From: Ruminococcus sp.
GTDB lineage: Bacteria; Bacillota; Clostridia; Oscillospirales; Ruminococcaceae
DNA length: 64,000 bases
Direction of reading: 5' to 3'
Assembly (NCBI GenBank): GCA_031262105.1
Contig: JAISIH010000083.1
Coordinates: forward strand, 3,219-67,218
In this document: piece after piece, positions 1-64,000 of the stretch
Layout of the letters: each line of letters begins with the position of its first letter
Numbering within the stretch: the first letter of the stretch is position 1
Made by a program: the position numbers and the translations under genes
The notes under the pieces: model-generated
Seen by the model: the letters and a program-made list of their open reading frames with translations, nothing else
Told to the model about the DNA's origin: nothing
Databases searched by the model: none

Positions 1-942
1 TGTGTCATGGCGTATGCATACTACATGACTATGCGCAGTCTCAACGCTGTAACAATGTTCGAGGGGACATTCGCGAACGTCTTTGTTGCAATTATAATTG
101 TGGCGTCGTTTGCGGCGGGCGCACAGCTCGTTATATGGCTCGGGAACCGCATTAACGAAAACGGTCTCGGGAGCGGTATCTCAATCCTCCTCTTCACCGG
201 TATTATCTCAAGAGGACCGTCGGCAATCTTCGCTATGTTTGAGGCGGCGAACGCCGATAAGACACTCTATATCGCGCTTTTCTTCGTGCTGTTATTCTTT
301 ATCGCGATGGTCGGCTTCATTGTCTTCATGAACGACTCCGAGCGGCGAATCCCGGTAACCTACGCGAAGCGCGTTGTCGGAAGAAAGCAATACGGCGGGC
401 AGAGCAGTTATATTCCTATCAAGATTGCAATGAGCGGCGTTATGCCGATTATCTTCGCGATGGCGGTTATGACATTCCCCGGGACAATCGAAATGTTCAT
501 CAAGCCGAACCCGACCTCCGAAGCCTTCTGGGACCAGTTCTATGTCGGCTTCCTCAACTTCTTTAACTACAACAATCCATGGTATGCGCCGCTTTATTTC
601 GTGCTGATCGTTGCGTTTAATTTCTTCTACGTTTCGATGCAATACGACCCGACAAAAATTGCAAATCAACTCCGCGGGAACAACGGCGGCATACCCGGAA
701 TACGCCCCGGCAAGCCCACTGCCGATTACATCAAGAGGGTTTTGGGCAAGATTACGATCGTCGGCGCATTCTTCCTCGGCGTAATCGCAATCGTGCCGAT
801 CTTAACCGGCGTATTCATAACCCAAATCCGCATAAGCATGGGCGGCACAACAATCCTCATTATCGTTTCGGTTATTTTGGAGACAATAAGAATGTTACAA
901 TCGCAGATGATGATGAGACATCATAAGGGTTTCTTAGAATAA
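1..942 (+). CDS. secY: Preprotein translocase subunit SecY (C-terminal part; the gene starts upstream of the window)
   Basis: The frame is open from position 1. It has multi-TM content and the typical SecY C-terminal motifs GGIPGIRPGKPT and GGTTILIIVSV. It sits in the conserved secY-adk-map order. Confidence 0.9.
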   Translation, partial: CVMAYAYYMTMRSLNAVTMFEGTFANVFVAIIIVASFAAGAQLVIWLGNRINENGLGSGISILLFTGIISRGPSAIFAMFEAANADKTLYIALFFVLLFFIAMVGFIVFMNDSERRIPVTYAKRVVGRKQYGGQSSYIPIKIAMSGVMPIIFAMAVMTFPGTIEMFIKPNPTSEAFWDQFYVGFLNFFNYNNPWYAPLYFVLIVAFNFFYVSMQYDPTKIANQLRGNNGGIPGIRPGKPTADYIKRVLGKITIVGAFFLGVIAIVPILTGVFITQIRISMGGTTILIIVSVILETIRMLQSQMMMRHHKGFLE

Positions 943-955
943 GAGAGGTAACTTT

Positions 956-1588
956 ATGAACTTAATTCTTTTAGGCGCACCGGGTGCGGGCAAGGGTACA
1001 CAGGCAGAGAATATCGAAAAGGCGAAAGGAATTCCGCAGATTTCGACGGGGAATATCCTTAAAGCGGCTGTAAAAAACGGAACGGAGATTGGTCTTAAGG
1101 CTAAGTCCTATATGGACGCGGGCGGACTTGTTCCCGATGATGTTGTAATCGGTATCTTGAAGGCGAGAATTAACGAGCGGGATTGCAGAGAGGGATTTAT
1201 CCTTGACGGTTTCCCGAGGACTGTGCCTCAGGCTGATGCACTCGAAGCCATGGGAATTACGATTGACAAGGTTATCTCGATTGAAGTGCCGGACGAAAAA
1301 ATCGCGGCGAGACTTGCAGGGCGGAGAGCTTGCCCGGCGTGCGGGGCAACCTACCACACCGAATACAAGCCGTCGGCGGTTCCCGGTATCTGCGACAAGT
1401 GCGGCGGCGAACTTATAATCCGCTCCGACGACAAGCCCGAGACGGTGCTTGACCGCCTTAAAACCTACCACGAAAAGACAGCCCCCCTCATCGACTACTA
1501 CTCCGCAAAGGGCAAACTTGTTACGGTTGAGGGGCAAGACGAAGTGGCAGACACAACCGCTCTCGTAATGAAGGCACTTGAAGAATGA
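956..1588 (+). CDS. adk: Adenylate kinase
   Basis: P-loop at the N-terminus (MNLILLGAPGAGKGTQ). Zinc-lid cysteines CPACG...CDKCG. Position after secY. Confidence 0.95.
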   Translation: MNLILLGAPGAGKGTQAENIEKAKGIPQISTGNILKAAVKNGTEIGLKAKSYMDAGGLVPDDVVIGILKARINERDCREGFILDGFPRTVPQADALEAMGITIDKVISIEVPDEKIAARLAGRRACPACGATYHTEYKPSAVPGICDKCGGELIIRSDDKPETVLDRLKTYHEKTAPLIDYYSAKGKLVTVEGQDEVADTTALVMKALEE

Positions 1589-1667
1589 GCGGGGACGCCC
1601 CCGCGGGCGATTAAGACGTAAAACAAAACCGACATAAACATAAGATTTGTAGAACGAAGTGTGTTAA

Positions 1668-2423
1668 GTGATACCCATCAAGACCAAAAACGAAATTGAG
1701 AAGATGCGTATTGCGGGGGAAATTGCCGCAAATGCTCTCCACACCGCCGGAAAAGCGATAAAGCCTGGTGTCTCGACATATGAACTTGATATGATTATCA
1801 GGCGATACATCGAAACACACGGCGCAAAGGCAAGTTTCTACAAATACGAGGGCTTCCCGGGCTATTCCTGCATCTCCGTTGGGAGTAAGGTTATCCACGG
1901 TATACCCTCGAAAAAAGAGCGGCTTCGCGACGGCGATATTGTTTCAATCGACGTCGGTGCTTATAAAGACGGCTTCCACGGTGACACAGCATATACCTTC
2001 GCCTGCGGGAAAGTCGCTCCCGAAACTGCAAAGCTTCTCGAAGAGACGAACAAAGCCCTTTACCTTGCCATCGAAGCCGCCCGTATCGGCAACCGCCTCG
2101 GCGATATCGGCTCGGCAGTCGAAAACCACTGCAAACGCTGCGGATTTTCGGTTGTCCGCGATTATGTCGGGCATGGGGTCGGGCGTGACCTTCACGAATC
2201 CCCCGAAATCCCGAATTTCGGCAACCCCGGACGCGGGCTTCGTATTACCAAGGGAATGACCCTCGCTCTCGAGCCGATGGTTAACCTCAAGGGCGAAGAA
2301 ATCCGCACCCTCCACGACAACTGGACCGTCGTTACCGCTTCCGGTTCCCCTTCCGCACACTTTGAACACACGGTTGTTATTACAGAGGACGGGGCAGAGA
2401 TTTTAACGCTCCCGACGGTGTAG
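1668..2423 (+). CDS. map: Type I methionine aminopeptidase
   Basis: Full-length match to the MAP pattern (IKTKNEIEKMR, HGIPS, DVGA..DGFHGD, GHGVG, EPM). Conserved position after adk. Confidence 0.95.
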   Translation: MIPIKTKNEIEKMRIAGEIAANALHTAGKAIKPGVSTYELDMIIRRYIETHGAKASFYKYEGFPGYSCISVGSKVIHGIPSKKERLRDGDIVSIDVGAYKDGFHGDTAYTFACGKVAPETAKLLEETNKALYLAIEAARIGNRLGDIGSAVENHCKRCGFSVVRDYVGHGVGRDLHESPEIPNFGNPGRGLRITKGMTLALEPMVNLKGEEIRTLHDNWTVVTASGSPSAHFEHTVVITEDGAEILTLPTV

Positions 2424-2426
2424 ATT

Positions 2427-2663
2427 ATGGAAGATGGGACGATTGTTATATCCCTTGCGGGGCGGGATAAGGGCAAGAAAATGGCGGTGGTCGGCGGCGG
2501 CGACGGGTTTGTGCTTGTTGCTGACGGGAAAGAGCGGCGGCTTTATACTCCAAAGCGCAAGAACCTTAAACACGTTAAAGCAACGCATGAAAGAATCGAC
2601 ATCATGGGCTTGACAGACAAAGCTTTAAGAAGACTTTTCACAAGCGAGGAAAAAAATGGCTAA
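2427..2663 (+). CDS. KOW-domain RNA-binding protein (small L14E/L6E-like protein common between map and infA in Clostridia)
   Basis: 78-aa ORF with a KOW-like segment ([19 protein letters not shown]). Translationally coupled to infA. Confidence 0.7.
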
Positions 2664-2874
2664 AGATGATGTTATTGAAGTACAGGGCATAATAACCGAC
2701 TGTCTCCCGAACACGCTGTTTAAGATTAAACTCGATAACGGTCACGAAATCATGGGACACCTGTCAGGCAAACTCCGCCAGCACTTCATAAGAATAGTCG
2801 AAGGCGACAGAGTTACTTGTGAAATGTCGCCCTACGATCTATCAAAAGGACGCATTACATGGCGTTCCAAGTGA
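2656..2874 (+). CDS. infA: Translation initiation factor IF-1
   Basis: 72 aa. S1-like IF-1 sequence ([11 protein letters not shown]...[13 protein letters not shown]). Confidence 0.95.
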
Positions 2875-2901
2875 GTACCCTATATAGGAGGTTTTAGCAC
2901 A

Positions 2902-3015
2902 ATGAAAGTACGTCCTTCAGTTAAGAAGATGTGTGACAAATGCAAAGTCATAAAACGTCACGGCAAAATCATGGTTATCTGCGAAAACCCGAAACACAAA
3001 CAAAGACAAGGCTAA
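2902..3015 (+). CDS. rpmJ: 50S ribosomal protein L36
   Basis: Not in the ORF track because it is too short. I translated it by hand: [46 protein letters not shown] lies upstream. Confidence 0.9.
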
Positions 3016-3044
3016 TACTATTTAGTCGGAGGTGAATATTAAAA

Positions 3045-3413
3045 ATGGCAAGAATCGCCGGTGTTGACCTTCCCAAGGCAAAGCGCATTGAGTACGGTCT
3101 AACTTATATCTATGGCATAGGCGTGAGTTCGTCACGGAAGATTTTAGCGGCTGCGGGAGTTTCGCCCGATACCCGCGTTAAGGACCTTTCCGAAGATGAA
3201 GTCGGCAAAATCAGAGCAGAGATTGACAAGGATTATACCGTTGAGGGCGACCTTAAACGTGAAGTCCAGCTCAATATCAAGAGGCTTGTTGAGATAGGCT
3301 GTTATCGCGGAATCCGCCACAGAAGGGGTCTCCCCGTTCGCGGACAACGCACAAAAACAAATGCACGTACCCGTAAAGGTCCGGCTAAGACTATCGCTAA
3401 CAAGAAGAAGTAA
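3045..3413 (+). CDS. rpsM: 30S ribosomal protein S13
   Basis: [10 protein letters not shown] start, an [25 protein letters not shown] segment near the C-terminus, and operon position. Confidence 0.95.
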
Positions 3414-3430
3414 AGGAGTGAGTACACTAA

Positions 3431-3838
3431 TTGGCACAGGTAAAAGCAGGTGCGAAACGTGCAGTATCGCGCAAACGCCGCGAAAAAAAGCACATCGAAC
3501 AGGGACACGTTCACATTCAATCCACCTTCAATAACACTATCGTTACCATAACCGACGTCCGCGGGAACGCTATTTCTTGGGCTTCCGCCGGAGGAATGGG
3601 CTTTAGAGGCTCGCGTAAATCGACTCCGTTCGCGGCACAATCGGCAGCAGAAACCGCCGCTAAGGGTGCTATCGAACACGGGCTTAAATCGGTTGAAGTT
3701 TTCGTAAAAGGTCCCGGCGCGGGGCGTGAAGCGGCAATAAGAGCTTTACAGACGGTTGGGCTTGAGGTTCGCCTTATCAAAGACGTTACCCCGATTCCTC
3801 ACAACGGTTGCCGTCCCCCGAAACGTCGTCGTGTGTAG
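3431..3838 (+). CDS. rpsK: 30S ribosomal protein S11
   Basis: [15 protein letters not shown] and [13 protein letters not shown] motifs. Probable TTG start. Confidence 0.95.
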
Positions 3839-3947
3839 TCATAATATTCCAAAAACGTCCCGATAATATTAAGCTCCCCGCCGCATCGTTCGTGCGAAGC
3901 GTTTAGGTTTTATATTTTCGGTGAATAATAAAATTGAGGTGTTTAGT

Positions 3948-4553
3948 TTGGCAGTAAATAAAGACCCTGTTATAAAAAGGTGCCGGAAGCTCGGTATCTC
4001 CCCCGCCGTTATGGGCGTATACTATAAATCCTCTCGTTTTGCAAAAGACAAGAGCGGTATGCACAAGAAGGTTTCCGAATACGGTCTCCAGCTTACCGAA
4101 AAGCAGAAACTTAAATTTATCTACGGCATGATGGAAACCCCTTTCCGTCACTACTTTGAAATTGCCGCGAAGATGGAAGGCAAGGCGGGCGACAACCTTA
4201 TTACCCTCCTTGAAAGCCGTCTTGACAACATCGCTTATCGCATGGGGCTTGCCTCAACGCGCCGCGAAGCAAGACAACTCGTCGGGCATGGTCACTTCTC
4301 CGTTAACGGGATAAAGGTTGATATACCCTCTTATCGCGTTAAGGCGGGCGACGTCGTTACACTTCGTGAAAAATCCCGCAAATCCCCTAAGTTCAAGGAA
4401 ATTATCGAAACGGGCAGAAAGGGCGTTACTCCGGGCTTCCTCGAAGTATCCGACGACCTTTACACCGCGAAGATTGTTCGCGCTCCCGCTGTATCGGACC
4501 TCGACTTTGAAGTTTCTACCCAACTTATCGTTGAGCTTTATTCCAAGAACTAA
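3948..4553 (+). CDS. rpsD: 30S ribosomal protein S4
   Basis: S4 sequence (AVNKDPVIKRCRKLG...S4 RNA-binding domain). I moved the start to the in-frame TTG at 3948, which is preceded by GAGGTG. The track ORF starts at 3921. Confidence 0.9.
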   Translation: MAVNKDPVIKRCRKLGISPAVMGVYYKSSRFAKDKSGMHKKVSEYGLQLTEKQKLKFIYGMMETPFRHYFEIAAKMEGKAGDNLITLLESRLDNIAYRMGLASTRREARQLVGHGHFSVNGIKVDIPSYRVKAGDVVTLREKSRKSPKFKEIIETGRKGVTPGFLEVSDDLYTAKIVRAPAVSDLDFEVSTQLIVELYSKN

Positions 4554-4592
4554 TTAATCGCTTTTTTCAGATAATAAGGGGGTAAAGACACC

Positions 4593-5546
4593 ATGCTTGA
4601 AAAAATTGAAAAACCCGAAATAGAATGTGTTGACCTTAAGCCTAACGGCACATACGGTAAATTTATCGTTGCGCCGCTCGAACGCGGGTACGGACACACT
4701 CTCGGAAACAGCCTTCGCCGCGTTTTGCTCTCAAGTCTGCCCGGTGTTGCCGTTACAAGCGTTAAGATTGACGGGGTTCATCACGAACTTTCGACAATCC
4801 CCGGCGTGAAGGAAGACGTCACCGAAATAGTATTAAACCTCAAGGGGCTTGTCTGCAAGATGTACACTGACGGTCCGAAGACGCTTCATATTGAGGCGGA
4901 GGACGAGCAGGAAGTTATTGCGGCGTCGATTAAGCCTGATGCGGACGTTGATATCTTAGTGCCGGATATGCATATCGCGACACTCGACCACGGCGCGAAG
5001 CTTAACATGGACATAACTATCGACAGAGGGCGGGGATATGTCCCTGCTGAGAAAAACAAGACGCTTTTTAACTTCGGGATTGACGTTATCGCTGTCGATT
5101 CTATCTACACGCCTGTACTGAAAGTACATTATACAGTCGAGGACACCCGCCTCGGACAGACCACGGACTTTGATATGTTAACCCTCGAAGTCTGGACGAA
5201 TGGGGTTATCTCGGCAAAGGATGCAGTCTCAACTTCAGCCAACCTCCTCAATGAACACCTCAGGCTCTTCACAGAGCTTTCCGACGAATCGGTTATGCCC
5301 GAACTCATGGCAGAGAAAGACGAGAAGGGCAAAGAGAAAATACTCGAGATGACCATTGAAGAGCTTGACCTTTCAGTGCGGTCTTTTAACTGCTTAAAGC
5401 GTGCCGGAATCAACACAGTAGACGACCTTATCGGCAAATCCGAAACCGAAATGATGAAGGTTAGAAACCTCGGTAAGAAGTCGTTTGACGAGGTTAAAGA
5501 GAAACTCCTGTCATTGGGGTTCGCGCTTAACACAGAGGAAGAATAA
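4593..5546 (+). CDS. rpoA: DNA-directed RNA polymerase subunit alpha
   Basis: 317 aa. N-terminal assembly domain ([14 protein letters not shown]) and C-terminal domain ([16 protein letters not shown]). Confidence 0.95.
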
Positions 5547-5568
5547 ACTAAATACTACCCGAAGGGGG

Positions 5569-5922
5569 ATGAAAATTTTGGCTGGCTCAAGGAAATTAGG
5601 GAGAGCTACCGATGCGAGAAAAGCTATGCTTCGCGCAATGGTAACCTACCTTTTAGAATACGGCAAGATTGAAACAACCGTTACTCGCGCCAAGGAAGTA
5701 CGTTCCATGACCGAGATTATGATAACTAAGGCGAAGGCAGGCGACCTTCACGCAAGACGTCAAGTCCTCGCGTACGTTACAAAAGAAGATGTCGTTAAAA
5801 AGCTTTTTGAGGAAATCGCTCCCTCATATAAAGAGCGAAACGGCGGTTACACACGGATTTATAAGATAGGTCCGAGACGCGGCGACGCTGCGGAGATGGC
5901 TATTATTGAATTAGTGAAGTAA
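5569..5922 (+). CDS. rplQ: 50S ribosomal protein L17
   Basis: L17 pattern ([18 protein letters not shown]...GGYTRI). The start is set at ATG 5569, after a GGGGG RBS. The longer track ORF overlaps rpoA. Confidence 0.9.
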
Positions 5923-5935
5923 TAGAAAATATAAC

Positions 5936-5976
5936 CATATACACGGTGTTTCTGTATCGGGAACATCGTGTATATG
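5936..5976 (+). terminator. Hairpin terminator after rplQ
   Basis: 15-bp stem (catatacacggtgtt / aacatcgtgtatatg, one G.U pair) with an 11-nt loop, 14 nt after the rplQ stop. Confidence 0.55.
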
Positions 5977-6183
5977 TATTATCTGTTGATAAATAATTAT
6001 GAAATTAAGTTCATTTATTAAACATTGTGTAAATTTTAAAGTTTGTATAACAATTTACTTGTATTTGTTCATATAATATGTTATAATTGATTAAACTAAT
6101 AAAATAAATTAAATGTTTTTTTTGTGTTGCCAAAATTGTAATTTTATAGTTCAAGGATTTGTAATGACGAAAAGAGGAAAAAC

Positions 6184-6369
6184 GTGTTAATCGAAAAGAA
6201 AAATTGCTTAAACGAGGAAGCTCGTAATTACAACCACAAACCTGTTGAAGTTACAACCGGTTTTAGTGAGCTTACTTTTATATATCCTGATGATGAAGAA
6301 ATTATTCCTGACGAGGAAAGATTTATATTTCCCATAGACAAGGTCTTCTCAAGCGGTTATCCTATTTAA
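6184..6369 (+). CDS. Hypothetical small acidic protein (61 aa) in the low-GC island
   Basis: GTG start preceded by AAGAGGAAAAA. A/T-rich codon usage like the following gene. I recognise no motif. Confidence 0.35.
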   Translation: MLIEKKNCLNEEARNYNHKPVEVTTGFSELTFIYPDDEEIIPDEERFIFPIDKVFSSGYPI

Positions 6370-6382
6370 AAAATCATACACC

Positions 6383-6423
6383 CAAACAACGGTTGAAGAA
6401 CAATGTTAGTCAACCGTTGTTTG
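6383..6423 (+). terminator. 14-bp perfect hairpin between the small ORF and the 797-aa gene (possible attenuator or terminator)
   Basis: caaacaacggttga / tcaaccgttgtttg with a 13-nt loop. There is no clean U-tract. Confidence 0.4.
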
Positions 6424-6449
6424 TATTACTATATTAAGGACAGTATCAA

Positions 6450-8843
6450 ATGCCGAATGATCCGATTGGATATAAATTGACCTTCTGTAAAAAGCTCTCA
6501 GCGCTTGATAACCCTGTACCCGGTGTGGCATTTGAATATCTAACATTGGCGCACTTCGATGGGATTTTTATAAATGAAATAAAGTGCGTTAGTGATTATA
6601 AAAAGACGTGTTCGGACATCCTACAAGATGGAATAAAGTGGGGCGACCTAACAGCCGACAAACAGAATAAGTTAAATTTTCTTGCGCATTGCGAAAAACA
6701 GGTCGTAAATATCATAACAGAAAACGTCAATAATGATGTGTTAAGTAATCACGATATGCCGATTATGGTGGTCACACTTTTAAATTTCAGTGATGAAAAC
6801 AATTGCAGAAGCCAAAAAATAAATAGTATAAAGAATGCTCTCCAGAATTATATCGGAAATTTAAGTGTCGATTTTGGGGTTTATATGCCGCTGTCTATAG
6901 AGGATTTAGCAATTGTTTTTAAATCCTATACTCTTGAAAGTATTTTAAAGCTTATTACTAATCTAAGAAATCACAAATGTTTTGCTGACGTTATGAATAT
7001 GTATTCCGTAATTTCTTTAGACACAAATTCTGATAAACCCGCTCAGATCGAGGAAATTAACACTTATATAAAGATTCAGGCGGTTCCCCCGACAAGTTTT
7101 CGCGAAATAGCAGATAATTTACCTTCGGTTACGCCGATTGGTGAAGAACGTAATTATAATGACACTAAAGTTGCGGTCGGAAAATATGATATGTATCATA
7201 GAATATCCATAAAAAACACAATGAACTATTATTTTAATTTATACAGAAATATTCTTGATACAAATTCATGCATTTCAAAAAAGTTAGGCGTGTTATCCAC
7301 AGAAACTATAGTAATTAAACCGCTTAACGAGAGCGGTGAAAAAAATCATTTTACCAACCAATTTGCATTTAGCGGAAATATCAATAAACAAAAAAGTTGG
7401 AATGAATGGTATAGACGATTCGAAGAATGTTGGAATAAAGAGTGGGACAAAGGTAATAAAAGTGAAACTAAGAAAAAATATAAAGAATGGTTCCCTACTC
7501 TTTATAAATTTTCTGGTATGCTTAGTGGTCGTGCTCATCGTATATCACACGCTGTTTCTTCTTATAAGTATTTCGAACCATTTTGGGAATTTATTTCTGA
7601 AATAACGAAATTTATTCCGGAATTTATAAAGAGTGAATCAAAAAGAGAAAACTATAATCGCAGCGTTCTAACTGTAAGTGATGAAATCAGATCATTGATT
7701 ACCGGAATTGACGATGTCTTTTCGACGTCTTTCCATGATTTTGAGCAATCGCAAAAAGATGGGTTATGCGTTCACTCTGCCGGAAAGCTTATGGTTGCAT
7801 ATCGGAATTTTGCTGAATTTTTAGGTAATCAATTATTATCTGTTATAGGTCACGACGGTAGACACATTTATTTTTCAATTGTTTCAGCAATAACAGAGAC
7901 CACAAAAATAAACAGATATGACATTAAAGAGAATAAAACGAATAATACATTCTTAACAATACATATGCCGTTTTCAAATATTTACGATTTTCGTGCGGCG
8001 ATTTTTAAGATTTGCCATGAAATTGGGCATTTAATATACGTCACTGATGCTGAAAAAAGCAGATTCAAGGATATATGTAATGAAGGATTAGAGATAGAGA
8101 GTATTAGATTCAGTAATCCCAAAATAGTACATCAACTTAATAAAATACTTGATGAATTTTACGAGGAATTCGCTGCTGATTACTATGCAATTAAAATATT
8201 AGGGCTTGATGTTCTTTATAGTGATCCAAAGCACGATAAAGATGCTGTTTTGAATCAAATTCAAGAAATATTCATGACTGAACTTAATGATAAACAACGA
8301 GCCGGCGTTAACCTTCGATTCCAAGGTATTCGTTTACTCTTACGCCTTCAACCAATGCTAATAAGGGACAAAAAACATGATTTAAACTTAGACAGTTTAA
8401 TAGCTTGGGCGTATCAACCATCTGATGTAATACAAGAACTACTTAATTCCGTAGCCGAAAATGTTATCCCGGTAATTGGGCAGGTAGGTAGCGCCTCTGT
8501 TATTGTTAAAGAAGCAGTAAAATATGCAACTGACGTTAAAAATGTAGAAGAGTTTATTTACCTCAATACGAATATTAGTGAAAAGATTTTTTCTCCGGCA
8601 GCTCTTTACATTTTAAGGCAAAATGAAGATGTAAAATTAATAAATGACATATATACGATCTTAAATAAAAATAAAAAAGAAAATTCAGAATTTCCTTTTC
8701 AAAATCAAATTAACTTTTTCAAAAGCTATAGGGAGCATTTCTTTGATTATAGAAGCGGGAGCTCTTCATATCGAGATGATGTTGTTCCATTTCGAGATTT
8801 TTTGTTAGCCTTTACCGAGCGCAGAAAATACATAGAACTATGA
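6450..8843 (+). CDS. Large (797 aa) hypothetical protein with an HExxH zinc-metallopeptidase-like module (ImmA/IrrE, M78-like), encoded on a low-GC island
   Basis: Long uninterrupted ORF in strongly A/T-rich DNA. HEIGH lies at nt 8016..8030, and EEFAADYYA at nt 8163..8189 about 49 aa later, resembling the HExxH...ExxANxFA signature. No signal peptide or TM segment is evident. Confidence 0.7.
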   Translation: MPNDPIGYKLTFCKKLSALDNPVPGVAFEYLTLAHFDGIFINEIKCVSDYKKTCSDILQDGIKWGDLTADKQNKLNFLAHCEKQVVNIITENVNNDVLSNHDMPIMVVTLLNFSDENNCRSQKINSIKNALQNYIGNLSVDFGVYMPLSIEDLAIVFKSYTLESILKLITNLRNHKCFADVMNMYSVISLDTNSDKPAQIEEINTYIKIQAVPPTSFREIADNLPSVTPIGEERNYNDTKVAVGKYDMYHRISIKNTMNYYFNLYRNILDTNSCISKKLGVLSTETIVIKPLNESGEKNHFTNQFAFSGNINKQKSWNEWYRRFEECWNKEWDKGNKSETKKKYKEWFPTLYKFSGMLSGRAHRISHAVSSYKYFEPFWEFISEITKFIPEFIKSESKRENYNRSVLTVSDEIRSLITGIDDVFSTSFHDFEQSQKDGLCVHSAGKLMVAYRNFAEFLGNQLLSVIGHDGRHIYFSIVSAITETTKINRYDIKENKTNNTFLTIHMPFSNIYDFRAAIFKICHEIGHLIYVTDAEKSRFKDICNEGLEIESIRFSNPKIVHQLNKILDEFYEEFAADYYAIKILGLDVLYSDPKHDKDAVLNQIQEIFMTELNDKQRAGVNLRFQGIRLLLRLQPMLIRDKKHDLNLDSLIAWAYQPSDVIQELLNSVAENVIPVIGQVGSASVIVKEAVKYATDVKNVEEFIYLNTNISEKIFSPAALYILRQNEDVKLINDIYTILNKNKKENSEFPFQNQINFFKSYREHFFDYRSGSSSYRDDVVPFRDFLLAFTERRKYIEL

Positions 8844-8846
8844 AAA

Positions 8847-8872
8847 AAGAGGCATGGTTAGATATGCCTCTT
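8847..8872. terminator. Bidirectional intrinsic terminator shared by the 797-aa gene (+) and the purH-like gene (-)
   Basis: aagaggcat / atgcctctt 9-bp stem, flanked by an A-run on the left and a T-run on the right. Confidence 0.7.
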
Positions 8873-8919
8873 TTGTTTTATTTTGTTGTTACCTTACTCG
8901 CGGTGTTCCACATGGAACA

Positions 8920-10113
8920 TTAATGATGAAATAATCTTATCCCCGTAAACGCCATAGCCATGTTATATTTGTTACAGGTTTCGATAACGTTGTCGTCGCG
9001 GATTGAGCCGCCGGGTTCTGCAATGTATTTCACGCCGGAGCGATAGGCGCGTTCGATGTTGTCGCCGAAGGGGAAGAACGCGTCGGAGCCGAGGGCGACG
9101 TCTGTGTTTGTTTTAAGCCATGCTTTTTTTGCTTCGCGTGTGAATTCTGCCGGCTTTACCTTGAAGATGTTCTGCCAAACGCCGTCGGCGAGGACTTCGT
9201 CGGAGTCGTCGGAGATGTAGACGTCGATTGCGTTGTCGCGGTCGGGGCGGCGGATATTGTCCGCAAACTGCAGCCCGAGGACTTCGGGGGACTGCCGCAG
9301 ATACCAGTTATCGGCTTTTTGCCCGGCGAGGCGGGTGCAGTGGATTCGAGACTGCTGACCGGCGCCGATTCCGATTGCCTGACCGTCTTTTACGTAGCAG
9401 ACGGAGTTCGACTGCGTGTATTTTAGGGTTATCAGCGAGATTATAAGATCCTCTAATTTGTCGGCGGGGATATTCTTGTTTTCGGTTACGATATTTTGGA
9501 GCAAATCGGCGTTGATTTTAAGTTCGTTTCTGCCCTGTTCAAAGGTTACGCCGAAGACATCTTTTGTTTCAATCGGCGCGGGAACATAGCTTTCGTCGAT
9601 TTTTACTATGCAATACGTGCCTTTGCGCTTGCTTTTTAGGATTTCGAGAGCCTTTTGGCTGTAGCCCGGGGCGATTATGCCATCCGAAACCTCGACCTGA
9701 ATTAGCTTTGCTGTCGATTCGTCGCACTCGTCCGAGAGGGCGATAAAGTCGCCGTAAGATGACATTCTGTCCGCGCCTCTTGCCCTTGCATATGCGCAAG
9801 CTAAGGGGCTTAGTTCCCCGTCACCTGTGAAATAAATCTTACGGAGCGTGTCTGACAGGGGTCTGCCGACCGCTGCGCCGGCGGGGGAGACGTGCTTGAA
9901 GCTTGTCGCGGCGGGTAAGCCTGTCGCCGCCTTAAGTTCGCGGACAAGCTGCCAGCCATTGAACGCGTCGAGCAGATTTATATAGCCGGGCTTGCCGCAG
10001 AGTACCTCTATGGGGAGGGGGGCGGTGTTTGCGGGGGTTGCGTTCGCGTTTGCGGTTTTGACGTAGACTGACGCGGGTTTCTGATTAGGGTTACAGCCGT
10101 ATTTTAGTTCCAT
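8920..10113 (-). CDS. purH: AICAR formyltransferase (PurH C-terminal-domain-only type)
   Basis: 397 aa. Ends with the canonical GSDAFFPFGDNIE...PGGSIRDDNVI...AMAFTGIRLFHH. It lacks the N-terminal MGS/IMP-cyclohydrolase domain. Confidence 0.85.
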   Translation of the reverse strand: MELKYGCNPNQKPASVYVKTANANATPANTAPLPIEVLCGKPGYINLLDAFNGWQLVRELKAATGLPAATSFKHVSPAGAAVGRPLSDTLRKIYFTGDGELSPLACAYARARGADRMSSYGDFIALSDECDESTAKLIQVEVSDGIIAPGYSQKALEILKSKRKGTYCIVKIDESYVPAPIETKDVFGVTFEQGRNELKINADLLQNIVTENKNIPADKLEDLIISLITLKYTQSNSVCYVKDGQAIGIGAGQQSRIHCTRLAGQKADNWYLRQSPEVLGLQFADNIRRPDRDNAIDVYISDDSDEVLADGVWQNIFKVKPAEFTREAKKAWLKTNTDVALGSDAFFPFGDNIERAYRSGVKYIAEPGGSIRDDNVIETCNKYNMAMAFTGIRLFHH

Positions 10114-10121
10114 TTTTGCAC

Positions 10122-10829
10122 CTACACATTTTTATTTACGATCTTGTCTTGGTATGTTCCTGTCGCAATGTCAATATACCTTACAAAAAGGGAGATTTTA
10201 TTCGCTTCGTTTAGGTTATCCCACAAGCCCTGTGTAAATTCGCCGATGTCGTCGGGGATAGAAATTGCCGTCGGTTCGCCGGAGAAAACCTCAGGCGGGT
10301 TTCCGTCGCACTTATATGTATGGATAAAATGCCCGGTTCCCGCTACTGCCGGCTTGTATGTAAATAAGAAGCGATTGCAGGATTCGGGGTTGCCGCTTGC
10401 AGATTTTAGGATTGAGAGGGCATAGTTAAAATTATTATTCGTTAGCCTTATAATCCCGGAAATTCGCGGGGTATAGATCGGGGGGTCGGGTTCAAATTCC
10501 CGGCATTGTAAGCTTTCTTCAAAGGTTTTTTGAGCGTCGAGCCCGTTATAGATTGTGTCGGTCTGGTCGCCGTTCGTGACTATGGTCTTGTTCCCCAAAA
10601 CGCGAACGGCGTTATAGATTACAAGGCTCGGGTCGGACATCTTCGACGGGTCGAAAGCCTCTGTGCGTATGCCGTCGGCGGTTTTTACGAAGATTCTGTT
10701 GCGGCTGTTTTCACTCCTACCCATGATGAAATAGGCGGTTACAGCGTGCTTGCCGTCAGGGGTTGCTCCTATAATTATACCACGCCCGGGATAGCTATTA
10801 TTTGCAAGTAATTCTTTTATATCCTTCAT
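10122..10829 (-). CDS. IMP cyclohydrolase, PurO-like (archaeal type)
   Basis: About 235 aa, immediately upstream of the formyltransferase-only purH. N-terminal YPGRGIIIG-type sequence. The start is set at MKDIKEL (10829), so it does not overlap peptide gene P1. Confidence 0.7.
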   Translation of the reverse strand: MKDIKELLANNSYPGRGIIIGATPDGKHAVTAYFIMGRSENSRNRIFVKTADGIRTEAFDPSKMSDPSLVIYNAVRVLGNKTIVTNGDQTDTIYNGLDAQKTFEESLQCREFEPDPPIYTPRISGIIRLTNNNFNYALSILKSASGNPESCNRFLFTYKPAVAGTGHFIHTYKCDGNPPEVFSGEPTAISIPDDIGEFTQGLWDNLNEANKISLFVRYIDIATGTYQDKIVNKNV

Positions 10830-10845
10830 TTTTACCTTCTTTAAT

Positions 10846-11145
10846 TTACCAAGCCGCTTGATTCTGGCAGAAGAGTTCCTTTGTTTCCTCATCGAACACA
10901 CTCTTCATGCAAAGGCGGCATAGGCGGTTTTTATTATTAATGTTTGCCGCGTCGAAGTATTCGCAGGTTTCTGCTTTTTCGTTCGGGACGAGTTTATATT
11001 TGGGACCGTTGCAAAAAAGCCCGCCGCCCGTAACCGCGAGGTTTTCAAGCTCTTCGTCCGAAAGGGTTATGTATTTATCCGCCTGTTCGTCTGTAATTTC
11101 TATGCCGCGTTCACGCGCTTTCGCGATTAGTTCATCCTTTTTCAT
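10846..11145 (-). CDS. Array member P1: long-leader double-glycine Cys-rich precursor peptide (99 aa)
   Basis: Leader MKKDELIAKARERGIEITDEQADKYITLSDEELENLAVTGG. The core has C, CEYF, CRLC and C, and ends QAAW. Own GGAGG RBS. Confidence 0.8.
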   Translation of the reverse strand: MKKDELIAKARERGIEITDEQADKYITLSDEELENLAVTGGGLFCNGPKYKLVPNEKAETCEYFDAANINNKNRLCRLCMKSVFDEETKELFCQNQAAW

Positions 11146-11166
11146 GACGATACCTCCATGTAAATT

Positions 11167-11523
11167 CTACCAAGCTTTTTTATTAGTACAGAAGAGTTCC
11201 CCTGTTTCCAGATCGCGCGAACTACTTTTGCAGGCGCGGCATACGCGGGTTTCATTAAAAATGCTTGCCGAGTCGAAGTATTCGCAGTTTTTTGCCCTTT
11301 CGTTCGTGACCGGCTTAGAAAAGGATTCGCCGCAAATGTCCGCGCCGCCGACGATGTTTTCGAGTTCTTCGTCCGAAATAGACGAGTGCTTTATAACTCT
11401 GCCGCCCGAAACGGCGAAGCCTTCAAGCTGTTCATCCGAAAGCACGGAAAATTTCTCCGCCTGTTCGTCTGTGAGAGTTATGCCGCGTTCCGCCGCTTTT
11501 TTTATAAGTTCTTCCTTTTTCAT
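11167..11523 (-). CDS. Array member P2: precursor with two consecutive double-glycine leader motifs (118 aa)
   Basis: MKKEELIKKAAERGITLTDEQAEKFSVLSDEQLEGFAVSGG, then RVIKHSSISDEELENIVGG, then a core with C, CEYF, CRAC and C, ending KKAW. The start is taken at ATG 11523; the track begins at 11538. Confidence 0.75.
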   Translation of the reverse strand: MKKEELIKKAAERGITLTDEQAEKFSVLSDEQLEGFAVSGGRVIKHSSISDEELENIVGGADICGESFSKPVTNERAKNCEYFDSASIFNETRVCRACKSSSRDLETGELFCTNKKAW

Positions 11524-11544
11524 GATGCCGCCTTTCAAAAAGTT

Positions 11545-11862
11545 TTAGTCCGGGTAAGCTTCCTTGCTCTGACAGTAGCAGTATGAGTATTCAAGCCCGC
11601 GAACGGTGCGTTCTTTGGTATAGCAGTGCAGACAATAATTGCATTTGACCGGGTCGCTGTCGGTCGAGTCCGCTCTCCTTACGAAGTATGCGCAGGTTTT
11701 TGCTTCATTTGGGGCAACTCTTTTTCCGTCCTCGCCGCAGCCGCCCGCTACCGCGAGGTTTTCAAGCTCATCGTCCGAAAGGGTTATGTATTTATCCGCC
11801 TGTGTCTCGTCAATCGCTATGCCGCGATCACGCGCCTTTTTAATAAGGTCGTCTTTTTTCAT
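11545..11862 (-). CDS. Array member P3 (105 aa)
   Basis: Leader MKKDDLIKKARDRGIAIDETQADKYITLSDDELENLAVAGG. Core: C...CAYF...CNYCLHC...CYC. Confidence 0.8.
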   Translation of the reverse strand: MKKDDLIKKARDRGIAIDETQADKYITLSDDELENLAVAGGCGEDGKRVAPNEAKTCAYFVRRADSTDSDPVKCNYCLHCYTKERTVRGLEYSYCYCQSKEAYPD

Positions 11863-11880
11863 GATAAAAACCTCCTGTGC

Positions 11881-12198
11881 TTACATATAATTAGAATATA
11901 CGCCTATTTTGCAGTAACAATAGCTCATAGGATATGCGTAAACCCTTTCACTATGTTTGCACGAAAGACAGGTACCATCGTTCTCGTCGTCTTTTTTGCT
12001 GTAACTGGAACAGCGTTTTCCCTTGTTTACATCCTCAACTCTTACGCTGCCTTTCGACGGTTGGCATCGATCTATGCCGCCCGCAACCGCTAAGTTTTCA
12101 AGTTCTTCGTCGGAAAGGGTTATGTATTTGTCCGCCTGTGTCTCGTCGATTTCTATGCCGCGTTCACGCGCCATTTTGATAAGGTCTTCTTTTTTCAT
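11881..12198 (-). CDS. Array member P4 (105 aa)
   Basis: Leader MKKEDLIKMARERGIEIDETQADKYITLSDEELENLAVAGG. Core: C...CSSY...CLSC...CYC. Confidence 0.8.
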   Translation of the reverse strand: MKKEDLIKMARERGIEIDETQADKYITLSDEELENLAVAGGIDRCQPSKGSVRVEDVNKGKRCSSYSKKDDENDGTCLSCKHSERVYAYPMSYCYCKIGVYSNYM

Positions 12199-12214
12199 CT
12201 GTTTGTCCTCCTTC

Positions 12215-12532
12215 TTATTGCCACGCTTCCGCGCAGAGGCAGTAATTTTGTACTATGGGGATATCAAGACTCGGCATCAGGGTTATTGTATCAAAGTGAG
12301 TGCAATAGGTGCATTTTAGCCCTTCATTCGACGGCTTCGCGCTGACAAATTTAGTACAGGTTTGCGCGTAGTTAATATTGTCGAGTTTGTGTCTGTATTT
12401 TTCGTTGCAACCCCCCGCGACCGCAAGGTTTTCAAGCTCGTCATCCGAGAGGGCTATGTATTTATCCGCCTGTGTTTCGTCGATCGCTATGCCGCGTTCA
12501 TGTGCCTTCTTGATAAGGTCTTCTTTTTTCAT
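12215..12532 (-). CDS. Array member P5 (105 aa)
   Basis: Leader MKKEDLIKKAHERGIAIDETQADKYIALSDDELENLAVAGG. Core: C...CTKF...CTYC...CLCAEAWQ. Confidence 0.8.
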   Translation of the reverse strand: MKKEDLIKKAHERGIAIDETQADKYIALSDDELENLAVAGGCNEKYRHKLDNINYAQTCTKFVSAKPSNEGLKCTYCTHFDTITLMPSLDIPIVQNYCLCAEAWQ

Positions 12533-12556
12533 GAAAAATCCTCCTTTATTAATAGC

Positions 12557-12835
12557 TTAAAAAGTTCTTAACTGCGGGTCATGCTCCCAGCCTTTTTCTG
12601 CGCAGGTATGCACCCCGGACACATCTTTAATGTTCGGGCAATTTGTGCAGGTTGAAGTCTTCCAAAACTTCGCTTCGGTTATGCCTTGCGAACACTTTTC
12701 AAGGCAATAATCAGGACCTCCGCCGGCGATGTTTTCAAGCTCTTCGTCCGAGAGGTTTAGGTATTTCTCTGCCTCTGTCTCAGTCAGGGTTATTCCGCGA
12801 GCGGCGGCTTTTTTTATCAGGTCTTCTTTCGTCAT
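12557..12835 (-). CDS. Array member P6 (92 aa)
   Basis: Leader MTKEDLIKKAAARGITLTETEAEKYLNLSDEELENIAGGG. Core: CLEKC...CTNC...C. Confidence 0.8.
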   Translation of the reverse strand: MTKEDLIKKAAARGITLTETEAEKYLNLSDEELENIAGGGPDYCLEKCSQGITEAKFWKTSTCTNCPNIKDVSGVHTCAEKGWEHDPQLRTF

Positions 12836-12850
12836 GATTTCCCTCCGCGC

Positions 12851-13072
12851 TTATACATTTTTTGTACAATGATAGGTAGTGGCTTTGCCGAAACAACCTG
12901 CGGCTTCTACGTAAATGTAGGTGCAGTTATCGCACAGACGTTCGCTGGTCCCCGGCTTCGGCTCGAAGTATTTGCAGTTCTCCGCGATGTCGAATTTAAC
13001 TACAACCCTGTTTGCCCCCGCAGATATGTTTTCAAGTTCTTCATCGGAAAGGTTAATGTTTTCTTTTTTCAT
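12851..13072 (-). CDS. Array member P7: truncated leader (73 aa)
   Basis: MKKENINLSDEELENISAGA lacks the N-terminal helix and has Ala-Gly-Ala (ISAGA) instead of GG at the predicted site. Core: CKYF...CDNC...C...C. The start is set at 13072 to avoid overlap with P8. Confidence 0.7.
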   Translation of the reverse strand: MKKENINLSDEELENISAGANRVVVKFDIAENCKYFEPKPGTSERLCDNCTYIYVEAAGCFGKATTYHCTKNV

Positions 13073-13085
13073 AGTCAAAACCTCA

Positions 13086-13385
13086 CTAATTCCAAGCTTC
13101 TTCAAGGGTACACCAAAGGCTTGAGAGTGTTTCGGAGTCTATCCTTGCGTGGGAGCAATTGCCGCAAATTTGGACAGATCTCTTCGGATCGAAGACACTG
13201 TAGTAACGGCAAGTAAGTGCCTTGTTCCCGTCCGTTATTTCTTTTTTGAAACCGCAGAAGCCTCCGCCCGCTATGTCGAGGTTTTCGAGTTCCTCATCGG
13301 AGAGGTTAACGTACTTCTCCGCCTGTTCCTCGGTTAAGGCTACGCCCTGTTCTGCGGCTTTTTTTATAAGGTCGGACTTTTTCAT
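13086..13385 (-). CDS. Array member P8 (99 aa)
   Basis: Leader MKKSDLIKKAAEQGVALTEEQAEKYVNLSDEELENLDIAGGG. Core: C...CRYY...CGNC...C, ending EEAWN. Confidence 0.8.
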   Translation of the reverse strand: MKKSDLIKKAAEQGVALTEEQAEKYVNLSDEELENLDIAGGGFCGFKKEITDGNKALTCRYYSVFDPKRSVQICGNCSHARIDSETLSSLWCTLEEAWN

Positions 13386-13421
13386 AGCAAACCTCCTTTT
13401 AGTTAACCGGTGCTGTCCGGG

Positions 13422-13715
13422 TTATGCCCTGTAAGTTTTTATGACTGTCATCATCTGATCGCAATGCACAACGGTTGATATCGGTCTGCCGAGGCTATCG
13501 CAGGCACCATAATAGGGAACCTTTATCATCTTTTCCCCGCAGATTTCGCAAATAATATCCATATAAGGTTCAGTGCAAATATCATCCACAAGTCCGCCGC
13601 CGCCCACAATGTTCTCAAGCTCTTCTTCCGAAAGGTTTATGTACTTCTCCGCCTGTTCGTCGGTGAGGGTAATTCCGCGCTCACGCGCCTTTTTTATAAG
13701 GTCTTCTTTTTTCAT
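13422..13715 (-). CDS. Array member P9 (97 aa)
   Basis: Leader MKKEDLIKKARERGITLTDEQAEKYINLSEEELENIVGGGG. Core: C...CEIC...C...C. Confidence 0.8.
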   Translation of the reverse strand: MKKEDLIKKARERGITLTDEQAEKYINLSEEELENIVGGGGLVDDICTEPYMDIICEICGEKMIKVPYYGACDSLGRPISTVVHCDQMMTVIKTYRA

Positions 13716-13729
13716 GGTTTACCCTCCTG

Positions 13730-13957
13730 TTAATTCCACGCTTCTGCGCAGGTGCAATAAAGGCTGCTCGAGGTTCGTTTTACCTTTTTACAGCGGTCGC
13801 ACTGCTTATAATTTCTTTCTATGTCGGTTTCGTAGTAACTGCATTTTTCCGCTTCATAGCCCATGACATACTTATTAAATTTAACCGCCCCGCCCGAAAC
13901 GGTTAAGTTTTCAAGCTCCTCTTCCGATACAGCCGGTTTTTGTGCTTCTTTTTCCAT
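13730..13957 (-). CDS. Array member P10: second leader class (75 aa)
   Basis: Leader MEKEAQKPAVSEEELENLTVSGG. Core: CSYY...CDRC...CTCAEAWN. Confidence 0.75.
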   Translation of the reverse strand: MEKEAQKPAVSEEELENLTVSGGAVKFNKYVMGYEAEKCSYYETDIERNYKQCDRCKKVKRTSSSLYCTCAEAWN

Positions 13958-13978
13958 AAGTTTACCTCCGATAAAATA

Positions 13979-14272
13979 TTACACATTCCGTGCGAATAAA
14001 ACCATTCTGTTAACTTCGGTATTTGAGCAGAAAATCTGCCCGGTTTCATAATTACCGTAGTAGTCGCACGACCAGCAGTTTTGCTTCACGCCCGGCGTCG
14101 GATTTGCCCCGTGCCACTTGCCGCATATCATTCCGGCAGTATCGGCGTTGTTTATCAAGACAAACGAATCGTCGTACACCATCTCTCCGAATGCAGGAGA
14201 GCTCCCTGCGCCGCCGGCAACTGCGTCAAGCTCTTCTTCCGATACAGCCGGCTTTTGCACTTCTTTTTCCAT
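13979..14272 (-). CDS. Array member P11: second leader class (97 aa)
   Basis: Leader MEKEVQKPAVSEEELDAVAGG. Core: C...CWSC...C. The start is set at ATG 14272 (GGGAGGG RBS), 20 nt after the purN stop. The track ORF extends into purN. Confidence 0.7.
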   Translation of the reverse strand: MEKEVQKPAVSEEELDAVAGGAGSSPAFGEMVYDDSFVLINNADTAGMICGKWHGANPTPGVKQNCWSCDYYGNYETGQIFCSNTEVNRMVLFARNV

Positions 14273-14292
14273 GGTTTTACCCTCCCGTATTT

Positions 14293-14871
14293 CTATAACT
14301 TCGCACAAAGTTTTTCTACCGCTTCCGGCAGGATGACCCATTCTGCCTCTTCCATGACGCGTCTCTGTAACGTCTCGGGGGTGTCATTGTCCCTTACCTC
14401 GACCGCCTTTTGTGCCAGAATCGGTCCGCCGTCACATTCGGGCGTTACAATATGCACTGTCGCGCCGGTTATCTTTACGCCGCGTTTTAAGGCTTCTTCA
14501 TGCACCTTTAAGCCGTAATATCCGACGCCGCAAAAACTCGGGATTAACGCCGGGTGGACATTAACTATCCGCCCCTTGAAAACCGCGCAAAAGCTGTCGT
14601 CGAGGACTGTCATAAACCCCGCGAGGACTATTACGTCGATATCCTGCTCCAAAAAAAGCTGTATAAGTTCTTCGGAATAACTTTTGCTGTCGGGGAAATT
14701 CTTGCGCGGGAGGGTTAACGTCTTAATCCCGGCGTTCTCGGCGCGGGTTAAGGCAAAAGCCCCCTCCTTGCTCGAAACAACAAGAACAATCTCGCCGCTT
14801 TTTAGCTTATAGTCAATGAGTGCCTGTAAATTCGTTCCCCCGCCCGAGACCAAGACCGCTATTCTTTTCAT
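14293..14871 (-). CDS. purN: Phosphoribosylglycinamide formyltransferase
   Basis: MKRIAVLVSGGGTNLQALID start, NVHPALIP motif, position after purM. Confidence 0.9.
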   Translation of the reverse strand: MKRIAVLVSGGGTNLQALIDYKLKSGEIVLVVSSKEGAFALTRAENAGIKTLTLPRKNFPDSKSYSEELIQLFLEQDIDVIVLAGFMTVLDDSFCAVFKGRIVNVHPALIPSFCGVGYYGLKVHEEALKRGVKITGATVHIVTPECDGGPILAQKAVEVRDNDTPETLQRRVMEEAEWVILPEAVEKLCAKL

Positions 14872-14875
14872 AATC

Positions 14876-15916
14876 CTAAAGCCCGTTCACAACGATTTTT
14901 TCATCGCCGGTCGAGATTTCGCCCAAGACATAGCTTTCCTCGCCCGCCGCATTAAGGGTTGCAATAGCCCGCTCTGCATCTTCCGGCGCGGTAACAATTA
15001 CCATTCCCACGCCCATATTGAACGTGTTATACATATCGCGGATGGGTATCTTGCCCGTTTCCATAATCAGGTCGAAAATCGGGAGCGTTTTAACGTTCGC
15101 AATATCAATATTCGCGCAAAGCCCGTCTTTTATCGCACGGGGAATGTTCTCGAAAAAGCCGCCGCCGGTTATATTGGCGATGCCTTTAACGTTAACCTTC
15201 GAGATAAGCTCTAAAATCGGTTTAACGTAAATTTTCGTCGGGACCAAAAGCGCGTCGCCCAAGTTCTGCCCGATTTCGGAATAGTGGCGCGAGATGTTCT
15301 GGTGGTTAAGCGCGAAGACCTTCCGTACCAGCGAAAAGCCGTTTGAATGAAGCCCGGAAGACCGCACGGCAATTAAAACGTCGCCGGCTTTTTGCCCCTC
15401 GGTCGAGATTATCTTTTTCTTATCGACAATCCCGACAGCGAAACCGGCGATGTCGTATTCGTCCTCGGGATAAAAATCCGGCATCTCCGCCGTCTCCCCT
15501 CCGACGAGGGCGCATCCCGCCTGAACACAGCCGTCCGCAACGCCCTTCACAATCTGTTCAATCCGCAGCGGAATATTCTTCCCGCAGGCGATATAATCGA
15601 GGAAGAAAAGCGGTTTCGCTCCCGCGCAGATTATGTCATTAACACACATGGCAACCGCGTCAATCCCGATTGTGTTATGGCGGTCGGTTAAGAACGCCGC
15701 CTTGAGTTTTGTCCCCACGCCGTCGGTCCCCGAAACGAGGACAGGTTCTTCCATCCCGGCGAAATCCGGCGCGAAAAGCCCGCCGAAGCCGCCGATGTCC
15801 GTCAAAACCCCGGGAACGCGCGTTCTTGCGACGTGTTTTTTTATAAGTTCGGTCGATTCATACCCGGCGGTAATGTCCACGCCGGCTTCTTTATAACTAT
15901 CTGAAAAGCTGTACAT
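14876..15916 (-). CDS. purM: Phosphoribosylformylglycinamidine cyclo-ligase (AIR synthetase)
   Basis: YKEAGVDI, GIGGFGGLF-type and DGVGTK motifs; 346 aa. Confidence 0.95.
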   Translation of the reverse strand: MYSFSDSYKEAGVDITAGYESTELIKKHVARTRVPGVLTDIGGFGGLFAPDFAGMEEPVLVSGTDGVGTKLKAAFLTDRHNTIGIDAVAMCVNDIICAGAKPLFFLDYIACGKNIPLRIEQIVKGVADGCVQAGCALVGGETAEMPDFYPEDEYDIAGFAVGIVDKKKIISTEGQKAGDVLIAVRSSGLHSNGFSLVRKVFALNHQNISRHYSEIGQNLGDALLVPTKIYVKPILELISKVNVKGIANITGGGFFENIPRAIKDGLCANIDIANVKTLPIFDLIMETGKIPIRDMYNTFNMGVGMVIVTAPEDAERAIATLNAAGEESYVLGEISTGDEKIVVNGL

Positions 15917-15967
15917 TAAAATTATTTCCTTTATATGGTATTTTTGTTACGAAACTTTGTTAAATAT

Positions 15968-15996
15968 ATTATACGATATTAAATTTCATTTGTCAA
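15968..15996 (-). promoter_or_regulatory. Consensus sigma-A-type promoter for the purM operon
   Basis: On the minus strand: TTGACA (15996..15991), a 17-nt spacer, then TATAAT (15973..15968). It lies about 50 nt upstream of the purM ATG. Confidence 0.6.
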
Positions 15997-16068
15997 GGGG
16001 TTTTATGAAGTTTGAAGAAATCTTCTGCTTAAAAATTTTTTATTCGACAAAATTCGCCATATTTCCCC

Positions 16069-16097
16069 TTGACGGTAAGTTTTTTGGGGCGTATAAT
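16069..16097 (+). promoter_or_regulatory. Sigma-A-type promoter for the stefin-like gene
   Basis: TTGACG, a 17-nt spacer, then TATAAT. It lies about 45 nt upstream of ATG 16141. Confidence 0.55.
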
Positions 16098-16140
16098 TAT
16101 TTCAGCGAGACTAAATTAAACAATTTCGGAGGTAAAAATC

Positions 16141-16725
16141 ATGGGAACTACTATGCTTGCGGGCGGTTACAAAGTTGACATTGCTGTCGGAGCATTACCG
16201 CAGAAGGTTGCGACATACGGAATGGAAGTCTTAAACGATCTCGTCGGCGCGAAATATGAGCCGGTTGCTTATCTCGGGAGTCAGGTTGTTAACGGCATTA
16301 ACCATGCGATCCTTACCGTTCAGACGCTTGTGACCGCCTCACCTGTGAAATCGCTTCGCGTTGTTGTGCTTAACGAAAAGCCCTCTTCCGAAACAAAATC
16401 CGATTTCACAATCGTAACCATCGGCTCGCCGCTCCTTACATACGCTTCTCCCGGCATGACCGGCGGATATGCAGAGCCGGAAGATTTCGCGAAAACCGCC
16501 CCCGAAGCGGCTGCTCTTTGGAGCAAGTGCCGTCAGCCGATCGGCAAAACCTACGACACCAAGTGCGTTTTAGGCACACAGGTTGTTGCCGGGACAAATT
16601 ATGCTATCCTCGCCGAATCCAAGGTTGTTGCGCCCGGCGCGGTTGCCGAAGCTTCAATCCTCTACCTTTGGTCTAAACTCGACGGGACTGTTGAACTTAA
16701 TGATATTGCGGACATTGATTTTTAG
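16141..16725 (+). CDS. Tandem two-domain stefin/cystatin-like protein (putative cysteine-protease inhibitor), no signal peptide
   Basis: Two internal repeats, each with an N-terminal GGY and a QxVxG loop. These are QVVNG (nt 16282..16296) and QVVAGTNYAIL (nt 16579..), which is near-identical to the stefin QVVAGTNY signature. Confidence 0.6.
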   Translation: MGTTMLAGGYKVDIAVGALPQKVATYGMEVLNDLVGAKYEPVAYLGSQVVNGINHAILTVQTLVTASPVKSLRVVVLNEKPSSETKSDFTIVTIGSPLLTYASPGMTGGYAEPEDFAKTAPEAAALWSKCRQPIGKTYDTKCVLGTQVVAGTNYAILAESKVVAPGAVAEASILYLWSKLDGTVELNDIADIDF

Positions 16726-16742
16726 GCATTTGCTTTTGCACG

Positions 16743-16768
16743 GGGGGAGTTAAGCTCCCCCTTTTTTT
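16743..16768 (+). terminator. Intrinsic terminator of the stefin-like gene
   Basis: gggggag / ctccccc stem, 5-nt loop, followed by T7. Confidence 0.75.
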
Positions 16769-16907
16769 GCTTGTTTTTAATAATACTTATTTTTCGTTTT
16801 TTGCAAAGGCTGATTTTTTCTTAATACTATTTTTTCGTTTTTTGCAAAATGGTTTTGTTTTTTTGCTTGTTTTTTAATAATACTTATTTTTCGTTTTTTG
16901 CAAAGGG
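16765..16907. repeat. Three tandem copies (two full, one partial) of a roughly 45-bp A/T-rich unit ending in cgttttttgcaaa
   Basis: gcttgttttt(t)aataatacttatttttcgttttttgcaaagg occurs at about 16769..16809 and about 16865..16906. A partial copy (cttaatactattttttcgttttttgcaaaa) lies at about 16819..16848. Confidence 0.85.
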
Positions 16908-17006
16908 GAAGGAAGGGGGGCGGGGGGCAACCTGAGTACAATCTTGTCTCCACGAGTGAACATCTCCACTGTCCTCTTGTTTCCCCCCGCCCCCCTTCCC
17001 TCCCCT
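16904..17006. repeat. 24-bp G/C-rich inverted repeat flanking a 55-bp spacer
   Basis: 16904..16927 (aggggaaggaaggggggcgggggg) pairs with 16983..17006 (ccccccgccccccttccctcccct), 23 of 24 positions. I checked this base by base. Confidence 0.85.
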
Positions 17007-17074
17007 CTGCACTCCCCTCCTAACCCCTCACCCCCCTTCCATGGGCTTGGAAAAATGAATTTTGTTAATCACAA

Positions 17075-17105
17075 AAACGCCTTATCACTTACGGATAAGG
17101 CGTTT
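17075..17105. terminator. Orphan 12-bp perfect hairpin
   Basis: aaacgccttatc / gataaggcgttt with a 7-nt loop. It could be a back-up terminator for the xylanase gene or the 3' end of a small plus-strand transcript. Confidence 0.4.
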
Positions 17106-17157
17106 ACTTCAAAATCGGTAACAATGACTGACATAAAAAGTCTCTGAAGGGGGGTCT

Positions 17158-17189
17158 GGGGGGAAACTCTCCTCAGAGAGTTTCCCCCC
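17158..17189 (-). terminator. G6/C6-clamped 14-bp hairpin immediately 3' of the xylanase gene (copy 1 of a repeated element)
   Basis: ggggggaaactctc / gagagtttcccccc with a 4-nt loop, 8 nt from the stop codon at 17197. Confidence 0.55.
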
Positions 17190-17196
17190 AGCGTCC

Positions 17197-18489
17197 TTAC
17201 AGTGTCTCCGCTACTGCCGCTGCAATCTTAGTGCGGTCTACTACGCCCCAGAATGCGGGTTTTGCTATGAGGTCGCGGTCGAAGAGGAGGGGGTGGTTGG
17301 TTCTGCCGGTTACGGGGTAGTCGTTTAGCCATGTCATGCCGTCGTTGAAGCCCCACATTATTACTGCTTCGAGGTTGCCTTTTGCGGCTTCTTCGCGGAA
17401 CATATCGAAGAGGTCGGCGTAACGTTCGGCGAGCATTGTTTCATTCTCTGCGTTCATGTCGATGGTTTTGCTCTGGTCGTTCCATGAGTACATTGAGACG
17501 TCGAGTTCGGTTACTTGAATTATGAGGTCGGGGTTAAGCTCTTTGAGGGTCGCGAGCTTTTCGATGGCTGCCTTGAAATTATTGACATCAGGCCAGCCGA
17601 TTTGAATGTGGGCTTGGATGCCTACGCCGTCTATCGGAACGCCCTGTTCGAGCATTGATTTGACCGCTTCATAGAAGGAGTTTAACTTGTTCGGGTCTTG
17701 TTCTAAGCTGTAGTCGTTGATGATAAGCTTCGCGTCGGGGTCTGCGGCGCGGGCAATGTAGAATGCCTGCTCCATGAAGTCGTATTCGTCACCGTCGCCG
17801 TCAAGGTCGCCGACGATGCCGGGCCAGAACGAGCCCTCGCCCATCTCACGCATACCCCTGCCGGAGTCGGAAAATGCCTCGTTCACGACGTCGTAGTAAG
17901 CAATCTTGCCTTTATAACGCCCCATGACTGTGTTTATGTATTCGGTCATGCGGGCGATAAGCTCGTCGGAGGTTGCCCTGCCGTCTTCTCCGCTGCCCTC
18001 AAACCACCACTGCGGCGCTTGGGAATGCCAAACGAGGGTGTGTCCGCGAAGCTTTACTTCGGGATTCTCTTCGCCGAACTTTACGAATAAATCGGGGGCG
18101 GTGAAGTCGAAAACGCCCTTCGCGGGGTTAACGTACATGGGCTTCATCTCGTTTTCGGTCGTGAAGATGTTGTAGTGCTTCTTGATAATTTCGGCGGAGG
18201 CTGTTCCGTCTTCAAGCTGAACTGTGTTAACCGCTGTTCCTATGAGGAAATCGTCTGCAAACACGTCTTTGAGGTTCGGGAGTGCCTCTGCGTAGGCGGG
18301 GAGGCGATATTCTTTTCCGTCAAATTTACTTTCAAGGGTTGTAACTTCCGGGGTTTCGGCGGTTGCTTGTCCGGCTGTGGTTTGATCGACTGCCGGCGCT
18401 ATTGTTGTGTTATCTCCTGCGGTTACTGTGCAGGCGGTGAGCAGCATTGTTAATGCAAGCGCGGCGACTGCGGGCTTAAAAAATTTCAT
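17197..18489 (-). CDS. GH10 endo-1,4-beta-xylanase, lipoprotein
   Basis: Lipobox LLTAC at the N-terminus. GH10 motifs HTLVWHSQ, DVVNEA (acid/base Glu) and ITELDV (nucleophile Glu). Confidence 0.9.
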   Translation of the reverse strand: MKFFKPAVAALALTMLLTACTVTAGDNTTIAPAVDQTTAGQATAETPEVTTLESKFDGKEYRLPAYAEALPNLKDVFADDFLIGTAVNTVQLEDGTASAEIIKKHYNIFTTENEMKPMYVNPAKGVFDFTAPDLFVKFGEENPEVKLRGHTLVWHSQAPQWWFEGSGEDGRATSDELIARMTEYINTVMGRYKGKIAYYDVVNEAFSDSGRGMREMGEGSFWPGIVGDLDGDGDEYDFMEQAFYIARAADPDAKLIINDYSLEQDPNKLNSFYEAVKSMLEQGVPIDGVGIQAHIQIGWPDVNNFKAAIEKLATLKELNPDLIIQVTELDVSMYSWNDQSKTIDMNAENETMLAERYADLFDMFREEAAKGNLEAVIMWGFNDGMTWLNDYPVTGRTNHPLLFDRDLIAKPAFWGVVDRTKIAAAVAETL

Positions 18490-18551
18490 TAAAATCCTCC
18501 ATGGTGTAGATTACCTTTTATGATAACACAAAATAACGCCCTTTTCAAGCG

Positions 18552-20048
18552 TTATTTTGTGATATTTTTGTGTCTAAACTGTTCGGCAATCTCGCGAAAT
18601 ACCGGGGCGGCGGTCAGCGTGCCGGAGATTCCGTCTTCGACGACGACGGTTACGGCGTATTCGGGGTTTTCATAGGGGAAAAACCCTGTAAACCACACGT
18701 GGACAATCTCTTTTCCGTCCGCCCTGTAATGCCCTGTCTGGGCTGTCGAGGTCTTGCCGGCGGCGGTTACGTTTTCGGGGACGGCTGTTTTTACCGACGT
18801 TTTAATTGTGTCGAACATTGCGGCGCGAAGAAATTCTGCCGTTTCCTCCGACATAACGCGAACGGGCGGGACGGGGTTAACTTCCGCTAATTTCGCGTCG
18901 TTAATGTTATCCGCAACGCCCATCACAAGCCTCGGCGAGGGGAGAAGTCCGCCGCTCGCTATCGAGACGGTGAAGCGGCAAATCTGGAACGGCGAGGCAG
19001 TCAGCTTCCCCTGCCCGAACGAGAGATTCGCACGTTCTGCCGGGACTTGAAGCTCTGATATTGTCGGGAGGTTGCCGGAAGAGGTTACAATCCCCGGGGC
19101 TAACGTTGACGACGTTCCGAAGCCGTATGCGGATAAATTGCCCAAATATTTCGACAGGCTTATATCACTGCAAAGGCTGATAAAAAACGGGTTGCAGGAA
19201 TATACAATTGCGTCGTGAATGTCGATTATGCCGTGCCCTGCCCAGCTGTGACAGTTAAACCGCACGCCCTTCACGTCGATATAGCCCTTGCAGTTGTAGG
19301 TGTAGTCGGGGGAGATGTTTTCGTGAAGTGCCTCTGCGGCGGCGGTCAGCTTAAAGACAGAGCCTACAGCGAACGGCGCGAACGCCCTGTTATAAAGCGG
19401 CGAGTCGGGTGCGTTAACGTAATCGGCAATGTTTGTCGGGTCAAAATCCGGGAAACTTTCGGACGCGATAATGTCGCCGCTCATGTTCATAATCACGACT
19501 GCGCCTTTCGTCAAGCCCTCCCTTGCCGCCGCCTCACGCACGAGCCGCCCGACGTCTTTGTCGAGCGTTAAAACAACCCCGCCCGAAACAGGCTCATTCG
19601 GGGTTATCTGATAATCCAAACCGTCAAGGACAGCCCCCTTAGCGTTCGCCGGGAAGGTTATCTTCCCCTCTTGGCGCAGACTTTCAAGGTAATTTTTATA
19701 CGCCCGCTCAATCCCGGTTGCAGTTTCGCCGGAATTGTAGCCTAAAATATGAACGGCGTTTGCTTCATTATAGCGGCGGGTAGTTTCAAAAAGATAGTCT
19801 TCCGCCGTAACCTCGGTTAAGACGGGCTTTCCGCCCTCGGTTTTTACAGCAAGATAAACGCGGTCGGTGTTTGTGAAGCTCTTTTTATTGCGGTCATAAA
19901 TATTGCCGTAACCGCCGTCAACCGTTATAGAGACAGAGCCGCCGCCCGCGTCTGCCAAGATTATATTGCCTTGCAAAGAGGCGATGCGGTAAATCAGCCC
20001 GCCGGAAATTAAAACGGATAAAATGCCGATTATATACAGTCTTTTCAT
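18552..20048 (-). CDS. Penicillin-binding protein (class B transpeptidase, PBP2/SpoVD-like)
   Basis: N-terminal TM segment. SxxK (SVFK), SxN (SCN) and a KTG-like motif (KTSTAQ). Confidence 0.8.
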   Translation of the reverse strand: MKRLYIIGILSVLISGGLIYRIASLQGNIILADAGGGSVSITVDGGYGNIYDRNKKSFTNTDRVYLAVKTEGGKPVLTEVTAEDYLFETTRRYNEANAVHILGYNSGETATGIERAYKNYLESLRQEGKITFPANAKGAVLDGLDYQITPNEPVSGGVVLTLDKDVGRLVREAAAREGLTKGAVVIMNMSGDIIASESFPDFDPTNIADYVNAPDSPLYNRAFAPFAVGSVFKLTAAAEALHENISPDYTYNCKGYIDVKGVRFNCHSWAGHGIIDIHDAIVYSCNPFFISLCSDISLSKYLGNLSAYGFGTSSTLAPGIVTSSGNLPTISELQVPAERANLSFGQGKLTASPFQICRFTVSIASGGLLPSPRLVMGVADNINDAKLAEVNPVPPVRVMSEETAEFLRAAMFDTIKTSVKTAVPENVTAAGKTSTAQTGHYRADGKEIVHVWFTGFFPYENPEYAVTVVVEDGISGTLTAAPVFREIAEQFRHKNITK

Positions 20049-20143
20049 GCATATAATATTGACATTTTATCCATTATTTATACTAAATAATGCGTTCAAA
20101 ACCGCCCATACTATTAGAAAAACAAAACGGGGGTTAAAAACAT

Positions 20144-20488
20144 ATGAAAATAACAGCGGAATTCGACAGCGTAGACACTGCGGACATTGTCGCGGCATCG
20201 CTACGGCACCAAATCGCAGGAATGGCAGATATAAAAGTTTTCTCGCCGGAACTTACCGACCATGGAACGGAACGTGTTTTCCAAGGCTTCGCGCCGGCGT
20301 ATTCAAACACAGTCGGCGGAGCTTCTTTCGGTATGTCGGTCGGGAATTCTTCCGACAGCCGTTTCGGGACTGCCCCGGACAGCTACTCTAAGGCGGTAAG
20401 GGTTCAGCTTATCTGCCGCAAGGACGATGCACAGCTTGCGAAGCGGATTATGATTGGTTACGGCGGCAGAGACTTAAGAGGGTCGTGA
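20144..20488 (+). CDS. Hypothetical protein (114 aa)
   Basis: ORF with a plausible GGGGG-type RBS. No recognisable motif. Confidence 0.4.
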   Translation: MKITAEFDSVDTADIVAASLRHQIAGMADIKVFSPELTDHGTERVFQGFAPAYSNTVGGASFGMSVGNSSDSRFGTAPDSYSKAVRVQLICRKDDAQLAKRIMIGYGGRDLRGS

Positions 20489-20514
20489 GGGCTGGGGGGT
20501 ATATTTATACCCCC

Positions 20515-20772
20515 TTAGGTGTGGTTTGGTGTGCGGGCTACTTTGTTGATGCATTTTATTACTATAATGTCGAGGCCTGTTGCGTGGGATTGGTTCATTG
20601 TGTCGGTTCTGCCGAAGAGTTCGCCTTTGTGGGAGGTTACGTATTTTGTGGGGACGGAGTTCAGGGCAAGCGCCATCATGTCGTCCTTGCAGATTTCACA
20701 TTTACAGCAATCAAAATTGTCAAGAAGATGGTCGAGACGTTCTCTAACAATACTCTCCATAATGTTTACCAT
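20515..20772 (-). CDS. ComFB-family (late competence development) protein
   Basis: 85 aa with the ComFB-like CCKCEICKDD cysteine cluster and VPTKYV. Confidence 0.65.
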   Translation of the reverse strand: MVNIMESIVRERLDHLLDNFDCCKCEICKDDMMALALNSVPTKYVTSHKGELFGRTDTMNQSHATGLDIIVIKCINKVARTPNHT

Positions 20773-20795
20773 AAAAAAGTCCTCTTTTCAGTTAA

Positions 20796-22076
20796 TTAGC
20801 TAAAGTTATTCATAACAAGCCCGGTAATGAGTTTCGGGTAGAAATAGGTTGACTTTTGCGGCATCTTTTCATTCGCCGCCGCAACGTCGCTGATTTCCTT
20901 AACCTTTGTCGGGTTTAGGATAAATGCGCAGTTCGCTTCATTATTGTCAACCGCCTCAAGGGCTTCGATAACGTCCCTTGTGTAGGTGAGGTTTTTCTGA
21001 TTCGCCATGTTTTCCTTATCAATCCCCAAAATCCCCTCTAAAACGAGCGTGTGGAGGACGGAAACGTCAAGCCCGGTATACGCGTCGGACATCTCGGGCA
21101 GCACTTTTTTTACGGCGGCTTTATCTTTTAGGCGGAAAATCTTGCAGTTCCCGCCGCCTGTGTACATAGCGAAAGTCTCTTCGCCCCTGTCGTAATCCAT
21201 ATGGAGGGCGGCGGTCATAGCATCTTGGTTAGCCGCATCCGTTATCTCGAAAAGGTTTTCGGAAGCTTTTATAACCTTGTCCGCATCGAAATTTTCAAGA
21301 CCGCGAACAATCCTGTGTGTCGGGAAGATAACGAGACCGTCATTCTCGATATTGACGAGGAACATCTCGATATAACCCGAATTTTCGGTTGCCTTGCCGT
21401 CCGCTAATAATTTCTTTTGGAAATTTAAGGCGGTTTCGTAACGGTGGTGTCCGTCCGCGATATAGAGCTTCTTTTCGTTGAACATTGTTGTTAACTTTTC
21501 GATAATATCGGTGTCGGTTACTGCTGTGATACGGTGGATTGTGCCGTCCGGGTCGGTTATTACTGCATCGGGGTTGTTGCCTAAAACGTTTATTATGCCG
21601 CTTACTCCGCCGTCTTCGTCAAAATAGAGCGAATAAATCTGTGAGAAGTTGCACATCGTTTCAGTCATGAGGTTGAAGCGGTCGGTTTTCGCCTTCGAGA
21701 GGGTTTCTTCATGCGGAAGCACAACGCCGTCCGCGAATTCGCGAAGCTCGACAAGGCTTATGAAGCCTTTGAGGCTGTTTCTCCTGCCGTTCGCGGTGAA
21801 TTCCATCTCGTATACATAAAACGCCGCCTGCTCGTCAAGGGTTAAAATCTGCTTGTCAAGCCATTCGCGCAAGGTCTCCCCCGCCGCTTTATAGCGGTTA
21901 TCGCCGTCGTCAATGTTCGGAAGCTCGAGGCGGATAATGTTATAGGGGTTCTTTTTTATGTAATCTTCCCTTTGCGCCTTTGAAATAATGTCGTAGGGCG
22001 GGCAGACAAGCTCGTTAATGTCCCCCGCATTCTTCGTTACAAACCGCATACCGCGGAAAGGTTTCAGCTTCGCCAT
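20796..22076 (-). CDS. DUF1015 domain protein
   Basis: N-terminal KPFRGMRF...CPPYDIIS, characteristic of DUF1015; 426 aa. Confidence 0.8.
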   Translation of the reverse strand: MAKLKPFRGMRFVTKNAGDINELVCPPYDIISKAQREDYIKKNPYNIIRLELPNIDDGDNRYKAAGETLREWLDKQILTLDEQAAFYVYEMEFTANGRRNSLKGFISLVELREFADGVVLPHEETLSKAKTDRFNLMTETMCNFSQIYSLYFDEDGGVSGIINVLGNNPDAVITDPDGTIHRITAVTDTDIIEKLTTMFNEKKLYIADGHHRYETALNFQKKLLADGKATENSGYIEMFLVNIENDGLVIFPTHRIVRGLENFDADKVIKASENLFEITDAANQDAMTAALHMDYDRGEETFAMYTGGGNCKIFRLKDKAAVKKVLPEMSDAYTGLDVSVLHTLVLEGILGIDKENMANQKNLTYTRDVIEALEAVDNNEANCAFILNPTKVKEISDVAAANEKMPQKSTYFYPKLITGLVMNNFS

Positions 22077-22081
22077 AGTCT

Positions 22082-22513
22082 TTATTCACTTTCTATTAAT
22101 TTTAGAAATTCTTCCGGGGAAACTCCTTTAACTTCGGAGGCGGTGTAGTCTTTTAGGTTGCGGGTAACTATGAATTCGGCGTTTTCTTTCACCGCGCAAA
22201 GCATCTGCAAGCGATCCTCGAAATCTTTGTATTGCGGTTCATCTAAAGCACGTATTGTCATTCCGCTCTCAACCTCGCTGACACGGAACAGATAACAAAG
22301 CCCTAACAAAGTATTTCTGATATTTTTGGGATAATCTATTTTCTTTTTGTCTTTGCTTAAAAGATAAAACATATTCGCAACGCATTGTGTAGTAATAATT
22401 CCGATGAATCTGTGCCGGTGTTTATACTCAATTATCTTCGCGGCGTTCTCATAAAAAGGTTCGCGCCTTTGCGCATAATCCATCAAAACGTCGGTATCAA
22501 TCAATACGACCAT
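22082..22513 (-). CDS. PIN-domain toxin (VapC-like)
   Basis: Starts VVLIDTDVLMDY (first acidic PIN residue). It overlaps the upstream small gene by 17 nt, a typical TA layout. Confidence 0.7.
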   Translation of the reverse strand: MVVLIDTDVLMDYAQRREPFYENAAKIIEYKHRHRFIGIITTQCVANMFYLLSKDKKKIDYPKNIRNTLLGLCYLFRVSEVESGMTIRALDEPQYKDFEDRLQMLCAVKENAEFIVTRNLKDYTASEVKGVSPEEFLKLIESE

Positions 22514-22757
22514 ATTTTCCCTCTAAATATTCCTGTTTAGCTTTGTCAAAGTCAACGTCAGAAACATCAATGTTTTTTATAGACTCTGTCAGCATTTTAT
22601 AACCGAGTTCAACACGATCCTGCTCTTCTTTGGAATAGAGGGGCTTATGGCGGGAGTCAAAACCTTTTCTTAAATCCCTGACGAAATTAAGTATTACAGC
22701 AAGCTTGTTTTGCGGTAAATCCGCCATCTCTGTTACAATTTGTTCTTGATATGACAT
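22497..22757 (-). CDS. Putative antitoxin partner of the PIN toxin (86 aa)
   Basis: Small ORF translationally coupled upstream of the PIN gene. Called on context only. Confidence 0.5.
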   Translation of the reverse strand: MSYQEQIVTEMADLPQNKLAVILNFVRDLRKGFDSRHKPLYSKEEQDRVELGYKMLTESIKNIDVSDVDFDKAKQEYLEGKYGRID

Positions 22758-22768
22758 AATTCCCCTCC

Positions 22769-24133
22769 TTACCTCTCCCCGAGAGGTTTATACTCTGTTC
22801 GCGGCTGTACGGCTTTGTATGCGGGGCGGATAATCTTTCCTTGGTTTGCAAGTTCTTCCATGCGGTGGGCTGACCAGCCGGCTATCCGCGATATTGCGAA
22901 AAGCGGGGTGTAGAGTTCTTGCGGGAGCCCTAACATACTGTACGCAAAACCGCTGTAAAAATCCACGTTCGCCGAGACGCCCTTATAAATCTTCCGATGT
23001 TCGGATATGGCAATCGGCGCAAGCCGCTCGATTAGCTGATACAGCGCATACTCTTCCGCAAGATCCTTCTCCTTCGCCAAAACCGCAACCGCCTTCTTAA
23101 GAAGGTTCGCACGAGGATCAGACAGGCTGTATACTGCGTGACCCATGCCGTAGATTAACCCCGAACGGTCGAAGCCGTCTTTGCCCAGCAGTCTTAGAAG
23201 GTAATTTTTTACGGCATCTTCGTCCCGCCAGTCGGTGAGGTTCGATTTCATATCCTCGAACATTTGTGTTACTTTTATATTCGCGCCGCCGTGCTTCGGT
23301 CCCTTAAGGCTCGCGAGGGCGGCGGAGATTGCCGCGTAGGTGTCGGTTCCCGACGAGGTTACAACGTGGGTTGTGAAGGTCGAGTTGTTGCCGCCGCCGT
23401 GTTCTGCATGAAGCACAAGCGCAAGGTCTAAGACCGCCGCTTCTGCCTCTGTAAAACAACAATCCGGGCGGAGCATATGCAGGATATTCTGCGCGATGGA
23501 ATATTCAGGAAGCGGGTTATGTATAAAGAAGCTTCCGCCGTCGATATAATAATTCTTCGCCTGATAAGAATAAACCGAAATCAGCGGCATCAGCGCAATC
23601 AGCTCGAGAGACTGGCGGAGGACGTTCGGGAGGGATGTATCGTTCGGGAAGTCGTCGTAAGAAAATAGCGTTAAAACTCCCCTCGCAAGCGCGTTCATAA
23701 GGTCGTCGGAGGGCGATTTCATTATTACGTCGCGGACAAATGTCGGCGGCAGGGTTCTAAATGAGGAAAGCAGCCCCGAAAACTCGTCAAGCTCTGTATC
23801 GGTCGGGAGCTGCCCGAAAAGAAGCAGATAGCAGGTTTCTTCAAACCCGAAACGCTTATCCGCCAAAAACCCGGCGGTAATATCGTTTACGTCGATTCCG
23901 CGGTAAAAAAGCCGCCCTTCGGAGGGGATCATCTTTCCGTTTTCTTCAATATATGACTCAATTTCGGAGATCTCCGTAAGTCCGGCTAAAACGCCTTTGC
24001 CGTTAAGGTCGCGCAAACCCCGCTTTACGTCATATTTCGTATAAAGCTCCGGGTCGATATTTGAGTTCCCGACACAAAGCTCTGTATATTTCTGGATAAG
24101 CGGCGATACGTCCGAGAAGGTGAAGTTGAACAT
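22769..24133 (-). CDS. gltA: Citrate synthase (citrate/2-methylcitrate synthase family)
   Basis: 454 aa. Catalytic-region motifs HAEHGGGNNSTF and GMGHAVY. AAGGAGG RBS. Confidence 0.9.
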   Translation of the reverse strand: MFNFTFSDVSPLIQKYTELCVGNSNIDPELYTKYDVKRGLRDLNGKGVLAGLTEISEIESYIEENGKMIPSEGRLFYRGIDVNDITAGFLADKRFGFEETCYLLLFGQLPTDTELDEFSGLLSSFRTLPPTFVRDVIMKSPSDDLMNALARGVLTLFSYDDFPNDTSLPNVLRQSLELIALMPLISVYSYQAKNYYIDGGSFFIHNPLPEYSIAQNILHMLRPDCCFTEAEAAVLDLALVLHAEHGGGNNSTFTTHVVTSSGTDTYAAISAALASLKGPKHGGANIKVTQMFEDMKSNLTDWRDEDAVKNYLLRLLGKDGFDRSGLIYGMGHAVYSLSDPRANLLKKAVAVLAKEKDLAEEYALYQLIERLAPIAISEHRKIYKGVSANVDFYSGFAYSMLGLPQELYTPLFAISRIAGWSAHRMEELANQGKIIRPAYKAVQPRTEYKPLGER

Positions 24134-24340
24134 TACGTTGCCTCCTTTTTTGCAGGTTTATATAGCCATTTAACTTGAAAATCCTAAAGGATTTTCAAGC
24201 GAAAAACAAAGTTTTTCGCTTTTGCGGCACGCCGCAAAAGTTAACGCCTGAGTAGATTCGGCTCGCAAGGCGAGCTACCGCGCTTTGCGCGGTGACTTAA
24301 AAACACCCCGGTGTTTTTAAGTTAATCTACTATACCTATT
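24134..24340 (-). promoter_or_regulatory. About 200-nt highly structured 5' leader of citrate synthase (six perfect hairpins, including an 81-nt four-way junction)
   Basis: Hairpins verified base by base at 24173..24198, 24199..24217, 24218..24239, 24260..24274, 24276..24292 and 24294..24321. An outer stem pairs 24250..24257 with 24323..24330. The region lies between a consensus promoter and the RBS. Confidence 0.5.
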
Positions 24341-24346
24341 CATTTT

Positions 24347-24375
24347 TATTATACACCATTTTTTACAGATTGTCA
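24347..24375 (-). promoter_or_regulatory. Consensus sigma-A-type promoter upstream of the structured leader and citrate synthase
   Basis: On the minus strand: TTGACA (24375..24370), a 17-nt spacer, then TATAAT (24352..24347). Confidence 0.65.
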
Positions 24376-24403
24376 AGCCGCATTTTATAGATTTTTTTGT
24401 AAA

Positions 24404-24440
24404 AAAGGAAAGATACCGCATTTTTCGCGGTATCTTTCCT
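24404..24440 (-). terminator. Intrinsic terminator of surface-protein gene 1
   Basis: 15-bp stem aaggaaagataccgc / gcggtatctttcctt, followed on the minus strand by a T-run. Confidence 0.75.
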
Positions 24441-24459
24441 TAATAAACTTTGGAAGAAG

Positions 24460-27400
24460 TTACTTTGTCTTAGTTGTGGATATCATCATTGTGCCGGCTT
24501 TTTCCGACTCGAAGATGATGTTGCCGTTCTTGTAAAGACCTGCGGAACGGGTTATGCTTCCGTCTGCGCCTTTAACCATGATGTAGATTATCTTGCCGCC
24601 GTTAAAGTCTTCGCAATCCTCGAAGATTGCTTCATCGAGACCGAGAGCTTCGGCACTCATGATATATCTTACATCGGTTCCGAAATCCTTCTTTTGCTTT
24701 GTCTCGAAGGATGCAACGACGGTTGCGGGAGTGCCTGCTGTTGCCGCTTCGATAACTGCGGGGTCGGCGTCAACAACGCCTGTGTAGGTTGCGCCCATTT
24801 CGGAATTTAGGGGGATAACCATTCTGAGTACCAAATTGCCGTCGGCGTCTTCAAAATTCTGAGCAACAGTCACGGTCATTCCCTCGGGAACTGCCGCCAC
24901 GAGCTTATCGATTGCGGTTGCTGAAAGCCCTGCAACCTCCTCGTCAACGTTTACTGTAACCTTTGTTTCGCCCTTCTCCGCCGCGATTTCAGCCGCCGCT
25001 TCTACAGCCGCCGCCGTCGCCGCGGAATTGAGAGAGCCGGACTGGTTAACCGCCGCGTCTACTGTGCCGTTATTGTTTAAGGTTGCGGATGCGTTGCCGG
25101 ATTCAAAAGTTTCAGCTACGCCGCCGTTGTCGTTTGAACTGCCGGTTGAGCCGCTGCCGCTACTTGAACTGCCGGTTGAGCCTGTGCCGGTTGACGGTGC
25201 TGCGGGAACTACAGGAACAGGTGAGGGTGCGGGTGAGCCGCCCGAAGATGAGCCGCTTCCGCTTGAACTGCCGCCGCCCGAAGATGAGCCGCCGCCGGAA
25301 GTTGAAGTTGTAACAACGATGCTTATGCTTTGTGATGAAGCTTTATATAGATCGCTTCCTGCGAAGGAGAATTCAATTGTCTGATAGCCGGTTGCCGCTG
25401 TTCCGATTGTTGCTATGCCGTATTGATTTTGAACTGTGCCGTTTACGGTTGTGGTTATTGCGCCGGAAACTATATTGCCGTTTTCGTCATAGACTGTTGC
25501 GATGATCTCGTAGTTGCCGGTATTTACCAAGAGTGTGTTGCCGGAAGGCAAGCCGGTAACTGTGATTGTTGTTTTAAGCGGGGTAACTTCGGGGACTTCC
25601 GCTTCGGTAACTGTAACGGTTGCTGTGCCGGATTTGGTTGTGTCAACCGTTGATGTTGCCGTAACTGTGAGGGTTGAAGCTGTTTCGTCAGCGGCTACGA
25701 TAAGCACGCCGGCAGAAGTTATCGAACTCTTTGTGCCGGAAACCGCCCATGTCACAGTCTGCGCGGGGCTGTTCGTGCCGGTAACTGCCGCTGTAAACGT
25801 CTGTGTGCCGCCCTTTTCTACAATTGCCGCCGCCGGGGTTACTGCTACGGAGGTTACTGTTGCGGCGGGGTCGGGATCGGGAACTACGGGGGCAGCCACT
25901 ACTTTATAAACGGTTACGGTTAGGTATGTCGGATCAAATGCAAACGTGTCTTTTGCAAGATCAACCCTTACGGTCGCGCCGTTTGCTACTGTAATATTGC
26001 TGATTGCGAGGGTGTATGTTCCGCCGCCTTCATCTGTTAATGCGCCTTTTGTTGCGCCTGTGAGTGTTACATCTGCTTCTGCCAAGTTAATGTCGCTTGA
26101 AAGTTCAATAGTAAGTTCGGTAGTGGTTGTTGAGCCGCTTACGCCGTTTGCGGTTAAGCTTTCAAAGTCAACCGGTGTGCGGGTGTCTTTATAGACTGCA
26201 ACATCCACGGGTTCATTACTTACATCGAAAACTCCGAAATCGGTTAACGTTAATGTTACATTGCCTTCGGCGGTTACGTTTGTAATTCCGATTGTGTATA
26301 CCGTGCTTGACGTTGCGGTAAGAGTGCCTTCTGTAGCTCCTGTGCCTATAGCTATGTCATTAGCTGTAAGCCCTGTAACTGCTTCACCGAATGTAATCCG
26401 AATGCCTGTACTGTCAGCTGTTCCGGTTGCGCCGCCTACTTGTACGGCTTCAAAAGTTACCGGTGTAGCGTCAGCCTGTACAGTTACTTGTATTTTATAG
26501 ATGAGTACCGATTCGTCTTCTGCGGTGACTTGTATCCAAACGTATTGTCCGTTCTCAATCGCTTGTGACGTCCAACTGCCATAAGATCCCGGGTCTGTGT
26601 TGCCCGTGGTATAAGCATATTTTACGTCAGCAAATTGACTTGTTTTTACTGCTAAAAATTCAGTCACAGTAGCATTTGCACTAAGTATTGAGACCGTTCC
26701 TGTTTCTGCCGCATCATATGTCTCAGCAGGGTCTCCGAGGGCAATTGCGGTGCCCGCGAGGGTTGCGGAAGTAATTGTCGCATCATCGTCGGCTTCTACC
26801 GTTACGGTTGCGGCAGTCGAGGTTTTATCTTCCGCGCCGTCTGAACTTACTACAACATAGTAGTAATGAGGTCCTACGGCGAGGTCTGTCGGGAGTGCGT
26901 AAGTAGCGGAGTTTGTGTCGTTAATAGTTGCACCGTCACCTGTATTTGTATCACTGTCGCTATACCATTGATAATTAGGAGTTGCGCCATTTGAAACTGT
27001 TGCAGTAACTGTGAGGTTTGCGGTTTCGCCATGTGTAACGGTTATTGTACTTGCCGGTTGACCGCTTATTGTGATTTCGGGTGCGGCACCAATCACCAGA
27101 GAAAATGTTCCTGTCGCCTCTGTTCCGTTAAGAGTCATAGTATGTGTAGTTGATCCTGCTGCTGCTGTAGCTCCGACAGTAAGCGTGAGTGTGCCGTCGC
27201 CTTGTCCGTCTATTGTTACAGCTGCCGCCGATACCTCGGACGGTAACGCGGGATCAAAGGTCGGGGTGTATTCTGATGCGGATATATTCGTTGTGTCCAC
27301 AGCGTAAGTTAGTTCGCCGCCTATACCTGCGGTTGCTGTGCCGGTTTGTGTTGCGGCGATGGAGACTGTGGGTACCGCATTAACCGTCACGGTTACGGCA

Positions 27401-28086
27401 CTTGAGGTCGCTGTTGCGCCTGATGTGCCTGAATCGCTTACTACAACATAGTAGTAATGATTACCTACGGCGAGGTCGTTGGGGAGTGAGTAAGTGGCAG
27501 TCGTTGCGCCGTCAATGGGTGTGCCGCCGGTTGCATCTGTATCTTCGTCGCTATACCATACATAACTAAGTTCTAAGTCATCCGGTGTAGGATCAACGGT
27601 AACTGTGAGGTCTGCTGTTCCGCCCGCTGTAATGGTTGCTCCTGACGGACCGGTTAAGGAGATACTGGCTTCAGAAATAACTACATCAAATGTCGCCGTT
27701 ACTTCATTAATTGTAAGTGTAACATTTGTAGTTCCTGCGGCTGCTGTTGAGTTATCTACAGTAAGGGTAAGTTCGCCTGTAAATACGTCTGCATTATTTG
27801 CAATGGTTACTTTACTGTCGGTGTTTGCAATAGTTACGCCGTCCGGCAATGTTACAACCGTAACAACATATTCCGCGGCTTCCATATCCGTTGTGGTCAC
27901 GGTATAGGTTAGAGTTCCGCCTATCCCTGCATATACTGTTTCAGTTTGTGCGGAGACACTTGCACTGCCTGCCGCCGCGAGTTTAAGTCCAAAATCTATA
28001 CCCCCCGGCAAAGCGCCTGTGAAAAGGCTTAGGGCGAGGGAGAATGCGCAGAGAATTGCTAATAATCGTTTCCTTGAAAGTACCAT
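24460..28086 (-). CDS. Large secreted cell-surface protein, paralog 1 (1208 aa): Thr-rich Ig-like repeats, Gly/Ser linker, conserved C-terminal domain
   Basis: Signal peptide MVLSRKRLLAILCAFSLALSLF. Repeated beta-rich modules (..YQWYSD..ATYALPTDLAVGPHYYYVVV..). One Big_2-like module. A GGGSSSGGGSS linker. The roughly 220-aa C-terminal domain is shared with paralog 2. Confidence 0.85.
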   Translation of the reverse strand: MVLSRKRLLAILCAFSLALSLFTGALPGGIDFGLKLAAAGSASVSAQTETVYAGIGGTLTYTVTTTDMEAAEYVVTVVTLPDGVTIANTDSKVTIANNADVFTGELTLTVDNSTAAAGTTNVTLTINEVTATFDVVISEASISLTGPSGATITAGGTADLTVTVDPTPDDLELSYVWYSDEDTDATGGTPIDGATTATYSLPNDLAVGNHYYYVVVSDSGTSGATATSSAVTVTVNAVPTVSIAATQTGTATAGIGGELTYAVDTTNISASEYTPTFDPALPSEVSAAAVTIDGQGDGTLTLTVGATAAAGSTTHTMTLNGTEATGTFSLVIGAAPEITISGQPASTITVTHGETANLTVTATVSNGATPNYQWYSDSDTNTGDGATINDTNSATYALPTDLAVGPHYYYVVVSSDGAEDKTSTAATVTVEADDDATITSATLAGTAIALGDPAETYDAAETGTVSILSANATVTEFLAVKTSQFADVKYAYTTGNTDPGSYGSWTSQAIENGQYVWIQVTAEDESVLIYKIQVTVQADATPVTFEAVQVGGATGTADSTGIRITFGEAVTGLTANDIAIGTGATEGTLTATSSTVYTIGITNVTAEGNVTLTLTDFGVFDVSNEPVDVAVYKDTRTPVDFESLTANGVSGSTTTTELTIELSSDINLAEADVTLTGATKGALTDEGGGTYTLAISNITVANGATVRVDLAKDTFAFDPTYLTVTVYKVVAAPVVPDPDPAATVTSVAVTPAAAIVEKGGTQTFTAAVTGTNSPAQTVTWAVSGTKSSITSAGVLIVAADETASTLTVTATSTVDTTKSGTATVTVTEAEVPEVTPLKTTITVTGLPSGNTLLVNTGNYEIIATVYDENGNIVSGAITTTVNGTVQNQYGIATIGTAATGYQTIEFSFAGSDLYKASSQSISIVVTTSTSGGGSSSGGGSSSGSGSSSGGSPAPSPVPVVPAAPSTGTGSTGSSSSGSGSTGSSNDNGGVAETFESGNASATLNNNGTVDAAVNQSGSLNSAATAAAVEAAAEIAAEKGETKVTVNVDEEVAGLSATAIDKLVAAVPEGMTVTVAQNFEDADGNLVLRMVIPLNSEMGATYTGVVDADPAVIEAATAGTPATVVASFETKQKKDFGTDVRYIMSAEALGLDEAIFEDCEDFNGGKIIYIMVKGADGSITRSAGLYKNGNIIFESEKAGTMMISTTKTK

Positions 28087-28161
28087 TTTTAAGTCCTCCT
28101 ATTATGTACTATAATTTATTTACTTTACTTTTAAAGTAAATTTATAGAATTGTTTAGAGTA

Positions 28162-28191
28162 AGTTTAACATATTAAAGCTATATTTGTCAA
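28162..28191 (-). promoter_or_regulatory. Putative extended -10 promoter of surface-protein gene 1
   Basis: On the minus strand: TTGACA (28191..28186), an 18-nt spacer ending in TGT, then TAAACT (28167..28162). Confidence 0.45.
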
Positions 28192-28314
28192 TACTTGAAT
28201 GAATGTTTTGGTAAATTTCAACAAGTGTTTTTTTTTTTTTTGTGCATTTTGCACAAATTCGAGGTTTAAATATATCATTATTCGACAAAATTCGCGCTAT
28301 TTTTCGCTGTAATA

Positions 28315-28351
28315 AAAAAAGATACCACACTTTTCGCGCGGTATCTTTTTT
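28315..28351 (-). terminator. Intrinsic terminator of surface-protein gene 2 (paralogous to the one at 24404..24440)
   Basis: Stem aaaaaagataccac / gcggtatctttttt. The mismatch becomes a G.U pair in the minus-strand RNA. A T-run follows. Confidence 0.65.
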
Positions 28352-28365
28352 GCTTTATACTAATA

Positions 28366-31300
28366 TTACTTTGTCTTAGTTGTCGAAATCATCATTGTGC
28401 CGGCTTTTGTTGACTCGAAGATAATCTGTCCGTTTTTGTAAAGACCGGCAGAGCGGGTTATGCTTCCGTCTTTGCCCTTAACCAAAACGTAGATTATCTT
28501 GCCGCCATTAAAATCTTCGCAATCCGCAAAGAGGGAAGAATCGAGACCGAGAGCCTTGGCGTTCACGATATATCTTACGTCGGTTCCGAAATCCTTCTTC
28601 TGGTTCGTCTCAAAGGACGCAATTACATTCGCGGGGGTTCCTGCTGTCGCCGCTTCGATAACTTCGGGGTCGGCGCCCACAACGCCTGTGTATGTGTGCC
28701 CCATATCGGCTTTCAGGGGGATAACCATCCTTATAATCAGTTCGCCGTCGGTGTTTTCAAAATTCTGCGCGATTGTCGGGGTTATTCCTTCGGGAACTGC
28801 GTCCACAATCTTCTTAATTGCGCCTGCGGAAAGCCCCTTGACATCTTCGTCAACGTTAACTGTAACCTTCTCTTCGCCGTTTTCAGCCGCGACTTCCGCC
28901 GCCGCCTCTACAGCCGCAACCGTCGCCGCGCTGTTTAGCGAGCCGGAGGGGTTAACCGCCGCGTTAACTGTGCCGTCATTGTTTAAGGTCGCTTGGGCTT
29001 TGCCGGAGGAGAATGTTTCGGCTACGCCGCCGTTGTCGCCCCCACTGCCCGAGCCGGTCGAGCCGCTACCCGAGCCGCTACCGCTATTGCCGGTCGAGCC
29101 TGTGCCGCTACCTGTGCCGGTGTCGCCGGTTGCCGGAGGGGTTGTCGGAACGGGCGAGGGTGCGCCGCTTGAACTGCCGCCGCCCGAACTGCCGCCGCCC
29201 GAAGATGAGCCGCCGCTACCCGAGCCGCCGCCGCCCGAGCCGCTTCCGCCGCCGCCTGACGGGTCTGACGGGGTTGTAATCTCTTTGAATGTTGCCGTCG
29301 CTGTTATATTGCTTTGGGGTTTGAATGTTATCACTTTATCGGTTAGGGTTAACGCTGTCGGGAGGGTGTTTCCTGTTATAGTCCAGTTTGTAAACTCGTA
29401 GCCCTCTCTTGTTTCGGCTGTGATAGTTACAGTTTCGTCCGCTGTCGCCGTTATTACGTCGGAGGTTCCGCCGACAACCGTTATTGTATATATTACCGGG
29501 ACTAACTTATAATTTGCCGCGAGTGAAACGTTTGTTCTGCCCATTGTAAAAGTTGTCGAAGTCGCTGTCGGGTCGGCTAAGGTTACGCCGCCGGTTAAAA
29601 CTGTCCAGCCGTCGAAAACCATGCCTTCGGCGGGTTCGTTCGCGATAATCGTTACGGTTGTTCCTGCCGCCGCCGATGTCGGGGAAGCCGCGCCGTCGGT
29701 AATCGTTACGCTGTATGTCGTGGGGATAACTACAGGCGGAATTACAATAACGGGGGCGGGTTGCACGATAACGGTTACAACATTTGATATTTCATATGCA
29801 TATTCACCGCCCTCGTTAAATACTATGAGTGCAGTGAAATAATACGTACCCGCTGTGAGGTCTGTCGGGATTGCGAGGGTTGCGGCGGTTGCACCGACGA
29901 TCGTTTCGGAATTAACGCCGTCGGGAGACGTGTCCATTGCCCACATATACGTGAGTGTTCCTGCTGTTGAGAGCGTTGCTTCGACAGAGAGGCTTCCGGT
30001 TATACTGCCCTGCGTGACGGTTGTTGATGCTGCCGGTTGTGTTATAATTTCGATTACGGGGGTGTTGGGGTTTTTATAAACGACTGCGGTTTGGCTTGCC
30101 GGGCTGAATGTATAGCCTGCTTTCGCGAGGGTAACAGTTACCGTCTCGCCGTTTGCGACTGTAATGTTGTGGATTGGGACGGCGTATAAACCGTCGTTGT
30201 TATCGACATAACTTCCGCCTAAGTCTTTTGATGCGCCTGTTATTGTTATGTCGTCTGCCGTTAAATCAATATTTTTATCGAGTTGTATTCTGAGTGCGTC
30301 TGTATCCATCGTGCCGTCATAGCCGCTAATTTGCGAGAGAGACGTGAACTCAATCGCCGTGTCTTTATAAACCGCAACGGTCAAAGGCGAATTGTTTACA
30401 TCATAGTTTCCGAAATCGGCTACAGTAACCGTTACATTGCCCTCGCTGACGCCGGTTACGCCGAGTGTCCATGTTGTGTCTTCAAGCGTGCCTTTTGTTG
30501 CAGAGCCTGTGCCGTTTGTTATGGTTATTTTATCTGAGGTAAGCCCGGTTACAGCGGGGTCGAATGTAAGGACAATTGCGGTCGTGTCGGCAGTTCCGGG
30601 ATCGCCGCCGGATTGCGCGGCAGAAACTGTTGAGGAGCGAATATGCGAGAATGTCGGGGTAATTCTGATATAGCCGGAGGCGTTTGCATCAGCCGCTACA
30701 ATTGTATATGTTGTTGTGCCTGTTACGTTCCCTGAGTTGCTCCCTGTTATCGTTGCCGGAGGAGAAGCCACTCCCGAAAAGGACAGCGAGTCTGCCGCGC
30801 CGGCTACGTCTGCGAGGGTATAAGATAATGTTATTTGGTCGCCGGCTTTGCCGAATTTGTTTCCAACGTTACGATTGTCTCCGGTTTCATTGCCGACCGG
30901 TGTGCCAAAGTCAACATGATAAACTGTGATTCTGGCGCTTTTTGCGCTTGCGGCGGAATTCCCCGAATATGAAACTGTAAGTGTTACTTCCTCACCATAG
31001 GGCCAATATGCCTCTGATTGAAGGTCGGAGCTTGAACCTATTACGCTTCCGCCTTTGCTCCATGTGTATGTAGCGGAGCCGAGGGGGTTATTGAGACCGC
31101 TGATATTTGGGGTAAGTGTGCCGCCGTTGGGATCAACGTTGATTGAAAGTGTGCCGGTGAGGGTGGGGAGGGCGGCTGTCGCATTAAATTCAACTACAAT
31201 TCTAAGATGTTCGTCATCGGTCCTTGTTACGGTCGCTGTGCTAACCCCGGAAGTCGGCGCAAAGCCGGTTACTGTTGCCGGGAATTTATATGCGTTCAAT

Positions 31301-31842
31301 GCGCCAAGCTCTATTGTTGCGGTGTATACTGTGCCGTACTCGAAGCCGGTGAACTCGTCGGGGGTGGGACTCCATGATATTGTTCCGCCATATCCTGTTC
31401 CATCTACGGTATCATCCGAGCTTCCTCCGCCAACAGGTGAATCTATTGAAATCGGCGCGGCGGTTATCGTATCTCTGTTATCAGTTATATTAATTATAGC
31501 CGTCGGAGCTTCGCCATTACTCATGTTGAAAGTGAATGTATTATCTCCTGTAGGAAGCGTACGTAAATAGGGATAAAGAAACGTAACTACATTATTTTGA
31601 TTTGTGTAATTGCCGGACGCAACTGGTTGACCGCCGTATGTAATGCTTTCTAAAGTATTTTCATCCGGCGCGAGGGTTATGGCTACGCTATCACCGCTGC
31701 TTTTATTGAAGGTTGTTGAGGTGGGCGAAACCGTCGCCACCGCCGAAACTTTAAGTCCGAAATTTATATTAAAAAGGCATAGCGCGAGTATAAATGCGCT
31801 TAGAAATAGAATTACTTTGAATCGTTTTCTTGAAAGTAACAT
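28366..31842 (-). CDS. Large secreted cell-surface protein, paralog 2 (1158 aa)
   Basis: Signal peptide MLLSRKRFKVILFLSAFILALCLF. Shares internal modules, the Gly/Ser linker and a near-identical C-terminal domain (...RSAGLYKNG.IIFES.KAGTMMISTTKTK) with paralog 1. Confidence 0.85.
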   Translation of the reverse strand: MLLSRKRFKVILFLSAFILALCLFNINFGLKVSAVATVSPTSTTFNKSSGDSVAITLAPDENTLESITYGGQPVASGNYTNQNNVVTFLYPYLRTLPTGDNTFTFNMSNGEAPTAIINITDNRDTITAAPISIDSPVGGGSSDDTVDGTGYGGTISWSPTPDEFTGFEYGTVYTATIELGALNAYKFPATVTGFAPTSGVSTATVTRTDDEHLRIVVEFNATAALPTLTGTLSINVDPNGGTLTPNISGLNNPLGSATYTWSKGGSVIGSSSDLQSEAYWPYGEEVTLTVSYSGNSAASAKSARITVYHVDFGTPVGNETGDNRNVGNKFGKAGDQITLSYTLADVAGAADSLSFSGVASPPATITGSNSGNVTGTTTYTIVAADANASGYIRITPTFSHIRSSTVSAAQSGGDPGTADTTAIVLTFDPAVTGLTSDKITITNGTGSATKGTLEDTTWTLGVTGVSEGNVTVTVADFGNYDVNNSPLTVAVYKDTAIEFTSLSQISGYDGTMDTDALRIQLDKNIDLTADDITITGASKDLGGSYVDNNDGLYAVPIHNITVANGETVTVTLAKAGYTFSPASQTAVVYKNPNTPVIEIITQPAASTTVTQGSITGSLSVEATLSTAGTLTYMWAMDTSPDGVNSETIVGATAATLAIPTDLTAGTYYFTALIVFNEGGEYAYEISNVVTVIVQPAPVIVIPPVVIPTTYSVTITDGAASPTSAAAGTTVTIIANEPAEGMVFDGWTVLTGGVTLADPTATSTTFTMGRTNVSLAANYKLVPVIYTITVVGGTSDVITATADETVTITAETREGYEFTNWTITGNTLPTALTLTDKVITFKPQSNITATATFKEITTPSDPSGGGGSGSGGGGSGSGGSSSGGGSSGGGSSSGAPSPVPTTPPATGDTGTGSGTGSTGNSGSGSGSGSTGSGSGGDNGGVAETFSSGKAQATLNNDGTVNAAVNPSGSLNSAATVAAVEAAAEVAAENGEEKVTVNVDEDVKGLSAGAIKKIVDAVPEGITPTIAQNFENTDGELIIRMVIPLKADMGHTYTGVVGADPEVIEAATAGTPANVIASFETNQKKDFGTDVRYIVNAKALGLDSSLFADCEDFNGGKIIYVLVKGKDGSITRSAGLYKNGQIIFESTKAGTMMISTTKTK

Positions 31843-31894
31843 TGTTGGTCCTCCTGAAATTATGTTTGTATTTCTTTTGGTAATGGGTAGTATA

Positions 31895-31924
31895 ATTCTA
31901 ACACATTTGGGCTTTGTTTGTCAA
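31895..31924 (-). promoter_or_regulatory. Putative extended -10 promoter of surface-protein gene 2
   Basis: On the minus strand: TTGACA (31924..31919), an 18-nt spacer ending in TGT, then TAGAAT (31900..31895). Confidence 0.45.
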
Positions 31925-31998
31925 TGCAATGATAAATGTTTTGGTTATAGTCACAGGTTGAAGCCTATATATTGTACAGATTGCACAAATTCGAGATG

Positions 31999-32997
31999 TT
32001 AAAATATATCATTATTCGACAAAATTCGTGCTATTTCTAAGACGTCTTCGTAGCTGTTAATCCGCCCGCACTGCCGCCTTAGCTCTGCGGCGTGTTTTGT
32101 CCCGCGGACATAAAATGCGCATTTTGCCCTCGCCTCGCGGAGGGCATTGTTGCCTTTATAATCAAGCGCAAGCCGAACCTGCCGTAACATTATTTCTGCG
32201 CGGACATCATGCGGCGGCTCGGGGGAATATTCGCCGGTCTCGAGAAATTCGCGGATCATTGAAAAAATCCAAGGCTTGCCGTAACTCCCACGCCCGAGCA
32301 TAACAAGGTCACAATCCGTCTCGTCGTACATTCTTTTTGCGTCTTCGGGGGTTTTTATGTCGCCGTTCCCGATAACCGGGATTTTTACAGCCGCTTTAAC
32401 CGCCCGGATAATCGCAATATCGGCAGTGCCTCCGTAAAGCTGAGTTTTTAGGCGCGGGTGGACGGTTAACATCGCCGCACCTGCCGCTTCGAGGGCTTTC
32501 GCGAACTCGGGAGCGTTAACCTCGTCGAAGCCGGAGCGGATTTTTACGCTGACCGGCAAGGAAAGTTTTTCTGCCGCCTTAACCGCCGCGCTGACAATCT
32601 TTGCGGCGAGGGCTTTATCTTTCATAAGCGCAGAGCCGCAACCGTTGTTAACGACTTTCGGCACAGGGCAACCCATGTTTATGTCGATAATATCGGGCAA
32701 ACTGCAAATTTCGGGGAGCAGGGCAATTGCTTCGGCAATTACTTCCGGCTCGCTTGTGAAAAACTGGAGCGAATAGATACCCTCATCAACTTGGCACATT
32801 TCCGCCGTCTTTTTGTCGCCGTAAATTAAGCCTTTTGCCGATACCATTTCGGACACAGTTAAAACCGCGCCGAACTCCCGGGCAATCTGTCTGTAAGCCT
32901 TGTCGGCGACAGATGCCATGGGAGCAAGCGCGGCGTATTTTTTTATTTGCAGTTTTTCTAAGAGATTTTGCATTACTTTAGGTCTTGTCCGTGGCAC
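31999..32997 (-). CDS. dusB: tRNA-dihydrouridine synthase
   Basis: LAPMASVADKAYRQI, DINMGCP and the TIM-barrel Dus pattern; 332 aa. Confidence 0.9.
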   Translation of the reverse strand: MPRTRPKVMQNLLEKLQIKKYAALAPMASVADKAYRQIAREFGAVLTVSEMVSAKGLIYGDKKTAEMCQVDEGIYSLQFFTSEPEVIAEAIALLPEICSLPDIIDINMGCPVPKVVNNGCGSALMKDKALAAKIVSAAVKAAEKLSLPVSVKIRSGFDEVNAPEFAKALEAAGAAMLTVHPRLKTQLYGGTADIAIIRAVKAAVKIPVIGNGDIKTPEDAKRMYDETDCDLVMLGRGSYGKPWIFSMIREFLETGEYSPEPPHDVRAEIMLRQVRLALDYKGNNALREARAKCAFYVRGTKHAAELRRQCGRINSYEDVLEIARILSNNDIF

Positions 32998-35723
32998 TTT
33001 TTATACTTTTTGCCCGAACCGCAGGGGCAGGGGTCGTTTCTGCCGACTTTTTTCTCGGTGTTGCGGCGGGGGGCTGATTTTAGGCTGTCGTCGCCGCCGA
33101 TGTTTTCGCCCGGGTCGAGGACGCGTTCGCGCTTCGGGACGTTCTTTTCGGGGTCTACGCTTATGGTGAAGAGTATGCGGATTGTTTCTTCGCGGATTGA
33201 GTTAATCATCATGTCGAACATCTCGAAAGACTCGAAACGATATTCGACAACGGGGTTGCGCTGACCGATTGAACGCAGGCTTATGCCCTTGCGAAGCTCG
33301 TCCATGTCGTCGATGTGGGCTGTCCACTTCATGTCGACAACCTTTAGGAGGACAACACGCTCGAGTTCGCGCAAGACTTCCGAGCCGATCTTCTTCTCGC
33401 GCTTTTCGTAGAAGGATTCTGCGCGGTCTACCAAAATCTTGATTATGTCTTCGGGGTCGATTTTGTTAAGCTCTTCGGTTGTGTACTTAAAATCGCTTTC
33501 GACGGTGAAAAGCCCCATAAATCTGTCGCGGAGTCCCGCTAAGTTCCAGTCGTCGCGGACTGTGTCGTCGATTATATATTCGGAAGTGGTTGTCTCGACG
33601 AGGTCTTTTATCATCTTTAGGATATATTCGTGGATATCCTCGCCGGAGAGAACCTTGTCGCGCTGTTCGTAAATCATTGCGCGTTGACTGCTCATTACAT
33701 CGTCGTAGTTAAGCACGTTCTTGCGTATCGCAAAATTCCTCGCCTCAACCTTCTTTTGCGACGATTCAATAACCTTTGAGAGCATCTTCGCTTCAATCGG
33801 CAGATTTTCGTCAACATTCATGCTGTTCATGACGGTCGTTAGCCTGTCGCCGCCGAAAAGCCGCATAAGGTCGTCTTCGAGGCTGAGGTAAAAACGGCTT
33901 TCGCCCGGGTCGCCCTGACGTCCGGAACGTCCGCGGAGCTGATTGTCGATACGCCTTGACTCGTGGCGTTCCGTACCGATTATGAATAAGCCGCCCGCTT
34001 CTGTAACCTTGTCGTGCTGTTCTTTTATCGTCACCATTTCTTTGTCGTAAAGCTCCCGATAATGTTCCCTTGCGGCGATAATTTCCGGGTCGTCAAGCTT
34101 CGCAAAACTTACCGCTTTGCTTATCACATATTCGGGAACGCCCTCGCCCCGCATCTTCGCAACAGCCTTAAATTCAGCGTTACCGCCGAGCATAATGTCT
34201 GTTCCGCGCCCTGCCATATTCGTCGCAATCGTTACCGCGCCGAAATGCCCGGCTTGAGCGACAATCTGCGCCTCGCGTTCGTGCTGCTTTGCGTTTAAGA
34301 CTTCGTGGGCAATGCCCCTGCGCTTTAACATCTTCGAGAGAAGCTCCGATTTTTCAATCGAAACCGTGCCGACGAGAACCGGCTGCCCCTTTTCGTGGCA
34401 CTCCGCAATCTGGTCGATAACTGCGTTATATTTGCCCTTCTCGGTCTTGAAGACAACGTCGGAATGGTCTTCGCGGATCATCTTCCTGTTTGTCGGGACT
34501 TCAACAACGTCAAGGCGGTAAATTTCCTTAAATTCCTCCGACTCTGTCATCGCCGTACCTGTCATGCCGGAGAGCTTTTTATACATTCTGAAATAGTTCT
34601 GGAACGTTATTGAAGCAAGCGTTTTCGACTCATGGGCAACCTTCACGCCCTCTTTTGCCTCGATCGCCTGATGTAGCCCGTCGTTATAACGCCGCCCGAG
34701 CATAAGCCGCCCTGTGAATTCGTCAACGATTACAACTTCGCCGTCTTTCACGACATAATCGGTGTCGCGGTGCATTATGCCATGGGCCCTTAAGGCTTGG
34801 TTAACGTGGTGGAGGAGGGTTGTGTGTTCTGCATCGTAGAGATTTTCAACGCCGAAGAATTTCTCCGCCCGCTTAACGCCGCGGCGCGTAATTGTCGCGG
34901 TTTTCGCTTTCTGGTCGATTATATAGTCCTTGCCCTCGGAGGCTTCGTCTTGGTCAATCTTATCGTCCGATTCGACAATTATATAAGGCTCGCACGTCTT
35001 CGCGAATTTGTCCGCTTTTCCGTACATATCGGTTGACTTGTCGCCCCGCCCGGAGATTATAAGCGGGGTTCTCGCCTCGTCGATTAAAATTGAGTCAACC
35101 TCATCGACAATCGCGAAGTTATGCCCGCGCTGTACCTTTTCGTTTTCATAAATAACCATATTGTCGCGAAGATAATCGAAACCGAACTCGTTATTGGTCC
35201 CGTACGTTATGTCGCAGGCATAGGCGGCGCGGCGTTCTTCCGGCTTTAAGTCGTGGATAACACAGCCGATGGTTACGCCGAGGTAGTTAAAAACCTTCCC
35301 CATCTCTTCGGACTGGGATTTCGCAAGATAGTCATTGACGGTTACGACATGGACACCTTTCTGGGTCAGCGCGTTAAGATAAGATGCACAGCACGCAACG
35401 AGGGTTTTACCCTCGCCTGTTTTCATCTCGGCAATACGCCCTTGGTGAAGCACAATCGCGCCCAAAATCTGCACCGGGAAAGGTTTTTTCCCAAGCACGC
35501 GCCAAGCGGCTTCGCGTACCGTCGCAAGCGCAGGAACGATCAGCGAGTCGAGCGGAACGCCGTCTTCAAGCTCGCCGCGCATAAGTTCGGTCTGCGATTT
35601 AAGTTCCTCGTCGCTCATGGCGGCGTAATTTTCTTCAAGTTCAATTACCTGACGTTTCATCGGTTCGATTTTTGCAAGTTCGCGCTTGCTGTAACCCCCG
35701 AAAAGTCCTTCAAACAGTCCCAT
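32973..35723 (-). CDS. secA: Preprotein translocase ATPase SecA
   Basis: 916 aa. Walker A MKTGEGKT, DEVDSILIDEARTPLIISG, and the C-terminal zinc motif CPCGSGKKYKKCHG. Confidence 0.97.
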   Translation of the reverse strand: MGLFEGLFGGYSKRELAKIEPMKRQVIELEENYAAMSDEELKSQTELMRGELEDGVPLDSLIVPALATVREAAWRVLGKKPFPVQILGAIVLHQGRIAEMKTGEGKTLVACCASYLNALTQKGVHVVTVNDYLAKSQSEEMGKVFNYLGVTIGCVIHDLKPEERRAAYACDITYGTNNEFGFDYLRDNMVIYENEKVQRGHNFAIVDEVDSILIDEARTPLIISGRGDKSTDMYGKADKFAKTCEPYIIVESDDKIDQDEASEGKDYIIDQKAKTATITRRGVKRAEKFFGVENLYDAEHTTLLHHVNQALRAHGIMHRDTDYVVKDGEVVIVDEFTGRLMLGRRYNDGLHQAIEAKEGVKVAHESKTLASITFQNYFRMYKKLSGMTGTAMTESEEFKEIYRLDVVEVPTNRKMIREDHSDVVFKTEKGKYNAVIDQIAECHEKGQPVLVGTVSIEKSELLSKMLKRRGIAHEVLNAKQHEREAQIVAQAGHFGAVTIATNMAGRGTDIMLGGNAEFKAVAKMRGEGVPEYVISKAVSFAKLDDPEIIAAREHYRELYDKEMVTIKEQHDKVTEAGGLFIIGTERHESRRIDNQLRGRSGRQGDPGESRFYLSLEDDLMRLFGGDRLTTVMNSMNVDENLPIEAKMLSKVIESSQKKVEARNFAIRKNVLNYDDVMSSQRAMIYEQRDKVLSGEDIHEYILKMIKDLVETTTSEYIIDDTVRDDWNLAGLRDRFMGLFTVESDFKYTTEELNKIDPEDIIKILVDRAESFYEKREKKIGSEVLRELERVVLLKVVDMKWTAHIDDMDELRKGISLRSIGQRNPVVEYRFESFEMFDMMINSIREETIRILFTISVDPEKNVPKRERVLDPGENIGGDDSLKSAPRRNTEKKVGRNDPCPCGSGKKYKKCHGQDLK

Positions 35724-35831
35724 TTATTTCTCCATTTATATAGTATAAAATTATTCAGAATAACAATCACCATTTATTATAACCTATTTTAATAATTTTG
35801 TCAATGATTTATTAAAATTTTTCCGTTAATC

Positions 35832-35860
35832 TTGACAAATCGTGATTTTTGCGGTACAAT
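35832..35860 (+). promoter_or_regulatory. Sigma-A-type promoter placed so that transcription would start at the VanZ ATG
   Basis: TTGACA (35832..35837), a 17-nt spacer, then TACAAT (35855..35860). The ATG at 35867 lies 6 nt after the -10. Confidence 0.55.
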
Positions 35861-35866
35861 ATTTCT

Positions 35867-36346
35867 ATGGAAATTCAAAATAAGCGTGTTAAAACGATTC
35901 TTAAATTTGTTTTTGTAATCTATATAGTGCTGCTGCTTGGGGTTGTGACACTGCGCTTTCTATATCCCGACAAGCTTTTTCAGATGCGAAACGCCCTTGC
36001 GGCGGGGGAAGTAAGCCCTAATTTCGAGATTTTTAAGACAATCCGCAATCAGCTCGAAAACTTGGGGAGCGGCTACGCAAACTGGAATATCCTCGCGAAC
36101 ACCGTCTGCTTCATGCCGTTCGGTTTCCTCCTCCCGCTGATAACAAAAAAGCCCTGTAACGTTCTTCTTACGGGCTTTATCGGGCTTCTATTTTCGGGGC
36201 TTATCGAAACTTCACAGCTTGTCTTCAAAATCGGCGTTTTCGATATCGACGACCTTTTGCTTAATACTGTCGGGGTTATACTGGGGTATGTTTGCGCGAG
36301 GGTGGGGTATGCGATATTTGGGAGCGGGAAGAGGAAGAAAAGATGA
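35867..36346 (+). CDS. VanZ-family membrane protein
   Basis: Four predicted TM segments and the VanZ-like N.LANTVCFMPFGFLLP motif. The start is chosen at ATG 35867; the track ORF starts at 35849 inside the promoter. Confidence 0.7.
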   Translation: MEIQNKRVKTILKFVFVIYIVLLLGVVTLRFLYPDKLFQMRNALAAGEVSPNFEIFKTIRNQLENLGSGYANWNILANTVCFMPFGFLLPLITKKPCNVLLTGFIGLLFSGLIETSQLVFKIGVFDIDDLLLNTVGVILGYVCARVGYAIFGSGKRKKR

Positions 36347-36474
36347 AAAGGCTATTGACAGCCGCCATTTAAAGCGTTATACTTAATATAGGCTTTTTGA
36401 TACTATACATAGTTCTAATAGAATTTATTTCATAATAAACTACTTTGAACTATTTTGTATCAGGAGGCGTTAAG

Positions 36475-36699
36475 ATGGAAAACGATAAATATAGGATAGG
36501 TGATATTATGCCGGAGATTATAGATGAAATTTTGGAATCAGAGAATAGACGCTTTGAAAAAATCAATACCTATCTCGACAACGAGATTAATGAGCTTAAA
36601 AGGATCTCTAAGCTGCCTGATGATAACGAAGAAAAAATAGCAAAGAAGATTGAAGTCCGGGAATATATCGAACGTGTCAGAAAAAACTGCGGGGAATAA
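36475..36699 (+). CDS. Hypothetical small helical protein (74 aa)
   Basis: ATG 36475 preceded by CAGGAGG. Charged and coiled-coil-like. A/T-rich codons. Confidence 0.4.
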   Translation: MENDKYRIGDIMPEIIDEILESENRRFEKINTYLDNEINELKRISKLPDDNEEKIAKKIEVREYIERVRKNCGE

Positions 36700-36732
36700 T
36701 TTTTCGGTTAACAAATATTACGGAGTTTTTGT

Positions 36733-37326
36733 ATGTATTCAAAATTGCCGAACCTTGTTATCGGGTTTCATGGATGTGACCGGCTGAGTGTCGAAAAAGT
36801 GCTTTATAAAAATGAGAAGATGCACGAGAGCGTCAATGATTATGATTGGTTAGGACATGGTGTATATTTTTGGGAGCAAAACTACGACAGAGCCTTAGAT
36901 TGGGCAGCATCGCAGCTGAAGATAAAAACCCCCGCCGTCATAGGCGCGGTTATTGATTTGGGACGTTGCCTTAATCTTTTTGATAAACATTATATAGATG
37001 TAGTAAAGAAGCAGTATGAAACATTAAAGGATCGGTACGAATTTATCAGAAAAGAATTACCGCGCAATAAAAACGTCGGTAATAATACCGATTTGTTACT
37101 CCGAAATTTAGACTGTACAGTAATAGAAAGTTTACACGAGGACCTTAAAATAACACGTGAACCTGAATACGATTCAGTACGGGGTATGTTTTTTGAAGGA
37201 AAAGAAATCTATCCCGGCTCGGGTTTTAGAAGTAATACGCACGTTCAAATTTGTGTGAGAAATCCGAACTGTATAAAGGGTCTGTTCTTGCCGAAAGCAA
37301 GCGTAGAAGAGTGGTCTATACCATAA
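36733..37326 (+). CDS. Hypothetical protein with DUF3990-like / ADP-ribosyltransferase-fold-like motifs (197 aa)
   Basis: N-terminal VIGFHGCD and DWLGHGVYFWEQNYDRALDWA resemble, from memory, the HG... and G.GFY....A..WA pattern of DUF3990 and H-Y-type ART folds. This is an inference only. Confidence 0.45.
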   Translation: MYSKLPNLVIGFHGCDRLSVEKVLYKNEKMHESVNDYDWLGHGVYFWEQNYDRALDWAASQLKIKTPAVIGAVIDLGRCLNLFDKHYIDVVKKQYETLKDRYEFIRKELPRNKNVGNNTDLLLRNLDCTVIESLHEDLKITREPEYDSVRGMFFEGKEIYPGSGFRSNTHVQICVRNPNCIKGLFLPKASVEEWSIP

Positions 37327-37408
37327 TCCGAAAGAAAAAAACAAATGCGGAACGTTTTCACTAAAATCAATATACCCCTCTGACGAAAGTCTTTAGGAAG
37401 GGGGGTTT

Positions 37409-37445
37409 GGGGGGATAACCCTTTCTCCAGAAAGGGTTTCCCCCC
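37409..37445. terminator. G6/C6-clamped hairpin between convergent genes (copy 2 of the repeated element)
   Basis: ggggggataaccctttc / gaaagggtttcccccc with one bulge. It is preceded by aaggggggttt, as in copy 1. Confidence 0.5.
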
Positions 37446-37472
37446 AACGCGTCTCCCAACGCATCCCCAGCG

Positions 37473-38255
37473 TTACCTTGACCCGCGCCCGCCGCCGCCG
37501 CCGTGGCTTCCGCCGCCGTGGTGACCGCCGCCGCCGGAGCTGTCGGAGCTGTTGCGGGTGCGGGTGGTGTATTCGCGGACGAAGCGGTCGGAGCGGTTGT
37601 AGATGTTTATGCTGCCCTTATTCAGGTAGGCTGTTGCGGAGATTTTCGCGTGTTTGTGGTAGCGGTGCCAGACTACGCCGGCTGTTATGGCTGCGGCTGC
37701 TATTGCCGCGATAAGGAAGAAGAAAGCGATTTCGATGTTTACTTGGCGGGGGAGTTTTTTCCCGTTGCGGTAATTAATCGCGTCGTCGAGGAAAGTTGCG
37801 GCGGTCCTGAATTCGTCGTAGGCTTCAAAGGATGGTTTTATATGCTCGAAGATGCGGATTGCATCGGAATTTGAGATATATTTTCTCGCGCCGTTCGCGG
37901 CAACGATATGGAGGACGTAGTTGCCGTTCGCGGAGTCCATTAAGAGAAGCACGCCGTCGGCGGAGCTTCCGAAATAGCTGTCGAAATAGTTTTCGGCGGC
38001 TCTTATTACGCCGTTGTCGGAATAGTCCTCGGCTGTTGAAACTACGCCGATTTTCCAGCCTGTGGCTTCGGCGGTAGTTACCATGAAATCGAAAAGCTGT
38101 TCTTCCTCGTCGGCGGTTAGGAAGTCCGCTGTGTCGTTGAGATAGACGTCATCGTTGTTTTCATAGGCGTAAACCGCAACATTCGCGGTTAAGACTGCTA
38201 TTATTAGAACGATTACGAAGGTGGTTATCTTTGATACTTTTTTCATATTCGTCAA
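37473..38255 (-). CDS. TPM-domain protein (YdjH-like), with a Gly-rich tail
   Basis: Signal/TM segment, a TPM-like LNDTADFLTADEEEQL motif, a second TM segment, and the C-terminal tail SSGGGGHHGGGSHGGGGGRG. Confidence 0.75.
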   Translation of the reverse strand: MTNMKKVSKITTFVIVLIIAVLTANVAVYAYENNDDVYLNDTADFLTADEEEQLFDFMVTTAEATGWKIGVVSTAEDYSDNGVIRAAENYFDSYFGSSADGVLLLMDSANGNYVLHIVAANGARKYISNSDAIRIFEHIKPSFEAYDEFRTAATFLDDAINYRNGKKLPRQVNIEIAFFFLIAAIAAAAITAGVVWHRYHKHAKISATAYLNKGSINIYNRSDRFVREYTTRTRNSSDSSGGGGHHGGGSHGGGGGRGSR

Positions 38256-39316
38256 CCTCCCAAGAAGCCGGAGACAAAGCCGCCGATTAATAGTATAACA
38301 AAGAAGATTATCGCAAGCGCGGCGGCGAATTTCCCGCCCGACATTGGGGGGAGACCCGCAATTTTCCCGGTCTGACCGTTCACGGCGAATTCGTAGATTT
38401 TGCCCTTGTAAATATATGTCATAAACCAGAGGGGGAGCATTACGTATTCCCAGTCGGTGCGGATAAGGTTAACGCTCTGATGGGTTATGCTGACCGTCGT
38501 GAAGCCCTTTATATCGTCCTTTAGAACTTCCGTTGCCGCGCCTAAAACGCGGCTTTTTATCCGCTCTAAGATGTCGGTTTTCGGGACGTCGTATTTGTCC
38601 GCCATGAAACCGGCGAGGTAGTTCATGTTAAACTCGGTCAGTTCTTTGTAATCGAACGGCTCAACGGCGTCTATAAAATCGTCGTTTAATTTCTTCGAGC
38701 CGTCCGCCGGAATCTTCTCGAAGTTCATATACGCCGCCCTGTCGCAGTCGAAAACCTTCGTGTTCGTCACGGTATAATCGCCGGAGGTGTGGGTATGGAT
38801 AATCTTCGCGTCGGCTGAGACAGTCGCGTTCGTCTTACAGTCGGTAAGCCAGAACGGCGTATAAAGCCCGACAATCTTCTCAAGCTGTTTTTCGGAGCGG
38901 AAAGAGGCGGGGACGAACCATTTTTTCTTGATAAATTTCTTGAAGACGTCCTCTGCCTCGGGGCGTGTCAGCTTAAAGGGAATAAGCCTTGCGGGGCGAA
39001 ATTCCCCGGATACACGCCCTGAGAGGGTTACGGGATTGTGGCAATAATAACACTCGGCGGCGGCTGTGTTCTCGTCCGAAATAATCGACGCGCCGCAGTT
39101 GTTGCAGACGTAAACGCGGGTAGCCTCCGCGAATTCGCGCTTCTCGCGGTCTTCCTGTTCCTCGGATTTTGCCGGGGCGGCAGCTGCCTCCGTTATGGGC
39201 TTATCGGCTTCGGCAAGCTCCTCGGTCGTGAACTCCGATGCGCAATAGTCGCAAAGCATCTTCTGCTTTTCGGGGGAGAAGCGAAGCTCCGCCCCGCAGT
39301 TAGGGCATTTAGTCAT
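38252..39316 (-). CDS. Zinc-ribbon membrane-anchored protein (YdjG-like)
   Basis: CPNCG...CDYC and CNNCG...CYYC zinc ribbons, plus a C-terminal TM segment. Overlaps the TPM gene by 4 nt. Confidence 0.6.
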   Translation of the reverse strand: MTKCPNCGAELRFSPEKQKMLCDYCASEFTTEELAEADKPITEAAAAPAKSEEQEDREKREFAEATRVYVCNNCGASIISDENTAAAECYYCHNPVTLSGRVSGEFRPARLIPFKLTRPEAEDVFKKFIKKKWFVPASFRSEKQLEKIVGLYTPFWLTDCKTNATVSADAKIIHTHTSGDYTVTNTKVFDCDRAAYMNFEKIPADGSKKLNDDFIDAVEPFDYKELTEFNMNYLAGFMADKYDVPKTDILERIKSRVLGAATEVLKDDIKGFTTVSITHQSVNLIRTDWEYVMLPLWFMTYIYKGKIYEFAVNGQTGKIAGLPPMSGGKFAAALAIIFFVILLIGGFVSGFLGG

Positions 39317-39366
39317 GGTTATCCACCTTTATTTCACAGGTTAGGGCATATTGCCGCTGATAACTT

Positions 39367-40566
39367 TTATTCAGCCTTTTTGTTGCCGCAATTTTGGCAG
39401 AACTTGCCTGTGTTCGGCGTACCGCACTCGGAGCAGAACCACTTCCCGTCGGCATTAGCCGCTGCCGGAGCCGGTTTCTTGTTGCCGCAACCTTGGCAGA
39501 AATTGCCGGTGTTATATGTGCCGCAAGAACAGGTCCAGCCGCCCGGGGCTTGCTGTGCTTGCGCTTGTGCGGGTGCTTGTGCCGGTTGCTGCGGCATTGC
39601 GCCTAAAATTCCCGCGCCTGCCGATTGCGCCGCGTTAAAGCCCATGAAGCCTATTGCCGCGCCGCCTGCGTTGCCGCCCGCCGCCTTGATGCCGTCCGCA
39701 ACGCTCTTTTGCATATATGCGTTCATTAAGGACGGGTCAGCCATCATTGCGGTTTCGTTCCGCATATTGATAAGCTTTTGCGAACCCTCGTCATAGCTTA
39801 TGCTCTCGATTCCGACAGAGCATACTTCCATGCCGCGAAGCCCTCTCCACTCCTCGTCGAGGGCGTCCGCCATGTATTTTGAAAGCTCACGCCCCTTGCT
39901 TTGCACAAACGAAATGCGTGTGCCTTCCATCGACATTTTATTAATCGAAGATGCGAATGCGTCTAAAAATTCTGCCATATATTGGGTGTTAATATCGCTG
40001 ATTTCAACCTTATTCGCGTTTTTCGGTATCGCCTCGGCGTAAAACTTAAGCGGGTCGGTTATGCGGATTGAATAGGTTCCGAATGCGCGTAGGAAAAGCT
40101 CTGCGTTATAAAAATTGTCGAAATAGTTAACGGGGTTCTTCGTGCCGAATTTTATCCCCTTAATTTCCTGTAAGTTTATGTAAATCGCCATCTGCTTACC
40201 GCTCGGGACGCCGCCGAATTTAATTCGCTCGAAGGTGTCCTTTAAGCTGTCGGCGATGTCAGAGCCTAAGTTCCCCGCGAAAAGCGACGGCGCAGACGAC
40301 AGCGCGACCTGATAATACCCCTCCTCGGAGGAATAGTCAACAACCCTGCCCCCGTCAAGCAAAAGCATCATCATGTTCGGATAAACATGGATTACAGAGC
40401 CGTTTGAAATTAGCCCTGTGTCGCCCTTCTTGTTCTGCCCTTTACGTACGGCGACGCCCTTCGTCATTACCGTCATATCCCCCATGGAATCCGGCTCAAT
40501 CGTCTCAAGCCAAGAATCCGCTAACGCTCCCTTTACCGAGCTGCCAATTGCCTTAATTATTCCCAT
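39367..40566 (-). CDS. SPFH/band-7-like protein (YdjI-like) with two C-terminal zinc ribbons
   Basis: N-terminus MGIIKAIGSSVKGALADSWLE. The C-terminal end has WTCSCGTYNTGNFCQGCGNKK and WFCSECGTPNTGKFCQNCGNKK. Confidence 0.65.
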   Translation of the reverse strand: MGIIKAIGSSVKGALADSWLETIEPDSMGDMTVMTKGVAVRKGQNKKGDTGLISNGSVIHVYPNMMMLLLDGGRVVDYSSEEGYYQVALSSAPSLFAGNLGSDIADSLKDTFERIKFGGVPSGKQMAIYINLQEIKGIKFGTKNPVNYFDNFYNAELFLRAFGTYSIRITDPLKFYAEAIPKNANKVEISDINTQYMAEFLDAFASSINKMSMEGTRISFVQSKGRELSKYMADALDEEWRGLRGMEVCSVGIESISYDEGSQKLINMRNETAMMADPSLMNAYMQKSVADGIKAAGGNAGGAAIGFMGFNAAQSAGAGILGAMPQQPAQAPAQAQAQQAPGGWTCSCGTYNTGNFCQGCGNKKPAPAAANADGKWFCSECGTPNTGKFCQNCGNKKAE

Positions 40567-40667
40567 GGTTATTCTCCTTTATTTACAAAAAAATCTTAAC
40601 TATATTATACCACGTCAAATACGGTTTGTCAAGGCGGTTTACTTATAAAATTTTTGTCGGTTTGCTA

Positions 40668-40696
40668 TTGCAATTAACCCGGAGATGTGGTATACT
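40668..40696 (+). promoter_or_regulatory. Putative extended -10 promoter for the 40735 / MetRS-like gene pair
   Basis: TTGCAA, a 17-nt spacer ending in TGG, then TATACT. Confidence 0.5.
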
Positions 40697-40734
40697 ATTA
40701 TAAATACGTATAAATTTATTAGGAGCAGAAAATT

Positions 40735-41736
40735 ATGGCATTTCCAATCGTCGCACCCAGCTTTTTGCGCGAATATATTGATTTCGATAACCCGGAAAAG
40801 AACGCCGGACTCGTTCGCTACGTGATTTCCCCGCACTCCGTCGATTACGTTTTAATGCTCGCAAACCCCGCTGTCGCAAAGCGTCTTATCGAACACACCG
40901 ACCCTATCCTCTTTACCATGACCGATATGTCGGACGAAGACAGCGCGAAATTCTCGGAAAACGCGAAAGCCCTCATCGCCCGTTACCCGAATATGCAGTA
41001 TTACTGGCAGATCCGTCAGCTCGTTATGTATATTTTGCAGTTTAAGAAGCTTCATTTCGACCGCCGTCTGCTTATAATGAACCACGCAATCGGCACCGTC
41101 AACGGCATGATAACCCAGTTCCAGCCGAACCTCATCGAAGGTTTCGCTCAAAACATAACCCACACAACCGACTTCTCCGAAACGCTCAAGTATTTCGAGA
41201 AAGTCCCCATAATCCCCCCCGTCTCCCTCGCCGAGGGCGTCTCCTTCCTCAAAGCCATGTTTAACACACTCAAAAACATGGACGACAAAACAGTATACAA
41301 GAAGTGGAAGCCCTTCTACGAGCGTATCTACAAAGGGCTCGGCATCTCCGGCCCCGAAACCTTCACAACCGCCGACATGAAACTCTACATCCCCAAGCGC
41401 GTAGCATTCGGCGAAAATTTCACAAACAATCGCCCCCACATCATGGAAAATATCATGATTAACTACCTTTGGGCTCTCGCAACCCCCTTCACAGACCCCG
41501 AACTCTCCGTCTGGGACAACTTCGTCTTCTACATCACCCTCTACAACGCCATCAAAATCTACATCACCCTCATCGAACCCGCCGACGACGACGATCTCGC
41601 CTCCGCCCTCTCCGCGTTCGACATCGCCCTCACCGAAGTCTCCGCCGGCAACGCTTTCCTCCGCTCCACAGTCTCCGCCCTCAAAAACCAAGACTCCGCA
41701 AATAACGGCGACATGGCGGTAATAACTCTAAATTAA
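40735..41736 (+). CDS. Hypothetical protein (333 aa)
   Basis: Long ORF with an AGGAG RBS, ending 11 nt before the MetRS-like gene. No motif recognised. Confidence 0.5.
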   Translation: MAFPIVAPSFLREYIDFDNPEKNAGLVRYVISPHSVDYVLMLANPAVAKRLIEHTDPILFTMTDMSDEDSAKFSENAKALIARYPNMQYYWQIRQLVMYILQFKKLHFDRRLLIMNHAIGTVNGMITQFQPNLIEGFAQNITHTTDFSETLKYFEKVPIIPPVSLAEGVSFLKAMFNTLKNMDDKTVYKKWKPFYERIYKGLGISGPETFTTADMKLYIPKRVAFGENFTNNRPHIMENIMINYLWALATPFTDPELSVWDNFVFYITLYNAIKIYITLIEPADDDDLASALSAFDIALTEVSAGNAFLRSTVSALKNQDSANNGDMAVITLN

Positions 41737-41747
41737 CTGGTGATATT

Positions 41748-43730
41748 TTGGCTAAGATACTGAGTAAAGATGAACGTCCTGCGTTTCCTGCGCGGGCGGT
41801 TATTACCGGCGGGATGCCTTATGGTAACAAGAAGCTCCATTTCGGGCATATCGGCGGGGTTTTTATCTTCGCGGACGTTTATGCGCGATTTCTACAGGAT
41901 CGGATCGGCTCTGACAATGTTATTTTTGTGTCGGGGACGGACTGTTACGGTTCGCCGATTGTTGAGAGTTATCGGAAGCTCGTTGAGGGCGGTTACACCG
42001 GCTCTATAACCGATTTTGTTATGGAAAATAACGCTTCGCAAAAACGCACGCTTGCCGCTTTTTCGGTTGCGCCGTCGATCTTTGAGGGGTCTGCTATCGG
42101 GCGTGCGGGGGAGATTCATGCGGAATATTCCCTCGAATTTATCCGCAAGATGCATGAACACGGCAAGCTCGAAAAGCTTTCTACAAAGCAGTTTTTCGAT
42201 GAAAAAGCCGGGGTTTTCCTTAACGGCAGACAGGTTATCGGGCGTTGCCCTGTTGTGGGTTGCAGCTCCGAAAAAGCCTATGCCGACGAATGTGACCTCG
42301 GGCATAGTTTCCTCCCGAAAGACCTTATTAATCCTGTCAGCACACTTACCGGCGAAACGCCCGTCATGCGCGAGGTTTCTAACTGGTACTATAAACTCCC
42401 GGACGACATGGCTGTCCTGCGCGAATATGTTGACGGGTCGCGCGGAAAAGCGCGGGCTGTTGTTACAAAAACGGTTTCGGAGTTTTTAGAGCCGCCTGTA
42501 ATTTTCGTCATGAATGATTATCGCGAGGGTTATGAGGCGGTGCGTGATAACCTGCCGCCGCATGAAGAGGTTGTCGATCCGAAGAAGACTTCATTCACGA
42601 TAAAATTTACAAAGCTTTCCGACCGTGAGGCGGCGGAAGAGACCCTTGCGGCAAAGAACATTCGCTTCCGCACAGGAAAAACCCTTGTGCCTTTCCGCCT
42701 CACCGGCAACACCGAATGGGGTTTGCCTGCGCCGGTGCTTGAAGCGGCGGAAGAACCTTCAACAATCTACGTCTGGCCGGAGTCTCTCTGGGCGCCGATT
42801 AGCTTCACGAAGGCTTATCTTGAGTCTATCGGCGAGAATGACGAAAAGTGGAAAGACTTTTGGTGTTCGCCCGAGTCGAAGGTATATCAGTTTATAGGGC
42901 AGGACAACATCTATTTCTATTCCGTGGCAGAGCCGGGAATGTTCATGGCTTATAACTCGCCCGATGCACATCTGCCAAACCCGGGCGAGCTTCAAATCCC
43001 CGAATTCGCGGCGAACCACCACATTTTATTCCTTGACAAAAAGGCGTCTTCGAGCGGCCAGATTAAGCCGCCCCTTGCGGACGAGCTTCTCGATTTTTAC
43101 ACGGTAGATCAGCTTCGTATGCATTTTATATCCTTGGGGCTTGCAATGCGAAGCGTAAGTTTTCTGCCCAAGCCTTTTAACCCCTCCGCGAAGGAGACAG
43201 ATTCCGACCCGGTTACGAAAGAGGGTTTCCTCCTAAACAATGTCTTGAACCGGATTTGCAGGACTGCGCTTTATGAGGTGCAAAAATGTTGTGACGGGGT
43301 TTATCCTGTGGGGGAAGTTTCACCGGAAGTTACCCTCGAGGCAGAACAGGCGATTTTACAATACGAACGCTTCATGCACCGCCTCGAATTCCACCAAGTC
43401 TCCTACGTTTTAGACAGCTTTATCCGCTTCCTCTCGAAGGTGCAGAGCAAGGGGAAGACCGTTTCAGACAAGGCGGACGGTGCGGAAATCCGCCGGCAGT
43501 GGTTAATCGACACGCTTTACGGTATTAGAGTTAGTTTGTCGCTTCTGCACCCGATTGTGCCGGACAGCTGCGAGCTTGTACGCGGGTACTTTAAGCTTCC
43601 TCGGAGCATTTATAATTGGGATAATATCTTTGACAGTCTTTCTGACAGCTTCGGCGGGGTTTCCGAATTCACTCCGGGATTCATAGAACCTCGATTTGAT
43701 TTCTTCAAAAAGCACCCCTCACAACTGTGA
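41748..43730 (+). CDS. Class I aminoacyl-tRNA synthetase, MetRS-like, with a degenerate KMSKS loop
   Basis: HIGH-type motif HFGHIGG. MetRS-like zinc knuckles (GRCPVVGC...ADECDLGH). KASSS stands where KMSKS is expected (FLDKKASSSGQIKPP). Confidence 0.7.
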   Translation: MAKILSKDERPAFPARAVITGGMPYGNKKLHFGHIGGVFIFADVYARFLQDRIGSDNVIFVSGTDCYGSPIVESYRKLVEGGYTGSITDFVMENNASQKRTLAAFSVAPSIFEGSAIGRAGEIHAEYSLEFIRKMHEHGKLEKLSTKQFFDEKAGVFLNGRQVIGRCPVVGCSSEKAYADECDLGHSFLPKDLINPVSTLTGETPVMREVSNWYYKLPDDMAVLREYVDGSRGKARAVVTKTVSEFLEPPVIFVMNDYREGYEAVRDNLPPHEEVVDPKKTSFTIKFTKLSDREAAEETLAAKNIRFRTGKTLVPFRLTGNTEWGLPAPVLEAAEEPSTIYVWPESLWAPISFTKAYLESIGENDEKWKDFWCSPESKVYQFIGQDNIYFYSVAEPGMFMAYNSPDAHLPNPGELQIPEFAANHHILFLDKKASSSGQIKPPLADELLDFYTVDQLRMHFISLGLAMRSVSFLPKPFNPSAKETDSDPVTKEGFLLNNVLNRICRTALYEVQKCCDGVYPVGEVSPEVTLEAEQAILQYERFMHRLEFHQVSYVLDSFIRFLSKVQSKGKTVSDKADGAEIRRQWLIDTLYGIRVSLSLLHPIVPDSCELVRGYFKLPRSIYNWDNIFDSLSDSFGGVSEFTPGFIEPRFDFFKKHPSQL

Positions 43731-43756
43731 GAAAAACTCGTGCAAAGGCGCCGGCT

Positions 43757-46700
43757 ATGCAAAAGAAGAAGATTTCGCTGTCCCTCTACACAAGCGTAAT
43801 TATCCCGATTATGCTTGGGCTTATATTTATGATAATCGCGGTTTGCGTACTCCTTTGGACCAACGGCACAATGGAGACGCTTGTTAAGAGTTCCCTTAAC
43901 ATTCTCTCGGCGACGACGGAGAATGCCGCCCTAAAGCTCGAAACCGACATGACCCGCAATTTTTCAAACATCGGCGGCTTAGAGTCCGACATTGCGGATA
44001 TTGTCGCGGAATATATGGAAGAGACGGGGATTACAGCGGAGGAGCTGTCTGCCGACCCCGACGCATACGCACCGATTGATGAAAAACTCGCCGATGCAAT
44101 CCTCGGGGCGATCCGCTTCTCGAACGCGAGCGGTATCTTCGTTGTCTTTTCGGACGGAAACGAGGACGAAGTTTTCTTAAACGAAGCCGGCGAATACAGC
44201 CTCCCGACCGATGGCGTACGCACCCTGCACTGTGTGCATTTTCGAGACCTTGACCCTCTCAATAACCCTGCCGATTTTTCGGATATAATTATCGAGCGGG
44301 GCAGCAATGATGTTGCGCTTGCAAAAAATATCCCTGCCGACAGCTTTTGGCGGCCTGATATATCCCTAACCCCCGAAAATGTCGCTTCCTTCGATTTTTA
44401 TTATAAGCCTTTTAAGACTGCGAAAGAAAACCCGATGCTCCCTCCCGAAACCTACGGCTATTGGGGGAAACCGCGAGTTCTGTCTAACATTTCCGGGCCC
44501 GAAACCCGCGACACCTATACATATATAACCTACTCAATGCCGATAATTGTCGGTGGTGAGGTTATCGGCGTTGTCGGGAGTGAAGTTCAGGTTAACTACA
44601 TTCGCGGGCAGTATCTGCCGGCTTCCGATTTTGAAGCAATCGGCGCGGGCGGCTATCTTCTTGCAAAGTATGACGAATTTGAAATTGACCCGGCGACACC
44701 GCGCTTTAACGACGCTGTTACTTCCGAAAAGATGGTTGTGGTTACACCTTATATTGTCTCGGGAGAGACGGCTGAGACTGAGTTTACGGCATTTACGCCG
44801 ATTGAAATTCTCCTCGATGTTTATAACCCATGGCACATGACCGACGAGAGCATCTACGCCTTTAACCGTGGGCATGAGGAAAGCTCCGCCCACATGAGCC
44901 TTTATCCGCTTAAACTTTATGACGATAATTCGCCGTTTGCGAACGAGCGGTGGGCTGTCGTCGGCGAGTCCCCGAACAGCCTTTTATTCGCAACCTCCGA
45001 TAACCTCTGGGCGGATGTTACGGCGGTTTCGGCAATCTGCCTCTTTGTTGCACTGCTTTTCACAATAATAATTGTGTGGTTTGCGATTCGTCCGCTTAAG
45101 ACCCTAACCGCCGAAGTCAAAGCGGCGGCAGGCGAAATCCCCGAGCCGCGAGTTTATGACGTTAAAGAAATCGAGGTTCTCCGCGGGGCGTTAAACGACT
45201 CTTATAACAAAGCGCGTCGGGACCGGCAGACCCTCTCGGACGAGCAGGAGCGTTTTAAGCTTGCGCTGTCTCTCGCGACAGGTACGCTCCTTGAATATAA
45301 CCCCGAGACGGATATTACGAAGATAACCCGCTTCGACACCGACACAACCCCCTTCATCTGGACCCTCGAACACACCCTCGAACGCCTTAAGACCGACAGG
45401 ATTATCCACCCGGAAGATGCCGCTTCGGTTATAACCCTATTTTGCGGAAAGCCTCTCCTGCCCTTCGTTGCAAGGGTTAATATGCGGATTCTGCCGAAGG
45501 CTTTCTATAAGGATGATACAGAATATGCGTGGCTTCGCTTCTCCTGTAAGATTTTCACGAACGAAAAGGGAGAATTTATCCGCCTTATCGGCACAACCCA
45601 AGACGTAACCGCCGAAGAATACAAGCGCGAACGCGACCTCATAAGGCTTCGCACCGACCCGACAACACAGCTTTATAATCGCGAATACGGCTTTTCAATG
45701 TTCGCCGCCGCACTCGCAAAAACCCCTGCCGATATGATGCTTGCGCAGATTTCGCTCGAGCCTGCCCTTATCTGCGAGGCATATTACGGGCTTTTCTACA
45801 CGAACGTTATACACTATGGCGTTGCAAGGCGGCTTCAATATTTCCTCCCCGCCGGTACAATCCTTGCAAGGGGCGGCGACAACGATATTTTCGCGCTTCT
45901 TCCGGCTTCCGAAAAAGAGCATTTTGCAAAAATTCTTTCCGAGATAACAGCCTTAGCCGACGTTATGTATGTCGGCGAAAACGAGGATATAAAGCTGTCT
46001 ATTACCGTCGGGGCTGCCCTGTCGGGGGAGGCTCTCAATGTCTACGAGCTTTCGGCGCGAACTAATGCGGCGATAAAATACGCCCTCGAAAATTCGCCCG
46101 GTTCTTATCTTTTCTACAGGGACCTCCCGGGGAATGTCCGCACGCCGATTACATATACCCCCACGCCGATTACGTTCAATTCGGATATTGCCGCAATGTC
46201 GATAACTGCGATTGCGTTCAACCTCTTTGAACGGACGAAAGACACCTCGTCGGTTATTAATATGCTTCTGATGCTTGTTGCGAAACGCTTCAGGCTCTCG
46301 CGCGTTTTCATTGTCGAAAACGAGATGGACTTCCTCACAAATATTATTTCGTACTGCTACACCCATAACGGCTTCCCGGAAGTAACCGACAGGGTAAGCA
46401 GGGTTCCGCGCGAATACTACAGCGACTTCGACAGCTTCGCCCACGGCGACGGTATGCATATTGTCACAAGTAATGACAACGCCTCCGACAGCATTAAAAC
46501 GCTCCTGCGCGTGAAAAATCTGGATAAATACTCCGTCTTCGCCTGCGGAATGTACGTGAACGGCGAGCTTTCGGGGAAGATTGTCTTCACACACGCTGAC
46601 CCTGCCTATAAGTGGTCGGAGGATTTAACGAACGACCTAAACGAAGTCACGAAAATTATTACATCTCATCTTTCGCGTTCTAAATCCGACACCGCCTCGA

Positions 46701-47881
46701 AGGCTAAGACGGAATTCCTCTCGAAGATTTCGCACGAAATAAGGACGCCGATGAACGCAATTATCGGGCTTTCGGACATTGCCAGAAAGGCGGAAGCCGA
46801 GGGGAACACCGAGCGGACGGTTGACTGCCTCAAGAAGATTGACGGTTCGGCGAAGTTCCTCTTAACGATTATAAACGACGTTCTCGATATGTCGAAAATC
46901 GAGAGCGGAAAGGTTACGCTTTCAAACGAGCCGGTCGATATAGTTACGGCAGTGACTGATGTTGCAGACATGATACGCCCGATGGTCGAGAGCAGGGGAA
47001 TGGACTTTATAACCGATATTGACGTGAAAAACGGTTATGTTTTCTGCGATGCGCCGAGGTTAAAACAGGTTTTAACAAACCTCTTGGGGAACGCCGTGAA
47101 GTTCACCGAAGCGGGCTTTATATCGCTTACCGTGAAGGAGCGGGCGGACGGCTATTATTTCGCTGTTACCGACACCGGCAAGGGCATTTCGGAGGAAAAC
47201 AAGAGCAGGGTTTTCGACAGCTTCGTACAGCTTGATTCTTCCGAAAAAGTTTACGGCGGGACCGGTCTCGGGCTTTCGATTTCGAGCCGGATTGTTAAGC
47301 TTATGGGCGGGACAATTGAGCTTACCTCCGAACCAGAGAAGGGGAGCAGCTTCTTCTTCACAATTCCTCTCGACGCCGCCGAGCGTGAGACCGAAACGAC
47401 GGAGGAACTCATTGACAAGGACTACAGCGGTTATTTCAAGGGGAAACGCGCCCTGCTTGTCGAGGACAACGAGCTTAACACAGAGATTGCAGTTTCGCTC
47501 CTTGAAGATGCAGGGCTTGAAGTTATCACCGCCGAAAACGGCGAAATCGGCGCGAATGCTTATGACGAAAAGCCGGCGGGATATTTCGATGTAATTTTCA
47601 TGGATATACGTATGCCGGTTCTTGACGGACTCGGCGCGACAAAGCTTATCAGGCAAAACAGCACCCATTCGGACGCTGCAAATATCCCGATTATAGCGAT
47701 GACCGCGAACGCCTTCGACGAGGACATGAAAAAGTCGATGGAAGCGGGAATGAGCGGCTATCTCCCGAAACCAATCGACATTAACAGGCTTTATAAAATG
47801 CTGGACGAAACCATAACAGAGGACAGCGGCGAGAAGACAGAGGACAGAGTAACGACAGACGACAGTGGGCAGTTCATATAG
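43757..47881 (+). CDS. Hybrid sensor histidine kinase/response regulator with extracellular sensor, PAS, degenerate GGDEF and GAF-like regions
   Basis: Two TM segments. Degenerate GGDEF (RGGDNDIF). H-box SHEIRTPMNAI. N and G boxes (NLLGNAVKF, GTGLGLSIS). Receiver domain (DVIFMDIRMPVLDG...KP). The start is uncertain: GTG 43727 or ATG 43757. Confidence 0.85.
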   Translation: MQKKKISLSLYTSVIIPIMLGLIFMIIAVCVLLWTNGTMETLVKSSLNILSATTENAALKLETDMTRNFSNIGGLESDIADIVAEYMEETGITAEELSADPDAYAPIDEKLADAILGAIRFSNASGIFVVFSDGNEDEVFLNEAGEYSLPTDGVRTLHCVHFRDLDPLNNPADFSDIIIERGSNDVALAKNIPADSFWRPDISLTPENVASFDFYYKPFKTAKENPMLPPETYGYWGKPRVLSNISGPETRDTYTYITYSMPIIVGGEVIGVVGSEVQVNYIRGQYLPASDFEAIGAGGYLLAKYDEFEIDPATPRFNDAVTSEKMVVVTPYIVSGETAETEFTAFTPIEILLDVYNPWHMTDESIYAFNRGHEESSAHMSLYPLKLYDDNSPFANERWAVVGESPNSLLFATSDNLWADVTAVSAICLFVALLFTIIIVWFAIRPLKTLTAEVKAAAGEIPEPRVYDVKEIEVLRGALNDSYNKARRDRQTLSDEQERFKLALSLATGTLLEYNPETDITKITRFDTDTTPFIWTLEHTLERLKTDRIIHPEDAASVITLFCGKPLLPFVARVNMRILPKAFYKDDTEYAWLRFSCKIFTNEKGEFIRLIGTTQDVTAEEYKRERDLIRLRTDPTTQLYNREYGFSMFAAALAKTPADMMLAQISLEPALICEAYYGLFYTNVIHYGVARRLQYFLPAGTILARGGDNDIFALLPASEKEHFAKILSEITALADVMYVGENEDIKLSITVGAALSGEALNVYELSARTNAAIKYALENSPGSYLFYRDLPGNVRTPITYTPTPITFNSDIAAMSITAIAFNLFERTKDTSSVINMLLMLVAKRFRLSRVFIVENEMDFLTNIISYCYTHNGFPEVTDRVSRVPREYYSDFDSFAHGDGMHIVTSNDNASDSIKTLLRVKNLDKYSVFACGMYVNGELSGKIVFTHADPAYKWSEDLTNDLNEVTKIITSHLSRSKSDTASKAKTEFLSKISHEIRTPMNAIIGLSDIARKAEAEGNTERTVDCLKKIDGSAKFLLTIINDVLDMSKIESGKVTLSNEPVDIVTAVTDVADMIRPMVESRGMDFITDIDVKNGYVFCDAPRLKQVLTNLLGNAVKFTEAGFISLTVKERADGYYFAVTDTGKGISEENKSRVFDSFVQLDSSEKVYGGTGLGLSISSRIVKLMGGTIELTSEPEKGSSFFFTIPLDAAERETETTEELIDKDYSGYFKGKRALLVEDNELNTEIAVSLLEDAGLEVITAENGEIGANAYDEKPAGYFDVIFMDIRMPVLDGLGATKLIRQNSTHSDAANIPIIAMTANAFDEDMKKSMEAGMSGYLPKPIDINRLYKMLDETITEDSGEKTEDRVTTDDSGQFI

Positions 47882-47937
47882 CGGAAAAACTTCCGCCGCA
47901 GATTCTGTCCTCTGTCCTCCGGCTTCTGTCTTCTGGT

Positions 47938-48903
47938 TCATATAAATTCATGCACTATTGAATATTCCGGGACTGCTGTTTCGGGGATCGGTATGAGCTT
48001 TTCTAAGATTTCCGACATCATATTTAAGTCTTCATTTTCGGGGAATTTTTCCGAAATTGCCTTTACATCCTTTTCGAGGAAGTTTTTATAAACCCCCGCT
48101 TCGTAGGGGATAAACGTGTCTATGTCAAGGTCGGCGAGGGGTCGAAACGGCTTTATGTACTGCTCCTCCCCGAGCGCAACAAGCTTATACATCTCCCATA
48201 TTTCAAGCGGCGTTCTCCCGCGAAAACGCTTGTCGCGGGAGAGGCGGCGCATTAACCTAACCATCGACGGCGGCAGAGAATGTTCTGTGCCGGGTTTGCC
48301 CATAACCGCGCCGCCGCAAACACCCCCGGCACCCCCACACGAAGTAATTTTTGTTCTAACACTAACGTAAATCCCGAACGTATGTTCTTTTATGCTGTCG
48401 GTCATTATCGGATTAAGCGCGTGGATCCCCTCGATAATTACTACGCCGTCGGGCGGGCGTTTTATTAGCTCGCCGTCCGTACGCCTTTGCGTTACAAAAT
48501 CAAAGTGCGGGACAATCGTCTCTCGCCCCTCTAAAAAGGCTTTTACATCAGCCTTAAAGCGCGGTATATCGACTCTGTACGGCGACTCAAAGTCGATCTT
48601 GCCGTCCGGAGTTTTCGGTGTATGAAGTGCCTCGTCCTTCGGATAAAAATAATTATCCATCGAAATCGAAAACGCCGGAACGCCCGCCGCCCCCAGACAT
48701 TCGCAAAGCCTTTTCGCCGTCGTCGTCTTCGCAGAGCCGGACGGACCGGCGACAAGCACAATCGGCTTCCCGCCCGAAAGAAGCCTTATATGCTCTGTTG
48801 CCGTTAAAATATTCGAGTTATAAATATCCTCCGACCGGTTTATAAAACCTCTCATATCCTGCGCGACGGCGGAATTAATTGACTCGACACCTAAAAAATT
48901 CAT
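47938..48903 (-). CDS. Uridine kinase/phosphoribulokinase-family P-loop kinase
   Basis: Walker A (VAGPSGSAKTTTAKRL) within a 321-aa protein. Confidence 0.6.
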   Translation of the reverse strand: MNFLGVESINSAVAQDMRGFINRSEDIYNSNILTATEHIRLLSGGKPIVLVAGPSGSAKTTTAKRLCECLGAAGVPAFSISMDNYFYPKDEALHTPKTPDGKIDFESPYRVDIPRFKADVKAFLEGRETIVPHFDFVTQRRTDGELIKRPPDGVVIIEGIHALNPIMTDSIKEHTFGIYVSVRTKITSCGGAGGVCGGAVMGKPGTEHSLPPSMVRLMRRLSRDKRFRGRTPLEIWEMYKLVALGEEQYIKPFRPLADLDIDTFIPYEAGVYKNFLEKDVKAISEKFPENEDLNMMSEILEKLIPIPETAVPEYSIVHEFI

Positions 48904-49036
48904 ATTAAAAAAACCTTTCTTATCTAATAATAACCGATATTTTATGAAACGTCAATAAAATTATCAAAATAACTTTACTTTTTTGCAAATTAATAGTATA
49001 ATGTAAGTATAAATAAATTTTCGGAGAAAAATTAAC

Positions 49037-50071
49037 ATGAGTAAAATAAAGGTTACCATCTGCGGCAAGGATTATACCCTTTCTACCGAAGAACCGGCAG
49101 AGCTTATTAAGGCACGTGCCGAACGCGCAAACAATATGATTAACCATTTTTCAGAGGTTTCGCGCCTTAATACCCAGAACGCGGCGGTCTTAACCGTTCT
49201 TGATGCGTTAACCGACGTGGATAAGCAGAACGCCGTCGTCGATAACCTTCGTACTCAGGTTTCGGAATATCTCGACATTGCGGCAAAGGCGCGGAATGAT
49301 ATTGAGGATCTTGCGAAAAAGCTTGATAAATATAAGGCTAAGCACGACGAGGCTGTAAAACGCTCCGCCGAGCTTGAAAAAAAGGCGGCTGAGACCGGGA
49401 ACGTCTCGGAGGACTGCAAGAAGCTTCAAAAGGAGCTTGACGAACTTAAGGCTGACGTCGCGAACAAAGAGCGTTACGCCTACGAAAAGGGCAAGCTTGA
49501 ATCCGCCGAAACCGCGAGAGCCGCCGTTCTCGCAAGCCGTGAAACCATCGAGGTTAACAAGGCAACAATCGAAGAAAAAGAAATAGAGCTTGAAGCCGCA
49601 AATGTAGAACTCAAAGATATTAAGCTTGAAAACAAAGAGCTTACGGCGAAGAATTCCAAGCTCGGTGTTCTCGTCACCGACCTCGAAAAGCAGATCGCGG
49701 ACATAAAGCGCGAACACGAACGTGAAAAGTCCGCCCAGACAACAATTGACCTTTCATCGGCAGCAGATGCCGCCGCCGCCGCAAAACTCAACGAAAAGCA
49801 GCTTAAAGCCCGCAACACCGAACTCCGCCGCACAATCGACAACATCCGCAAAGAAAACCAAACCCTAAAGCGCGAAAACGAACAATACAGCATAAAATTC
49901 CAAGAAAAAGACATCGAACTCGACGAGATGAAGGCGAAGTACAAAGAGTTTGAAGCAGTAATGATCGAACTCGACGAGCTTAAAGAAAAATACAACGAAT
50001 TAGAAACCACGAATTTGAAGCAGACGGCGACGATTGCGGAGCTTTGGGAGAAATTAGAAGTTAACGTATAA
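49037..50071 (+). CDS. zapA: ZapA-domain cell-division protein with a long coiled-coil extension
   Basis: N-terminus MSKIKVTICGKDYTLSTEEPAELIKARAE is ZapA-like. The remaining roughly 250 aa is heptad-rich. Confidence 0.65.
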   Translation: MSKIKVTICGKDYTLSTEEPAELIKARAERANNMINHFSEVSRLNTQNAAVLTVLDALTDVDKQNAVVDNLRTQVSEYLDIAAKARNDIEDLAKKLDKYKAKHDEAVKRSAELEKKAAETGNVSEDCKKLQKELDELKADVANKERYAYEKGKLESAETARAAVLASRETIEVNKATIEEKEIELEAANVELKDIKLENKELTAKNSKLGVLVTDLEKQIADIKREHEREKSAQTTIDLSSAADAAAAAKLNEKQLKARNTELRRTIDNIRKENQTLKRENEQYSIKFQEKDIELDEMKAKYKEFEAVMIELDELKEKYNELETTNLKQTATIAELWEKLEVNV

Positions 50072-50904
50072 TGATAGAGATATTATCTCCCGGAGGAAGT
50101 TTTGAGGCTGTTAAAGCCGGGGTTAATGCCGGGGCTGGGGCAGTGTACGTTGGGCTTGAGCGGTTTTCTGCACGGGCTTTTGCCAAGAATTTTACTGCGG
50201 AAACGTTGCCGAGCGTTTGCGGCTATTGCCACGAACGCGGCGTTAAAGTTTATCTTGCCGTAAATACGCTGATTCATCAAGCCGATTTGGCTGACATTGC
50301 CGCGCTTTCGGAGCTTCCTGTTGATGCCTTTATTGTTCAGGACTTGGGGGCTGTTGGGGTACTTAAAGACAAAACCCTTCATGCTTCTACGCAGATGACA
50401 GTCCACACAAAGAGCGGCATTGATTTTTGCAAAAGCGTCGGGATAAAGCGGGTTGTTCTTGCGAGGGAACTGTCGAAAGCAGAGATTGCCGGGCTTGCCG
50501 CTTATGCGAAAAGTATTGGCATTGAAACCGAGGTTTTCGTCTACGGGGCGTTGTGCTTTGCCGTCTCCGGGCAGTGTTATATGTCGGCGTTCTTCGGCGG
50601 GGGCAAAAGGTCTGCGAATATGGGGTCTTGTGCGGGGGCGTGTCGTCTGCCTTTCAGCACCGGCAAGTTTAACCCGAACGCGAGGGCGTTATCCTTAAAG
50701 GACCAAAACCTTGCGCCGTATATAAAAGAGCTTGAGGCAATGGGCGTAACCTCCCTGAAAATCGAGGGGAGAATGAAAGGCTCTGACTACGTTACAAGGG
50801 CGATTAATACGCTTAAAACCGGGAAGCGTGAAAAAAACATGACCGACGGTTACTTCACAGGGAACTTAAATGATTGCTTCGGAAAAAGAGATAATCAGAC
50901 GTAA
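50071..50904 (+). CDS. Peptidase U32 family protein
   Basis: MIEILSPGGSFEAVKAGVNAGAGAVYVG start, LKIEGRMK and the conserved Cys cluster. Confidence 0.8.
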   Translation: MIEILSPGGSFEAVKAGVNAGAGAVYVGLERFSARAFAKNFTAETLPSVCGYCHERGVKVYLAVNTLIHQADLADIAALSELPVDAFIVQDLGAVGVLKDKTLHASTQMTVHTKSGIDFCKSVGIKRVVLARELSKAEIAGLAAYAKSIGIETEVFVYGALCFAVSGQCYMSAFFGGGKRSANMGSCAGACRLPFSTGKFNPNARALSLKDQNLAPYIKELEAMGVTSLKIEGRMKGSDYVTRAINTLKTGKREKNMTDGYFTGNLNDCFGKRDNQT

Positions 50905-51511
50905 CGTCCGCGAATACGTCTTTAAGGTTAAAAACAAACAACAGCTTGACGCGGCACTGCGCCTTGCCGACTATGTTATAACGCCGCCCGAACTCTATTT
51001 TGAACACGAAAAAATCTGGCTCGCGCCGCCCCGCTTCGGGGAATTTTCAGGCTCTGCACGAGAGATTTATTGTCAGAATGTCGGGCATCTGATGCTCCCG
51101 GGCATTAAGCACGGCGGCTTCGGGCTTAATGTTATTAACAACGAAGCGGCAGAAATATTAGCTGGCTTCGGCGTTAACGATATTACCGTCGGGGTTGAAG
51201 CGAATATAAAAGATATTCTGCGGATTAAATGCAAAATACTTACAATTTACGCGTACGGGCGATTTCCTTTAATGCTTACAAGGCAACGTTTGCATGGAAA
51301 CCTCACCGACCGCACGAAAAGGCGGTTTCCTATTGCGGGCGATGAGATACTCAATTCCGTGAAATTATCGCTTTCGGGGAAGAAGGTTAACGCCGACAGG
51401 TTGCTTCTTGATTTTTTTGATGAGACACCTGCTGAAATTGAGGATATATTAAATTGTTTCAGAGATAATATAAATATGGAAAATATAACAAGGGGTTTAT
51501 ACGGAATTTAA
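50870..51511 (+). CDS. Hypothetical protein downstream of, and overlapping, the U32 gene (possible U32 C-terminal partner)
   Basis: 213-aa ORF overlapping the U32 gene by 35 nt in another frame. Called on context only. Confidence 0.4.
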   Translation: MIASEKEIIRRNVREYVFKVKNKQQLDAALRLADYVITPPELYFEHEKIWLAPPRFGEFSGSAREIYCQNVGHLMLPGIKHGGFGLNVINNEAAEILAGFGVNDITVGVEANIKDILRIKCKILTIYAYGRFPLMLTRQRLHGNLTDRTKRRFPIAGDEILNSVKLSLSGKKVNADRLLLDFFDETPAEIEDILNCFRDNINMENITRGLYGI

Positions 51512-51548
51512 CAAAACGAATAAAAATTATAACAATCTGAGTATATTG

Positions 51549-51577
51549 TTGACATTGTGCTTTGAAAGATTTATAAT
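51549..51577 (+). promoter_or_regulatory. Consensus sigma-A-type promoter of the mreB operon
   Basis: TTGACA (51549..51554), a 17-nt spacer, then TATAAT (51572..51577). Confidence 0.65.
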
Positions 51578-51610
51578 TAATATAAAAGAAAACGAAGAAG
51601 GATTAAAAAG

Positions 51611-52621
51611 ATGTTTACAAAAGATATAGGAATCGACCTCGGCACGGCGAATACCCTCGTTTATATGCGCGGAAAAGGGATAATTATCCGCGAACCGTCC
51701 GTTGTCGCGGTTGATACAAAGACAGACAGGGCAAAATATGTCGGGCAGGAGGCGAAAGAGGTTATCGGGAAGACGCCCGGCTCGATCGTTGCCGTTCGCC
51801 CCCTCAAAGACGGCGTAATCGCCGATTTCGAGATTACGACAACAATGCTCACCGAATTTATCCGCAAAGCCCTCAAAAACCGCTTCTCAAAGGCGCGGGT
51901 TATAATCTGCATACCCTCCGGGGTTACTGCCGTTGAACGCAAGGCAGTCCGCGAAGCCGCAGAAAATGCGGGTGCGAAGCGCGTTAACATTATCGAAGAG
52001 CCTATGGCGGCGGCAATCGGCGCGGGTCTCCCCGTATCAGAACCGCAGGGGTCGATGATTGTTGACATAGGCGGGGGAACCTCCGAAGTTGCGGTTATAT
52101 CCCTCGGCGGAATTGTAACAAGCCGCTCTGTGCGGGTTGCCGGTGACGCGTTCGACACAGCGATCGTTAACTATATCAAGAAAAAATACAACCTCCTTAT
52201 CGGCGAACCTACCGCCGAAAATATAAAGATGACTATCGGCTCCGCCTATCCCACAAAGGACGAACCGACAAAAGAAGTCAAGGGGCGGAACCTCCTAAAC
52301 GGCTTGCCCGAGAGCATTACAGTGACTTCGGAAGAAATCCGCGAAGCCCTCGCAGAGCCCCTCTCGCACGTAGTCGAAGCGATAAAGGTAACTCTCGAAA
52401 AAACCCCTCCCGAACTCGCCGCCGACATCATCGACCAAGGCATAACCCTTGCGGGCGGCGGTGCGTTAATCAAGGGGCTTGATATGCTTATCCACAAGGA
52501 AACCGGTATGCCCGTAAACATCGCCGAAAACCCCCTCGACTGCGTTGCCGCAGGAACAGGGCGTGTGCTTGAAGACCTCGATAAGTTGCATGAGGTGCTT
52601 AACGACGATGCTAAGTATTAG
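51611..52621 (+). CDS. mreB: Rod shape-determining protein MreB
   Basis: [32 protein letters not shown]; 336 aa. Confidence 0.95.
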
Positions 52622-52630
52622 GGTATAATT

Positions 52631-53089
52631 ATGGTTAAAGTTTATCTTGATACTTGTTGCTATAATCGGCCGTTTGATGATTTAGATCAACACATTCTCG
52701 GCTATGAAGCGGTAGCAATTGAATATATAGAAGAAATGATAAAACAGGAAAAAATAAATCTTGTCCATTCATTTATACTTCAATATGAGATTGATAACAA
52801 CCCCTCTTACTATAAAAGAAAAAGAATTGCCGGCGTAGTTGAATGTGCGGTTGAGTTTGTGTCGGAAGAATATGCAGAAGCGATTGATTTGATTAGTGTG
52901 CCTATTATGGCAACAGGCGTTAAACAAAAAGACGCATATCACGTTGCATCTGCGCTTTACACGCACTGTGACTTCTTTATAACTACCGATAAACGTTTAT
53001 TAAAATACAAGACAGACGACATAATAATAACATCACCTATAAAATTCTTTGATTATTGGAGAGATGATAATGAATCTGGATATGAATAA
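52631..53089 (+). CDS. PIN-domain protein inserted between mreB and mreC
   Basis: MVKVYLDTCCYNRPFDD (first acidic residue), DAYHVASA, FFITTD. Visibly lower GC than the flanking sequence. Confidence 0.65.
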   Translation: MVKVYLDTCCYNRPFDDLDQHILGYEAVAIEYIEEMIKQEKINLVHSFILQYEIDNNPSYYKRKRIAGVVECAVEFVSEEYAEAIDLISVPIMATGVKQKDAYHVASALYTHCDFFITTDKRLLKYKTDDIIITSPIKFFDYWRDDNESGYE

Positions 53090-53321
53090 CGGCAAATCTT
53101 CCGCGCTTGTAGAGGCGGGTATGGCACATCTCGGAGAATTGTTTGATGTTTTTGAACTTCAGGAATTTATAAGACAAATCCGAACCAACCATTTCGATTA
53201 CACCGAATGGCGGAGAGACAACCTTTTTGAAGGTATGACCCACGAGGAATTCAAGCAGCATTTAATCGAGCACGCACGTACCCACGGCAAGCCAAAGATT
53301 CGCGGGCCTATTAACACATAG
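53070..53321 (+). CDS. Hypothetical small protein (83 aa) overlapping the PIN gene's 3' end
   Basis: ATG 53070 lies 6 nt after GGAGAG. Overlaps the PIN gene by 20 nt. No motif recognised. Confidence 0.4.
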   Translation: MNLDMNNGKSSALVEAGMAHLGELFDVFELQEFIRQIRTNHFDYTEWRRDNLFEGMTHEEFKQHLIEHARTHGKPKIRGPINT

Positions 53322-53324
53322 ATT

Positions 53325-54179
53325 ATGAAGGATTTTTTCCATTCCTTAAAATTCAAGGCAATTGTGGGGCTGACCGCCGTTATACTCGGGATTATGGTTT
53401 TCATCGTCTTTAACGACGGCTTTACTCCCGATTCCGGCGCGATTTTTACACGAATTACCGCACCGTTTTCTAAAATTTCGGCGAATATAGAAAGCGGTTT
53501 TTCGGATTTCCTCTCGACATTTGTTAACGCCGAAAAAAACAAGATTGAAAATGAAGCCCTAAAAAGCCAGCTTGACGGGCTGTATGCCCAAATGTCCGAC
53601 TACGAAGACTTAAAGCGCGAGAATGCGGAGCTTTCCGCCCTGCTCGAGCTTAAAGAAAAGAACGAAAACATAACCTTTTCACGCCCCTGTGACGTTATCG
53701 CACGCACCGTCGGCGACCCTTACCTCTCCTTCACCATCGACTCCGGGCGTGACGACGGCATCTCCCCTTACGACCCGGCTGTCACCGAAAACGGGCTTGT
53801 CGGCATCGTCACCTCCGTCACCGCCACGACCGCGAACATTCAAACGCTCTATTCGCCGAAATCCGCAGTCAGCGTTATCTCGGCGCGTTCCCTCGTCCGC
53901 GGGATTGTCGAGGGCGACACAAACCTTATTGATGACGAAACAGTTCGCATGAATTATATCGACAAGGCAGCCGATATTGTCGTCGGGGACGTTATCGAAA
54001 CGGAAGGCTCGGAGATGTTTCCGCCCGGGCAGATTATCGGGGTTGTTACGGCGGTAACTATCGAAGACAATGGGCTCGCGAAATTCGCCGAAGTACGCCT
54101 ACTCGTCGATCCGTCTAAGGTTTCAAGTTTATATGTAATAACAGATTTTAACGGTAAAACAGATGAAAATGGCACGTAA
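53325..54179 (+). CDS. mreC: Rod shape-determining protein MreC
   Basis: N-terminal TM segment, coiled coil (ENEALKSQL...LKRENAEL), beta-rich C-terminal part (GLVGIV...GDVIET). Operon position. Confidence 0.85.
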   Translation: MKDFFHSLKFKAIVGLTAVILGIMVFIVFNDGFTPDSGAIFTRITAPFSKISANIESGFSDFLSTFVNAEKNKIENEALKSQLDGLYAQMSDYEDLKRENAELSALLELKEKNENITFSRPCDVIARTVGDPYLSFTIDSGRDDGISPYDPAVTENGLVGIVTSVTATTANIQTLYSPKSAVSVISARSLVRGIVEGDTNLIDDETVRMNYIDKAADIVVGDVIETEGSEMFPPGQIIGVVTAVTIEDNGLAKFAEVRLLVDPSKVSSLYVITDFNGKTDENGT

Positions 54180-54729
54180 TGAAAGAGAGAAGACTGAATT
54201 AAAAAAGGGTATACTGCGTTGGTTGCTGTACCTTCTTATTGCGTTTTTCTGCTCCGGTATTATGTGGGCAACGGGCGGGCGGCTTCCGCTTTTGATGATA
54301 CCCTTCGCGATTAGCGTTGCGGCGTTTGAAACGCCTGTGCGGAGTGCTGTTTACGCCTGCTTTTGCGGGCTGATGCTCGACAACATGACCGACAGCCTTT
54401 TCGGCTTCTACGGCATACTGCTTCTTTGGGCGGGGCTTTTCGTCTCGGTGCTTTTTACGCTGCTGCTGCGCCGCCACGCCTTGAACGTCTTCTTTCTTAA
54501 CGCCGTTTGCACCCTCGTTGTGCTGCTTCTCCATTACCTTTTCTACATCGGGATTTGGGGCTATGACGAGTCGGGGAAGATTTTCCTTGAATGGTATATC
54601 CCGCTTTTCTTCCTCACCGCCGTTCTTGTCATACCGATATATTTTCTCGTGCGGCTCTTAAAACAAAAGCTTTCGCCTGTGGTGCAGGTTGTGCCGGACG
54701 AGAAGTCCGAAGATGTTATTCGTGAATAA
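54163..54729 (+). CDS. mreD: Rod shape-determining protein MreD
   Basis: Polytopic small membrane protein overlapping the mreC end. Called on position. Confidence 0.7.
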   Translation: MKMARNEREKTELKKGILRWLLYLLIAFFCSGIMWATGGRLPLLMIPFAISVAAFETPVRSAVYACFCGLMLDNMTDSLFGFYGILLLWAGLFVSVLFTLLLRRHALNVFFLNAVCTLVVLLLHYLFYIGIWGYDESGKIFLEWYIPLFFLTAVLVIPIYFLVRLLKQKLSPVVQVVPDEKSEDVIRE

Positions 54730-54787
54730 TCTTTAATAAAAAGTACACACGAGAAGCAGCAAAAAAGTTTCATTTTGAGTTTGTTGT

Positions 54788-56803
54788 ATGTTAAAGAAGA
54801 TTTCCGAAATTGTAAGAACCTTTCTGTTCGTTGCCTTAACCCTGACCCTCTTCGGGCTTGGGGTTATTAGGCTTATGAAGATACAGGTTGTTGACGGCGG
54901 AGATTACGCCGACGAAGCTCTCCTTACCCGGACTGCCTTGCAGGTCATTAACTCCCCGCGCGGCGAGATTACCGACGTTACCGGCAGACGCCTTGTGAGC
55001 AACAAAGTCGGCTACAACGTCATAACCGAAAAGGCGTTCTTCCCGACCGATAACGCCTCGCAAAACCGCATTATAAACGACACTGCGAACATCTTAACGT
55101 CATTCGACGCGCCTTTTATCGACTCGCTCCCGATTACGAAAACCCGTCCGTATTCCTTTCTGCCCGACAGAGAGAGCGATATTGCGAAGCTTCGCAAGAA
55201 CATTAACGTACAGCCTTACGCAACCGCTTCGGATTGCATCGAGGCGATGAAGCTTAAATTCGAGATTGCCGACAGCTACACTGCCGACGAAGTTCGGACA
55301 ATTTCCGGCATACGCCACGAGATGATTCTGCGCAGTTTTTCGCTTGAAAATACCTACACATTCGCGGAGGATATTCCCCTTGAGGCGGTTGCGAAGCTGA
55401 AAGAGAACACCTACCGTCTTGACGGAATTGACGTTATTGCGGAGGCTATCCGCGTTGTAAATATCGGCGATGCCGCCCCGCACCTTATCGGGACGACCGG
55501 CGCGATAACTGCCGACGAATATGAGAGCCTTGAGGGCTATGCGCTTAACGACAGCCTCGGGAAGAGCGGCATTGAGCTTGCCCTTGAGCCGGAACTTCGC
55601 GGAACAAAGGGTATCCGAACCTTCACAATGTATGACGGGAACGTTATTTCAGACGAGATTACAACAGACGCCGTTCCGGGTCATTCAATTAAGCTTACAT
55701 TTGACGTTGCATATCAGCGTGAAGTTCAAAAAACCCTTGAGTCGCATATCAGCTGGCTTCAAAATCAAACCCACATGAACAAGAAGGGTGAGGCGGCGAC
55801 TGCGGGGGCGATTGTTGTGCTTGATGCGGCGGGGGATAATAACGGGGCTGTGCTTGCCGCCGCAACCTACCCGACATATAACCTTGCGGACTACAAGACA
55901 GACTACGCCGCGCTTAACGCTGATCCGTCCCTGCCGCTTTATAATCGCGCGACGAGCGGTTTATACCGTCCCGGCTCGACTTTTAAGACGGTTACGGCGA
56001 CGGCTGCCTTAAATGAGGGCTACATCGACCTTGACACAACCATCGTCTGCAACAATGTTTATCATTACTGGTCCGATTATCAGCCGCGCTGTACAGGCTG
56101 GCACGGGCGTATTAACGTTATAACCGCGATTGAAAAGTCCTGCAACATCTTCTTCTACGAAGTCGGGCGGGTTATGGGGATTGACCTTATCGACCGTTAC
56201 GCGGACTATTACGGCTTCGGGCAGGCGACGGGGCTTGAGACCGGCGGCGCGGCAGGGTGGGTTGCTTCGCCCGCTTTATTTGAACAAAAAAACCTTGACT
56301 GGCAAGCCGGTCTCGTTGTTCAGGCAGCGATCGGGCAATCCGAAACGAATGTTACGCCGATGCAGCTTGCAGTATTAGCAAGCACCCTCGCCAACGACGG
56401 AAAACGATATCGCCCGCATCTTGTGGACAGCATCTACGACTACAATCTCAATACCCTTGTTTCAAAAACAGCTCCCGAAGTTCTCTTTGAAATCCCCGAA
56501 AAGTCCGGCATAACGTTTTCTTCAATCCGCGACGGCATGAAACGCGCCGCGAATTTCACCGCCTACAGCTACCCCAACGAAGAGCAATATGGCAAATCAT
56601 ACCTCCTCTCCGATATTCCCGGGGGCGTCGCGATTAAAACAGGCACACCGCAGATGACCTCCGCCGAGGACACCGGCTCCGCCTTCATAGGCTACTACCC
56701 CGCCGACAACCCCGAAATAGCTTTCGCAGGCTTTATCGAACACGGCGAATGGTCTAAGCTTATGATTAGAGAAATTATTGAGAATTATATTAAAAGGAGT
56801 TAA
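54788..56803 (+). CDS. mrdA: Penicillin-binding protein 2 (elongasome transpeptidase)
   Basis: TM anchor. SxxK (STFK), SxN (SCN) and KTGT motifs. Follows mreBCD. Confidence 0.85.
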   Translation: MLKKISEIVRTFLFVALTLTLFGLGVIRLMKIQVVDGGDYADEALLTRTALQVINSPRGEITDVTGRRLVSNKVGYNVITEKAFFPTDNASQNRIINDTANILTSFDAPFIDSLPITKTRPYSFLPDRESDIAKLRKNINVQPYATASDCIEAMKLKFEIADSYTADEVRTISGIRHEMILRSFSLENTYTFAEDIPLEAVAKLKENTYRLDGIDVIAEAIRVVNIGDAAPHLIGTTGAITADEYESLEGYALNDSLGKSGIELALEPELRGTKGIRTFTMYDGNVISDEITTDAVPGHSIKLTFDVAYQREVQKTLESHISWLQNQTHMNKKGEAATAGAIVVLDAAGDNNGAVLAAATYPTYNLADYKTDYAALNADPSLPLYNRATSGLYRPGSTFKTVTATAALNEGYIDLDTTIVCNNVYHYWSDYQPRCTGWHGRINVITAIEKSCNIFFYEVGRVMGIDLIDRYADYYGFGQATGLETGGAAGWVASPALFEQKNLDWQAGLVVQAAIGQSETNVTPMQLAVLASTLANDGKRYRPHLVDSIYDYNLNTLVSKTAPEVLFEIPEKSGITFSSIRDGMKRAANFTAYSYPNEEQYGKSYLLSDIPGGVAIKTGTPQMTSAEDTGSAFIGYYPADNPEIAFAGFIEHGEWSKLMIREIIENYIKRS

Positions 56804-56805
56804 AG

Positions 56806-57630
56806 ATGAGCGAAAAATTTGTAACAAAACCAAGTAATGACGCTATTTTCAAGCTTTTATTTGTCCAGAATATTGACCTGCTTCAAGACTTTTTATCTAA
56901 CGCACTTGATATGCCGTTTGATGATTTTAGGGACATAACGATAATGAATCCGGAACTTTCGGGAATTGTTGCCGGTGAAAAAATCTCGGTTCTTGACATC
57001 TTGGTTAACAAGCCGGACGGCACAAAACTTAATATTGAAATGCAAAACTGCGACGAGGGCGACTTTAAGGAACGTTCGGTTTATTACTGCTCGAAGCTAT
57101 TTATTAAGAACTTTTTAGCGGGACAAAGCTACAACGAACTGCCGAAAACAATCTGCATTAATATTTTACAGTTTACCCTCTTTAAAAAAGCCGGTTATAA
57201 ATGTTCGGCTTTCCCGACAATTACCGAAACAGCGGAGGCGATAACGGATTTATGGCAGATACTATATTTCCAACTGCCGAAACTCGATGATGAAATAAAG
57301 CGTGAAAAAGCACAGCATATACTTGAGTGGTTGAAATTTTTCACCGTGAAAACTAAGGAGGACATTAAGGTTATGAAGGAAACAAGTAAAGATGAATACG
57401 TCATAAAAGCTCTTGAAAAGGTTGAACTCATGAACGAAGACGAGAAGACCAGAAGATTAGCCGAGGCACGCGAAGAAGCAATACTCAGAGAAAAATGGAT
57501 TCTCGGGGCGGCAAAAAGGGAAGCTGTTTTTGATGTTGTAAGAAATATGTTTTCTTTAGGATTGTCAACAGACATAATTGCAAAGTCTACCGGTGTACCT
57601 CTCTCCGAAATCGCAAAACTTCAACATTAA
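56806..57630 (+). CDS. Rpn-family (YhgA-like, PD-(D/E)xK) recombination-promoting nuclease / putative transposase
   Basis: N-terminal pattern NDAIFKLLF...DFLSNAL...SVLDILV...GTKLNIEMQ is typical of the TIGR01784 / YhgA-like family. Confidence 0.7.
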   Translation: MSEKFVTKPSNDAIFKLLFVQNIDLLQDFLSNALDMPFDDFRDITIMNPELSGIVAGEKISVLDILVNKPDGTKLNIEMQNCDEGDFKERSVYYCSKLFIKNFLAGQSYNELPKTICINILQFTLFKKAGYKCSAFPTITETAEAITDLWQILYFQLPKLDDEIKREKAQHILEWLKFFTVKTKEDIKVMKETSKDEYVIKALEKVELMNEDEKTRRLAEAREEAILREKWILGAAKREAVFDVVRNMFSLGLSTDIIAKSTGVPLSEIAKLQH

Positions 57631-57651
57631 TCAGCGAAGGACATATTTAAT

Positions 57652-57957
57652 ATGAATGAAAAAGACGAATTTGTAAATAAAGCGTTAGAGACTGTTGAAC
57701 TCATGAACGAAGACGAGAAGACAAGAAGATTAGCCGAGGCACGCGAAGAAGCAATACTCAGAGAAAAGTGGATTCTCGGAGCGGCAGAGAGAAAAGGCAG
57801 ACAAGAAGGCAGACAAGAAGGCAGACAAGAAGGTATTCTCGAAGGGCTTTACAAAGCGGTAAAAAATATGCTCTCTTCCGGTATGCCAACAGACGACATT
57901 TCCAAATACACCGGCTTGCCCCCCTCCGAAATCGCAAAACTCCAATCGTCCCTATAA
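57652..57957 (+). CDS. Stand-alone copy of the Rpn C-terminal module (101 aa)
   Basis: 57694..57786 matches 57421..57513 at 90 of 93 nt. The protein repeats VELMNEDEKTRRLAEAREEAILREKWILGAA and the ...SEIAKLQ tail of the upstream gene. Confidence 0.5.
   Translation: MNEKDEFVNKALETVELMNEDEKTRRLAEAREEAILREKWILGAAERKGRQEGRQEGRQEGILEGLYKAVKNMLSSGMPTDDISKYTGLPPSEIAKLQSSL
57796..57831 (+). repeat. Perfect 3 x 12-nt tandem repeat (ggcagacaagaa) encoding GRQE x 3
   Basis: Counted directly in the sequence, inside the 101-aa ORF. Confidence 0.95.
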
Positions 57958-57980
57958 CCATATATAGAAAGAACATAGCC

Positions 57981-58751
57981 ATGCGCCTCTACCCCCTATT
58001 TTCGTCAAGCAAAGGCAACTGCTATTACCTCGGCAGTAAAACTGCGGGCGTTTTAATCGACGCGGGCGGCTCTACAAAGCGGATAGTTGCCGCGCTGTCG
58101 AGTGCCGGTATTCCGCTTACTGCCGTTAAGGCAATATTTGTCACGCACGAACACTCAGACCATGTCGGCGCGTTGCCGGTTCTGCTTAAGCGGATTAACG
58201 TGCCTGTTTTCGGCACGCCCGGGACGGTTTCGATGCTCTCTCGCGGGCTTTCTGGGGCGGATTTACATAGTTTTTCCGAACGCGTTTCTGTTTACGATAT
58301 AAAAGCCGAAGCGGCGGTCTTAAAAACCTCCCACGACAGCGCGGAGCCTTGCGGTTTTCGCTTCGATTTTTCGGAGTCTTCCGTGTCTTTTTTAACCGAC
58401 AGCGGTTTTGTTACCGACGGTTTTGAGGGGGCGATTTCTTCCGAAACCGTTGTCCTTGAGTCGAACTACGATCCGACGATGCTCTCCCGGGGGAGTTATC
58501 CTCCCCATACCAAGGCGCGTATTGCCGGGCGTTTCGGGCATCTGTCAAATGCCGCTTCCGCCGCCTTTGCCCGCGAACTTGTGGGTTCCGGCACAAAAAA
58601 CCTTATCCTCGCACATCTCTCCGAAAACAACAACACTCCCGAGCTTGCGAAGTCCGCACTTTGGGCTGAGACTGCGGGATTTACAGAGGGTAAGGATTAT
58701 TTTGTAAAAATTCTGCCGCCGGTTCACGACAATTGGTTTTGCGCTGTATGA
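57981..58751 (+). CDS. MBL-fold metallo-hydrolase
   Basis: HEHSDH motif. The start is set at MRLYPLFSSSKGN (57981). The longer track ORF runs through the preceding gene. Confidence 0.8.
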   Translation: MRLYPLFSSSKGNCYYLGSKTAGVLIDAGGSTKRIVAALSSAGIPLTAVKAIFVTHEHSDHVGALPVLLKRINVPVFGTPGTVSMLSRGLSGADLHSFSERVSVYDIKAEAAVLKTSHDSAEPCGFRFDFSESSVSFLTDSGFVTDGFEGAISSETVVLESNYDPTMLSRGSYPPHTKARIAGRFGHLSNAASAAFARELVGSGTKNLILAHLSENNNTPELAKSALWAETAGFTEGKDYFVKILPPVHDNWFCAV

Positions 58752-59197
58752 AAATTAAGATTATCACCGTCGGGAAACTCAAGCCGGAATTTTCCCCGAC
58801 CCTTAACGAATATGTCAAACGAATGGGCAGGTTTTGCAAGCTCGAAATAGTCGAGATTGCCGAGAGTTATCTTCCCGAAAATCCCTCGCCCGACGACATT
58901 AAAAAGGCACTTTCTGCCGAAGCCGTTGCCATAAAAAAGCAGATTACCGGCACGGTTATTCTCCTTGCGGTAGATGGGAAACAGCTCTCTTCCGAGGATT
59001 TCGCGGACTATATTAAAAACAAGAGCAAACTTACGTTTATTATCGGCTCATCATTCGGGCTTGACGACGGCATAGCGGCGGATTTGCGGCTTTCGTTCGG
59101 GAGGTTCACCTACCCTCATTCCCTCATGCGGATTATCCTTGTCGAGCAGATTTATCGCGCGTTTATGATTAATTCGGGCTCTCCTTATCACAAATAA
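58748..59197 (+). CDS. rlmH: 23S rRNA (pseudouridine1915-N3)-methyltransferase RlmH
   Basis: MKIKIITVGKLK start and SPOUT C-terminus (LSFGRFTYPH...EQIYRA). ATGA overlap with the upstream gene. Confidence 0.9.
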   Translation: MKIKIITVGKLKPEFSPTLNEYVKRMGRFCKLEIVEIAESYLPENPSPDDIKKALSAEAVAIKKQITGTVILLAVDGKQLSSEDFADYIKNKSKLTFIIGSSFGLDDGIAADLRLSFGRFTYPHSLMRIILVEQIYRAFMINSGSPYHK

Positions 59198-59276
59198 AAA
59201 TTTTTATTTAAGTTTTGCCGGTTTTGTACGACAATATTAATTGAGACAGGATTTTTCCGAATGAGGTTGTGATTTA

Positions 59277-59573
59277 ATGCAAAATAATCCAGTAGCGAAC
59301 AGTTTTATAACCAACGCTTTAAGCGGTTATAACAAAATATCTGCGAAACGCCCGGAGCGGGCGGGGAACACGCCGAAGCGGTCTGATGTGTTCGTTTTAA
59401 GCTCGCAGACAGATATTACCGAGAAGGTTACCTACGCCGCGAACGATATCGCTTCCGGCATACGCGCCGCCGACGATTCCGCTAAGGCTGAGGCTATAAA
59501 AGCGAAGATAAAGTCAGGCAATTATAACGTCTCTGCCGAAGAGGTTGCGAAGTCGATTTTAGGTATAATTTAG
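59277..59573 (+). CDS. flgM: Anti-sigma-28 factor FlgM
   Basis: 98 aa. C-terminal IKAKIKSGNYNVSAEEVAKSIL is typical of FlgM. Located upstream of flgN/flgK. Confidence 0.75.
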   Translation: MQNNPVANSFITNALSGYNKISAKRPERAGNTPKRSDVFVLSSQTDITEKVTYAANDIASGIRAADDSAKAEAIKAKIKSGNYNVSAEEVAKSILGII

Positions 59574-59611
59574 CGGTTGATTTAACCTTTCAAATATGGT
59601 AAAATGTTATT

Positions 59612-60055
59612 ATGAATATTGATTATAATGCCGGTATAAAGTTTCTTGAGGGCTACGCGTCGCATTTTGAGGCGCTTGAAGCGACGGAGCTTAAAAAGCT
59701 TCGCCTCATGCACGACAAAAAGCCTGAGGCTGTCGCTAACCTTATCCCCGACGAGCAGGCACTGATAATGAAATCCGACATTTTAGAGCGAAACCGCGTT
59801 AAAATTTTCGGCGCGAAAACCCTTGACGAGATTTATGACACCGCGCCGGGGAGCTTAAAAACAGATTATATGCGCCTCACAAAGCGTATCCGAAACGCAG
59901 TTAAACAGATTCGAGACTTAAACGAAGTAATAAAGCTGATGGCGACCGAACGCCTAAAACGCGCAAAGCGGGCGAACAAACAGCTTGAGACATACGACGA
60001 ACGCGGCTCGGTCAGCACAAAGTACAGAAACAATTTACCTGATATAAAGGTGTAG
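59612..60055 (+). CDS. flgN: FlgN-like flagellar chaperone
   Basis: 147-aa helical protein between flgM and flgK. Called on position. Confidence 0.5.
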   Translation: MNIDYNAGIKFLEGYASHFEALEATELKKLRLMHDKKPEAVANLIPDEQALIMKSDILERNRVKIFGAKTLDEIYDTAPGSLKTDYMRLTKRIRNAVKQIRDLNEVIKLMATERLKRAKRANKQLETYDERGSVSTKYRNNLPDIKV

Positions 60056-60064
60056 GAGTTTATC

Positions 60065-62239
60065 ATGCCAAGTAGTTTCATGGGTTTATATGTTCAGAGG
60101 GAAGCTCTTCTTTCTGCTCAAAAATCGCTCGATATAACCGGCAACAACCTCTCGAACTTAGAGACGGTCGGTTATACCCGTCAGCGTGTCGATATGGCTT
60201 CCGTCTCGAACAGCACTTCTAACCTCGGCTACAATTCCGCCCGCGGGCTTGCCGGGCAGGGTTCTGAAATCGTCGGCATTGCCCAGATTCGTGATGCCCT
60301 CCTTGACACAAAATTCCGCAACTACACCTCCGATTTTTCTAATTCGGACACGAAGGTCGGGATGTTAGAGCAGCTTGAAGATGCCCTTGATAACCTTGAG
60401 TCGGACGATACCGGCTTCATGAGTGTTATTGCCGGGCTTAAGAAGGCTTTACAAGGCTATTCTTCCGACAACGCCGACAGACGGGAGCTCGGAACAATTG
60501 TTATGAATAACGGGCGTTCGGTTGCAGATATGCTCCGTGCGCTTGATTCGCGTATTACCGATATTTCAAGCCAAACAATTTCGGAGGCAACACACGCCGC
60601 AGATACCGTTAACACAACCCTTGCCCAACTCGCGGCACTAAACGATTCGATTAAAACCTCATATATTAATATGGGTTACATAGAACTCGGGCAAAACAAC
60701 TACACCGTTCAGAGCGACTACGGTCCCCTTGAACTCAAGGACAGCTTCAATTATCTTCTCGACACCCTCTCGGAATACGGCGACATAAACGTTACCGAAC
60801 ATGACGACGGCTCTTATACAGTTATGCTCGGCGGACACGTTGTTGTCGCGAATGACCAGTACGCACAGGTTGCGTTCCGCGATAAGAGCTTTGATATCCC
60901 GACAGTTCCGCGTGCGGCAGGTTCGACGCCGCTTAACGATGCTCAAAAGGCAGAGCTTGCAAACCCCGACCCGGGCGATTTGCAGCTTGTTGTCCTAAAC
61001 GCCGGGGTTAAAGACCCGAACACCGGGAAATACACAGGACTTAAAAACACCGACGAATGGCAGGATCTCGAAAAATTCCTCTATAACATGAGGAAGACGA
61101 AGGACGATTTCCTTCGCGGAGACGGCGAAATTGTCTTTGATACGGCATCAAGCGATCCGCTTACGAGAAAAGTATCGGAAAAATGGGAAAACCATCAGCT
61201 TGATGATATAACCGACAACGTTACCGGCGTTGAGTCCGGCGGACTACGCGGGCTTATAGACCTCTTTAACGGACGCGGAACATTCGCGGCGGAGGGGGAG
61301 AACGCCTACGAGGGCGTGGAATACTTCCGAGGGCTTGTTAACAGCTATGCGAAGACTTTTGCCGACGCCATGAACGGTATCTACAACAAAGACGACCACA
61401 GCACCTACACAGGTTTTGACAACGACGACCCGCAAGTTCTCTTTAACTACAAATACCGCTACTATTATACCGATGCGGCGGGGGAGAGACAGGATGCTTC
61501 GTATTTTATCGACGTTGACGGAACGCTTGCCTCCGACAGGTTCGGTTATAGTTCCGACAGGGAGCTTGCGACAAACACGTATTTGCAGGTTACGGACGGC
61601 AACGGCAGGGCGGTTAACGTCTTCGACATTCCCGAAGTTGCGGCGGATATAAAGACGCTTGTTGACGGCGGCGGAACGCTTGATGGGGCGGGCTTGCAGA
61701 CGATTATTGACACCTACCTTGCCGGCGCGGGGATCACAGATCCGCGATATGCCCTTATGGTACGCGAAACCGGCGCGCTCGGGGCTGCGCTTGATACAGA
61801 CACAGTTACAGGCGTTGCGGGTTCGATGGAAGTTACCGCCTTCTGGCAGAATAACGCCGAATTTATCTCAAACCCTGACGGTTACGACGAAGGCTCTGCC
61901 CTCGATAACACATGGATAAACCGTATGCTCGGCGCATTCAACGTCAAGCACGCCTACGCCGGGAACGCCTCGACCTATCAGTTTGAAGAATTCGTTTCGC
62001 ACTACGGGAACGAACTCGGCAACCGTATTCAATACGAAAAGAAGCTCTCCGGGACGTCCGAGGTTATGCTCCTTTCCGTCACAGACCTGCGCGACTCTGT
62101 CATGGGGGTTAACGTTGACGAAGAGGGTATCAACATGATGAACTACCAAAAATGGTACAACGCCATTGCGCGTATGACGACAGCCCTCGATGAAGCCCTC
62201 GACAAGCTTATCAACGGCACCGGTAGAGTTGGACTATAA
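60065..62239 (+). CDS. flgK: Flagellar hook-associated protein 1 (FlgK)
   Basis: N-terminus SFMGLYVQREALLSAQKSLDITGNNLSNLETVGYTRQRV. C-terminal YQKWYNAIARM-type helix. Confidence 0.9.
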   Translation: MPSSFMGLYVQREALLSAQKSLDITGNNLSNLETVGYTRQRVDMASVSNSTSNLGYNSARGLAGQGSEIVGIAQIRDALLDTKFRNYTSDFSNSDTKVGMLEQLEDALDNLESDDTGFMSVIAGLKKALQGYSSDNADRRELGTIVMNNGRSVADMLRALDSRITDISSQTISEATHAADTVNTTLAQLAALNDSIKTSYINMGYIELGQNNYTVQSDYGPLELKDSFNYLLDTLSEYGDINVTEHDDGSYTVMLGGHVVVANDQYAQVAFRDKSFDIPTVPRAAGSTPLNDAQKAELANPDPGDLQLVVLNAGVKDPNTGKYTGLKNTDEWQDLEKFLYNMRKTKDDFLRGDGEIVFDTASSDPLTRKVSEKWENHQLDDITDNVTGVESGGLRGLIDLFNGRGTFAAEGENAYEGVEYFRGLVNSYAKTFADAMNGIYNKDDHSTYTGFDNDDPQVLFNYKYRYYYTDAAGERQDASYFIDVDGTLASDRFGYSSDRELATNTYLQVTDGNGRAVNVFDIPEVAADIKTLVDGGGTLDGAGLQTIIDTYLAGAGITDPRYALMVRETGALGAALDTDTVTGVAGSMEVTAFWQNNAEFISNPDGYDEGSALDNTWINRMLGAFNVKHAYAGNASTYQFEEFVSHYGNELGNRIQYEKKLSGTSEVMLLSVTDLRDSVMGVNVDEEGINMMNYQKWYNAIARMTTALDEALDKLINGTGRVGL

Positions 62240-62254
62240 ATATAGGTGGTTAAT

Positions 62255-62503
62255 ATGAAAGAAAAAATGCTTACCGAAGAAGAAGCCGAAAAGGTTGTCG
62301 GCGGTTGTCCGGACCCTTCCGGTATGTCGTTCCTTAATACTTCACAGATGGTCTGCGATAATTACATTACCCGTCCGGGACTATACGCCGACCCCTCGAA
62401 AGCCCCGCGAATGTGTAAATACTGCACCCATCTAAAGAATAATATCATAGAGGGAAAACAAACTTACTATTGCGAACACGCACAAAATCCGCGCTATATT
62501 TAG
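62255..62503 (+). CDS. Short-leader double-glycine Cys-rich peptide F1, between flgK and flgL (82 aa)
   Basis: Leader MKEKMLTEEEAEKVVGG. Core: C...CDNY...CKYC...C. AGGTGG RBS 15 nt after the flgK stop. Confidence 0.7.
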   Translation: MKEKMLTEEEAEKVVGGCPDPSGMSFLNTSQMVCDNYITRPGLYADPSKAPRMCKYCTHLKNNIIEGKQTYYCEHAQNPRYI

Positions 62504-62512
62504 GAGCCTTTT

Positions 62513-62770
62513 ATGAAAGAAAGAATGCTTACGGAAACTGAACTCACGGGGATTGTCGGCGGCATTAATCCCGTGGTTTTCGGCGAAATCAGTATGTCAA
62601 GAACAGAGCTTGCGCATCTTGTTTGCGACAATTACCAAAAGCGAATGGGCGTTATGGGGGAAGGCGGCGCCCCGAACAGCTGCAAAACCTGCTCTTTGCC
62701 GAAGCCCTCGTCCGGTCAAAGCGGCATTGTTTACATCTGCGGCAACGCATTAAACCAACGTCCCGTATAA
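62513..62770 (+). CDS. Short-leader double-glycine Cys-rich peptide F2, between flgK and flgL (85 aa)
   Basis: Leader MKERMLTETELTGIVGG fits LSxxELxxIxGG. Core: CDNY...CKTC...C. AGGAG RBS. Confidence 0.7.
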   Translation: MKERMLTETELTGIVGGINPVVFGEISMSRTELAHLVCDNYQKRMGVMGEGGAPNSCKTCSLPKPSSGQSGIVYICGNALNQRPV

Positions 62771-62784
62771 AAGGAGCTTACATC

Positions 62785-64000
62785 ATGGGAATGAGAATAA
62801 CCCAGCGCATGACTAACCGTATGTATCAGCGCAACAATAACCTCACAATGACAAACCTCTCGAACGCTTACAAGAGGATTATTACGCAGGCTAAATACAC
62901 GCGCAATTCCGAAAGCCCGCTTAATTCCGAAAAGGCAATGTCGATCCGCAAGGGGCTTCGCGAGCTTGACACGTGGGACGACAATATCTCGACCGCTCAC
63001 GAGCTTTTTACGACGGCGGAATCGAGCCTTTCGCAGGTTGCCTCAAACCTCTTTACGCTAAAGGTTAAGCCGCTTCTCGTTCAGGGTTCGACAACGACCG
63101 TCGGCGACGTCGGCATGGCGGCTGTCGGGACACAGCTGCGGCAGACGGCGGAGGAAATGGTTGACGCCATGAACGCCGATTTTAACGAACGCCAGATGTT
63201 CGGCGGTTTATCACAGAACAAAACGCCGTTTACGATAGTTAACATAAGGGGTGCAAGCACCCTCACAGACGACCTTACAGCAGACGGAACAGTTTTAGCG
63301 GCGCAGAATTACGTGCAAGGTCCGGACGGCAGGATTTATCGCGAAGATGACGGCTATACGATAAGTGCGGGCAATGAACTTCTTGACCCGGACGGAAATG
63401 TTGTTATAGATTCCGCCGGATACCCGGTCGCTGCCGCGGGATGGACTTACGGCGAACTTGTAGAAGTACCCGGCGGGGTTGCACAAGGCGTATGCTACAA
63501 CGATATTTTAATGACGACTATAAAAGAGGGTGCGGACGGGTTATTCTACGGAACGCGGATTAACGACGACGGCACTCAGACCGAAGATGAACTCGTACCC
63601 GGGCAGGGGCAGGTTCTCCTTGATATAGGGCTCGGCATTGAATTCGACACGAATTTGAACGTTAACCCGAATACGGCTTTCGACACAGCTATGCACGGCT
63701 TTAAAATCCTCGGTTATGGCGTTGACCACGAAGGCTACGCGACAAACCTCATTCAGTTAACCCTCGATGCGGCGGCGGTTGCCGAGCAGGGCGACATTAA
63801 AAATGTTGAGCTGCTCTCGACATATATCGACAAAACCGATGAAGCTTCGACAAACATCAGGACGTTTATTACAGAACTCGGTGTTCGTTACACCTCCCTC
63901 GACTACTACACAACAAAAAACGAAGACTCCCGCACCGCCCTCATGGACCGACAGTTAACCGTCGAAGGCACCGACATCTACAAAGAGATTACCGACTATT
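62785..64000 (+). CDS. flgL: Flagellar hook-associated protein 3 (FlgL), partial: runs off the window end
   Basis: Not in the ORF track because it has no stop in the window. My hand translation from ATG 62785 gives MGMRITQRMTNRMYQRNNNLTMTNLSNAYKR... and later ...ELGVRYTSLDYYTTKNED. The frame stays open to position 64000. Confidence 0.85.
   Translation, partial: MGMRITQRMTNRMYQRNNNLTMTNLSNAYKRIITQAKYTRNSESPLNSEKAMSIRKGLRELDTWDDNISTAHELFTTAESSLSQVASNLFTLKVKPLLVQGSTTTVGDVGMAAVGTQLRQTAEEMVDAMNADFNERQMFGGLSQNKTPFTIVNIRGASTLTDDLTADGTVLAAQNYVQGPDGRIYREDDGYTISAGNELLDPDGNVVIDSAGYPVAAAGWTYGELVEVPGGVAQGVCYNDILMTTIKEGADGLFYGTRINDDGTQTEDELVPGQGQVLLDIGLGIEFDTNLNVNPNTAFDTAMHGFKILGYGVDHEGYATNLIQLTLDAAAVAEQGDIKNVELLSTYIDKTDEASTNIRTFITELGVRYTSLDYYTTKNEDSRTALMDRQLTVEGTDIYKEITDY

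Follow-up and report, generated by a model that had tools for sequence, protein, structure and literature searches.

Several described systems resemble the locus analysed here in part. Lit is a U49 zincin that cuts EF-Tu, and the lactococcal Abi systems are single-gene systems of atypically low GC content, a long-noted trait of abi genes. In ImmA/ImmR and CapP/CapH, a sensor protease cleaves its cognate repressor, and peptide-maturation (RiPP) operons classically place a leaky terminator between a precursor gene and the enzyme gene downstream of it.

The present locus belongs to an uncultured gut Clostridia bacterium and has a ribosomal-protein operon on one side and a purine operon on the other, within the stretch of 64,000 nucleotides that was analysed (hereafter the window). 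It resembles protease-effector Abi and defence genes such as Lit and lactococcal Abi in its low-GC accessory state, chromosomal or mobile, its zincin motif, its siting beside other Abi and restriction-modification (RM) genes, and its hypervariable distribution, but has no detected sequence relation to any PADLOC model, a different domain architecture, and an additional small 5′ ORF and hairpin. As in type II toxin-antitoxin operons, a small 5′ gene precedes a larger putative effector gene in one transcription unit of mobile, low-GC and scattered occurrence, and the neighbours of the family include AbiE and HepT/MNT pairs; unlike in those operons, the putative “toxin” is about 800 aa long, a terminator-like hairpin separates the genes, and no DNA-binding domain can be recognised in the small protein.

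Composition, exchange and neighbourhoods of the cassette

The island (5923-8919) has a GC content of 0.323, compared to 0.482 for the whole window. Along the profile, GC drops from about 0.46-0.50 to 0.28-0.36 just 3′ of the rplQ terminator, climbs again from about position 8900 and is back at 0.47-0.58 at purH, which bears out the original prediction of a low-GC island after rplQ that ends at purH. Among the 870 genome ORFs with a length of 250 aa or more, whose mean GC content is 0.484 (sd 0.042), the 797-aa ORF (GC 0.330, GC3 0.285) has the 9th lowest value and falls short of the mean by about 3.7 sd.

The left flank is the conserved rplQ gene for ribosomal protein L17 (5569-5922, plus strand; Pfam Ribosomal_L17, E 2.6e-41) at the end of the rpoA-rplQ operon, followed by its intrinsic terminator (5936-5976, plus strand), a 19-pair stem with a T-rich tail. 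In an alignment of four junctions, DNA similarity to relatives stops at the rplQ stop codon, just upstream of this terminator. Next comes a very AT-rich leader of GC about 0.22 (5977-6183, plus strand), in which direct reading of the sequence reveals a putative extended -10 element, TGTTATAAT, at 6079-6087 and a -35-like TTGTAT at 6059-6064, which we infer to be the promoter of the cassette. Counted from this putative promoter, the 5′ UTR of the small ORF would measure about 95 nt; TGTTATAA is present 5′ of the small ORF in L001 and L019 too. On the right, a bidirectional intrinsic terminator (8845-8874; 12-pair stem, A-run before, T-run after), common to the large gene on the plus strand and purH on the minus strand, forms the border of the low-GC cassette, and the conserved gene for a PurH-type AICAR formyltransferase follows (8920-10113, minus strand; Pfam AICARFT_IMPCHas, E 1.2e-57). 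The window RplQ shows 92-93% aa identity to RplQ beside the L001 and L003 cassettes, and the PurH-type protein 84-94% in same-genus genomes. No att-like repeats were found at the borders of the window cassette, which are the two terminators, and shared 7-mers occur there at chance level (362/500 shuffles). The unit is a conserved, accessory two-gene cassette of about 2.9 kb that is horizontally exchanged.

None of the 60 relatives sampled, 4 of them from the same genus, was found to carry the cassette gene, and a search of 400 family genomes returned 1 weak match. Comparison of the rplQ-purH junction among strains, as had been suggested, showed it to be variable. In the same-genus genome G001 the slot holds an unrelated RelA_SpoT protein of 335 aa, with a nucleotide pyrophosphokinase fold, that matches the PADLOC candidate PDC-S33 (E 1.3e-104), and because PDC-S33 occupies it there, the slot can be regarded as an exchange site for defence cargo. 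Two related metagenome contigs, L001 and L003, carry at the same junction homologs only 40-45% identical to that of the window, between flanks that are 93-100% (RplQ) and 87-97% (PurH) identical. In the gene tree the window copy groups with L001 (support 100/98); the L001+L003 clade that the flanks would predict is rejected by the AU test (p=0.00145). Part of the divergence of the large protein could nevertheless reflect relaxed constraint rather than exchange, since the nucleotide identity of the flanks is itself just 77-95%. The cassette moves between chromosomal sites, another member being located between rplL and rpoB, and its GC content is 0.32-0.36 in all 10 loci, on contigs of 0.39-0.50. 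Rather than being conserved across the clade with host-like codon usage, the gene was not found in the sampled relatives and is low in GC everywhere, and the islet is compositionally foreign and accessory, as first proposed.

Defence genes recur in the neighbourhoods of the family. L016 adjoins AbiH and two type II methyltransferases (MTase_II; E 1e-105 and 1e-115), L017 adjoins AbiEii (4e-9) and PDC-S04 (8e-84), and the remote relative in genome G384 shares an island of 0.26-0.35 GC with PDC-S15 (4e-27), an rve integrase and a dGTPase fragment (2e-14). As about half of the contexts are plain housekeeping neighbourhoods (L001, L003, L019, L021, L099), the defence association comes from 4-5 loci only; within this small sample, the cassette displays repeated defence neighbours, a variable slot and atypical composition, as expected of defence-island cargo. 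A PADLOC check, also suggested beforehand, matched no defence model (PADLOC-DB v2; the window's two proteins, 6 other members and the G384 relative). The defence or abortive-infection role that had been proposed for the gene fits the Abi, RM and PDC neighbours. From context and motifs, we see about an even chance that the cassette represents a new protease-based anti-phage system, putatively of the abortive-infection or toxin-antitoxin-like type.

The large protein and its N-terminal domain

The large gene (6450-8843, plus strand) encodes a protein of 797 aa (92 kDa, pI 6.2), without a hydrophobic N-terminus or membrane segment (maximal Kyte-Doolittle 19-residue score 1.46), which is the founder of an unannotated family of proteins of about 800 aa. 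It has no match in Pfam, NCBIfam, PADLOC, PHROGs or PDB sequences. The family is very rare: among 1.84 billion representative proteins, all of which were searched, there were 19 relatives, all singleton “hypothetical proteins”, and the family seems restricted to Oscillospiraceae and Clostridia MAGs. Pairwise identity among 15 aligned members is just 19-45%, and a remote 739-aa homolog (G384) is detected by hhalign at 94.6% over 443 colinear columns. Within the core family, conservation is highest in the motif SFHDFEQSQKD (7728-7760, plus strand; D430, F431, E432, Q435 and D437, invariant columns in two alignments), which the models place in a loop between two long helices of a middle helical region (aa ~317-465). 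This motif is the sole stretch alignable as DNA between L001 and L003, and is not retained in the G384 relative. The all-helical C-terminal tail (aa ~635-797; 8352-8840, plus strand) is variable, with a gappy alignment and pLDDT of 31-50 over most of its length.

The N-terminal domain (aa 1 to ~290; 6450-7319, plus strand) is modelled as tandem ferredoxin-like alpha+beta repeats, with conserved residues G7, K14, F36-D37-G38, H80, Q84, N87, E151, G244, D247 and T286. Overall pLDDT of two AlphaFold models was 50 and 62, with parts of this domain at 83-86. For both models the best Foldseek matches in the PDB were chlorite dismutase, coproheme decarboxylase and DyP, filling the top 30 or more, with target TM-scores (full target) of 0.49-0.58 over 220-240 columns and E values of 3e-3 to 1e-1 for models of low to moderate confidence. 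The likeness to this CDE superfamily (chlorite dismutase, HemQ, DyP), consisting of two ferredoxin-like repeats that form an alpha+beta barrel, is reproducible from the two models, but the large protein lacks sequence similarity to it and a conserved His at the haem-ligating position of the second repeat, its domain is fused to a putative protease, and the best E value is 3e-3. With low confidence, the domain can be described as close to a tandem ferredoxin-like barrel, the similarity being at fold level only, and it may be a sensor or regulatory domain.

Such a domain could also serve an accessory pair unrelated to phage. The pair might couple regulated proteolysis to a small-molecule or haem/redox signal that the Cld/DyP-like barrel would sense, or it might be a selfish addiction module without benefit to the host. 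The only structural resemblance of the domain is to the CDE superfamily of haem-binding proteins and to ligand-binding folds of the ACT/RAM type, about half of the loci have metabolic or housekeeping surroundings, and a niche-specific function could explain why the family seems confined to Oscillospiraceae and Clostridia MAGs. However, the second ferredoxin repeat, which provides the haem ligand in Cld, HemQ and DyP, has no invariant His: the invariant or near-invariant residues at aa 180-290 (N183, P213, G244, D247, L264, T286) include no His that could be the proximal haem ligand. Moreover, the family combines hypervariability, tree incongruence, steady low GC, slot sharing with PDC-S33, and Abi, RM, dGTPase and PDC neighbours, as defence cargo usually does, and we consider a role outside phage defence unlikely.

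The small ORF and the intergenic hairpin

Upstream of the large gene, an ORF of 61 aa and pI 4.4 (6184-6369, plus strand) has a GTG start and an AGAGGA Shine-Dalgarno site. The view of the large gene as an “orphan” single-gene module has to be abandoned, since the small 5′ ORF and hairpin are kept in 9/9 loci. At each of these loci, namely those with upstream sequence, an ORF of 60-90 aa has its 3′ end 80-153 nt before the large gene, for which shuffling gives a chance of 0.9-4.1% per locus, and the order is small ORF, hairpin, large gene. Synonymous codon differences across four loci indicate that the small ORF is coding. It has no family match in Pfam, NCBIfam, PADLOC or PHROGs and is barely conserved between subclades, with pI values from 4.2 to 10.7, but the subclade motifs GV[ST]xNAGVLPGASCGI and G[VI]T[YF]DAVVLxNASCG are conserved. 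That its product is a partner of the large protein, as antitoxin, inhibitor or substrate, is a guess.

A perfect 14-bp stem-loop (6383-6423, plus strand) with the arms CAAACAACGGTTGA (6383-6396) and TCAACCGTTGTTTG (6410-6423) lies between the ORFs, and the folding energy of the 80-nt spacer is -22 kcal/mol by RNAfold. A comparable stem of 9-17 bp was present in the same position in 8/8 loci folded, followed by a T-run in most, and the AACGGTTGA/TCAACCGTT stem sequence is common to the window and L001. The stem-loop is probably a partial terminator or attenuator that would hold expression of the large gene below that of the small ORF. The acidic 61-aa ORF, the hairpin and the soluble 797-aa ORF with its HEIGH and downstream EEFAAD were each located where the original prediction had placed them.

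The putatively strong promoter, small ORF, presumably leaky hairpin and large putative enzyme gene follow each other in this order in all loci, as in many peptide operons, which raises the alternative of a RiPP-like peptide-maturation pair, in which the small ORF would encode an overproduced precursor, to be processed or modified in the cytoplasm by the large protein, an enzyme composed of a recognition domain and a zincin leader peptidase. An agr-type peptide quorum-sensing set does adjoin L016, but exporters, immunity genes and further modification enzymes accompany the pair in 0/10 loci, and the repeated neighbours are defence genes, not transporters. Likewise, some small ORFs share a conserved Cys-containing core, NAGVLPGASCGI or DAVVLxNASCG, but this Cys motif is missing in the window clade, the conserved stretch of the small proteins is central and not an N-terminal leader, and no small ORF lies upstream of the remote G384 relative. 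A peptide-maturation function is judged quite improbable.

The zincin-like domain and the proposed function

Invariant motifs and the order of secondary-structure elements point to a zincin-like metallopeptidase domain at aa ~470-632 (7857-8345, plus strand), in which HEIGH occupies aa 523-527 (8016-8030) and EEFAAD aa 572-577 (8163-8180). The predicted pairing of HExxH with a downstream ExxAD is confirmed by the family: H523, E524, G526, H527, A576 and D577 are invariant across 15 members and E573 is at least 90% conserved, with a spacing between HExGH and ExxAD that varies from ~45 to >100 aa, and the signature persists as HEVFH...EAFCD in the remote 739-aa homolog. Both AlphaFold models give the same order of strand (E) and helix (H) regions, E472-507 (three beta-strands), H514-526 (HEIGH), H533-549 and H557-584 (E573). 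The pLDDT of this region is only ~66-83, and Foldseek returned no significant zincin match from the PDB or BFVD; weak BFVD matches were M34-like, IrrE and SprT peptidases, including an “IrrE protein” with a target TM-score of 0.51, which is not significant. A non-protease fold around HExxH had been named as an argument against the proposal; on this point the models are of low confidence, yet their secondary-structure order fits a zincin. Because HExGH and ExxAD are conserved despite identities of 19-45%, a zincin-type metallopeptidase is the best reading of the large protein, as predicted from its motifs and secondary-structure order.

Membership of the ImmA/IrrE (M78) family in particular, as first suggested, did not find support. 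ImmA/IrrE proteins (PF06114), including CapP of the CBASS-associated CapP/CapH, are likewise cytoplasmic zincins whose HExxH is followed by an E-x-x-A-[D/N]-x-[F/Y]-A helix, and, like the cassette, are often tied to mobile elements and immune operons. But ImmA has ~150-250 aa, whereas the large protein is about four times as long, with a ~470-aa N-terminal extension, and ImmA/IrrE pairs with an adjacent HTH repressor, of which none was detected in the cassette. PF06114 (Peptidase_M78) has no match at E<=1 in the window protein or any of the 15 members; the same model does detect genuine M78 genes in 19/26 related genomes, and one elsewhere in this genome. Compared by hhalign with an alignment of 25 real ImmA-like genes that represented M78, the family reached 59-60% probability over 16-19 columns, the highest of the four zincin families compared (M48 47-51%, M3 39-46%, M56 2-3%), but known families reach more among themselves (M78-M48 90%, M78-M56 87%, M78-M3 73%). 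Assignment to M78 is unsupported, as the family profile resembles M78 no more closely than it does zincins in general. At the level of motifs, HExxH with E573-F-A-A576-D577-Y-Y-A agrees with the M78 pattern, but D replaces the N of M78, and the motif is found in M48 too. The M48/M56 gluzincins (HtpX, Ste24, BlaR1 sensor proteases) share HExxH and the ExxAD third-ligand motif (ExxCD in M56), the ExxAD helix being the part of the family that aligns with M48, and the EAFCD of the remote relative resembles M56. These are, however, membrane proteins, whereas the large protein is soluble, has no Pfam match and reaches only the 2-3% given above with M56.

The same evidence bears on the alternative of an M78-type derepressor, a sensor protease that would cut a cognate repressor and thereby switch on a mobile element or a stress/defence regulon. 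Although HExGH...ExxA[D/N]xFA resembles the HExxH...ExEANxFA of M78, both motifs and the preceding strand fall in register with M78 in relaxed hhalign mode, and “IrrE protein” appears among the BFVD matches, the best profile score stays below that between the unrelated zincin families M78 and M3. Pfam detects no HTH or XRE repressor partner in the small ORFs of the window, L001 and L003, whose sequences are not HTH-like, and the window copy is not flanked by integrase, conjugation or prophage genes. A derepressor of this type is very unlikely. Least probable of all is a phage or prophage gene (remnant or moron) stranded in the chromosome and serving the phage, e.g. in counter-defence or superinfection exclusion. 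A phage origin would agree with the low GC and the mosaic distribution, and one distant member, L015, has a phage Minor_capsid_1 gene immediately 3′ of it. But IMG/VR contigs and tblastn searches of 50,697 phage and 72,556 plasmid records yielded no relative, the window, L001, L003, L016, L017, L019, L021 and L099 copies have no flanking phage genes, and terminators take the place of att-like repeats at the window borders.

If the cassette is instead a protease-based anti-phage system, the C-terminal half would be an active zinc metallopeptidase in which H523 and H527 bind zinc, E524 acts as catalytic base and E573 is the third ligand, and the N-terminal tandem ferredoxin-like barrel together with the helical middle region would form a sensor or autoinhibitory module. 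The hairpin would let through only part of transcription, leaving the small protein in excess and able to bind the protease as inhibitor (antitoxin) or pseudo-substrate. An infection cue, or loss of a labile small protein upon shut-off of host expression, would then free the protease to cut essential host or phage proteins, and infection would be aborted. It is possible, though we hold it only tentatively, that the family is an unrecognised anti-phage immune family in which a Cld/DyP-like barrel senses an infection cue, such as a small molecule, a haem or redox signal or a phage protein, and releases the fused zincin from the small protein, leading to abortive infection. The cassette would then be a permanently low-GC unit, shuffled among terminator-proximal slots next to highly expressed ribosomal operons.

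Composition and anatomy of the rplQ-purH island

The predicted switch to A/T-rich DNA directly after rplQ, and back at purH, was borne out: GC content falls from 0.43-0.51 over rpoA and rplQ to 0.28-0.36 between about 5800 and 8900, and rises to 0.47-0.58 in purH. The island as a whole (5923-8919) has a GC content of 0.323, compared to 0.482 for the window, and is delimited by two terminators, that of rplQ (5936-5976) and a bidirectional one (8845-8874) common to the island and the convergent purH. Its large ORF (6450-8843; GC 0.330, GC3 0.285) has the 9th lowest GC content among the 870 ORFs of at least 250 aa in the genome (mean 0.484, sd 0.042), and encodes a 797-aa protein (92 kDa, pI 6.2) without signal peptide or membrane segment. 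Neither direct nor inverted repeats delimit the cassette, and neither integrase nor transposase borders the window copy; duplicated hairpin half-sites flanking the island were rejected, the common 7-mers CGGTGTT and GGAACAT being at chance level (362 of 500 shuffles). An Rfam scan of 5800-9000 returned chance-level matches only; leader and hairpin do not correspond to a known RNA element. On the right flank (8920-10901), PurH features the AICAR formyltransferase part only (Pfam match, positions 78-311 of the bienzyme model), and is followed by a separate PurO-type IMP cyclohydrolase (PF07826).

Low GC content marks defence-type cargo in this genome, since its lowest-GC long ORF (297 aa, GC 0.28; G000 C29:24765-25656, + strand) matches the PADLOC candidate defence system PDC-S15 (E 1.6e-32). 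Other low-GC ORFs include one of 369 aa (G000 C72:8344-9451, - strand) with an AbiH-like GNGFDL motif at its start and without PADLOC match, and one of 795 aa (G000 C33:84773-87158, + strand; GC 0.32) with N-terminal membrane segments, unrelated to the 797-aa protein.

The original prediction of a single-gene module holds for the accessory islet but not for the single gene, as a small ORF precedes the large gene in 9/9 loci with upstream sequence (the window, L001, L003, L014, L016, L017, L019, L021 and L099), making this a two-gene cassette. In the window, the small ORF (6184-6369), with a GTG start and a good Shine-Dalgarno site, encodes an acidic protein of 61 aa (pI 4.4), and is followed by a hairpin with a perfect 14-bp stem (6383-6423). 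In every such locus a same-strand ORF of 60-90 aa ends 80-153 nt ahead of the large gene, the chance of which was estimated by shuffling at 0.9-4.1% per locus. The motif GV[ST]xNAGVLPGASCGI is common to the small proteins of L016, L017 and L019, and G[VI]T[YF]DAVVLxNASCG to those of L021 and L099; synonymous codon differences among the small ORFs of L016, L017, L019 and L021 indicate that they are translated. Across subclades a weak G-[VIFY]-[TS] core alone aligns, and pI values span 4.2-10.7.

A stem of 9-17 bp lies between both ORFs in 8/8 loci folded, with a T-run after most. The 26-nt spacer from hairpin to large-gene start in the window is too short for a separate promoter, so the large gene is presumably expressed by read-through, below the level of the small ORF. 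Ahead of the window's small ORF is an extended -10 element, TGTTATAAT (6079-6087), and L001 and L019 likewise have the word TGTTATAA in the region preceding theirs. A shared operator or promoter word ahead of the small ORFs was rejected, as none exceeds shuffled expectation. Close before the start of the large gene, L001 (~915-935) and L016 (~9975-9995) have in common a 14-nt string, ACAAGTGTAAGAGG, that contains the Shine-Dalgarno site; identity between the two large proteins is only about 24%, and the string could be due to chance or represent a conserved translational element.

Accessory status and exchange at the junction

The large gene was not found in 60 sampled relatives, including four same-genus genomes (66-93% complete), and homologs are found at the same rplQ-purH junction in two metagenome contigs, L001 and L003. 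The same-genus genome G001 (locus L007, G001:C10) instead carries there a 335-aa RelA_SpoT-domain protein (405-1412, + strand) matching PADLOC PDC-S33 (E 1.3e-104), and an MCP (1462-3150, - strand). In two other genomes, a ferritin-like gene lies beyond purH (G002), and rplQ and purH are not neighbours (G004). In L003, the same MCP adjoins purH, and a GT8 glycosyltransferase gene follows the large-gene copy.

Between the window, L001 and L003, RplQ is 93-100% and PurH 87-97% identical, but the large proteins only 40-45%. Flank nucleotide identity of 77-95% indicates related species, not strains; the idea that L001, L003 and G001 come from strains of a single species was likewise rejected, flank nucleotide identity being only 83-95%. 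Relaxed constraint could by itself cause the divergence of the large protein, and the argument for exchange rests on tree incongruence, not on the contrast in identity alone. The gene tree groups the window copy with L001 (support 100/98), and the AU test rejects the L001+L003 clade expected from the flanks (p=0.00145), which shows that the history of the cassette differs from that of its flanks.

L099 provides a second, independent landing site just past the terminator of a ribosomal-protein operon: here a distant member of 923 aa, preceded by a 60-aa ORF of its own, separates rplL from the rpoB start (2101-5194). The GC content of the large gene is 0.32-0.36 in 10/10 loci, compared to 0.39-0.50 for the contigs. 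The purM-purF interval of the purine operon has received cargo of another kind, namely two HepT/MNT toxin-antitoxin pairs (PF01934 + NTP_transf_2) in L001 (6996-8298), and one such pair in L003 (10317-10990). The pur operon of this lineage seems to tolerate repeated cargo insertion.

The large-protein family and its predicted folds

The predicted HEIGH motif is indeed present at aa 523-527, with EEFAAD at aa 572-577. The 797-aa protein has no match in Pfam, NCBIfam, PADLOC or PHROGs, the window proteins and the 15 aligned members yielded nothing consistent there, and the family profile has 0 matches at E<=10 among PDB sequences. A word-indexed search of 5.8 billion clusters retrieved three relatives (31-41% identity), an alignment-based word search giving fewer matches than the single-sequence search, and exhaustive phmmer over 1.84 billion representatives retrieved 19 proteins at E<=1e-3, mostly of 790-925 aa. 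Each of ten distant members looked up is a singleton cluster from one contig, and the three with NCBI records are “hypothetical proteins” of Oscillospiraceae or Clostridia MAGs. Two half-length members on contigs of ~37-38 kb each, P0006 (464 aa) and P0015 (411 aa), of which one is N-terminal and the other C-terminal, may be two pieces of one frameshifted or pseudogenised copy. Among 400 genomes from the window's taxonomic family, a profile search detected one remote 739-aa relative, in genome G384, which aligns to the family with 94.6% probability (hhalign) over 443 colinear columns, from the N-domain through an aligned HExxH (HEVFH), with EAFCD downstream. This relative has neither small ORF nor hairpin.

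Across 15 members (19-45% identity), G7, K14, F36, N87, G244, T286, R361, K373, D430, F431, H523, E524, G526, H527, A576, D577 and R623 are invariant, and E573 is at least 90% conserved. The HExGH...ExxAD signature is thus strongly constrained, which argues, at the level of sequence, for a zincin with catalytic activity. AlphaFold gave two models, from 6 sequences (pLDDT 50) and from 11 (pLDDT 62, pTM 0.56), the former poor and the latter better yet not decisive. In the C-terminal part, both feature three strands (472-507), the HEIGH helix (514-526) and a long helix with E573 (557-584), a modelled order that matches that of zincins. A structure search of the viral library BFVD gave nothing significant, its weak named matches leaning to zincins (M34-like, IrrE, SprT).

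The Foldseek lists of the whole models are dominated by the N-domain. For the first ~290 aa, the top PDB matches of both models are chlorite dismutase, coproheme decarboxylase and DyP (target TM-score 0.49-0.58, full target coverage, E 3e-3 to 1e-1), and we take this part of the models to be an alpha+beta barrel with ferredoxin-like repeats in tandem, a resemblance limited to the fold. The family alignment has no conserved His at the haem-ligating site of these proteins. The strongest core-family motif, SFRDFExSQKD (aa 427-437), lies in the middle region, where two long helices are joined by a loop that is modelled poorly.

Neighbourhoods, possible function and significance

Several family members are found beside defence genes. 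The L016 member is immediately preceded by AbiH and two methyltransferases of type II (PADLOC E 2e-105, 9e-115); in L017, an AbiEii pair is located 0.5 kb downstream, with PDC-S04 (Fic) 6 kb off. The remote relative of G384 lies in an island of ~6.5 kb (L103, G384:C150, 5800-12216; GC 0.26-0.35 compared to 0.55-0.60 in the host) that reaches the contig end, between a dGTPase C-terminal fragment with an rve integrase fragment and a PDC-S15 FRG protein, along with a 156-aa ORF. Directly downstream of the L016 member, at 12691-15671, is an agr-type set for peptide quorum sensing (LytTR response regulator, histidine kinase, 64-aa ORF, AgrB).

The best-supported reading of the cassette, to which we give about an even chance, is a mobile defence or toxin-antitoxin-like system of two genes, based on a protease. 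This reading draws on observed anatomy, motif invariance, accessory and exchanged status, and defence neighbourhoods; beyond these, the large protein would act as a peptidase, the N-domain may serve as sensor, the small protein may inhibit the large one or be its substrate, and the outcome would be abortive infection. The candidacy is at present one by association alone, and a good one for experiment. A non-phage accessory function or a pure addiction module, with which the housekeeping contexts of L001, L003, L019, L021 and L099 are compatible, is unlikely beside the defence genes at other loci. A peptide-maturation pair would share the translated small ORF and the putative peptidase, and appears improbable given the same neighbourhoods.

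The original prediction had also likened the protein to ImmA/IrrE (M78) peptidases. Profiles were compared with an M78 alignment built from 25 genuine PF06114 genes of related genomes, and with control-family profiles built the same way. In hhalign, the family matches M78 at 59-60% (16-19 confident columns around HExGH), M48 at 47-51% (through the ExxAD helix), M3 at 39-46% and M56 at 2-3%, whereas known families match each other at 90% (M78 and M48), 87% (M78 and M56), 73% (M78 and M3) and 96.5% (M48 and M56). Under relaxed settings, both motifs and the preceding strand are in register with M78. The HExxH...ExxA[D/N] resemblance therefore stands, as a signature common to this family and the M48, M56 and M78 group, but M78 membership is not supported, the score lying below that between M78 and M3: the family is zincin-like in a generic way, and not demonstrably M78. 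A true ImmA-type derepressor is accordingly very unlikely; unlike ImmA/IrrE, typified by an HTH partner and small size, the large protein has neither. A phage moron or remnant, as the phage minor-capsid gene adjoining the L015 member might suggest, is the faintest prospect, with no relatives found in phage and plasmid records (tblastn), or in GTDB species representatives and IMG/VR (back-translated pattern scans).

Accessory cargo of low GC content that occupies defence-type slots and carries a protease effector, the general kind to which the defence candidate belongs, is known already. No library searched contains the protein family, its combination of domains or the conserved arrangement in which small ORF, hairpin and large gene follow each other; to our knowledge, the proposed sensor-effector pairing, in which a zincin protease is fused to a Cld/DyP-like barrel and accompanied by a small protein, is undescribed. 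The family is tiny (19 proteins among ~15 billion) and so far confined to uncultured Oscillospiraceae and Clostridia, so that its practical reach is narrow until function is shown. Its lasting low GC content (0.32-0.36, and 0.26-0.35 for the remote relative) raises the question of whether a shared mobile gene pool, silencing or low-expression selection maintains it. The rplQ-purH junction is a clean natural example of a chromosomal exchange site directly downstream of a ribosomal-protein operon terminator, where the large gene differs in allele between related species or gives way to another defence candidate (PDC-S33). Should its role be protection against phage, the cassette would add a defence family missed by current catalogues, PADLOC and Pfam included.

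Follow-up and report, generated by a model that had tools for sequence, protein, structure and literature searches.

What might it mean for a bacterium to carry a run of candidate secreted-peptide genes in the middle of its purine-biosynthesis operon? The question is raised by a locus in the window, a 64,000-nt stretch of DNA from an uncultured termite-gut Ruminococcus, where the minus strand carries, in order, a promoter, purM, purN, 11 paralogous peptide genes, a PurO-type gene, purH and a hairpin terminator. The related genomes with which we compared it are metagenome assemblies, all from a single sample, the gut metagenome of Hodotermes mossambicus. The initial annotation had proposed this gene order, with a consensus promoter, a bidirectional terminator and junction gaps of 20 nt (purN to the first peptide gene, P11) and 16 nt (the last, P1, to purO), and each of these elements was found where it had been placed.

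The peptide array within the purine operon

The four pur genes lie on one strand, score above Pfam gathering thresholds and are flanked by a promoter and a terminator, as is characteristic of a Firmicute purine operon. Upstream of purM is a sigma-70-type promoter, TTGACA-17-TATAAT (15968..15996, minus strand), a 12/12 match to the consensus; a perfect match also precedes purM at two related loci, L001 and L081, and all three share a conserved block of ~25 nt past the -10 element. The purM gene (AIR synthase; 14876..15916, minus strand) matches both PF00586 and PF02769, and purN (GAR formyltransferase; 14293..14871, minus strand) matches PF00551 with 156 bits and is 100% identical to P0066, an annotated phosphoribosylglycinamide formyltransferase from a Ruminococcus sp. 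MAG. Beyond the array, the PurO-type IMP cyclohydrolase (10122..10829, minus strand) matches PF07826 with 219 bits and is 79-90% identical to its orthologs at L001, L081, L092, L088 and L089, while the purH-like gene (8920..10113, minus strand) contains the AICAR transformylase domain only (PF01808, profile positions 78-311). The bidirectional intrinsic terminator (8845..8874) lies between purH and a convergent 797-aa ORF and has a stem of 11-12 bp with T-runs on both strands; the minus-strand RNA would form a stem of 11 bp and then a UUUUUU run (dG -23 kcal/mol, z = -3.7).

The array itself comprises 11 intact ORFs on the minus strand, running from 14272 to 10846 and separated by gaps of 13-36 nt. 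A GGAGG-like ribosome-binding site precedes 10 of them, P2 having only a weak site of AAGG/GGCGG type. Three of the peptides have short leaders of ~20 aa: P11 (13979..14272; leader MEKEVQKPAVSEEELDAVAGG), which has a GGGAGGG ribosome-binding site and starts 20 nt past the purN stop codon, and whose Cys-containing core is 82% identical to that of L001 gene 3; P10 (13730..13957), with an ortholog-like match to L081 gene 12 (core identity 42%); and P7 (12851..13072; MKKENINLSDEELENISAG). Leaders are longer, ~40 aa, in P9 (13422..13715), P8 (13086..13385), P6 (12557..12835), P5 (12215..12532), P4 (11881..12198), P3 (11545..11862), P2 (11167..11523) and P1 (10846..11145), the last gene before purO. 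Within this group, P8 and P6 have orthologs in L081 genes 18 and 19 (core identities 76% and 61%; dN/dS 0.14 and 0.19), the core of P9 is zinc-ribbon-like and contains a CxxC motif, and the double-glycine cleavage motif of P2 is duplicated, occurring in LSDEQLEGFAVSGG and then in ISDEELENIVGG.

Each leader looks like the C-terminal half of a Nif11-type leader, with a double-glycine cleavage motif at its end. Alignments show a conserved LSDEELENxxxxGG segment beyond which identity collapses, and the cores that follow are hypervariable, 50-75 aa long, and built on a common C…C…CxxC…C scaffold. In tblastn searches with the leader, matches within the window were confined to the array, eight of them at E values of 1e-15 to 1e-19 and two weaker, so the paralogy of these genes is far beyond chance. 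The combination of a conserved region terminating in GG and a hypervariable core is that of the TIGR03798 (Nif11-like leader) family, whose clustering with NHLM-type ABC export genes is seen in paralogues from sister genomes (L083 and L091). The array leaders nevertheless miss the TIGR03798 cut-off of 32.3 bits, with a best score of 26.1 for P6 and 15-18 or nothing for the others, and the match spans only profile positions 28-68 of 68. P9 matches this model weakly, as it does the bacteriocin_sig model TIGR01847, where P9 and P2 reach 15.5 and 14.6 bits against a cut-off of 15.7. An AF2 model of P1 has a core (residues 50-99) with pLDDT 82-87 and a low-confidence leader, and a PDB search with the predicted core fold gave no match.

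The family is rare. When 5.8 billion proteins were searched with a word-indexed profile, only 65 members emerged, and the contigs that were traced all belong to JGI sample 3300042599 or to the sequencing run behind it. A full HMMER search recovered 55 proteins at E <= 1e-10; the weaker matches trailing behind them were longer peptides with Nif11 leaders that share the Cys scaffold.

Distribution and age of the insertion

The array lies between purN and purO in at least four related genomes from the same gut metagenome. The order is purF-purM-purN, 14 peptide genes, purO-purH at L001, and purECF, a 190-aa gene, purM-purN, 20 peptide genes, purO-purH at L081, compared with 11 peptide genes in the window. 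Two further arrays are partial: at L087, purN is followed by peptide genes up to the contig end, and at L092 at least seven peptide genes precede purO-purH. The initial annotation had left as a question whether relatives exist in which purN directly adjoins purO and purH, and the answer comes from two sister genomes in this metagenome: purN and purO are separated by 2 nt at L088 and 38 nt at L089, with the same pur gene order as in the window and without the array. The L089 locus also shares the secY…rpoA-rplQ neighbourhood with the window, and identity matrices separate the array-bearing clade from the array-less one. Because purN lies next to purO in these sisters, the array is best described as a lineage-specific insertion. 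Both of its junctions recur on at least four independent contigs from other genomes, and a fragment of the array recurs in a separate Logan assembly made with a second assembler; the arrangement is thus not an assembly artefact.

Substitution rates in the flanking pur genes (dS 0.9-2.4, that is, about 1 or more) indicate that the insertion is old, and the peptide comparisons indicate that the array is maintained under purifying selection (dN/dS 0.14-0.33 for orthologous pairs). Its base composition is near that of the host genes (GC 0.468 versus 0.511; GC3 0.526 versus 0.598), and its RSCU correlation with host genes (0.81) is close to that of the pur genes (0.83) and far from that of a neighbouring low-GC ORF (-0.08), values that indicate a codon usage that has converged on the host's. 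The earlier judgement that host-like composition spoke against an obviously recent insertion was therefore right: this is an insertion, but an old one. The comparison shows that the ancestral operon was purM-purN-purO-purH and that an ancestor of a small termite-gut 'Ruminococcus sp.' clade acquired a tandem precursor array between purN and purO. Membership has since turned over through duplication, loss and recombination, so that three of the genomes now have arrays of 11, 14 and 20 members.

Proposed maturation and export in trans

Candidates for the machinery that would process these peptides are found at other loci. At L083, three peptides of the family occur with a TIGR03797-like ABC gene, a TIGR03796 C39-ABC gene, a fragment similar to HlyD-type secretion proteins and a 507-aa radical-SAM (rSAM) gene; L084 has two family peptides and a 514-aa rSAM, and L091 is the corresponding peptide/rSAM/exporter locus of the L081 genome. 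The exporter of L083 and L091 scores 880.8 bits against TIGR03796 (cut-off 853.3), and its TIGR03797-like partner falls just below the cut-off (695 versus 709). An ortholog of the rSAM enzyme, P0189, 70% identical, is encoded on a separate 28,340-nt contig assigned to the window's own genome (LBM59) by accession range. The enzyme matches PF04055 with 74.6 bits, its SPASM score of 18.8 bits is below the Pfam threshold of 21.5, and no cut-off among the NCBIfam maturase equivalogs was approached. It is extended at its N terminus, matches SkfB best among proteins of solved structure (E 6.7e-13), and shows weak similarity to the StsB, AlbA and PapB models. At 14 other metagenome loci, more distant relatives adjoin arrays of peptides with Nif11 leaders.

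These paralogues and sister genomes lead us to infer that maturation and export are supplied in trans. A separate locus would encode both a ~506-aa radical-SAM/SPASM enzyme, extended at its N terminus, and an ABC exporter pair of the NHLP type, whose C39 peptidase domain would cleave after GG. The array in the pur operon would then act as a remote precursor library. The suggestion in the initial annotation that the peptides are secreted gains support from the GG leaders and from paralogues adjoining a C39-peptidase ABC exporter, and the array peptides are most likely secreted and bacteriocin-like.

Such a division of labour has close parallels. Nif11/NHLP precursors form large paralogous families, encoded far from their modification and export genes and expanded as N11P families in Prochlorococcus (Haft et al., 2010, PMC2887384). 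The peptides described here share with that system (TIGR03798, TIGR03796 and TIGR03797) Nif11-like leaders that end in Gly-Gly, a hypervariable core after the GG, a large paralogous family per genome with many precursors distant from the modification and export genes, and paralogues adjoining a TIGR03796-type C39 peptidase/ABC exporter. In contrast to N11P precursors, however, the array leaders are only ~40 aa long and match just the last ~40 of 68 model positions, below the cut-off; the cores are long (50-75 aa) with a fixed four-Cys scaffold, where N11P cores are short and of low complexity; the hosts are termite-gut Clostridia and not cyanobacteria or proteobacteria; and the main array lies inside an operon for purine biosynthesis.

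In the prochlorosins of Prochlorococcus and Synechococcus, diverse procA precursors with one Nif11-type leader are served by the single enzyme ProcM. The array likewise pairs many diverse precursors and one conserved leader with, presumably, one enzyme encoded elsewhere, but the putative maturase is of the radical-SAM/SPASM type instead of a LanM, and the genes form one tight tandem array in an essential operon, whereas those for prochlorosins are scattered singly or in genomic islands. Cys-rich precursors and an rSAM enzyme with an N-terminal extension also recall the sactipeptides and ranthipeptides (SkfA/SkfB, subtilosin/AlbA); here, though, the rSAM reaches no curated maturase model and has low identity to characterised enzymes, and the array cores have about double the length of known sactipeptides. 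For the operon context there is reportedly a precedent in E. coli, where Fath, Mahanty and Kolter are said to have described in 1989 a cvpA-purF operon encoding the colicin V production protein. CvpA is a membrane protein needed for colicin V production. Both cases place a bacteriocin-related function in a purine-biosynthesis operon, with which it would be co-expressed, but CvpA is not a bacteriocin precursor and no array is present there, so the resemblance is one of operon context only.

Transcription of the array and competing explanations

The initial annotation saw no promoter- or terminator-like element inside the array, and our scans bear this out. On the sense strand of the window array no site resembles a terminator and none matches a promoter at 10 or more of 12 positions, the orthologous arrays of L001 and L081 have no conserved internal promoter or terminator signal, and no strong sense-strand promoter or terminator was found inside any array scanned. 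Searches with Rfam models revealed no riboswitch (purine or ZTP) or other element, whether the gathering score or E <= 1 was applied. These results are consistent with a single unit of ~7.1 kb that would be read from the promoter (15996..15968) to the terminator (8845..8874), in which case transcripts reaching purO and purH traverse all 11 peptide genes. The short gaps and the ribosome-binding sites on nearly all genes would keep ribosomes on the RNA, and therefore no polarity would be expected. The cell could then probably not produce the enzymes for the final two steps of IMP synthesis without also transcribing the peptide genes. Co-transcription, as suggested by the absence of recognisable internal signals, would tie precursor supply to expression of the purine operon.

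Alternatively, the junction may be a permissive site, with the array, purO/purH or both served by their own weak or non-sigma-70 promoters; peptide production would then be uncoupled from the purine operon, and the array would lie where it does by neutral chance. Weak sense-strand sites do occur: in the window, TTTGCA-16-TATTAT (13579..13552, 9/12) and an extended -10 element, TGgTAGAAT (11172..11164), that lies 19 nt before the start codon of P1; at L001, a site 184 nt ahead of purO (7765..7793) that agrees at 10 of 12 positions; and at L081, a 9/12 match at 11982..12011. The operon also tolerates insertions, since other cargo lies at the purF-purM junction, including MNT/HEPN toxin-antitoxin pairs at L088 and a conserved ~190-aa gene at L081 and in the window. 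We nevertheless consider independent transcription unlikely. The 14 candidate weak sites in the window are near the shuffle expectation of 9.6 +/- 2.9, and none is conserved between genomes, although a genuine weak promoter would look no different from such chance sites. No internal site approaches the 12/12 promoter kept before purM in three genomes, gaps of 13-36 nt are too small for regulatory regions, and the array has held its position in four genomes that have diverged to a dS of about 1 or more. 

A different alternative concerns the chemistry: the peptides could be exported unmodified as disulfide-bonded or metal-binding class-II-type bacteriocins. The rSAM enzyme would then act solely on the peptides encoded beside it or on other substrates, and the C39 exporter alone would serve the array in trans. 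The length of the cores, the compact fold predicted for P1, the classic zinc-ribbon CxxC…CxxC pattern in some cores, the PF09723 matches in some relatives, and the absence from P7, P10 and P11 of the N-terminal leader segment expected to bind a RiPP recognition element would all suit such a product. However, the peptides that adjoin rSAM genes at L083, L084 and L091 share both leader and Cys scaffold with the array peptides, and relatives of the enzyme repeatedly adjoin Nif11-leader peptides, which makes us doubt this explanation. Far less probable still is that the ORFs are remnants in decay, products of a chimeric assembly, or genes for intracellular proteins with a direct part in purine metabolism. 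The use of metagenome assemblies from one sample, and the truncation of a few L081 array members (52-69 aa), might raise that concern, but it is countered by the integrity of all 11 window ORFs, 10 of them with strong ribosome-binding sites, by their low dN/dS, and by the recurrence of the junctions on independent contigs and of an array fragment in a second assembly. Hypervariable cores behind a conserved GG leader, moreover, suit an exported product and not a metabolic cofactor.

We therefore favour, with a probability of roughly 0.6, the joint reading in which an old array insertion is co-transcribed from promoter to terminator with the pur genes, and its secreted, bacteriocin-like products are matured and exported in trans. 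If so read, the array would represent a remote library of RiPP precursors lodged within an operon of core metabolism.

Gene order at the purN-purO junction

The initial annotation had placed an array of small peptide genes inside a purine-biosynthesis operon on the minus strand, and this gene order is borne out by the promoter scan, the Pfam matches, the open reading frames and the hairpin fold. A perfect TTGACA-17-TATAAT promoter found by the scan tool (15996..15968) is followed by purM (15916..14876), purN (14871..14293), the array of 11 intact small ORFs (P11 to P1; 14272..10846), a gene for a PurO-type IMP cyclohydrolase (10829..10122; PF07826, 219 bits) and a purH-like gene with the AICAR transformylase domain only (10113..8920), each of the pur genes scoring above its Pfam gathering score. 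Between purH and a convergent 797-aa ORF lies a hairpin (8845..8874) whose minus-strand fold consists of an 11-bp stem and then U6 (dG -23 kcal/mol, z = -3.7). The gaps joining the array to its neighbors are 20 nt and 16 nt, identical to the figures first reported, and those within the array are 13-36 nt. GGAGG-type ribosome-binding sites accompany 10 of the 11 peptide genes, with a weak site at P2; the sites of the pur genes are less strong. In a tblastn comparison of the consensus leader with the window, matches were confined to the array, eight of them at E 1e-15 to 1e-19 and two weaker. The gene content of the window is core chromosomal, and includes secY to rpoA, a GH10 enzyme, penicillin-binding proteins, secA and flagellar genes.

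Comparative synteny, suggested as a check on the embedded array, turned up both array-bearing relatives and genomes in which purN and purO are directly adjacent. The window's genome (locus-tag prefix LBM59) reads purM-purN-[11 peptide genes]-purO-purH; the related MAG LBL80 (locus L001, PurO 83% identical) reads purF-purM-purN-[14]-purO-purH, and a second related MAG, LBL98 (locus L081), purE-purC-purF-(190-aa gene, other strand)-purM-purN-[20]-purO-purH. Locus L087 has purECF-purM-purN with peptide genes to the contig end, and L092 has at least 7 peptide genes and then purO-purH-rplQ-rpoA, so that the two could be opposite ends of one genome's array. Because L092 has PurO and PurH proteins distinct from those in the window, L001 and L081, the array is present in at least four genomes. 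Two sister genomes are array-less: L088 (PurN 71%), with purECF-(toxin-antitoxin pairs)-purM-purN-(2 nt)-purO-purH, and L089 (PurN 69%), with purECF-(remnants)-purM-purN-(38 nt)-purO-purH. The secY…rpsD-rpoA-rplQ block adjoins the operon in both L089 and the window, and the array-bearing and array-less clades are mostly distinct in the identity matrices of PurM, PurN, PurO and PurH. On these comparisons, the simplest reading would be that the ancestor of the array-bearing clade acquired the array once, between purN and purO. A PurO scan of the genome collection yielded 79 loci that were uninformative on this junction, only L001 being useful; the loci are mostly from Lachnospiraceae, at ~70% identity, and carry a stand-alone purO-purH pair with neither purN nor purM within 8 kb.

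The surroundings of the operon vary as well. A conserved, divergent gene for a ~190-aa protein of no assigned family lies upstream of the purM promoter, at 16141..16725 (plus strand) in the window and at 3892..4464 (minus strand) in L081. The window lacks purE, purC and purF directly upstream of this gene, which indicates a rearrangement of the operon compared with L081, L087, L088 and L089. At the purF-purM junction, L088 carries two MNT/HEPN (NTP_transf_2 + HepT-like) toxin-antitoxin pairs (7563..8878) and L089 remnants of pairs of that type (8593..8903), which implies that the pur operon of this lineage took up accessory genes at two junctions. Between rplQ and the purH terminator of the window sits a low-GC block of ~3 kb (5923..8843; GC 0.33, GC3 0.28, RSCU correlation with the host -0.08) containing the 797-aa ORF (6450..8843, plus strand), which has an HExxH-like motif (CHEIGH). 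PADLOC and Pfam searches with the neighboring 797-aa and 194-aa ORFs gave no match. The position of the block is empty in L092 and holds an MCP gene and a relA/spoT-like gene in L088 and L089; the block, together with its 797-aa ORF, looks like a recent foreign insertion.

Transcription signals

Upstream of purM, the perfect promoter and a block of ~25 nt past the -10 element are both kept in the window, L001 and L081. The PurBox consensus is AWWWCCGAACWWT, and a by-eye comparison of the conserved block with it gave no convincing match. Riboswitch or attenuator control of the operon was considered and rejected, since Rfam returned no match over 8800..16200 at either the gathering score or E <= 1.

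The initial annotation had seen neither promoter nor terminator inside the array, and this picture holds. No sense-strand terminator-like site was found in the window's array, and the few in the L001 array have weak 5-bp stems. Sense-strand promoter-like matches do occur, namely a 9/12 match (13579..13552) and an extended -10, TGgTAGAAT (11172..11164), in the window, a 10/12 match in L001 that precedes purO by 184 nt, and several 9/12 matches in L081; all are weak, their number is about that expected by chance, and none is conserved. We consider a single transcript of ~7.1 kb, which would run from purM to purH, to be the reading with the best support from these signals. A perfect extended -10 (TGGTATAAT) also lies on the minus strand at 10774..10782, ~50 nt into the purO coding sequence, where it covers the codons R-G-I-I. 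It is probably a coding coincidence, because the scan flagged none at the corresponding site of either L001 or L081.

The peptide family and its probable maturation in trans

Eight of the 11 peptides carry a 41-residue leader, MKKEDLIKKAxERGIxLxExQAEKYIxLSDEELENLxxxGG, and P7 (12851..13072), P10 and P11 (13730..14272) keep just its final ~20 residues, the latter two with the common N-terminus MEKE[VA]QKPAVSEEEL. In P2 (11167..11523) the GG motif occurs twice, as two consecutive double-glycine motifs. Short-leader peptides are also present in L081, and might be exported in a way that bypasses the radical-SAM (rSAM) enzyme. Past the GG the cores diverge sharply, keeping the scaffold C…C(Y/F)(Y/F)…CxxC…(Y/F/W)C and frequently ending in …EAW. 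Against NCBIfam the peptides score below cut-off, weakly matching several models of double-glycine bacteriocin leaders and the C-terminal portion of the Nif11-like leader model, with a best Nif11-like score of 26.1 bits against a cut-off of 32.3, over profile positions 28-68 only. AlphaFold modeled the core of P1 (residues 50-99) confidently as a compact fold (pLDDT 82-87), and its leader with low confidence; comparison with the PDB gave the core no fold match (best E = 2).

Genes for a C39 peptidase, an ABC exporter or an rSAM enzyme were absent from the window's large ORFs when these were scanned with Pfam. At locus L083 of LBL80, three family peptides adjoin an ABC protein similar to the NHLP-system subunit TIGR03797, along with an NHLP-family C39 peptidase/ABC exporter (TIGR03796, 880.8 bits vs a cut-off of 853.3), a short fragment like an HlyD-type secretion protein and a 507-aa radical-SAM protein. 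An orthologous locus is present in LBL98 (L091), and a JGI contig (L084) has a related peptide pair with a 514-aa rSAM gene. Peptides beside these machinery loci have the leader and Cys scaffold common to the array peptides. The close homologs of the rSAM enzyme (n=7) are all on contigs typical of the sample. The ortholog P0189 (MDR0904203.1; 70% identical) is encoded on a 28,340-nt contig shared with LBM59_06230 (MDR0904212.1), and the window's own genome thus encodes an rSAM enzyme on another contig. LBM59 also has a second peptide locus. From these loci we infer that maturation and export of the array peptides would be encoded outside the window, in trans.

The nearest solved relative of the rSAM enzyme is the sactipeptide maturase SkfB (E 6.7e-13). 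None of the curated maturase models was reached; with the enzyme falling in no named maturase family and the peptides failing the curated TIGR03798 cut-off, the system is filed in neither. It matches the N11P/NHLP pattern, in which precursors form large paralogous families with GG cleavage and NHLM exporters, far from modification genes (Haft et al., 2010; PMC2887384), and the array is predicted to behave as a precursor library of the N11P or prochlorosin type does, with processing supplied in trans.

In a profile search covering 5.8 billion proteins the family had 65 members, which come from the three NCBI MAGs named 'Ruminococcus sp.' (LBM59, LBL80, LBL98) and from JGI-only contigs. All contigs traced for the family belong to sample 3300042599 or run SRR14710920, and every genome compared is a MAG or contig from a single sample; Hm464, the bin label, refers to the lower termite Hodotermes mossambicus (PMC10684969). 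When 1.84 billion representatives were searched in full with HMMER, 55 proteins passed E <= 1e-10, followed by a more distant tail of ~170. Those tail proteins that we read combine full-length Nif11-type leaders with the window family's Cys scaffold, making the window family a compact branch within a wider group that is, as far as can be told, so far uncharacterized. Distant rSAM relatives (25-30% identity) adjoin Nif11-leader peptide arrays in 14 of 80 metagenome loci. Enzymes of this kind at L100, L111, L124, L103 and L101 are flanked by tandem full-length Nif11-leader peptides; these peptides have cores built of repeated CxC…GGGG units and form a different, larger family, on which the same clade of enzymes seems to act. 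Relatives in the metagenome scan with P0189 were at most 30% identical over the full length, so that collection evidently lacks the sample, and a scan with the peptide profile, a pattern too generic, confirmed no member. At L086, a solitary family peptide (10001..10303) lies amid the housekeeping genes efp, ddl and argS, far from arrays and maturases; the CvpA gene (PF02674, colicin V production) ~7 kb upstream is probably a coincidence. This small peptide and radical-SAM system of termite-gut Clostridia is previously undescribed.

Age, turnover and the possible meaning of the location

The array had been described as host-like in base composition and not obviously recent, and both descriptions agree with our measurements. 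Its codon usage follows the host (RSCU r = 0.81) and its GC is slightly lower (0.468 vs 0.511). Between genomes, the flanking pur genes have dS of 0.9-2.4 and dN/dS of 0.05-0.11, and for orthologous peptide pairs dN/dS is 0.14-0.33, in leader and core alike. Such low peptide dN/dS over long divergence argues that the peptide genes are functional and have been retained. The repertoire itself turns over quickly, given that no more than four of the 11 peptides can be paired with a clear ortholog in another genome (P11, P8, P6 and, less strongly, P10); the cores of the remainder are at most 36% identical to their best matches. P11 (13979..14272) and its L001 counterpart (3734..4081) have cores 82% identical and a dS of just 0.25, compared with 1.2-2.4 for the pur genes that flank the array in these two genomes. 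Single members may have been recently exchanged, or converted, between co-resident species, a tentative suggestion given the few sites.

No report of bacteriocins or precursor peptides encoded within pur operons emerged from the literature searches. The nearest precedent known to us is cvpA in the cvpA-purF operon of E. coli. There, cvpA encodes a production factor and not a precursor, whereas the window's operon contains a precursor array. To our knowledge, remote RiPP precursor libraries are known and their expression is largely unexplored. In the literature searched we could find no counterpart to a precursor array located inside a purine-biosynthesis operon.

The location could itself be the adaptation, hard-wiring nutrient competition to bacteriocin warfare and, through pleiotropy, protecting a costly secreted product from being lost. 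With the library upstream of two indispensable IMP-synthesis genes on one transcript, silencing it by promoter mutation would cost purine auxotrophy, and putative peptide output would, if the location is adaptive, climb automatically under purine scarcity. We regard this proposal as unlikely, at perhaps one chance in seven. The library is physically part of a core biosynthetic operon and has been kept in at least four diverged genomes while its repertoire turns over. If co-transcription is confirmed, the operon would be a clear natural case of a primary-metabolism promoter driving secondary-metabolite precursors, with a bearing on the tie between bacteriocin production and nutrient status, and on genome-mining pipelines, in which a search near biosynthetic genes would miss such arrays.

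What the first reader, a model, noticed from the sequence alone, without database searches (positions are those of the whole stretch)
10846..14272. Eleven tandem paralogous genes for long-leader, double-glycine, Cys-rich peptides
Eleven same-strand ORFs of 73-118 aa are packed 13-36 nt apart, each with its own RBS. Eight of them (P1-P6, P8, P9) start with an almost invariant N-terminus of about 40 aa: MKKEDLIKKAxERGIxhT/DxEQAxKYhxLSDEELENh(AV)xGG. After the GG the sequences become nearly unalignable. LSxxELxxIxGG is the textbook double-glycine leader of class II bacteriocins and ComC-type peptides, which C39-peptidase ABC exporters cleave. The extra upstream helix (LIKKAxxRGIxLTxEQ) resembles, from my memory of the family, the C-terminal half of Nif11-type RiPP leaders (TIGR03798, the prochlorosin 'one leader, many cores' paradigm). 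Conserved leaders with diversified cores in a tandem array are the hallmark of a combinatorial secreted-peptide system. However, the cores here are long (about 45-60 aa), and no maturase, exporter or immunity gene is adjacent. I do not recognise this family as a described one.
Basis: partly seen in the sequence, partly recalled or inferred. Interest (0 to 1): 0.9.

Follow-up and report, generated by a model that had tools for sequence, protein, structure and literature searches.

The report
Cysteine-rich export-leader peptide array in purine operon
A termite-gut Ruminococcus carries eleven back-to-back genes for small cysteine-rich proteins that all start with the same export-and-cleavage tag. 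They are wedged inside an essential purine-synthesis operon, and they form a previously undescribed family that is probably secreted but whose exporter and function are still unknown.

Summary
Eleven minus-strand genes (10846-14272; 73-118 aa; gaps of 13-36 nt, ten with a GGAGG-type ribosome-binding site and T10 with a weak one) all carry a double-glycine leader motif. That motif gives 12 DNA matches against 0.4 expected by chance.

- **Leader:** it matches only secreted-peptide precursor families, best the C-terminal half of Nif11-type leaders, and always below the curated cut-offs.
- **Cores:** they are not unalignable. Nine of the eleven share four invariant cysteines, C-x12-18-CxxC-x6-20-C, often ending in (E)AW.

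- **Position:** the array is a clean 3.4-kb insertion between purN and the IMP cyclohydrolase gene. It appears to be transcribed from the purM promoter.
- **Conservation:** the same site holds 6-20 such genes in three related Hodotermes-gut Ruminococcus genomes. It is empty in three sister genomes.
- **Rarity:** the family has about 40 clusters among 5.8 billion proteins, and the core domain occurs nowhere else.
- **Selection:** both leaders and orthologous cores are under purifying selection.

No exporter, maturase or immunity gene lies in the window or in six other loci.

My best reading is an accessory repertoire of small cysteine-stabilised cargo proteins, exported and cleaved by an unlinked C39-peptidase ABC transporter. 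This is a new variant of a known kind. The function is unproven.

The parts
15968..15996 (-). Sigma-70-type promoter TTGACA-17-TATAAT (12 of 12 matches), about 50 nt upstream of purM. It is the only strong sense-strand promoter for the whole purM...purH block.
   Evidence: An identical perfect promoter lies upstream of purM in L001.
14876..15916 (-). purM (AIR synthase), first gene of the operon.
   Evidence: ORF. Orthologues carry PF00586/PF02769. 80% nt identity to L001.
14293..14871 (-). purN (GAR formyltransferase). Its stop codon lies 18 nt before the T1 start codon.
   Evidence: Orthologues carry PF00551. Homology to array-less sister genomes ends at about 14313.
13979..14272 (-). T1, 97 aa. 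Short leader MEKEVQKPAVSEEELDAVAGG (14210-14272) with canonical V(-12)/E(-8)/L(-7)/V(-4)/GG. The 76-aa core has 4 Cys and a C-terminal ...RMVLFARNV.
   Evidence: The core is 82% identical in protein and 86.6% in DNA to L004 gene 3, which has a long leader.
13730..13957 (-). T2, 75 aa. Short leader MEKEAQKPAVSEEELENLTVSGG (13889-13957, the type with two extra residues before GG). The 52-aa core belongs to the main Cys4/(E)AW family.
   Evidence: Its 5' end is 88% identical to that of T1 over 56 nt (D7).
13422..13715 (-). T3, 97 aa. Long canonical leader ...LSEEELENIVGG (13599-13715). The 58-aa core has 5 Cys (C-x9-CxxC-x12-C-x13-C) and is a singleton core type.
   Evidence: TIGR01847 15.5 bits against a cut-off of 15.7; TIGR03798 18.3 bits.
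13086..13385 (-). T4, 99 aa. Long leader ...ENLDIAGG (13263-13385). The 58-aa core is in the main family and ends CTLEEAWN.
   Evidence: Orthologue L001 gene 18: core 75% identical, dN/dS 0.23. AlphaFold2 model mean pLDDT 63.6.
12851..13072 (-). T5, 73 aa. Minimal leader MKKENINLSDEELENISAG (13016-13072), with Ala-Gly in place of Gly-Gly. The 54-aa core is in the main family.
12557..12835 (-). T6, 92 aa. Long canonical leader ...LSDEELENIAGG (12719-12835). The 53-aa core is a separate type (CxxxC-x14-CxxC-x12-C...GW).
   Evidence: Best Nif11-leader match: TIGR03798 26.1 bits, E 7.7e-6, cut-off 32.3. Orthologues L001 gene 19 and P0022.
12215..12532 (-). T7, 105 aa. Long leader ...ENLAVAGG (12410-12532). 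The 64-aa core is in the main family, has 6 Cys and ends CLCAEAWQ.
   Evidence: Compared with T9, the leader is 90% identical in protein but the core only 31%.
11881..12198 (-). T8, 105 aa. Long leader ...ENLAVAGG (12076-12198). The 64-aa core is in the main family and has 6 Cys.
11545..11862 (-). T9, 105 aa. Long leader ...ENLAVAGG (11740-11862). The 64-aa core is in the main family and has 7 Cys.
11167..11523 (-). T10, 118 aa. Long leader ending ...LEGFAVSGG, then RVIKHSS, then a second canonical motif ISDEELENIVGG (leader region 11344-11523). The 58-aa core is in the main family and ends KKAW.
   Evidence: Both motifs are found at the DNA level (11423-11439 and 11360-11376). Its core is a recent paralogue of the T11 core, with dS 0.31 and dN/dS 1.27.
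10846..11145 (-). T11, 99 aa. Long leader ...ENLAVTGG (11023-11145). The 58-aa core is in the main family and ends QAAW. It is the last gene of the array, 16 nt before the purO start codon.
10122..10829 (-). IMP cyclohydrolase gene (archaeal-type PurO, PF07826). Homology to array-less sister genomes resumes at about 10843.
8920..10113 (-). purH-like AICAR formyltransferase gene (PF01808 in orthologues), last gene of the operon.
8845..8874 (.). 12-bp palindromic hairpin flanked by A- and T-runs, between purH and the convergent 797-aa ORF. Probably a terminator for both directions; the scan reported it on the + strand only.

Best explanation
This is a lineage-specific accessory array of eleven precursor genes. 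Each encodes a double-glycine export leader fused to a hydrophilic cysteine-rich cargo of about 50-76 aa. The leader is a shortened Nif11-like form: a helix/Gly-Ile/helix part followed by LSDEELENxxGG.

The array is a 3.4-kb insertion between purN and the IMP cyclohydrolase gene. It is most likely transcribed as part of purM-purN-[array]-purO-purH from the purM promoter, so the peptides would be made whenever de novo purine synthesis is switched on.

After translation, the amphipathic helix just before the GG would be bound by the C39 peptidase domain of a peptidase-containing ABC transporter (PCAT) encoded elsewhere in the genome. That transporter would cut after GG and export the unfolded cargo. 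Outside the cell the four invariant Cys would stabilise a small domain, either through two disulfides or through a metal site. A fifth Cys near the new N-terminus would stay free for another role.

Shown here: the gene anatomy, the leader's similarity to precursor families, the Cys4 scaffold, purifying selection, the conserved insertion site with variable content, and the lack of linked partner genes.

Inferred: co-transcription, cleavage and export by a PCAT, and the folded state of the cargo. The biological role, whether interbacterial competition, signalling or a surface or extracellular effector in the termite gut, is also inferred.
For: 1. **Leader matches.** Apart from a few weak hits to unrelated enzyme families, every weak profile hit to the leader is to a double-glycine bacteriocin or RiPP precursor family. 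These are TIGR03798 (best 26.1 bits, E 7.7e-6), TIGR01847 (15.5 bits against a cut-off of 15.7), the CTB family, lactococcin G, lacticin 481 and class IIb families.
2. **Short leaders keep the recognition motif.** The three short-leader genes in the window, and four more in L001, have lost the N-terminal helices. They still keep the last 12-15 residues, (L/V)S(D/E)EEL(E/D)xx..GG. LahT150 needs only the last 13 leader residues (PMC6363468). PCAT1 reads L(-12)xxxE(-8)L(-7)xxxxG(-2)G(-1) (PMC6959990).
3. **Canonical register.** T1, T3, T6 and the second motif of T10 fit that consensus residue for residue. T5 also fits, with Ala-Gly at the cleavage site.
4. **Cargo size has precedent.** The median core is 61 aa across 68 members. 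The CtA cargo is 66 aa, the PCAT1 cavity makes no specific contact with its cargo, and MAM of the related genus Faecalibacterium is a 113-aa PCAT cargo (PMC6959990, PMC12184118).
5. **The genes are real and functional.** Leader dN/dS is mostly 0.06-0.3 (up to about 0.5 in pairs involving T10), with dS of 0.3 to >2. Orthologous cores have dN/dS 0.23-0.38.
6. **Accessory, fast-turnover behaviour.** The same site holds 11, 20, 14 and 6 genes in four genomes that form a clade. It is empty in three sister genomes. One cassette, the T1 core, has dS 0.26 while its flanking genes have dS 1.25-2.4.
7. **Modular use of the leader.** The same leader precedes at least four unrelated core types, including true zinc-ribbon cores (PF09723) in relatives.
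8. **Operon structure.** A perfect promoter lies only upstream of purM in both the window and L001. No sense-strand terminator lies inside either array.
9. **Predicted shape.** AlphaFold2 predicts three leader helices and a disordered linker at residues 37-43, which contains the GG.
Against: - No C39 ABC exporter, accessory protein or immunity gene is in the 64-kb window (all ORFs of at least 120 aa were scanned). None is in the flanks of six other loci either. The rest of the genome could not be searched.
- Six of the eleven leaders, and 33 of 68 family-wide, have two extra residues before the GG (ENLAVAGG). This puts the Leu residues at -9/-14 instead of the -7/-12 that form the 'hydrophobic knot' with the peptidase (PMC6959990).
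- No profile hit reaches a curated cut-off.
- The cargos are hydrophilic (GRAVY -0.54) and uncharged (mean net charge -0.2), unlike membrane-active bacteriocins.
- A site inside a housekeeping operon is not where export substrates are usually encoded.
- The 40-aa leader, with a strongly conserved N-terminal part, is longer than unmodified class II leaders need. That hints at a second binding partner.
- Structure prediction gave no confident fold, with pLDDT 63.6 and 47.7.
Confidence: 0.5

Rival explanations
1. The genes encode RiPP precursors. The conserved N-terminal helix pair of the leader would dock an unlinked maturase, such as a radical-SAM/SPASM thioether-forming enzyme (sactipeptide or ranthipeptide type) or a ProcM-like LanM. 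That enzyme would cross-link the conserved Cys before a PCAT removes the leader. This is a 'one enzyme, many cores' system like the prochlorosins. It differs from the best explanation only in adding a modification step.
For: - The leader is about 40 aa long, and its N-terminal part is under strong purifying selection (dN/dS about 0.1). That part is not needed for PCAT recognition, since short-leader paralogues exist.
- The best profile match is to Nif11-type RiPP leaders.
- The modal Cys count is odd: 5 Cys in 37 of 68 members. This fits thioether chemistry better than all-disulfide pairing.
- Nif11-type precursors are known to lie far from their LanM (PMC2887384).
Against: - No radical-SAM, LanM or cyclodehydratase gene is in the window or in any of the other loci.
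- The cores are 2-3 times longer than typical Nif11-type cores, which average about 26 aa (PMC2887384).
- The cores look like a conserved small domain, with invariant Cys spacing and aromatic positions.
- Some relatives have canonical zinc-ribbon cores (PF09723), which need no modification.
- The short-leader members would escape modification yet share the same Cys4 scaffold.
Confidence: 0.22
2. The products are cytoplasmic small metal-binding (zinc-ribbon-like or Fe-S) proteins. The conserved N-terminus is a small helix-loop-helix domain and the GG is only a flexible linker. They would act inside the cell, possibly in connection with the purine operon that carries them.
For: - The array sits in, and is probably co-transcribed with, a housekeeping operon.
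- No exporter was found.
- The cores are hydrophilic and neutral, with a C...CxxC...C pattern, often CxxCxH.
- There are weak zinc-finger or HiPIP-like hits: zf-DPOE 19.5 bits against a cut-off of 21, Zn_Ribbon_TF E 0.009, HPIP_like E 0.09.
- Some relatives carry PF09723 zinc ribbons.
- Half of the leaders break the canonical PCAT register.
Against: - Truncated paralogues drop the supposed N-terminal domain but always keep the 12-15 residues that end in GG. That makes sense for a cleavage signal and not for a linker.
- T10 carries two such motifs in tandem.
- Nearly all leader profile hits are to exported precursors, and none is to an intracellular domain. The best PDB hit is a chance-level E 0.03 to dihydroorotase.
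- Copy number of 0-20 per genome, presence or absence among sister species, and cassette exchange are typical of accessory competition or communication genes, not of metabolic partners.
- The core domain exists nowhere without this leader: only 12 hits among 1.84 billion representatives, all family members.
Confidence: 0.2
3. The ORFs are non-functional: decaying duplicates, or an artefact of ORF calling in repetitive DNA.
For: There is no expression data. The structure predictions have low confidence.
Against: - All eleven ORFs are intact with proper spacing; ten have a GGAGG-type ribosome-binding site and T10 only a weak one.
- dN/dS is well below 1 in leaders and in orthologous cores, despite saturated synonymous sites.
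- The four Cys are invariant in all 43 members of the main core family, across four species.
- The long ORFs on the opposite strand are antisense shadows of these genes.
Confidence: 0.02

Closest known systems
Nif11-derived leader peptide precursors (N11P, TIGR03798), e.g. the prochlorosin ProcA peptides and LahA1-9 of Lachnospiraceae C6A11
   Same: The leader is conserved, ends in ...LSDEELExxxGG, and has an upstream helix-Gly-helix (..A..GI.lt.e....) that aligns to profile positions 28-68 of TIGR03798. There are many paralogues per genome, variable Cys-rich C-terminal parts, and the genes can lie far from the processing genes (PMC2887384, PMC6363468).
   Different: Scores stay below the cut-off (at most 26.1 bits against 32.3). 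The N-terminal half of the Nif11 domain is absent, so the leader is 39-41 aa rather than about 68-80. The cores are 50-76 aa with a conserved Cys4 scaffold, rather than about 20-30 aa of free-form sequence. No LanM, cyclodehydratase or C39 transporter gene is nearby. The host is a termite-gut Ruminococcus, and the array lies inside the pur operon.
Unmodified PCAT cargo proteins: CtA/PCAT1 of Acetivibrio (Clostridium) thermocellum, and MAM with its PCAT in Faecalibacterium
   Same: A double-glycine leader is followed by a cargo that is a small protein rather than a short peptide: 66 aa in CtA and 113 aa in MAM, against a median of 61 aa here. The hosts are Clostridia related to Ruminococcus. 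The cargos are not obviously antimicrobial (PMC6959990, PMC12184118).
   Different: CtA and MAM are single genes next to their PCAT. Here there are 6-20 paralogues and no adjacent PCAT. The leaders here are longer (about 40 aa against 21-24). Half of them carry a 2-residue insertion before the GG. The cargos are Cys-rich.
Class II (double-glycine leader) bacteriocins and ComC/BlpC-type pheromones (TIGR01847, PF10439, PF03047)
   Same: The cleavage-site consensus LSxxELxxIxGG is present. It fits residue for residue in T1, T3, T6 and the second motif of T10, and in T5 with Ala-Gly at the cleavage site.
   Different: All scores are below the cut-offs. There is no adjacent PCAT, accessory, immunity or two-component gene. 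The mature parts are hydrophilic and uncharged rather than cationic or amphiphilic, and are twice as long.
Small zinc-ribbon proteins (PF09723, the FmdB/CxxC_CxxC_SSSS family)
   Same: Some family members outside the window (P0027, P0030, P0038) have cores that match PF09723. The window cores keep four Cys at comparable spacing and give weak zinc-finger hits.
   Different: The window cores have C...CxxC...C rather than two CxxC knuckles. The profile comparison between the main core family and the zinc-ribbon cores is not significant (hhalign probability about 1%). Known zinc ribbons carry no double-glycine leader.

Membership tests
Nif11-like leader peptide RiPP precursors (TIGR03798) | Whole-protein score at or above the curated cut-off of 32.3 bits | tested here: not met
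   The best score is 26.1 bits (T6, E 7.7e-6). Seven of the 10 window proteins tested hit at E<=0.13. Nine of 22 family members hit at E<=0.01, and none reaches the cut-off.
Nif11-like leader peptide RiPP precursors (TIGR03798) | Full-length Nif11-derived leader (about 68 profile positions) ending in Gly-Gly | tested here: not met
   Only profile positions 28-68 are matched and the leaders are 39-41 aa. The Gly-Gly end of the leader is present.
Nif11-like leader peptide RiPP precursors (TIGR03798) | Paralogous expansion, with family-wide similarity ending at the GG and a short, variable, Cys/Gly/Ser-rich core | tested here: inconclusive
   The expansion is present (6-20 copies) and conservation drops at the GG. 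However, the cores are long (median 61 aa) and 43 of 68 share an invariant Cys4 scaffold.
Nif11-like leader peptide RiPP precursors (TIGR03798) | Co-occurrence in the genome with LanM or a cyclodehydratase, and with the TIGR03794/03796/03797 transport genes | not testable with these tools
   None is present in the 64-kb window or in the flanks of six related loci. The rest of the genome assembly could not be searched.
Double-glycine leader substrates of PCAT exporters (class II bacteriocins, CtA, MAM) | Consensus L/I/V(-12)-x3-E(-8)-L(-7)-x2-hydrophobic(-4)-x-G(-2)-G(-1) | tested here: inconclusive
   The consensus is met exactly in T1, T3, T6 and the second motif of T10, and in T5 with Ala-Gly. 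T2, T4, T7, T8, T9 and T11 have two extra residues, giving Leu at -9/-14 while hydrophobic(-4) and GG are kept. Family-wide the split is 31 canonical to 33 extended (consensus from PMC6959990).
Double-glycine leader substrates of PCAT exporters (class II bacteriocins, CtA, MAM) | Profile membership (TIGR01847 cut-off 15.7; PF10439 cut-off 27.1; PF03047 cut-off 20.4) | tested here: not met
   The best scores are 15.5 for TIGR01847 (T3), 14.0 for PF10439 (T10) and 13.5 for PF03047 (T3).
Double-glycine leader substrates of PCAT exporters (class II bacteriocins, CtA, MAM) | A cognate C39-peptidase ABC transporter, usually adjacent | tested here: not met
   Adjacency is not met. No Peptidase_C39 or ABC exporter is among the window ORFs of at least 120 aa, or in the other loci. 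Presence elsewhere in the genome is not testable here.
Class II bacteriocins | A cationic and/or hydrophobic mature peptide with a linked immunity gene | tested here: not met
   The core net charge has mean -0.2 and range -5 to +3, and GRAVY is -0.54. Every gene between purN and purO is a family member, so there is no immunity-like gene.
Zinc-ribbon proteins (PF09723 and related) | Two CxxC knuckles and a profile score above the cut-off | tested here: not met
   The window cores have C-x12-18-CxxC-x6-20-C. The best zinc-finger hits are below their cut-offs (zf-DPOE 19.5 against 21; Zn_Ribbon_TF 16 against 29). PF09723 is on record only for relatives P0027, P0030 and P0038.
Sactipeptide, ranthipeptide or lanthipeptide precursors | A linked radical-SAM/SPASM or Lan synthetase gene | tested here: not met
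   None is present in the window or in the related loci. Presence at genome level is not testable here.

The most novel reading that the evidence does not exclude
A clade of termite-gut Ruminococcus secretes, through a double-glycine/PCAT route, a rapidly diversifying repertoire of folded, metal- or disulfide-stabilised mini-proteins built on an orphan Cys4(+1) scaffold. Their expression is hard-wired to de novo purine synthesis because the genes sit in the middle of the essential purM-purH operon. That position may also shield the array from deletion. This would be a new class of PCAT cargo, and a new way of coupling a secreted effector repertoire to nucleotide starvation.
Probability: 0.2. 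Interest if true: 0.75.

Novelty: new variant of a known kind. Interest (0 to 1): 0.55.

Why it matters
If these proteins are exported, the family extends the 'one leader, many cargos' logic of prochlorosins and class II bacteriocins to domain-sized, cysteine-scaffolded cargos of 50-90 aa in anaerobic gut Firmicutes. It would also add a third, multi-copy example to the short list of protein-sized PCAT substrates (CtA and MAM).

The two leader variants, canonical and with two extra residues, occur side by side. They are a natural test of how strictly C39 peptidase domains read the -7/-12 register.

The conserved position inside an essential purine operon is unusual for accessory genes. The site holds 0-20 genes in closely related species, and sister genomes carry toxin-antitoxin pairs elsewhere in the same operon. 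This makes a testable case for coupling secreted-effector expression to nucleotide starvation, or for essential operons acting as safe harbours for accessory genes.

On the practical side, the leader and scaffold could be used as an export tag and as a library scaffold.

Tried and rejected
1. **Structure prediction.** AlphaFold2 on T4 with a 22-sequence alignment gave mean pLDDT 63.6. Only the three leader helices and the disordered GG linker are interpretable. The core-only model had pLDDT 47.7. Foldseek against the PDB found nothing at E<=0.001. No fold could be assigned.
2. **PDB sequence search with the family profile.** The best hit was E 0.03 to the dihydroorotase domain of CAD. Similar weak NCBIfam hits to dihydropyrimidinase and allantoinase cover the helix-Gly-strand motif. 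I judged these to be chance resemblance. They are not significant and cover only the leader.
3. **Core-only profile against 1.84 billion representative proteins.** It returned only family members, so no outgroup and no functional lead.
4. **Leader-only profile search.** It was rejected twice on parameter limits. The accepted run scored only 9 candidates and found 2 family members.
5. **Other collections.** The metagenome-contig scan, the viral-contig scan, and tblastn against phages and plasmids found no relatives. There was one chance-level Rhizobium hit at E 0.04.
6. **Finding the exporter.**
   - All window ORFs of at least 120 aa were scanned against Pfam, and the flanks of six other loci were inspected. 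None holds a C39, ABC exporter, rSAM or LanM gene.
   - Look-ups meant to reach the 4 kb of the contig outside the window failed.
   - The second locus of this genome (P0029) could not be retrieved.
7. **RNA regulation.** Rfam found no riboswitch or other RNA family in the window.
8. **Homology between core types.** hhalign of the main family against the zinc-ribbon, T6 and T3 types was not significant, at about 1% probability or less. The Cys columns do line up.
9. **Long + strand ORFs.** The ORFs at 10907-11548 and 11626-12093 were rejected as antisense shadows of the repeated leader sequence.
10. **Lipoprotein signal.** The ..AGG|C junction was considered as a lipobox and rejected. There is no hydrophobic signal segment and the -3 to -1 residues do not fit.

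Full report
**Observation**

The region 10846-14272 holds eleven ORFs on the minus strand. I number them T1 to T11 in the direction of transcription.
- They are 73-118 aa long and 13-36 nt apart. Ten have a GGAGG-type ribosome-binding site; T10 has only a weak one.
- Eight start with a roughly 40-aa N-terminus, MKKEDLIKKAxERGIxLTxEQAEKYIxLSDEELENxxxxGG, with 80% mean column identity.
- T1, T2 and T5 keep only the last 12-15 residues of it.
- The DNA that encodes S-D/E-E-E-L-E occurs 12 times, all inside the array and all on the minus strand. The twelfth copy is a second motif inside T10. Only 0.40 matches are expected by chance, and none of 100 shuffles reached 12.
- A 137-nt unit covering the leader and ribosome-binding site is repeated eight times at 66-86% identity.

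**Correction: the cores are alignable**

- An alignment of 22 diverse family members has four invariant core cysteines.
- In the largest core cluster (43 of 68 known members; nine of the eleven window genes, all except T3 and T6) all four Cys are present in every member.
- The spacing is C-x12-18 (median 14)-C-x2-C-x6-20 (median 15)-C.
- There is Tyr/Phe at +2/+3 after the first Cys, an aromatic residue before the last Cys, often Thr-Asn after it, and a Trp in the last 12 residues in 28 of 43 members.
- In 53 of 68 members there is a further Cys within six residues of the GG. The commonest Cys count is therefore five (37 members), followed by six (20 members).
- The cores are hydrophilic (GRAVY -0.54), have no net charge on average, and have a median length of 61 aa.

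**What the leader resembles**

No window protein reaches the curated cut-off of any Pfam or NCBIfam model. Apart from a few weak hits to unrelated enzyme families, the sub-threshold hits are all of one kind:
- TIGR03798 (Nif11-like leader) over profile positions 28-68 of 68. The best score is 26.1 bits with E 7.7e-6, against a cut-off of 32.3. Nine of 22 members hit it at E<=0.01.
- The generic double-glycine signature TIGR01847, at 15.5 bits against a cut-off of 15.7.
- Several double-glycine bacteriocin and lantibiotic families.

Membership fails.

I compared the leaders with the experimentally defined PCAT recognition consensus, L(-12)xxxE(-8)L(-7)xxxxG(-2)G(-1). In that consensus the -7/-12 residues form the hydrophobic knot and -4 sets specificity (PMC6959990). 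The last 13 leader residues suffice for LahT150 (PMC6363468).
- T1, T3, T6 and the second motif of T10 fit exactly. T5 fits with Ala-Gly.
- T2, T4, T7, T8, T9 and T11 have two extra residues (ENLAVAGG). The hydrophobic -4 and the GG are kept, but the leucines move to -9/-14.
- Family-wide the two forms are equally common, 31 to 33.
- The short-leader paralogues have lost the N-terminal helices but always keep this C-terminal motif. To me this is the strongest internal evidence that the motif is the functional signal.

- The array lies between purN (14293-14871) and the archaeal-type IMP cyclohydrolase gene purO (10122-10829). purM is upstream and a purH-type AICAR formyltransferase gene is downstream.
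- A perfect TTGACA-17-TATAAT promoter sits about 50 nt upstream of purM. There is no strong sense-strand promoter, and no terminator, inside the array.
- No riboswitch or other Rfam family was found.
- The window is otherwise core chromosome. It carries secY, adk, map, rpsK, rpsD, rpoA, rplQ, secA, metG, mreBCD, penicillin-binding proteins, citrate synthase and flagellar genes.
- Every ORF of at least 120 aa was scanned against Pfam. None is a C39 peptidase, ABC exporter, radical-SAM enzyme or lanthionine synthetase.

**Distribution**

- A profile of the eleven proteins found only 40 clusters among 5.8 billion.
- All named hits are 'hypothetical protein [Ruminococcus sp.]' from metagenome-assembled genomes. 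The contigs retrieved come from a single JGI sample, 3300042599. The isolate label Hm464 belongs to a Hodotermes termite-gut metagenome.
- The window itself is the 68-kb contig of the MAG with locus tags LBM59_.
- The same purN|array|purO arrangement recurs in three further genomes. There are 20 genes in L001 (Hm464_bin138), 14 in L004 (Hm464_bin171) and 6 in L005. Every gene between purN and purO is a family member.
- L001 has the same perfect promoter upstream of purM, and again nothing inside the array.
- Singletons occur elsewhere: L008 next to mnmE, L003, and P0029 in the window's own MAG. None has a transporter nearby.
- Three sister genomes from the same sample (PurO 80-81% identical to the window's) have purN directly abutting purO.
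- By BLASTN, their homology to the window stops at about 14313 and resumes at about 10843. This brackets the array exactly.
- By purM and purN identity, the four array-bearing genomes form one clade and the three empty ones form another. A single gain followed by in-situ expansion and turnover is the simplest history.
- The family is absent from the phage, plasmid, viral-contig and metagenome-contig collections.
- A core-only profile run against 1.84 billion representatives found only family members. The cargo domain therefore does not exist detectably without this leader.

**Selection and turnover**

- Leaders are conserved by purifying selection rather than by recent copying. Among window paralogues the leader dN/dS is mostly 0.06-0.3, rising to about 0.5 in pairs involving T10, while dS is 0.3 to more than 2.
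- Neighbouring T7, T8 and T9 have somewhat lower leader dS (0.4-0.8) alongside saturated cores. T1 and T2 share an 88%-identical 5' end. Both point to local gene conversion.
- Orthologous cores in different species have dN/dS 0.23-0.38. The cores therefore encode functional proteins.
- The one recent paralogue pair, T10 and T11, has core dN/dS 1.27 at dS 0.31. This comes from 58 codons and is suggestive only.
- The T1 core is 86.6% identical in DNA to a gene in L004 (dS 0.26). The flanking pur genes of the same two genomes have dS 1.25-2.4. The L004 gene has a long leader and T1 a short one. That cassette looks recently exchanged, with a breakpoint in the leader.
- T10, with two GG motifs in tandem, looks like a similar fusion.
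- BLAST clustering of cores gives one main family (43 members), a zinc-ribbon type (7 members, some with PF09723 on record), a T6 type (3 members) and several singletons including T3.
- Profile-profile comparison between the types is not significant. The leader is thus used modularly on more than one kind of cargo.

**Mechanism**

I commit to the following. The genes are co-transcribed with purM, purN, purO and purH. The precursors are recognised through the helix that precedes the GG by the C39 domain of an unlinked peptidase-containing ABC transporter. They are cut after GG and exported unfolded. The cargo then folds into a small Cys-stabilised domain.

The cargo size is not an obstacle. The native PCAT1 substrate CtA has a 24-residue leader and a 66-residue cargo, and the transporter cavity makes no specific contact with the cargo (PMC6959990). 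MAM of Faecalibacterium is a 113-aa cargo with an adjacent PCAT (PMC12184118).

The exporter, the cleavage, the folded state and the biological role are all inferred. I give this explanation 0.5.

The main rivals are:
- **Modified RiPP precursors (0.22).** The same export route, but with a prior modification by an unlinked maturase. This is favoured by the long leader with its selectively constrained N-terminal part and by the odd Cys count. It is disfavoured by the domain-like cores and by the absence of any maturase at seven loci.
- **Cytoplasmic metal-binding mini-proteins (0.2).** This is favoured by the housekeeping-operon context, the missing exporter and the zinc-ribbon relatives. It is disfavoured by the truncated paralogues that keep only the GG motif, by the profile hits being essentially all to exported precursors, and by the accessory and hypervariable behaviour of the array.

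**Structure**

AlphaFold2 gave only low-confidence models, at pLDDT 63.6 for full-length T4 and 47.7 for the core alone. The predicted leader has three helices (residues 3-12, 19-25 and 30-38) and a disordered stretch at 37-43 that contains the GG. Foldseek and a PDB sequence search gave nothing meaningful.

**Novelty and score**

The export logic is known. Several things are new:
- an orphan Cys4(+1) cargo family;
- a shortened Nif11-like leader in two register variants;
- a position inside an essential operon at a site conserved across species, with 0-20 genes;
- the complete lack of linked partner genes.

No paper in the held library describes this family. I rate it a new variant of a known kind, with interest 0.55. 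The anatomy and evolution are solid and unusual. The function rests on inference, and the decisive genome-wide exporter search could not be run here.

Noticed in passing
window 6450-8843 (+): A 797-aa ORF has no Pfam or NCBIfam match. It lies in a 32% GC stretch, while the rest of the window is about 44-52% GC, between rplQ and purH. L011 has an 816-aa gene with no Pfam match in the same position. This looks like a variable, possibly foreign island.
   Followed up: partly
L009 7970-8280; L010 6973-8288; L011 7058-8360: In the array-less sister genomes the pur operon carries one or two MNT (NTP_transf_2)/HepT toxin-antitoxin pairs between purF and purM; in L009 only a 52-aa MNT fragment and an unannotated 49-aa ORF remain. 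The pur operon therefore seems to be a hotspot for accessory-gene insertion in this Ruminococcus lineage.
   Followed up: partly
window 13945-14242 vs L004 4091-4389: The T1 core cassette is 86.6% identical in DNA (dS 0.26) between two species whose flanking pur genes are 74-82% identical (dS 1.25-2.4). The two copies have different leader lengths. This looks like recent exchange of a cassette between species.
   Followed up: yes
window 11344-11442 (T10 leader end): T10 carries two double-glycine motifs in tandem...LSDEQLEGFAVSGG, then RVIKHSS, then ISDEELENIVGG. The first is the extended type and the second the canonical type. This looks like a fusion of a full leader onto a short-leader gene.
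   Followed up: partly
L001 8560-8718, 10623-10832, 11755-11964: Three members of the 20-gene array have short cores (13-31 aa) with a single Cys at or next to the C-terminus (...NFCD...VQIC...DLCD). This core type is absent from the window.
   Followed up: no
window 10907-11548 and 11626-12093 (+): Long + strand ORFs of 213 and 155 aa are antisense shadows of the peptide genes. Their repeated 'SSSSSERVMYLSAC' is the reverse complement of the leader. They are not genes.
   Followed up: yes
window 22082-22513 (-) and 56806-57630 (+): There is a PIN_3-domain protein next to a DUF1015 gene, and a PDDEXK_2 (Rpn-type nuclease/transposase family) gene. These are further accessory elements in an otherwise core chromosomal stretch.
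   Followed up: no
window 17197-18489, 24460-28086, 28366-31842 (-): A GH10 xylanase gene lies near two genes for surface proteins of about 1,200 aa with Ig-like, CBM_X2 and InlB B-repeat domains. This fits a fibre-degrading termite-gut Ruminococcus.
   Followed up: no
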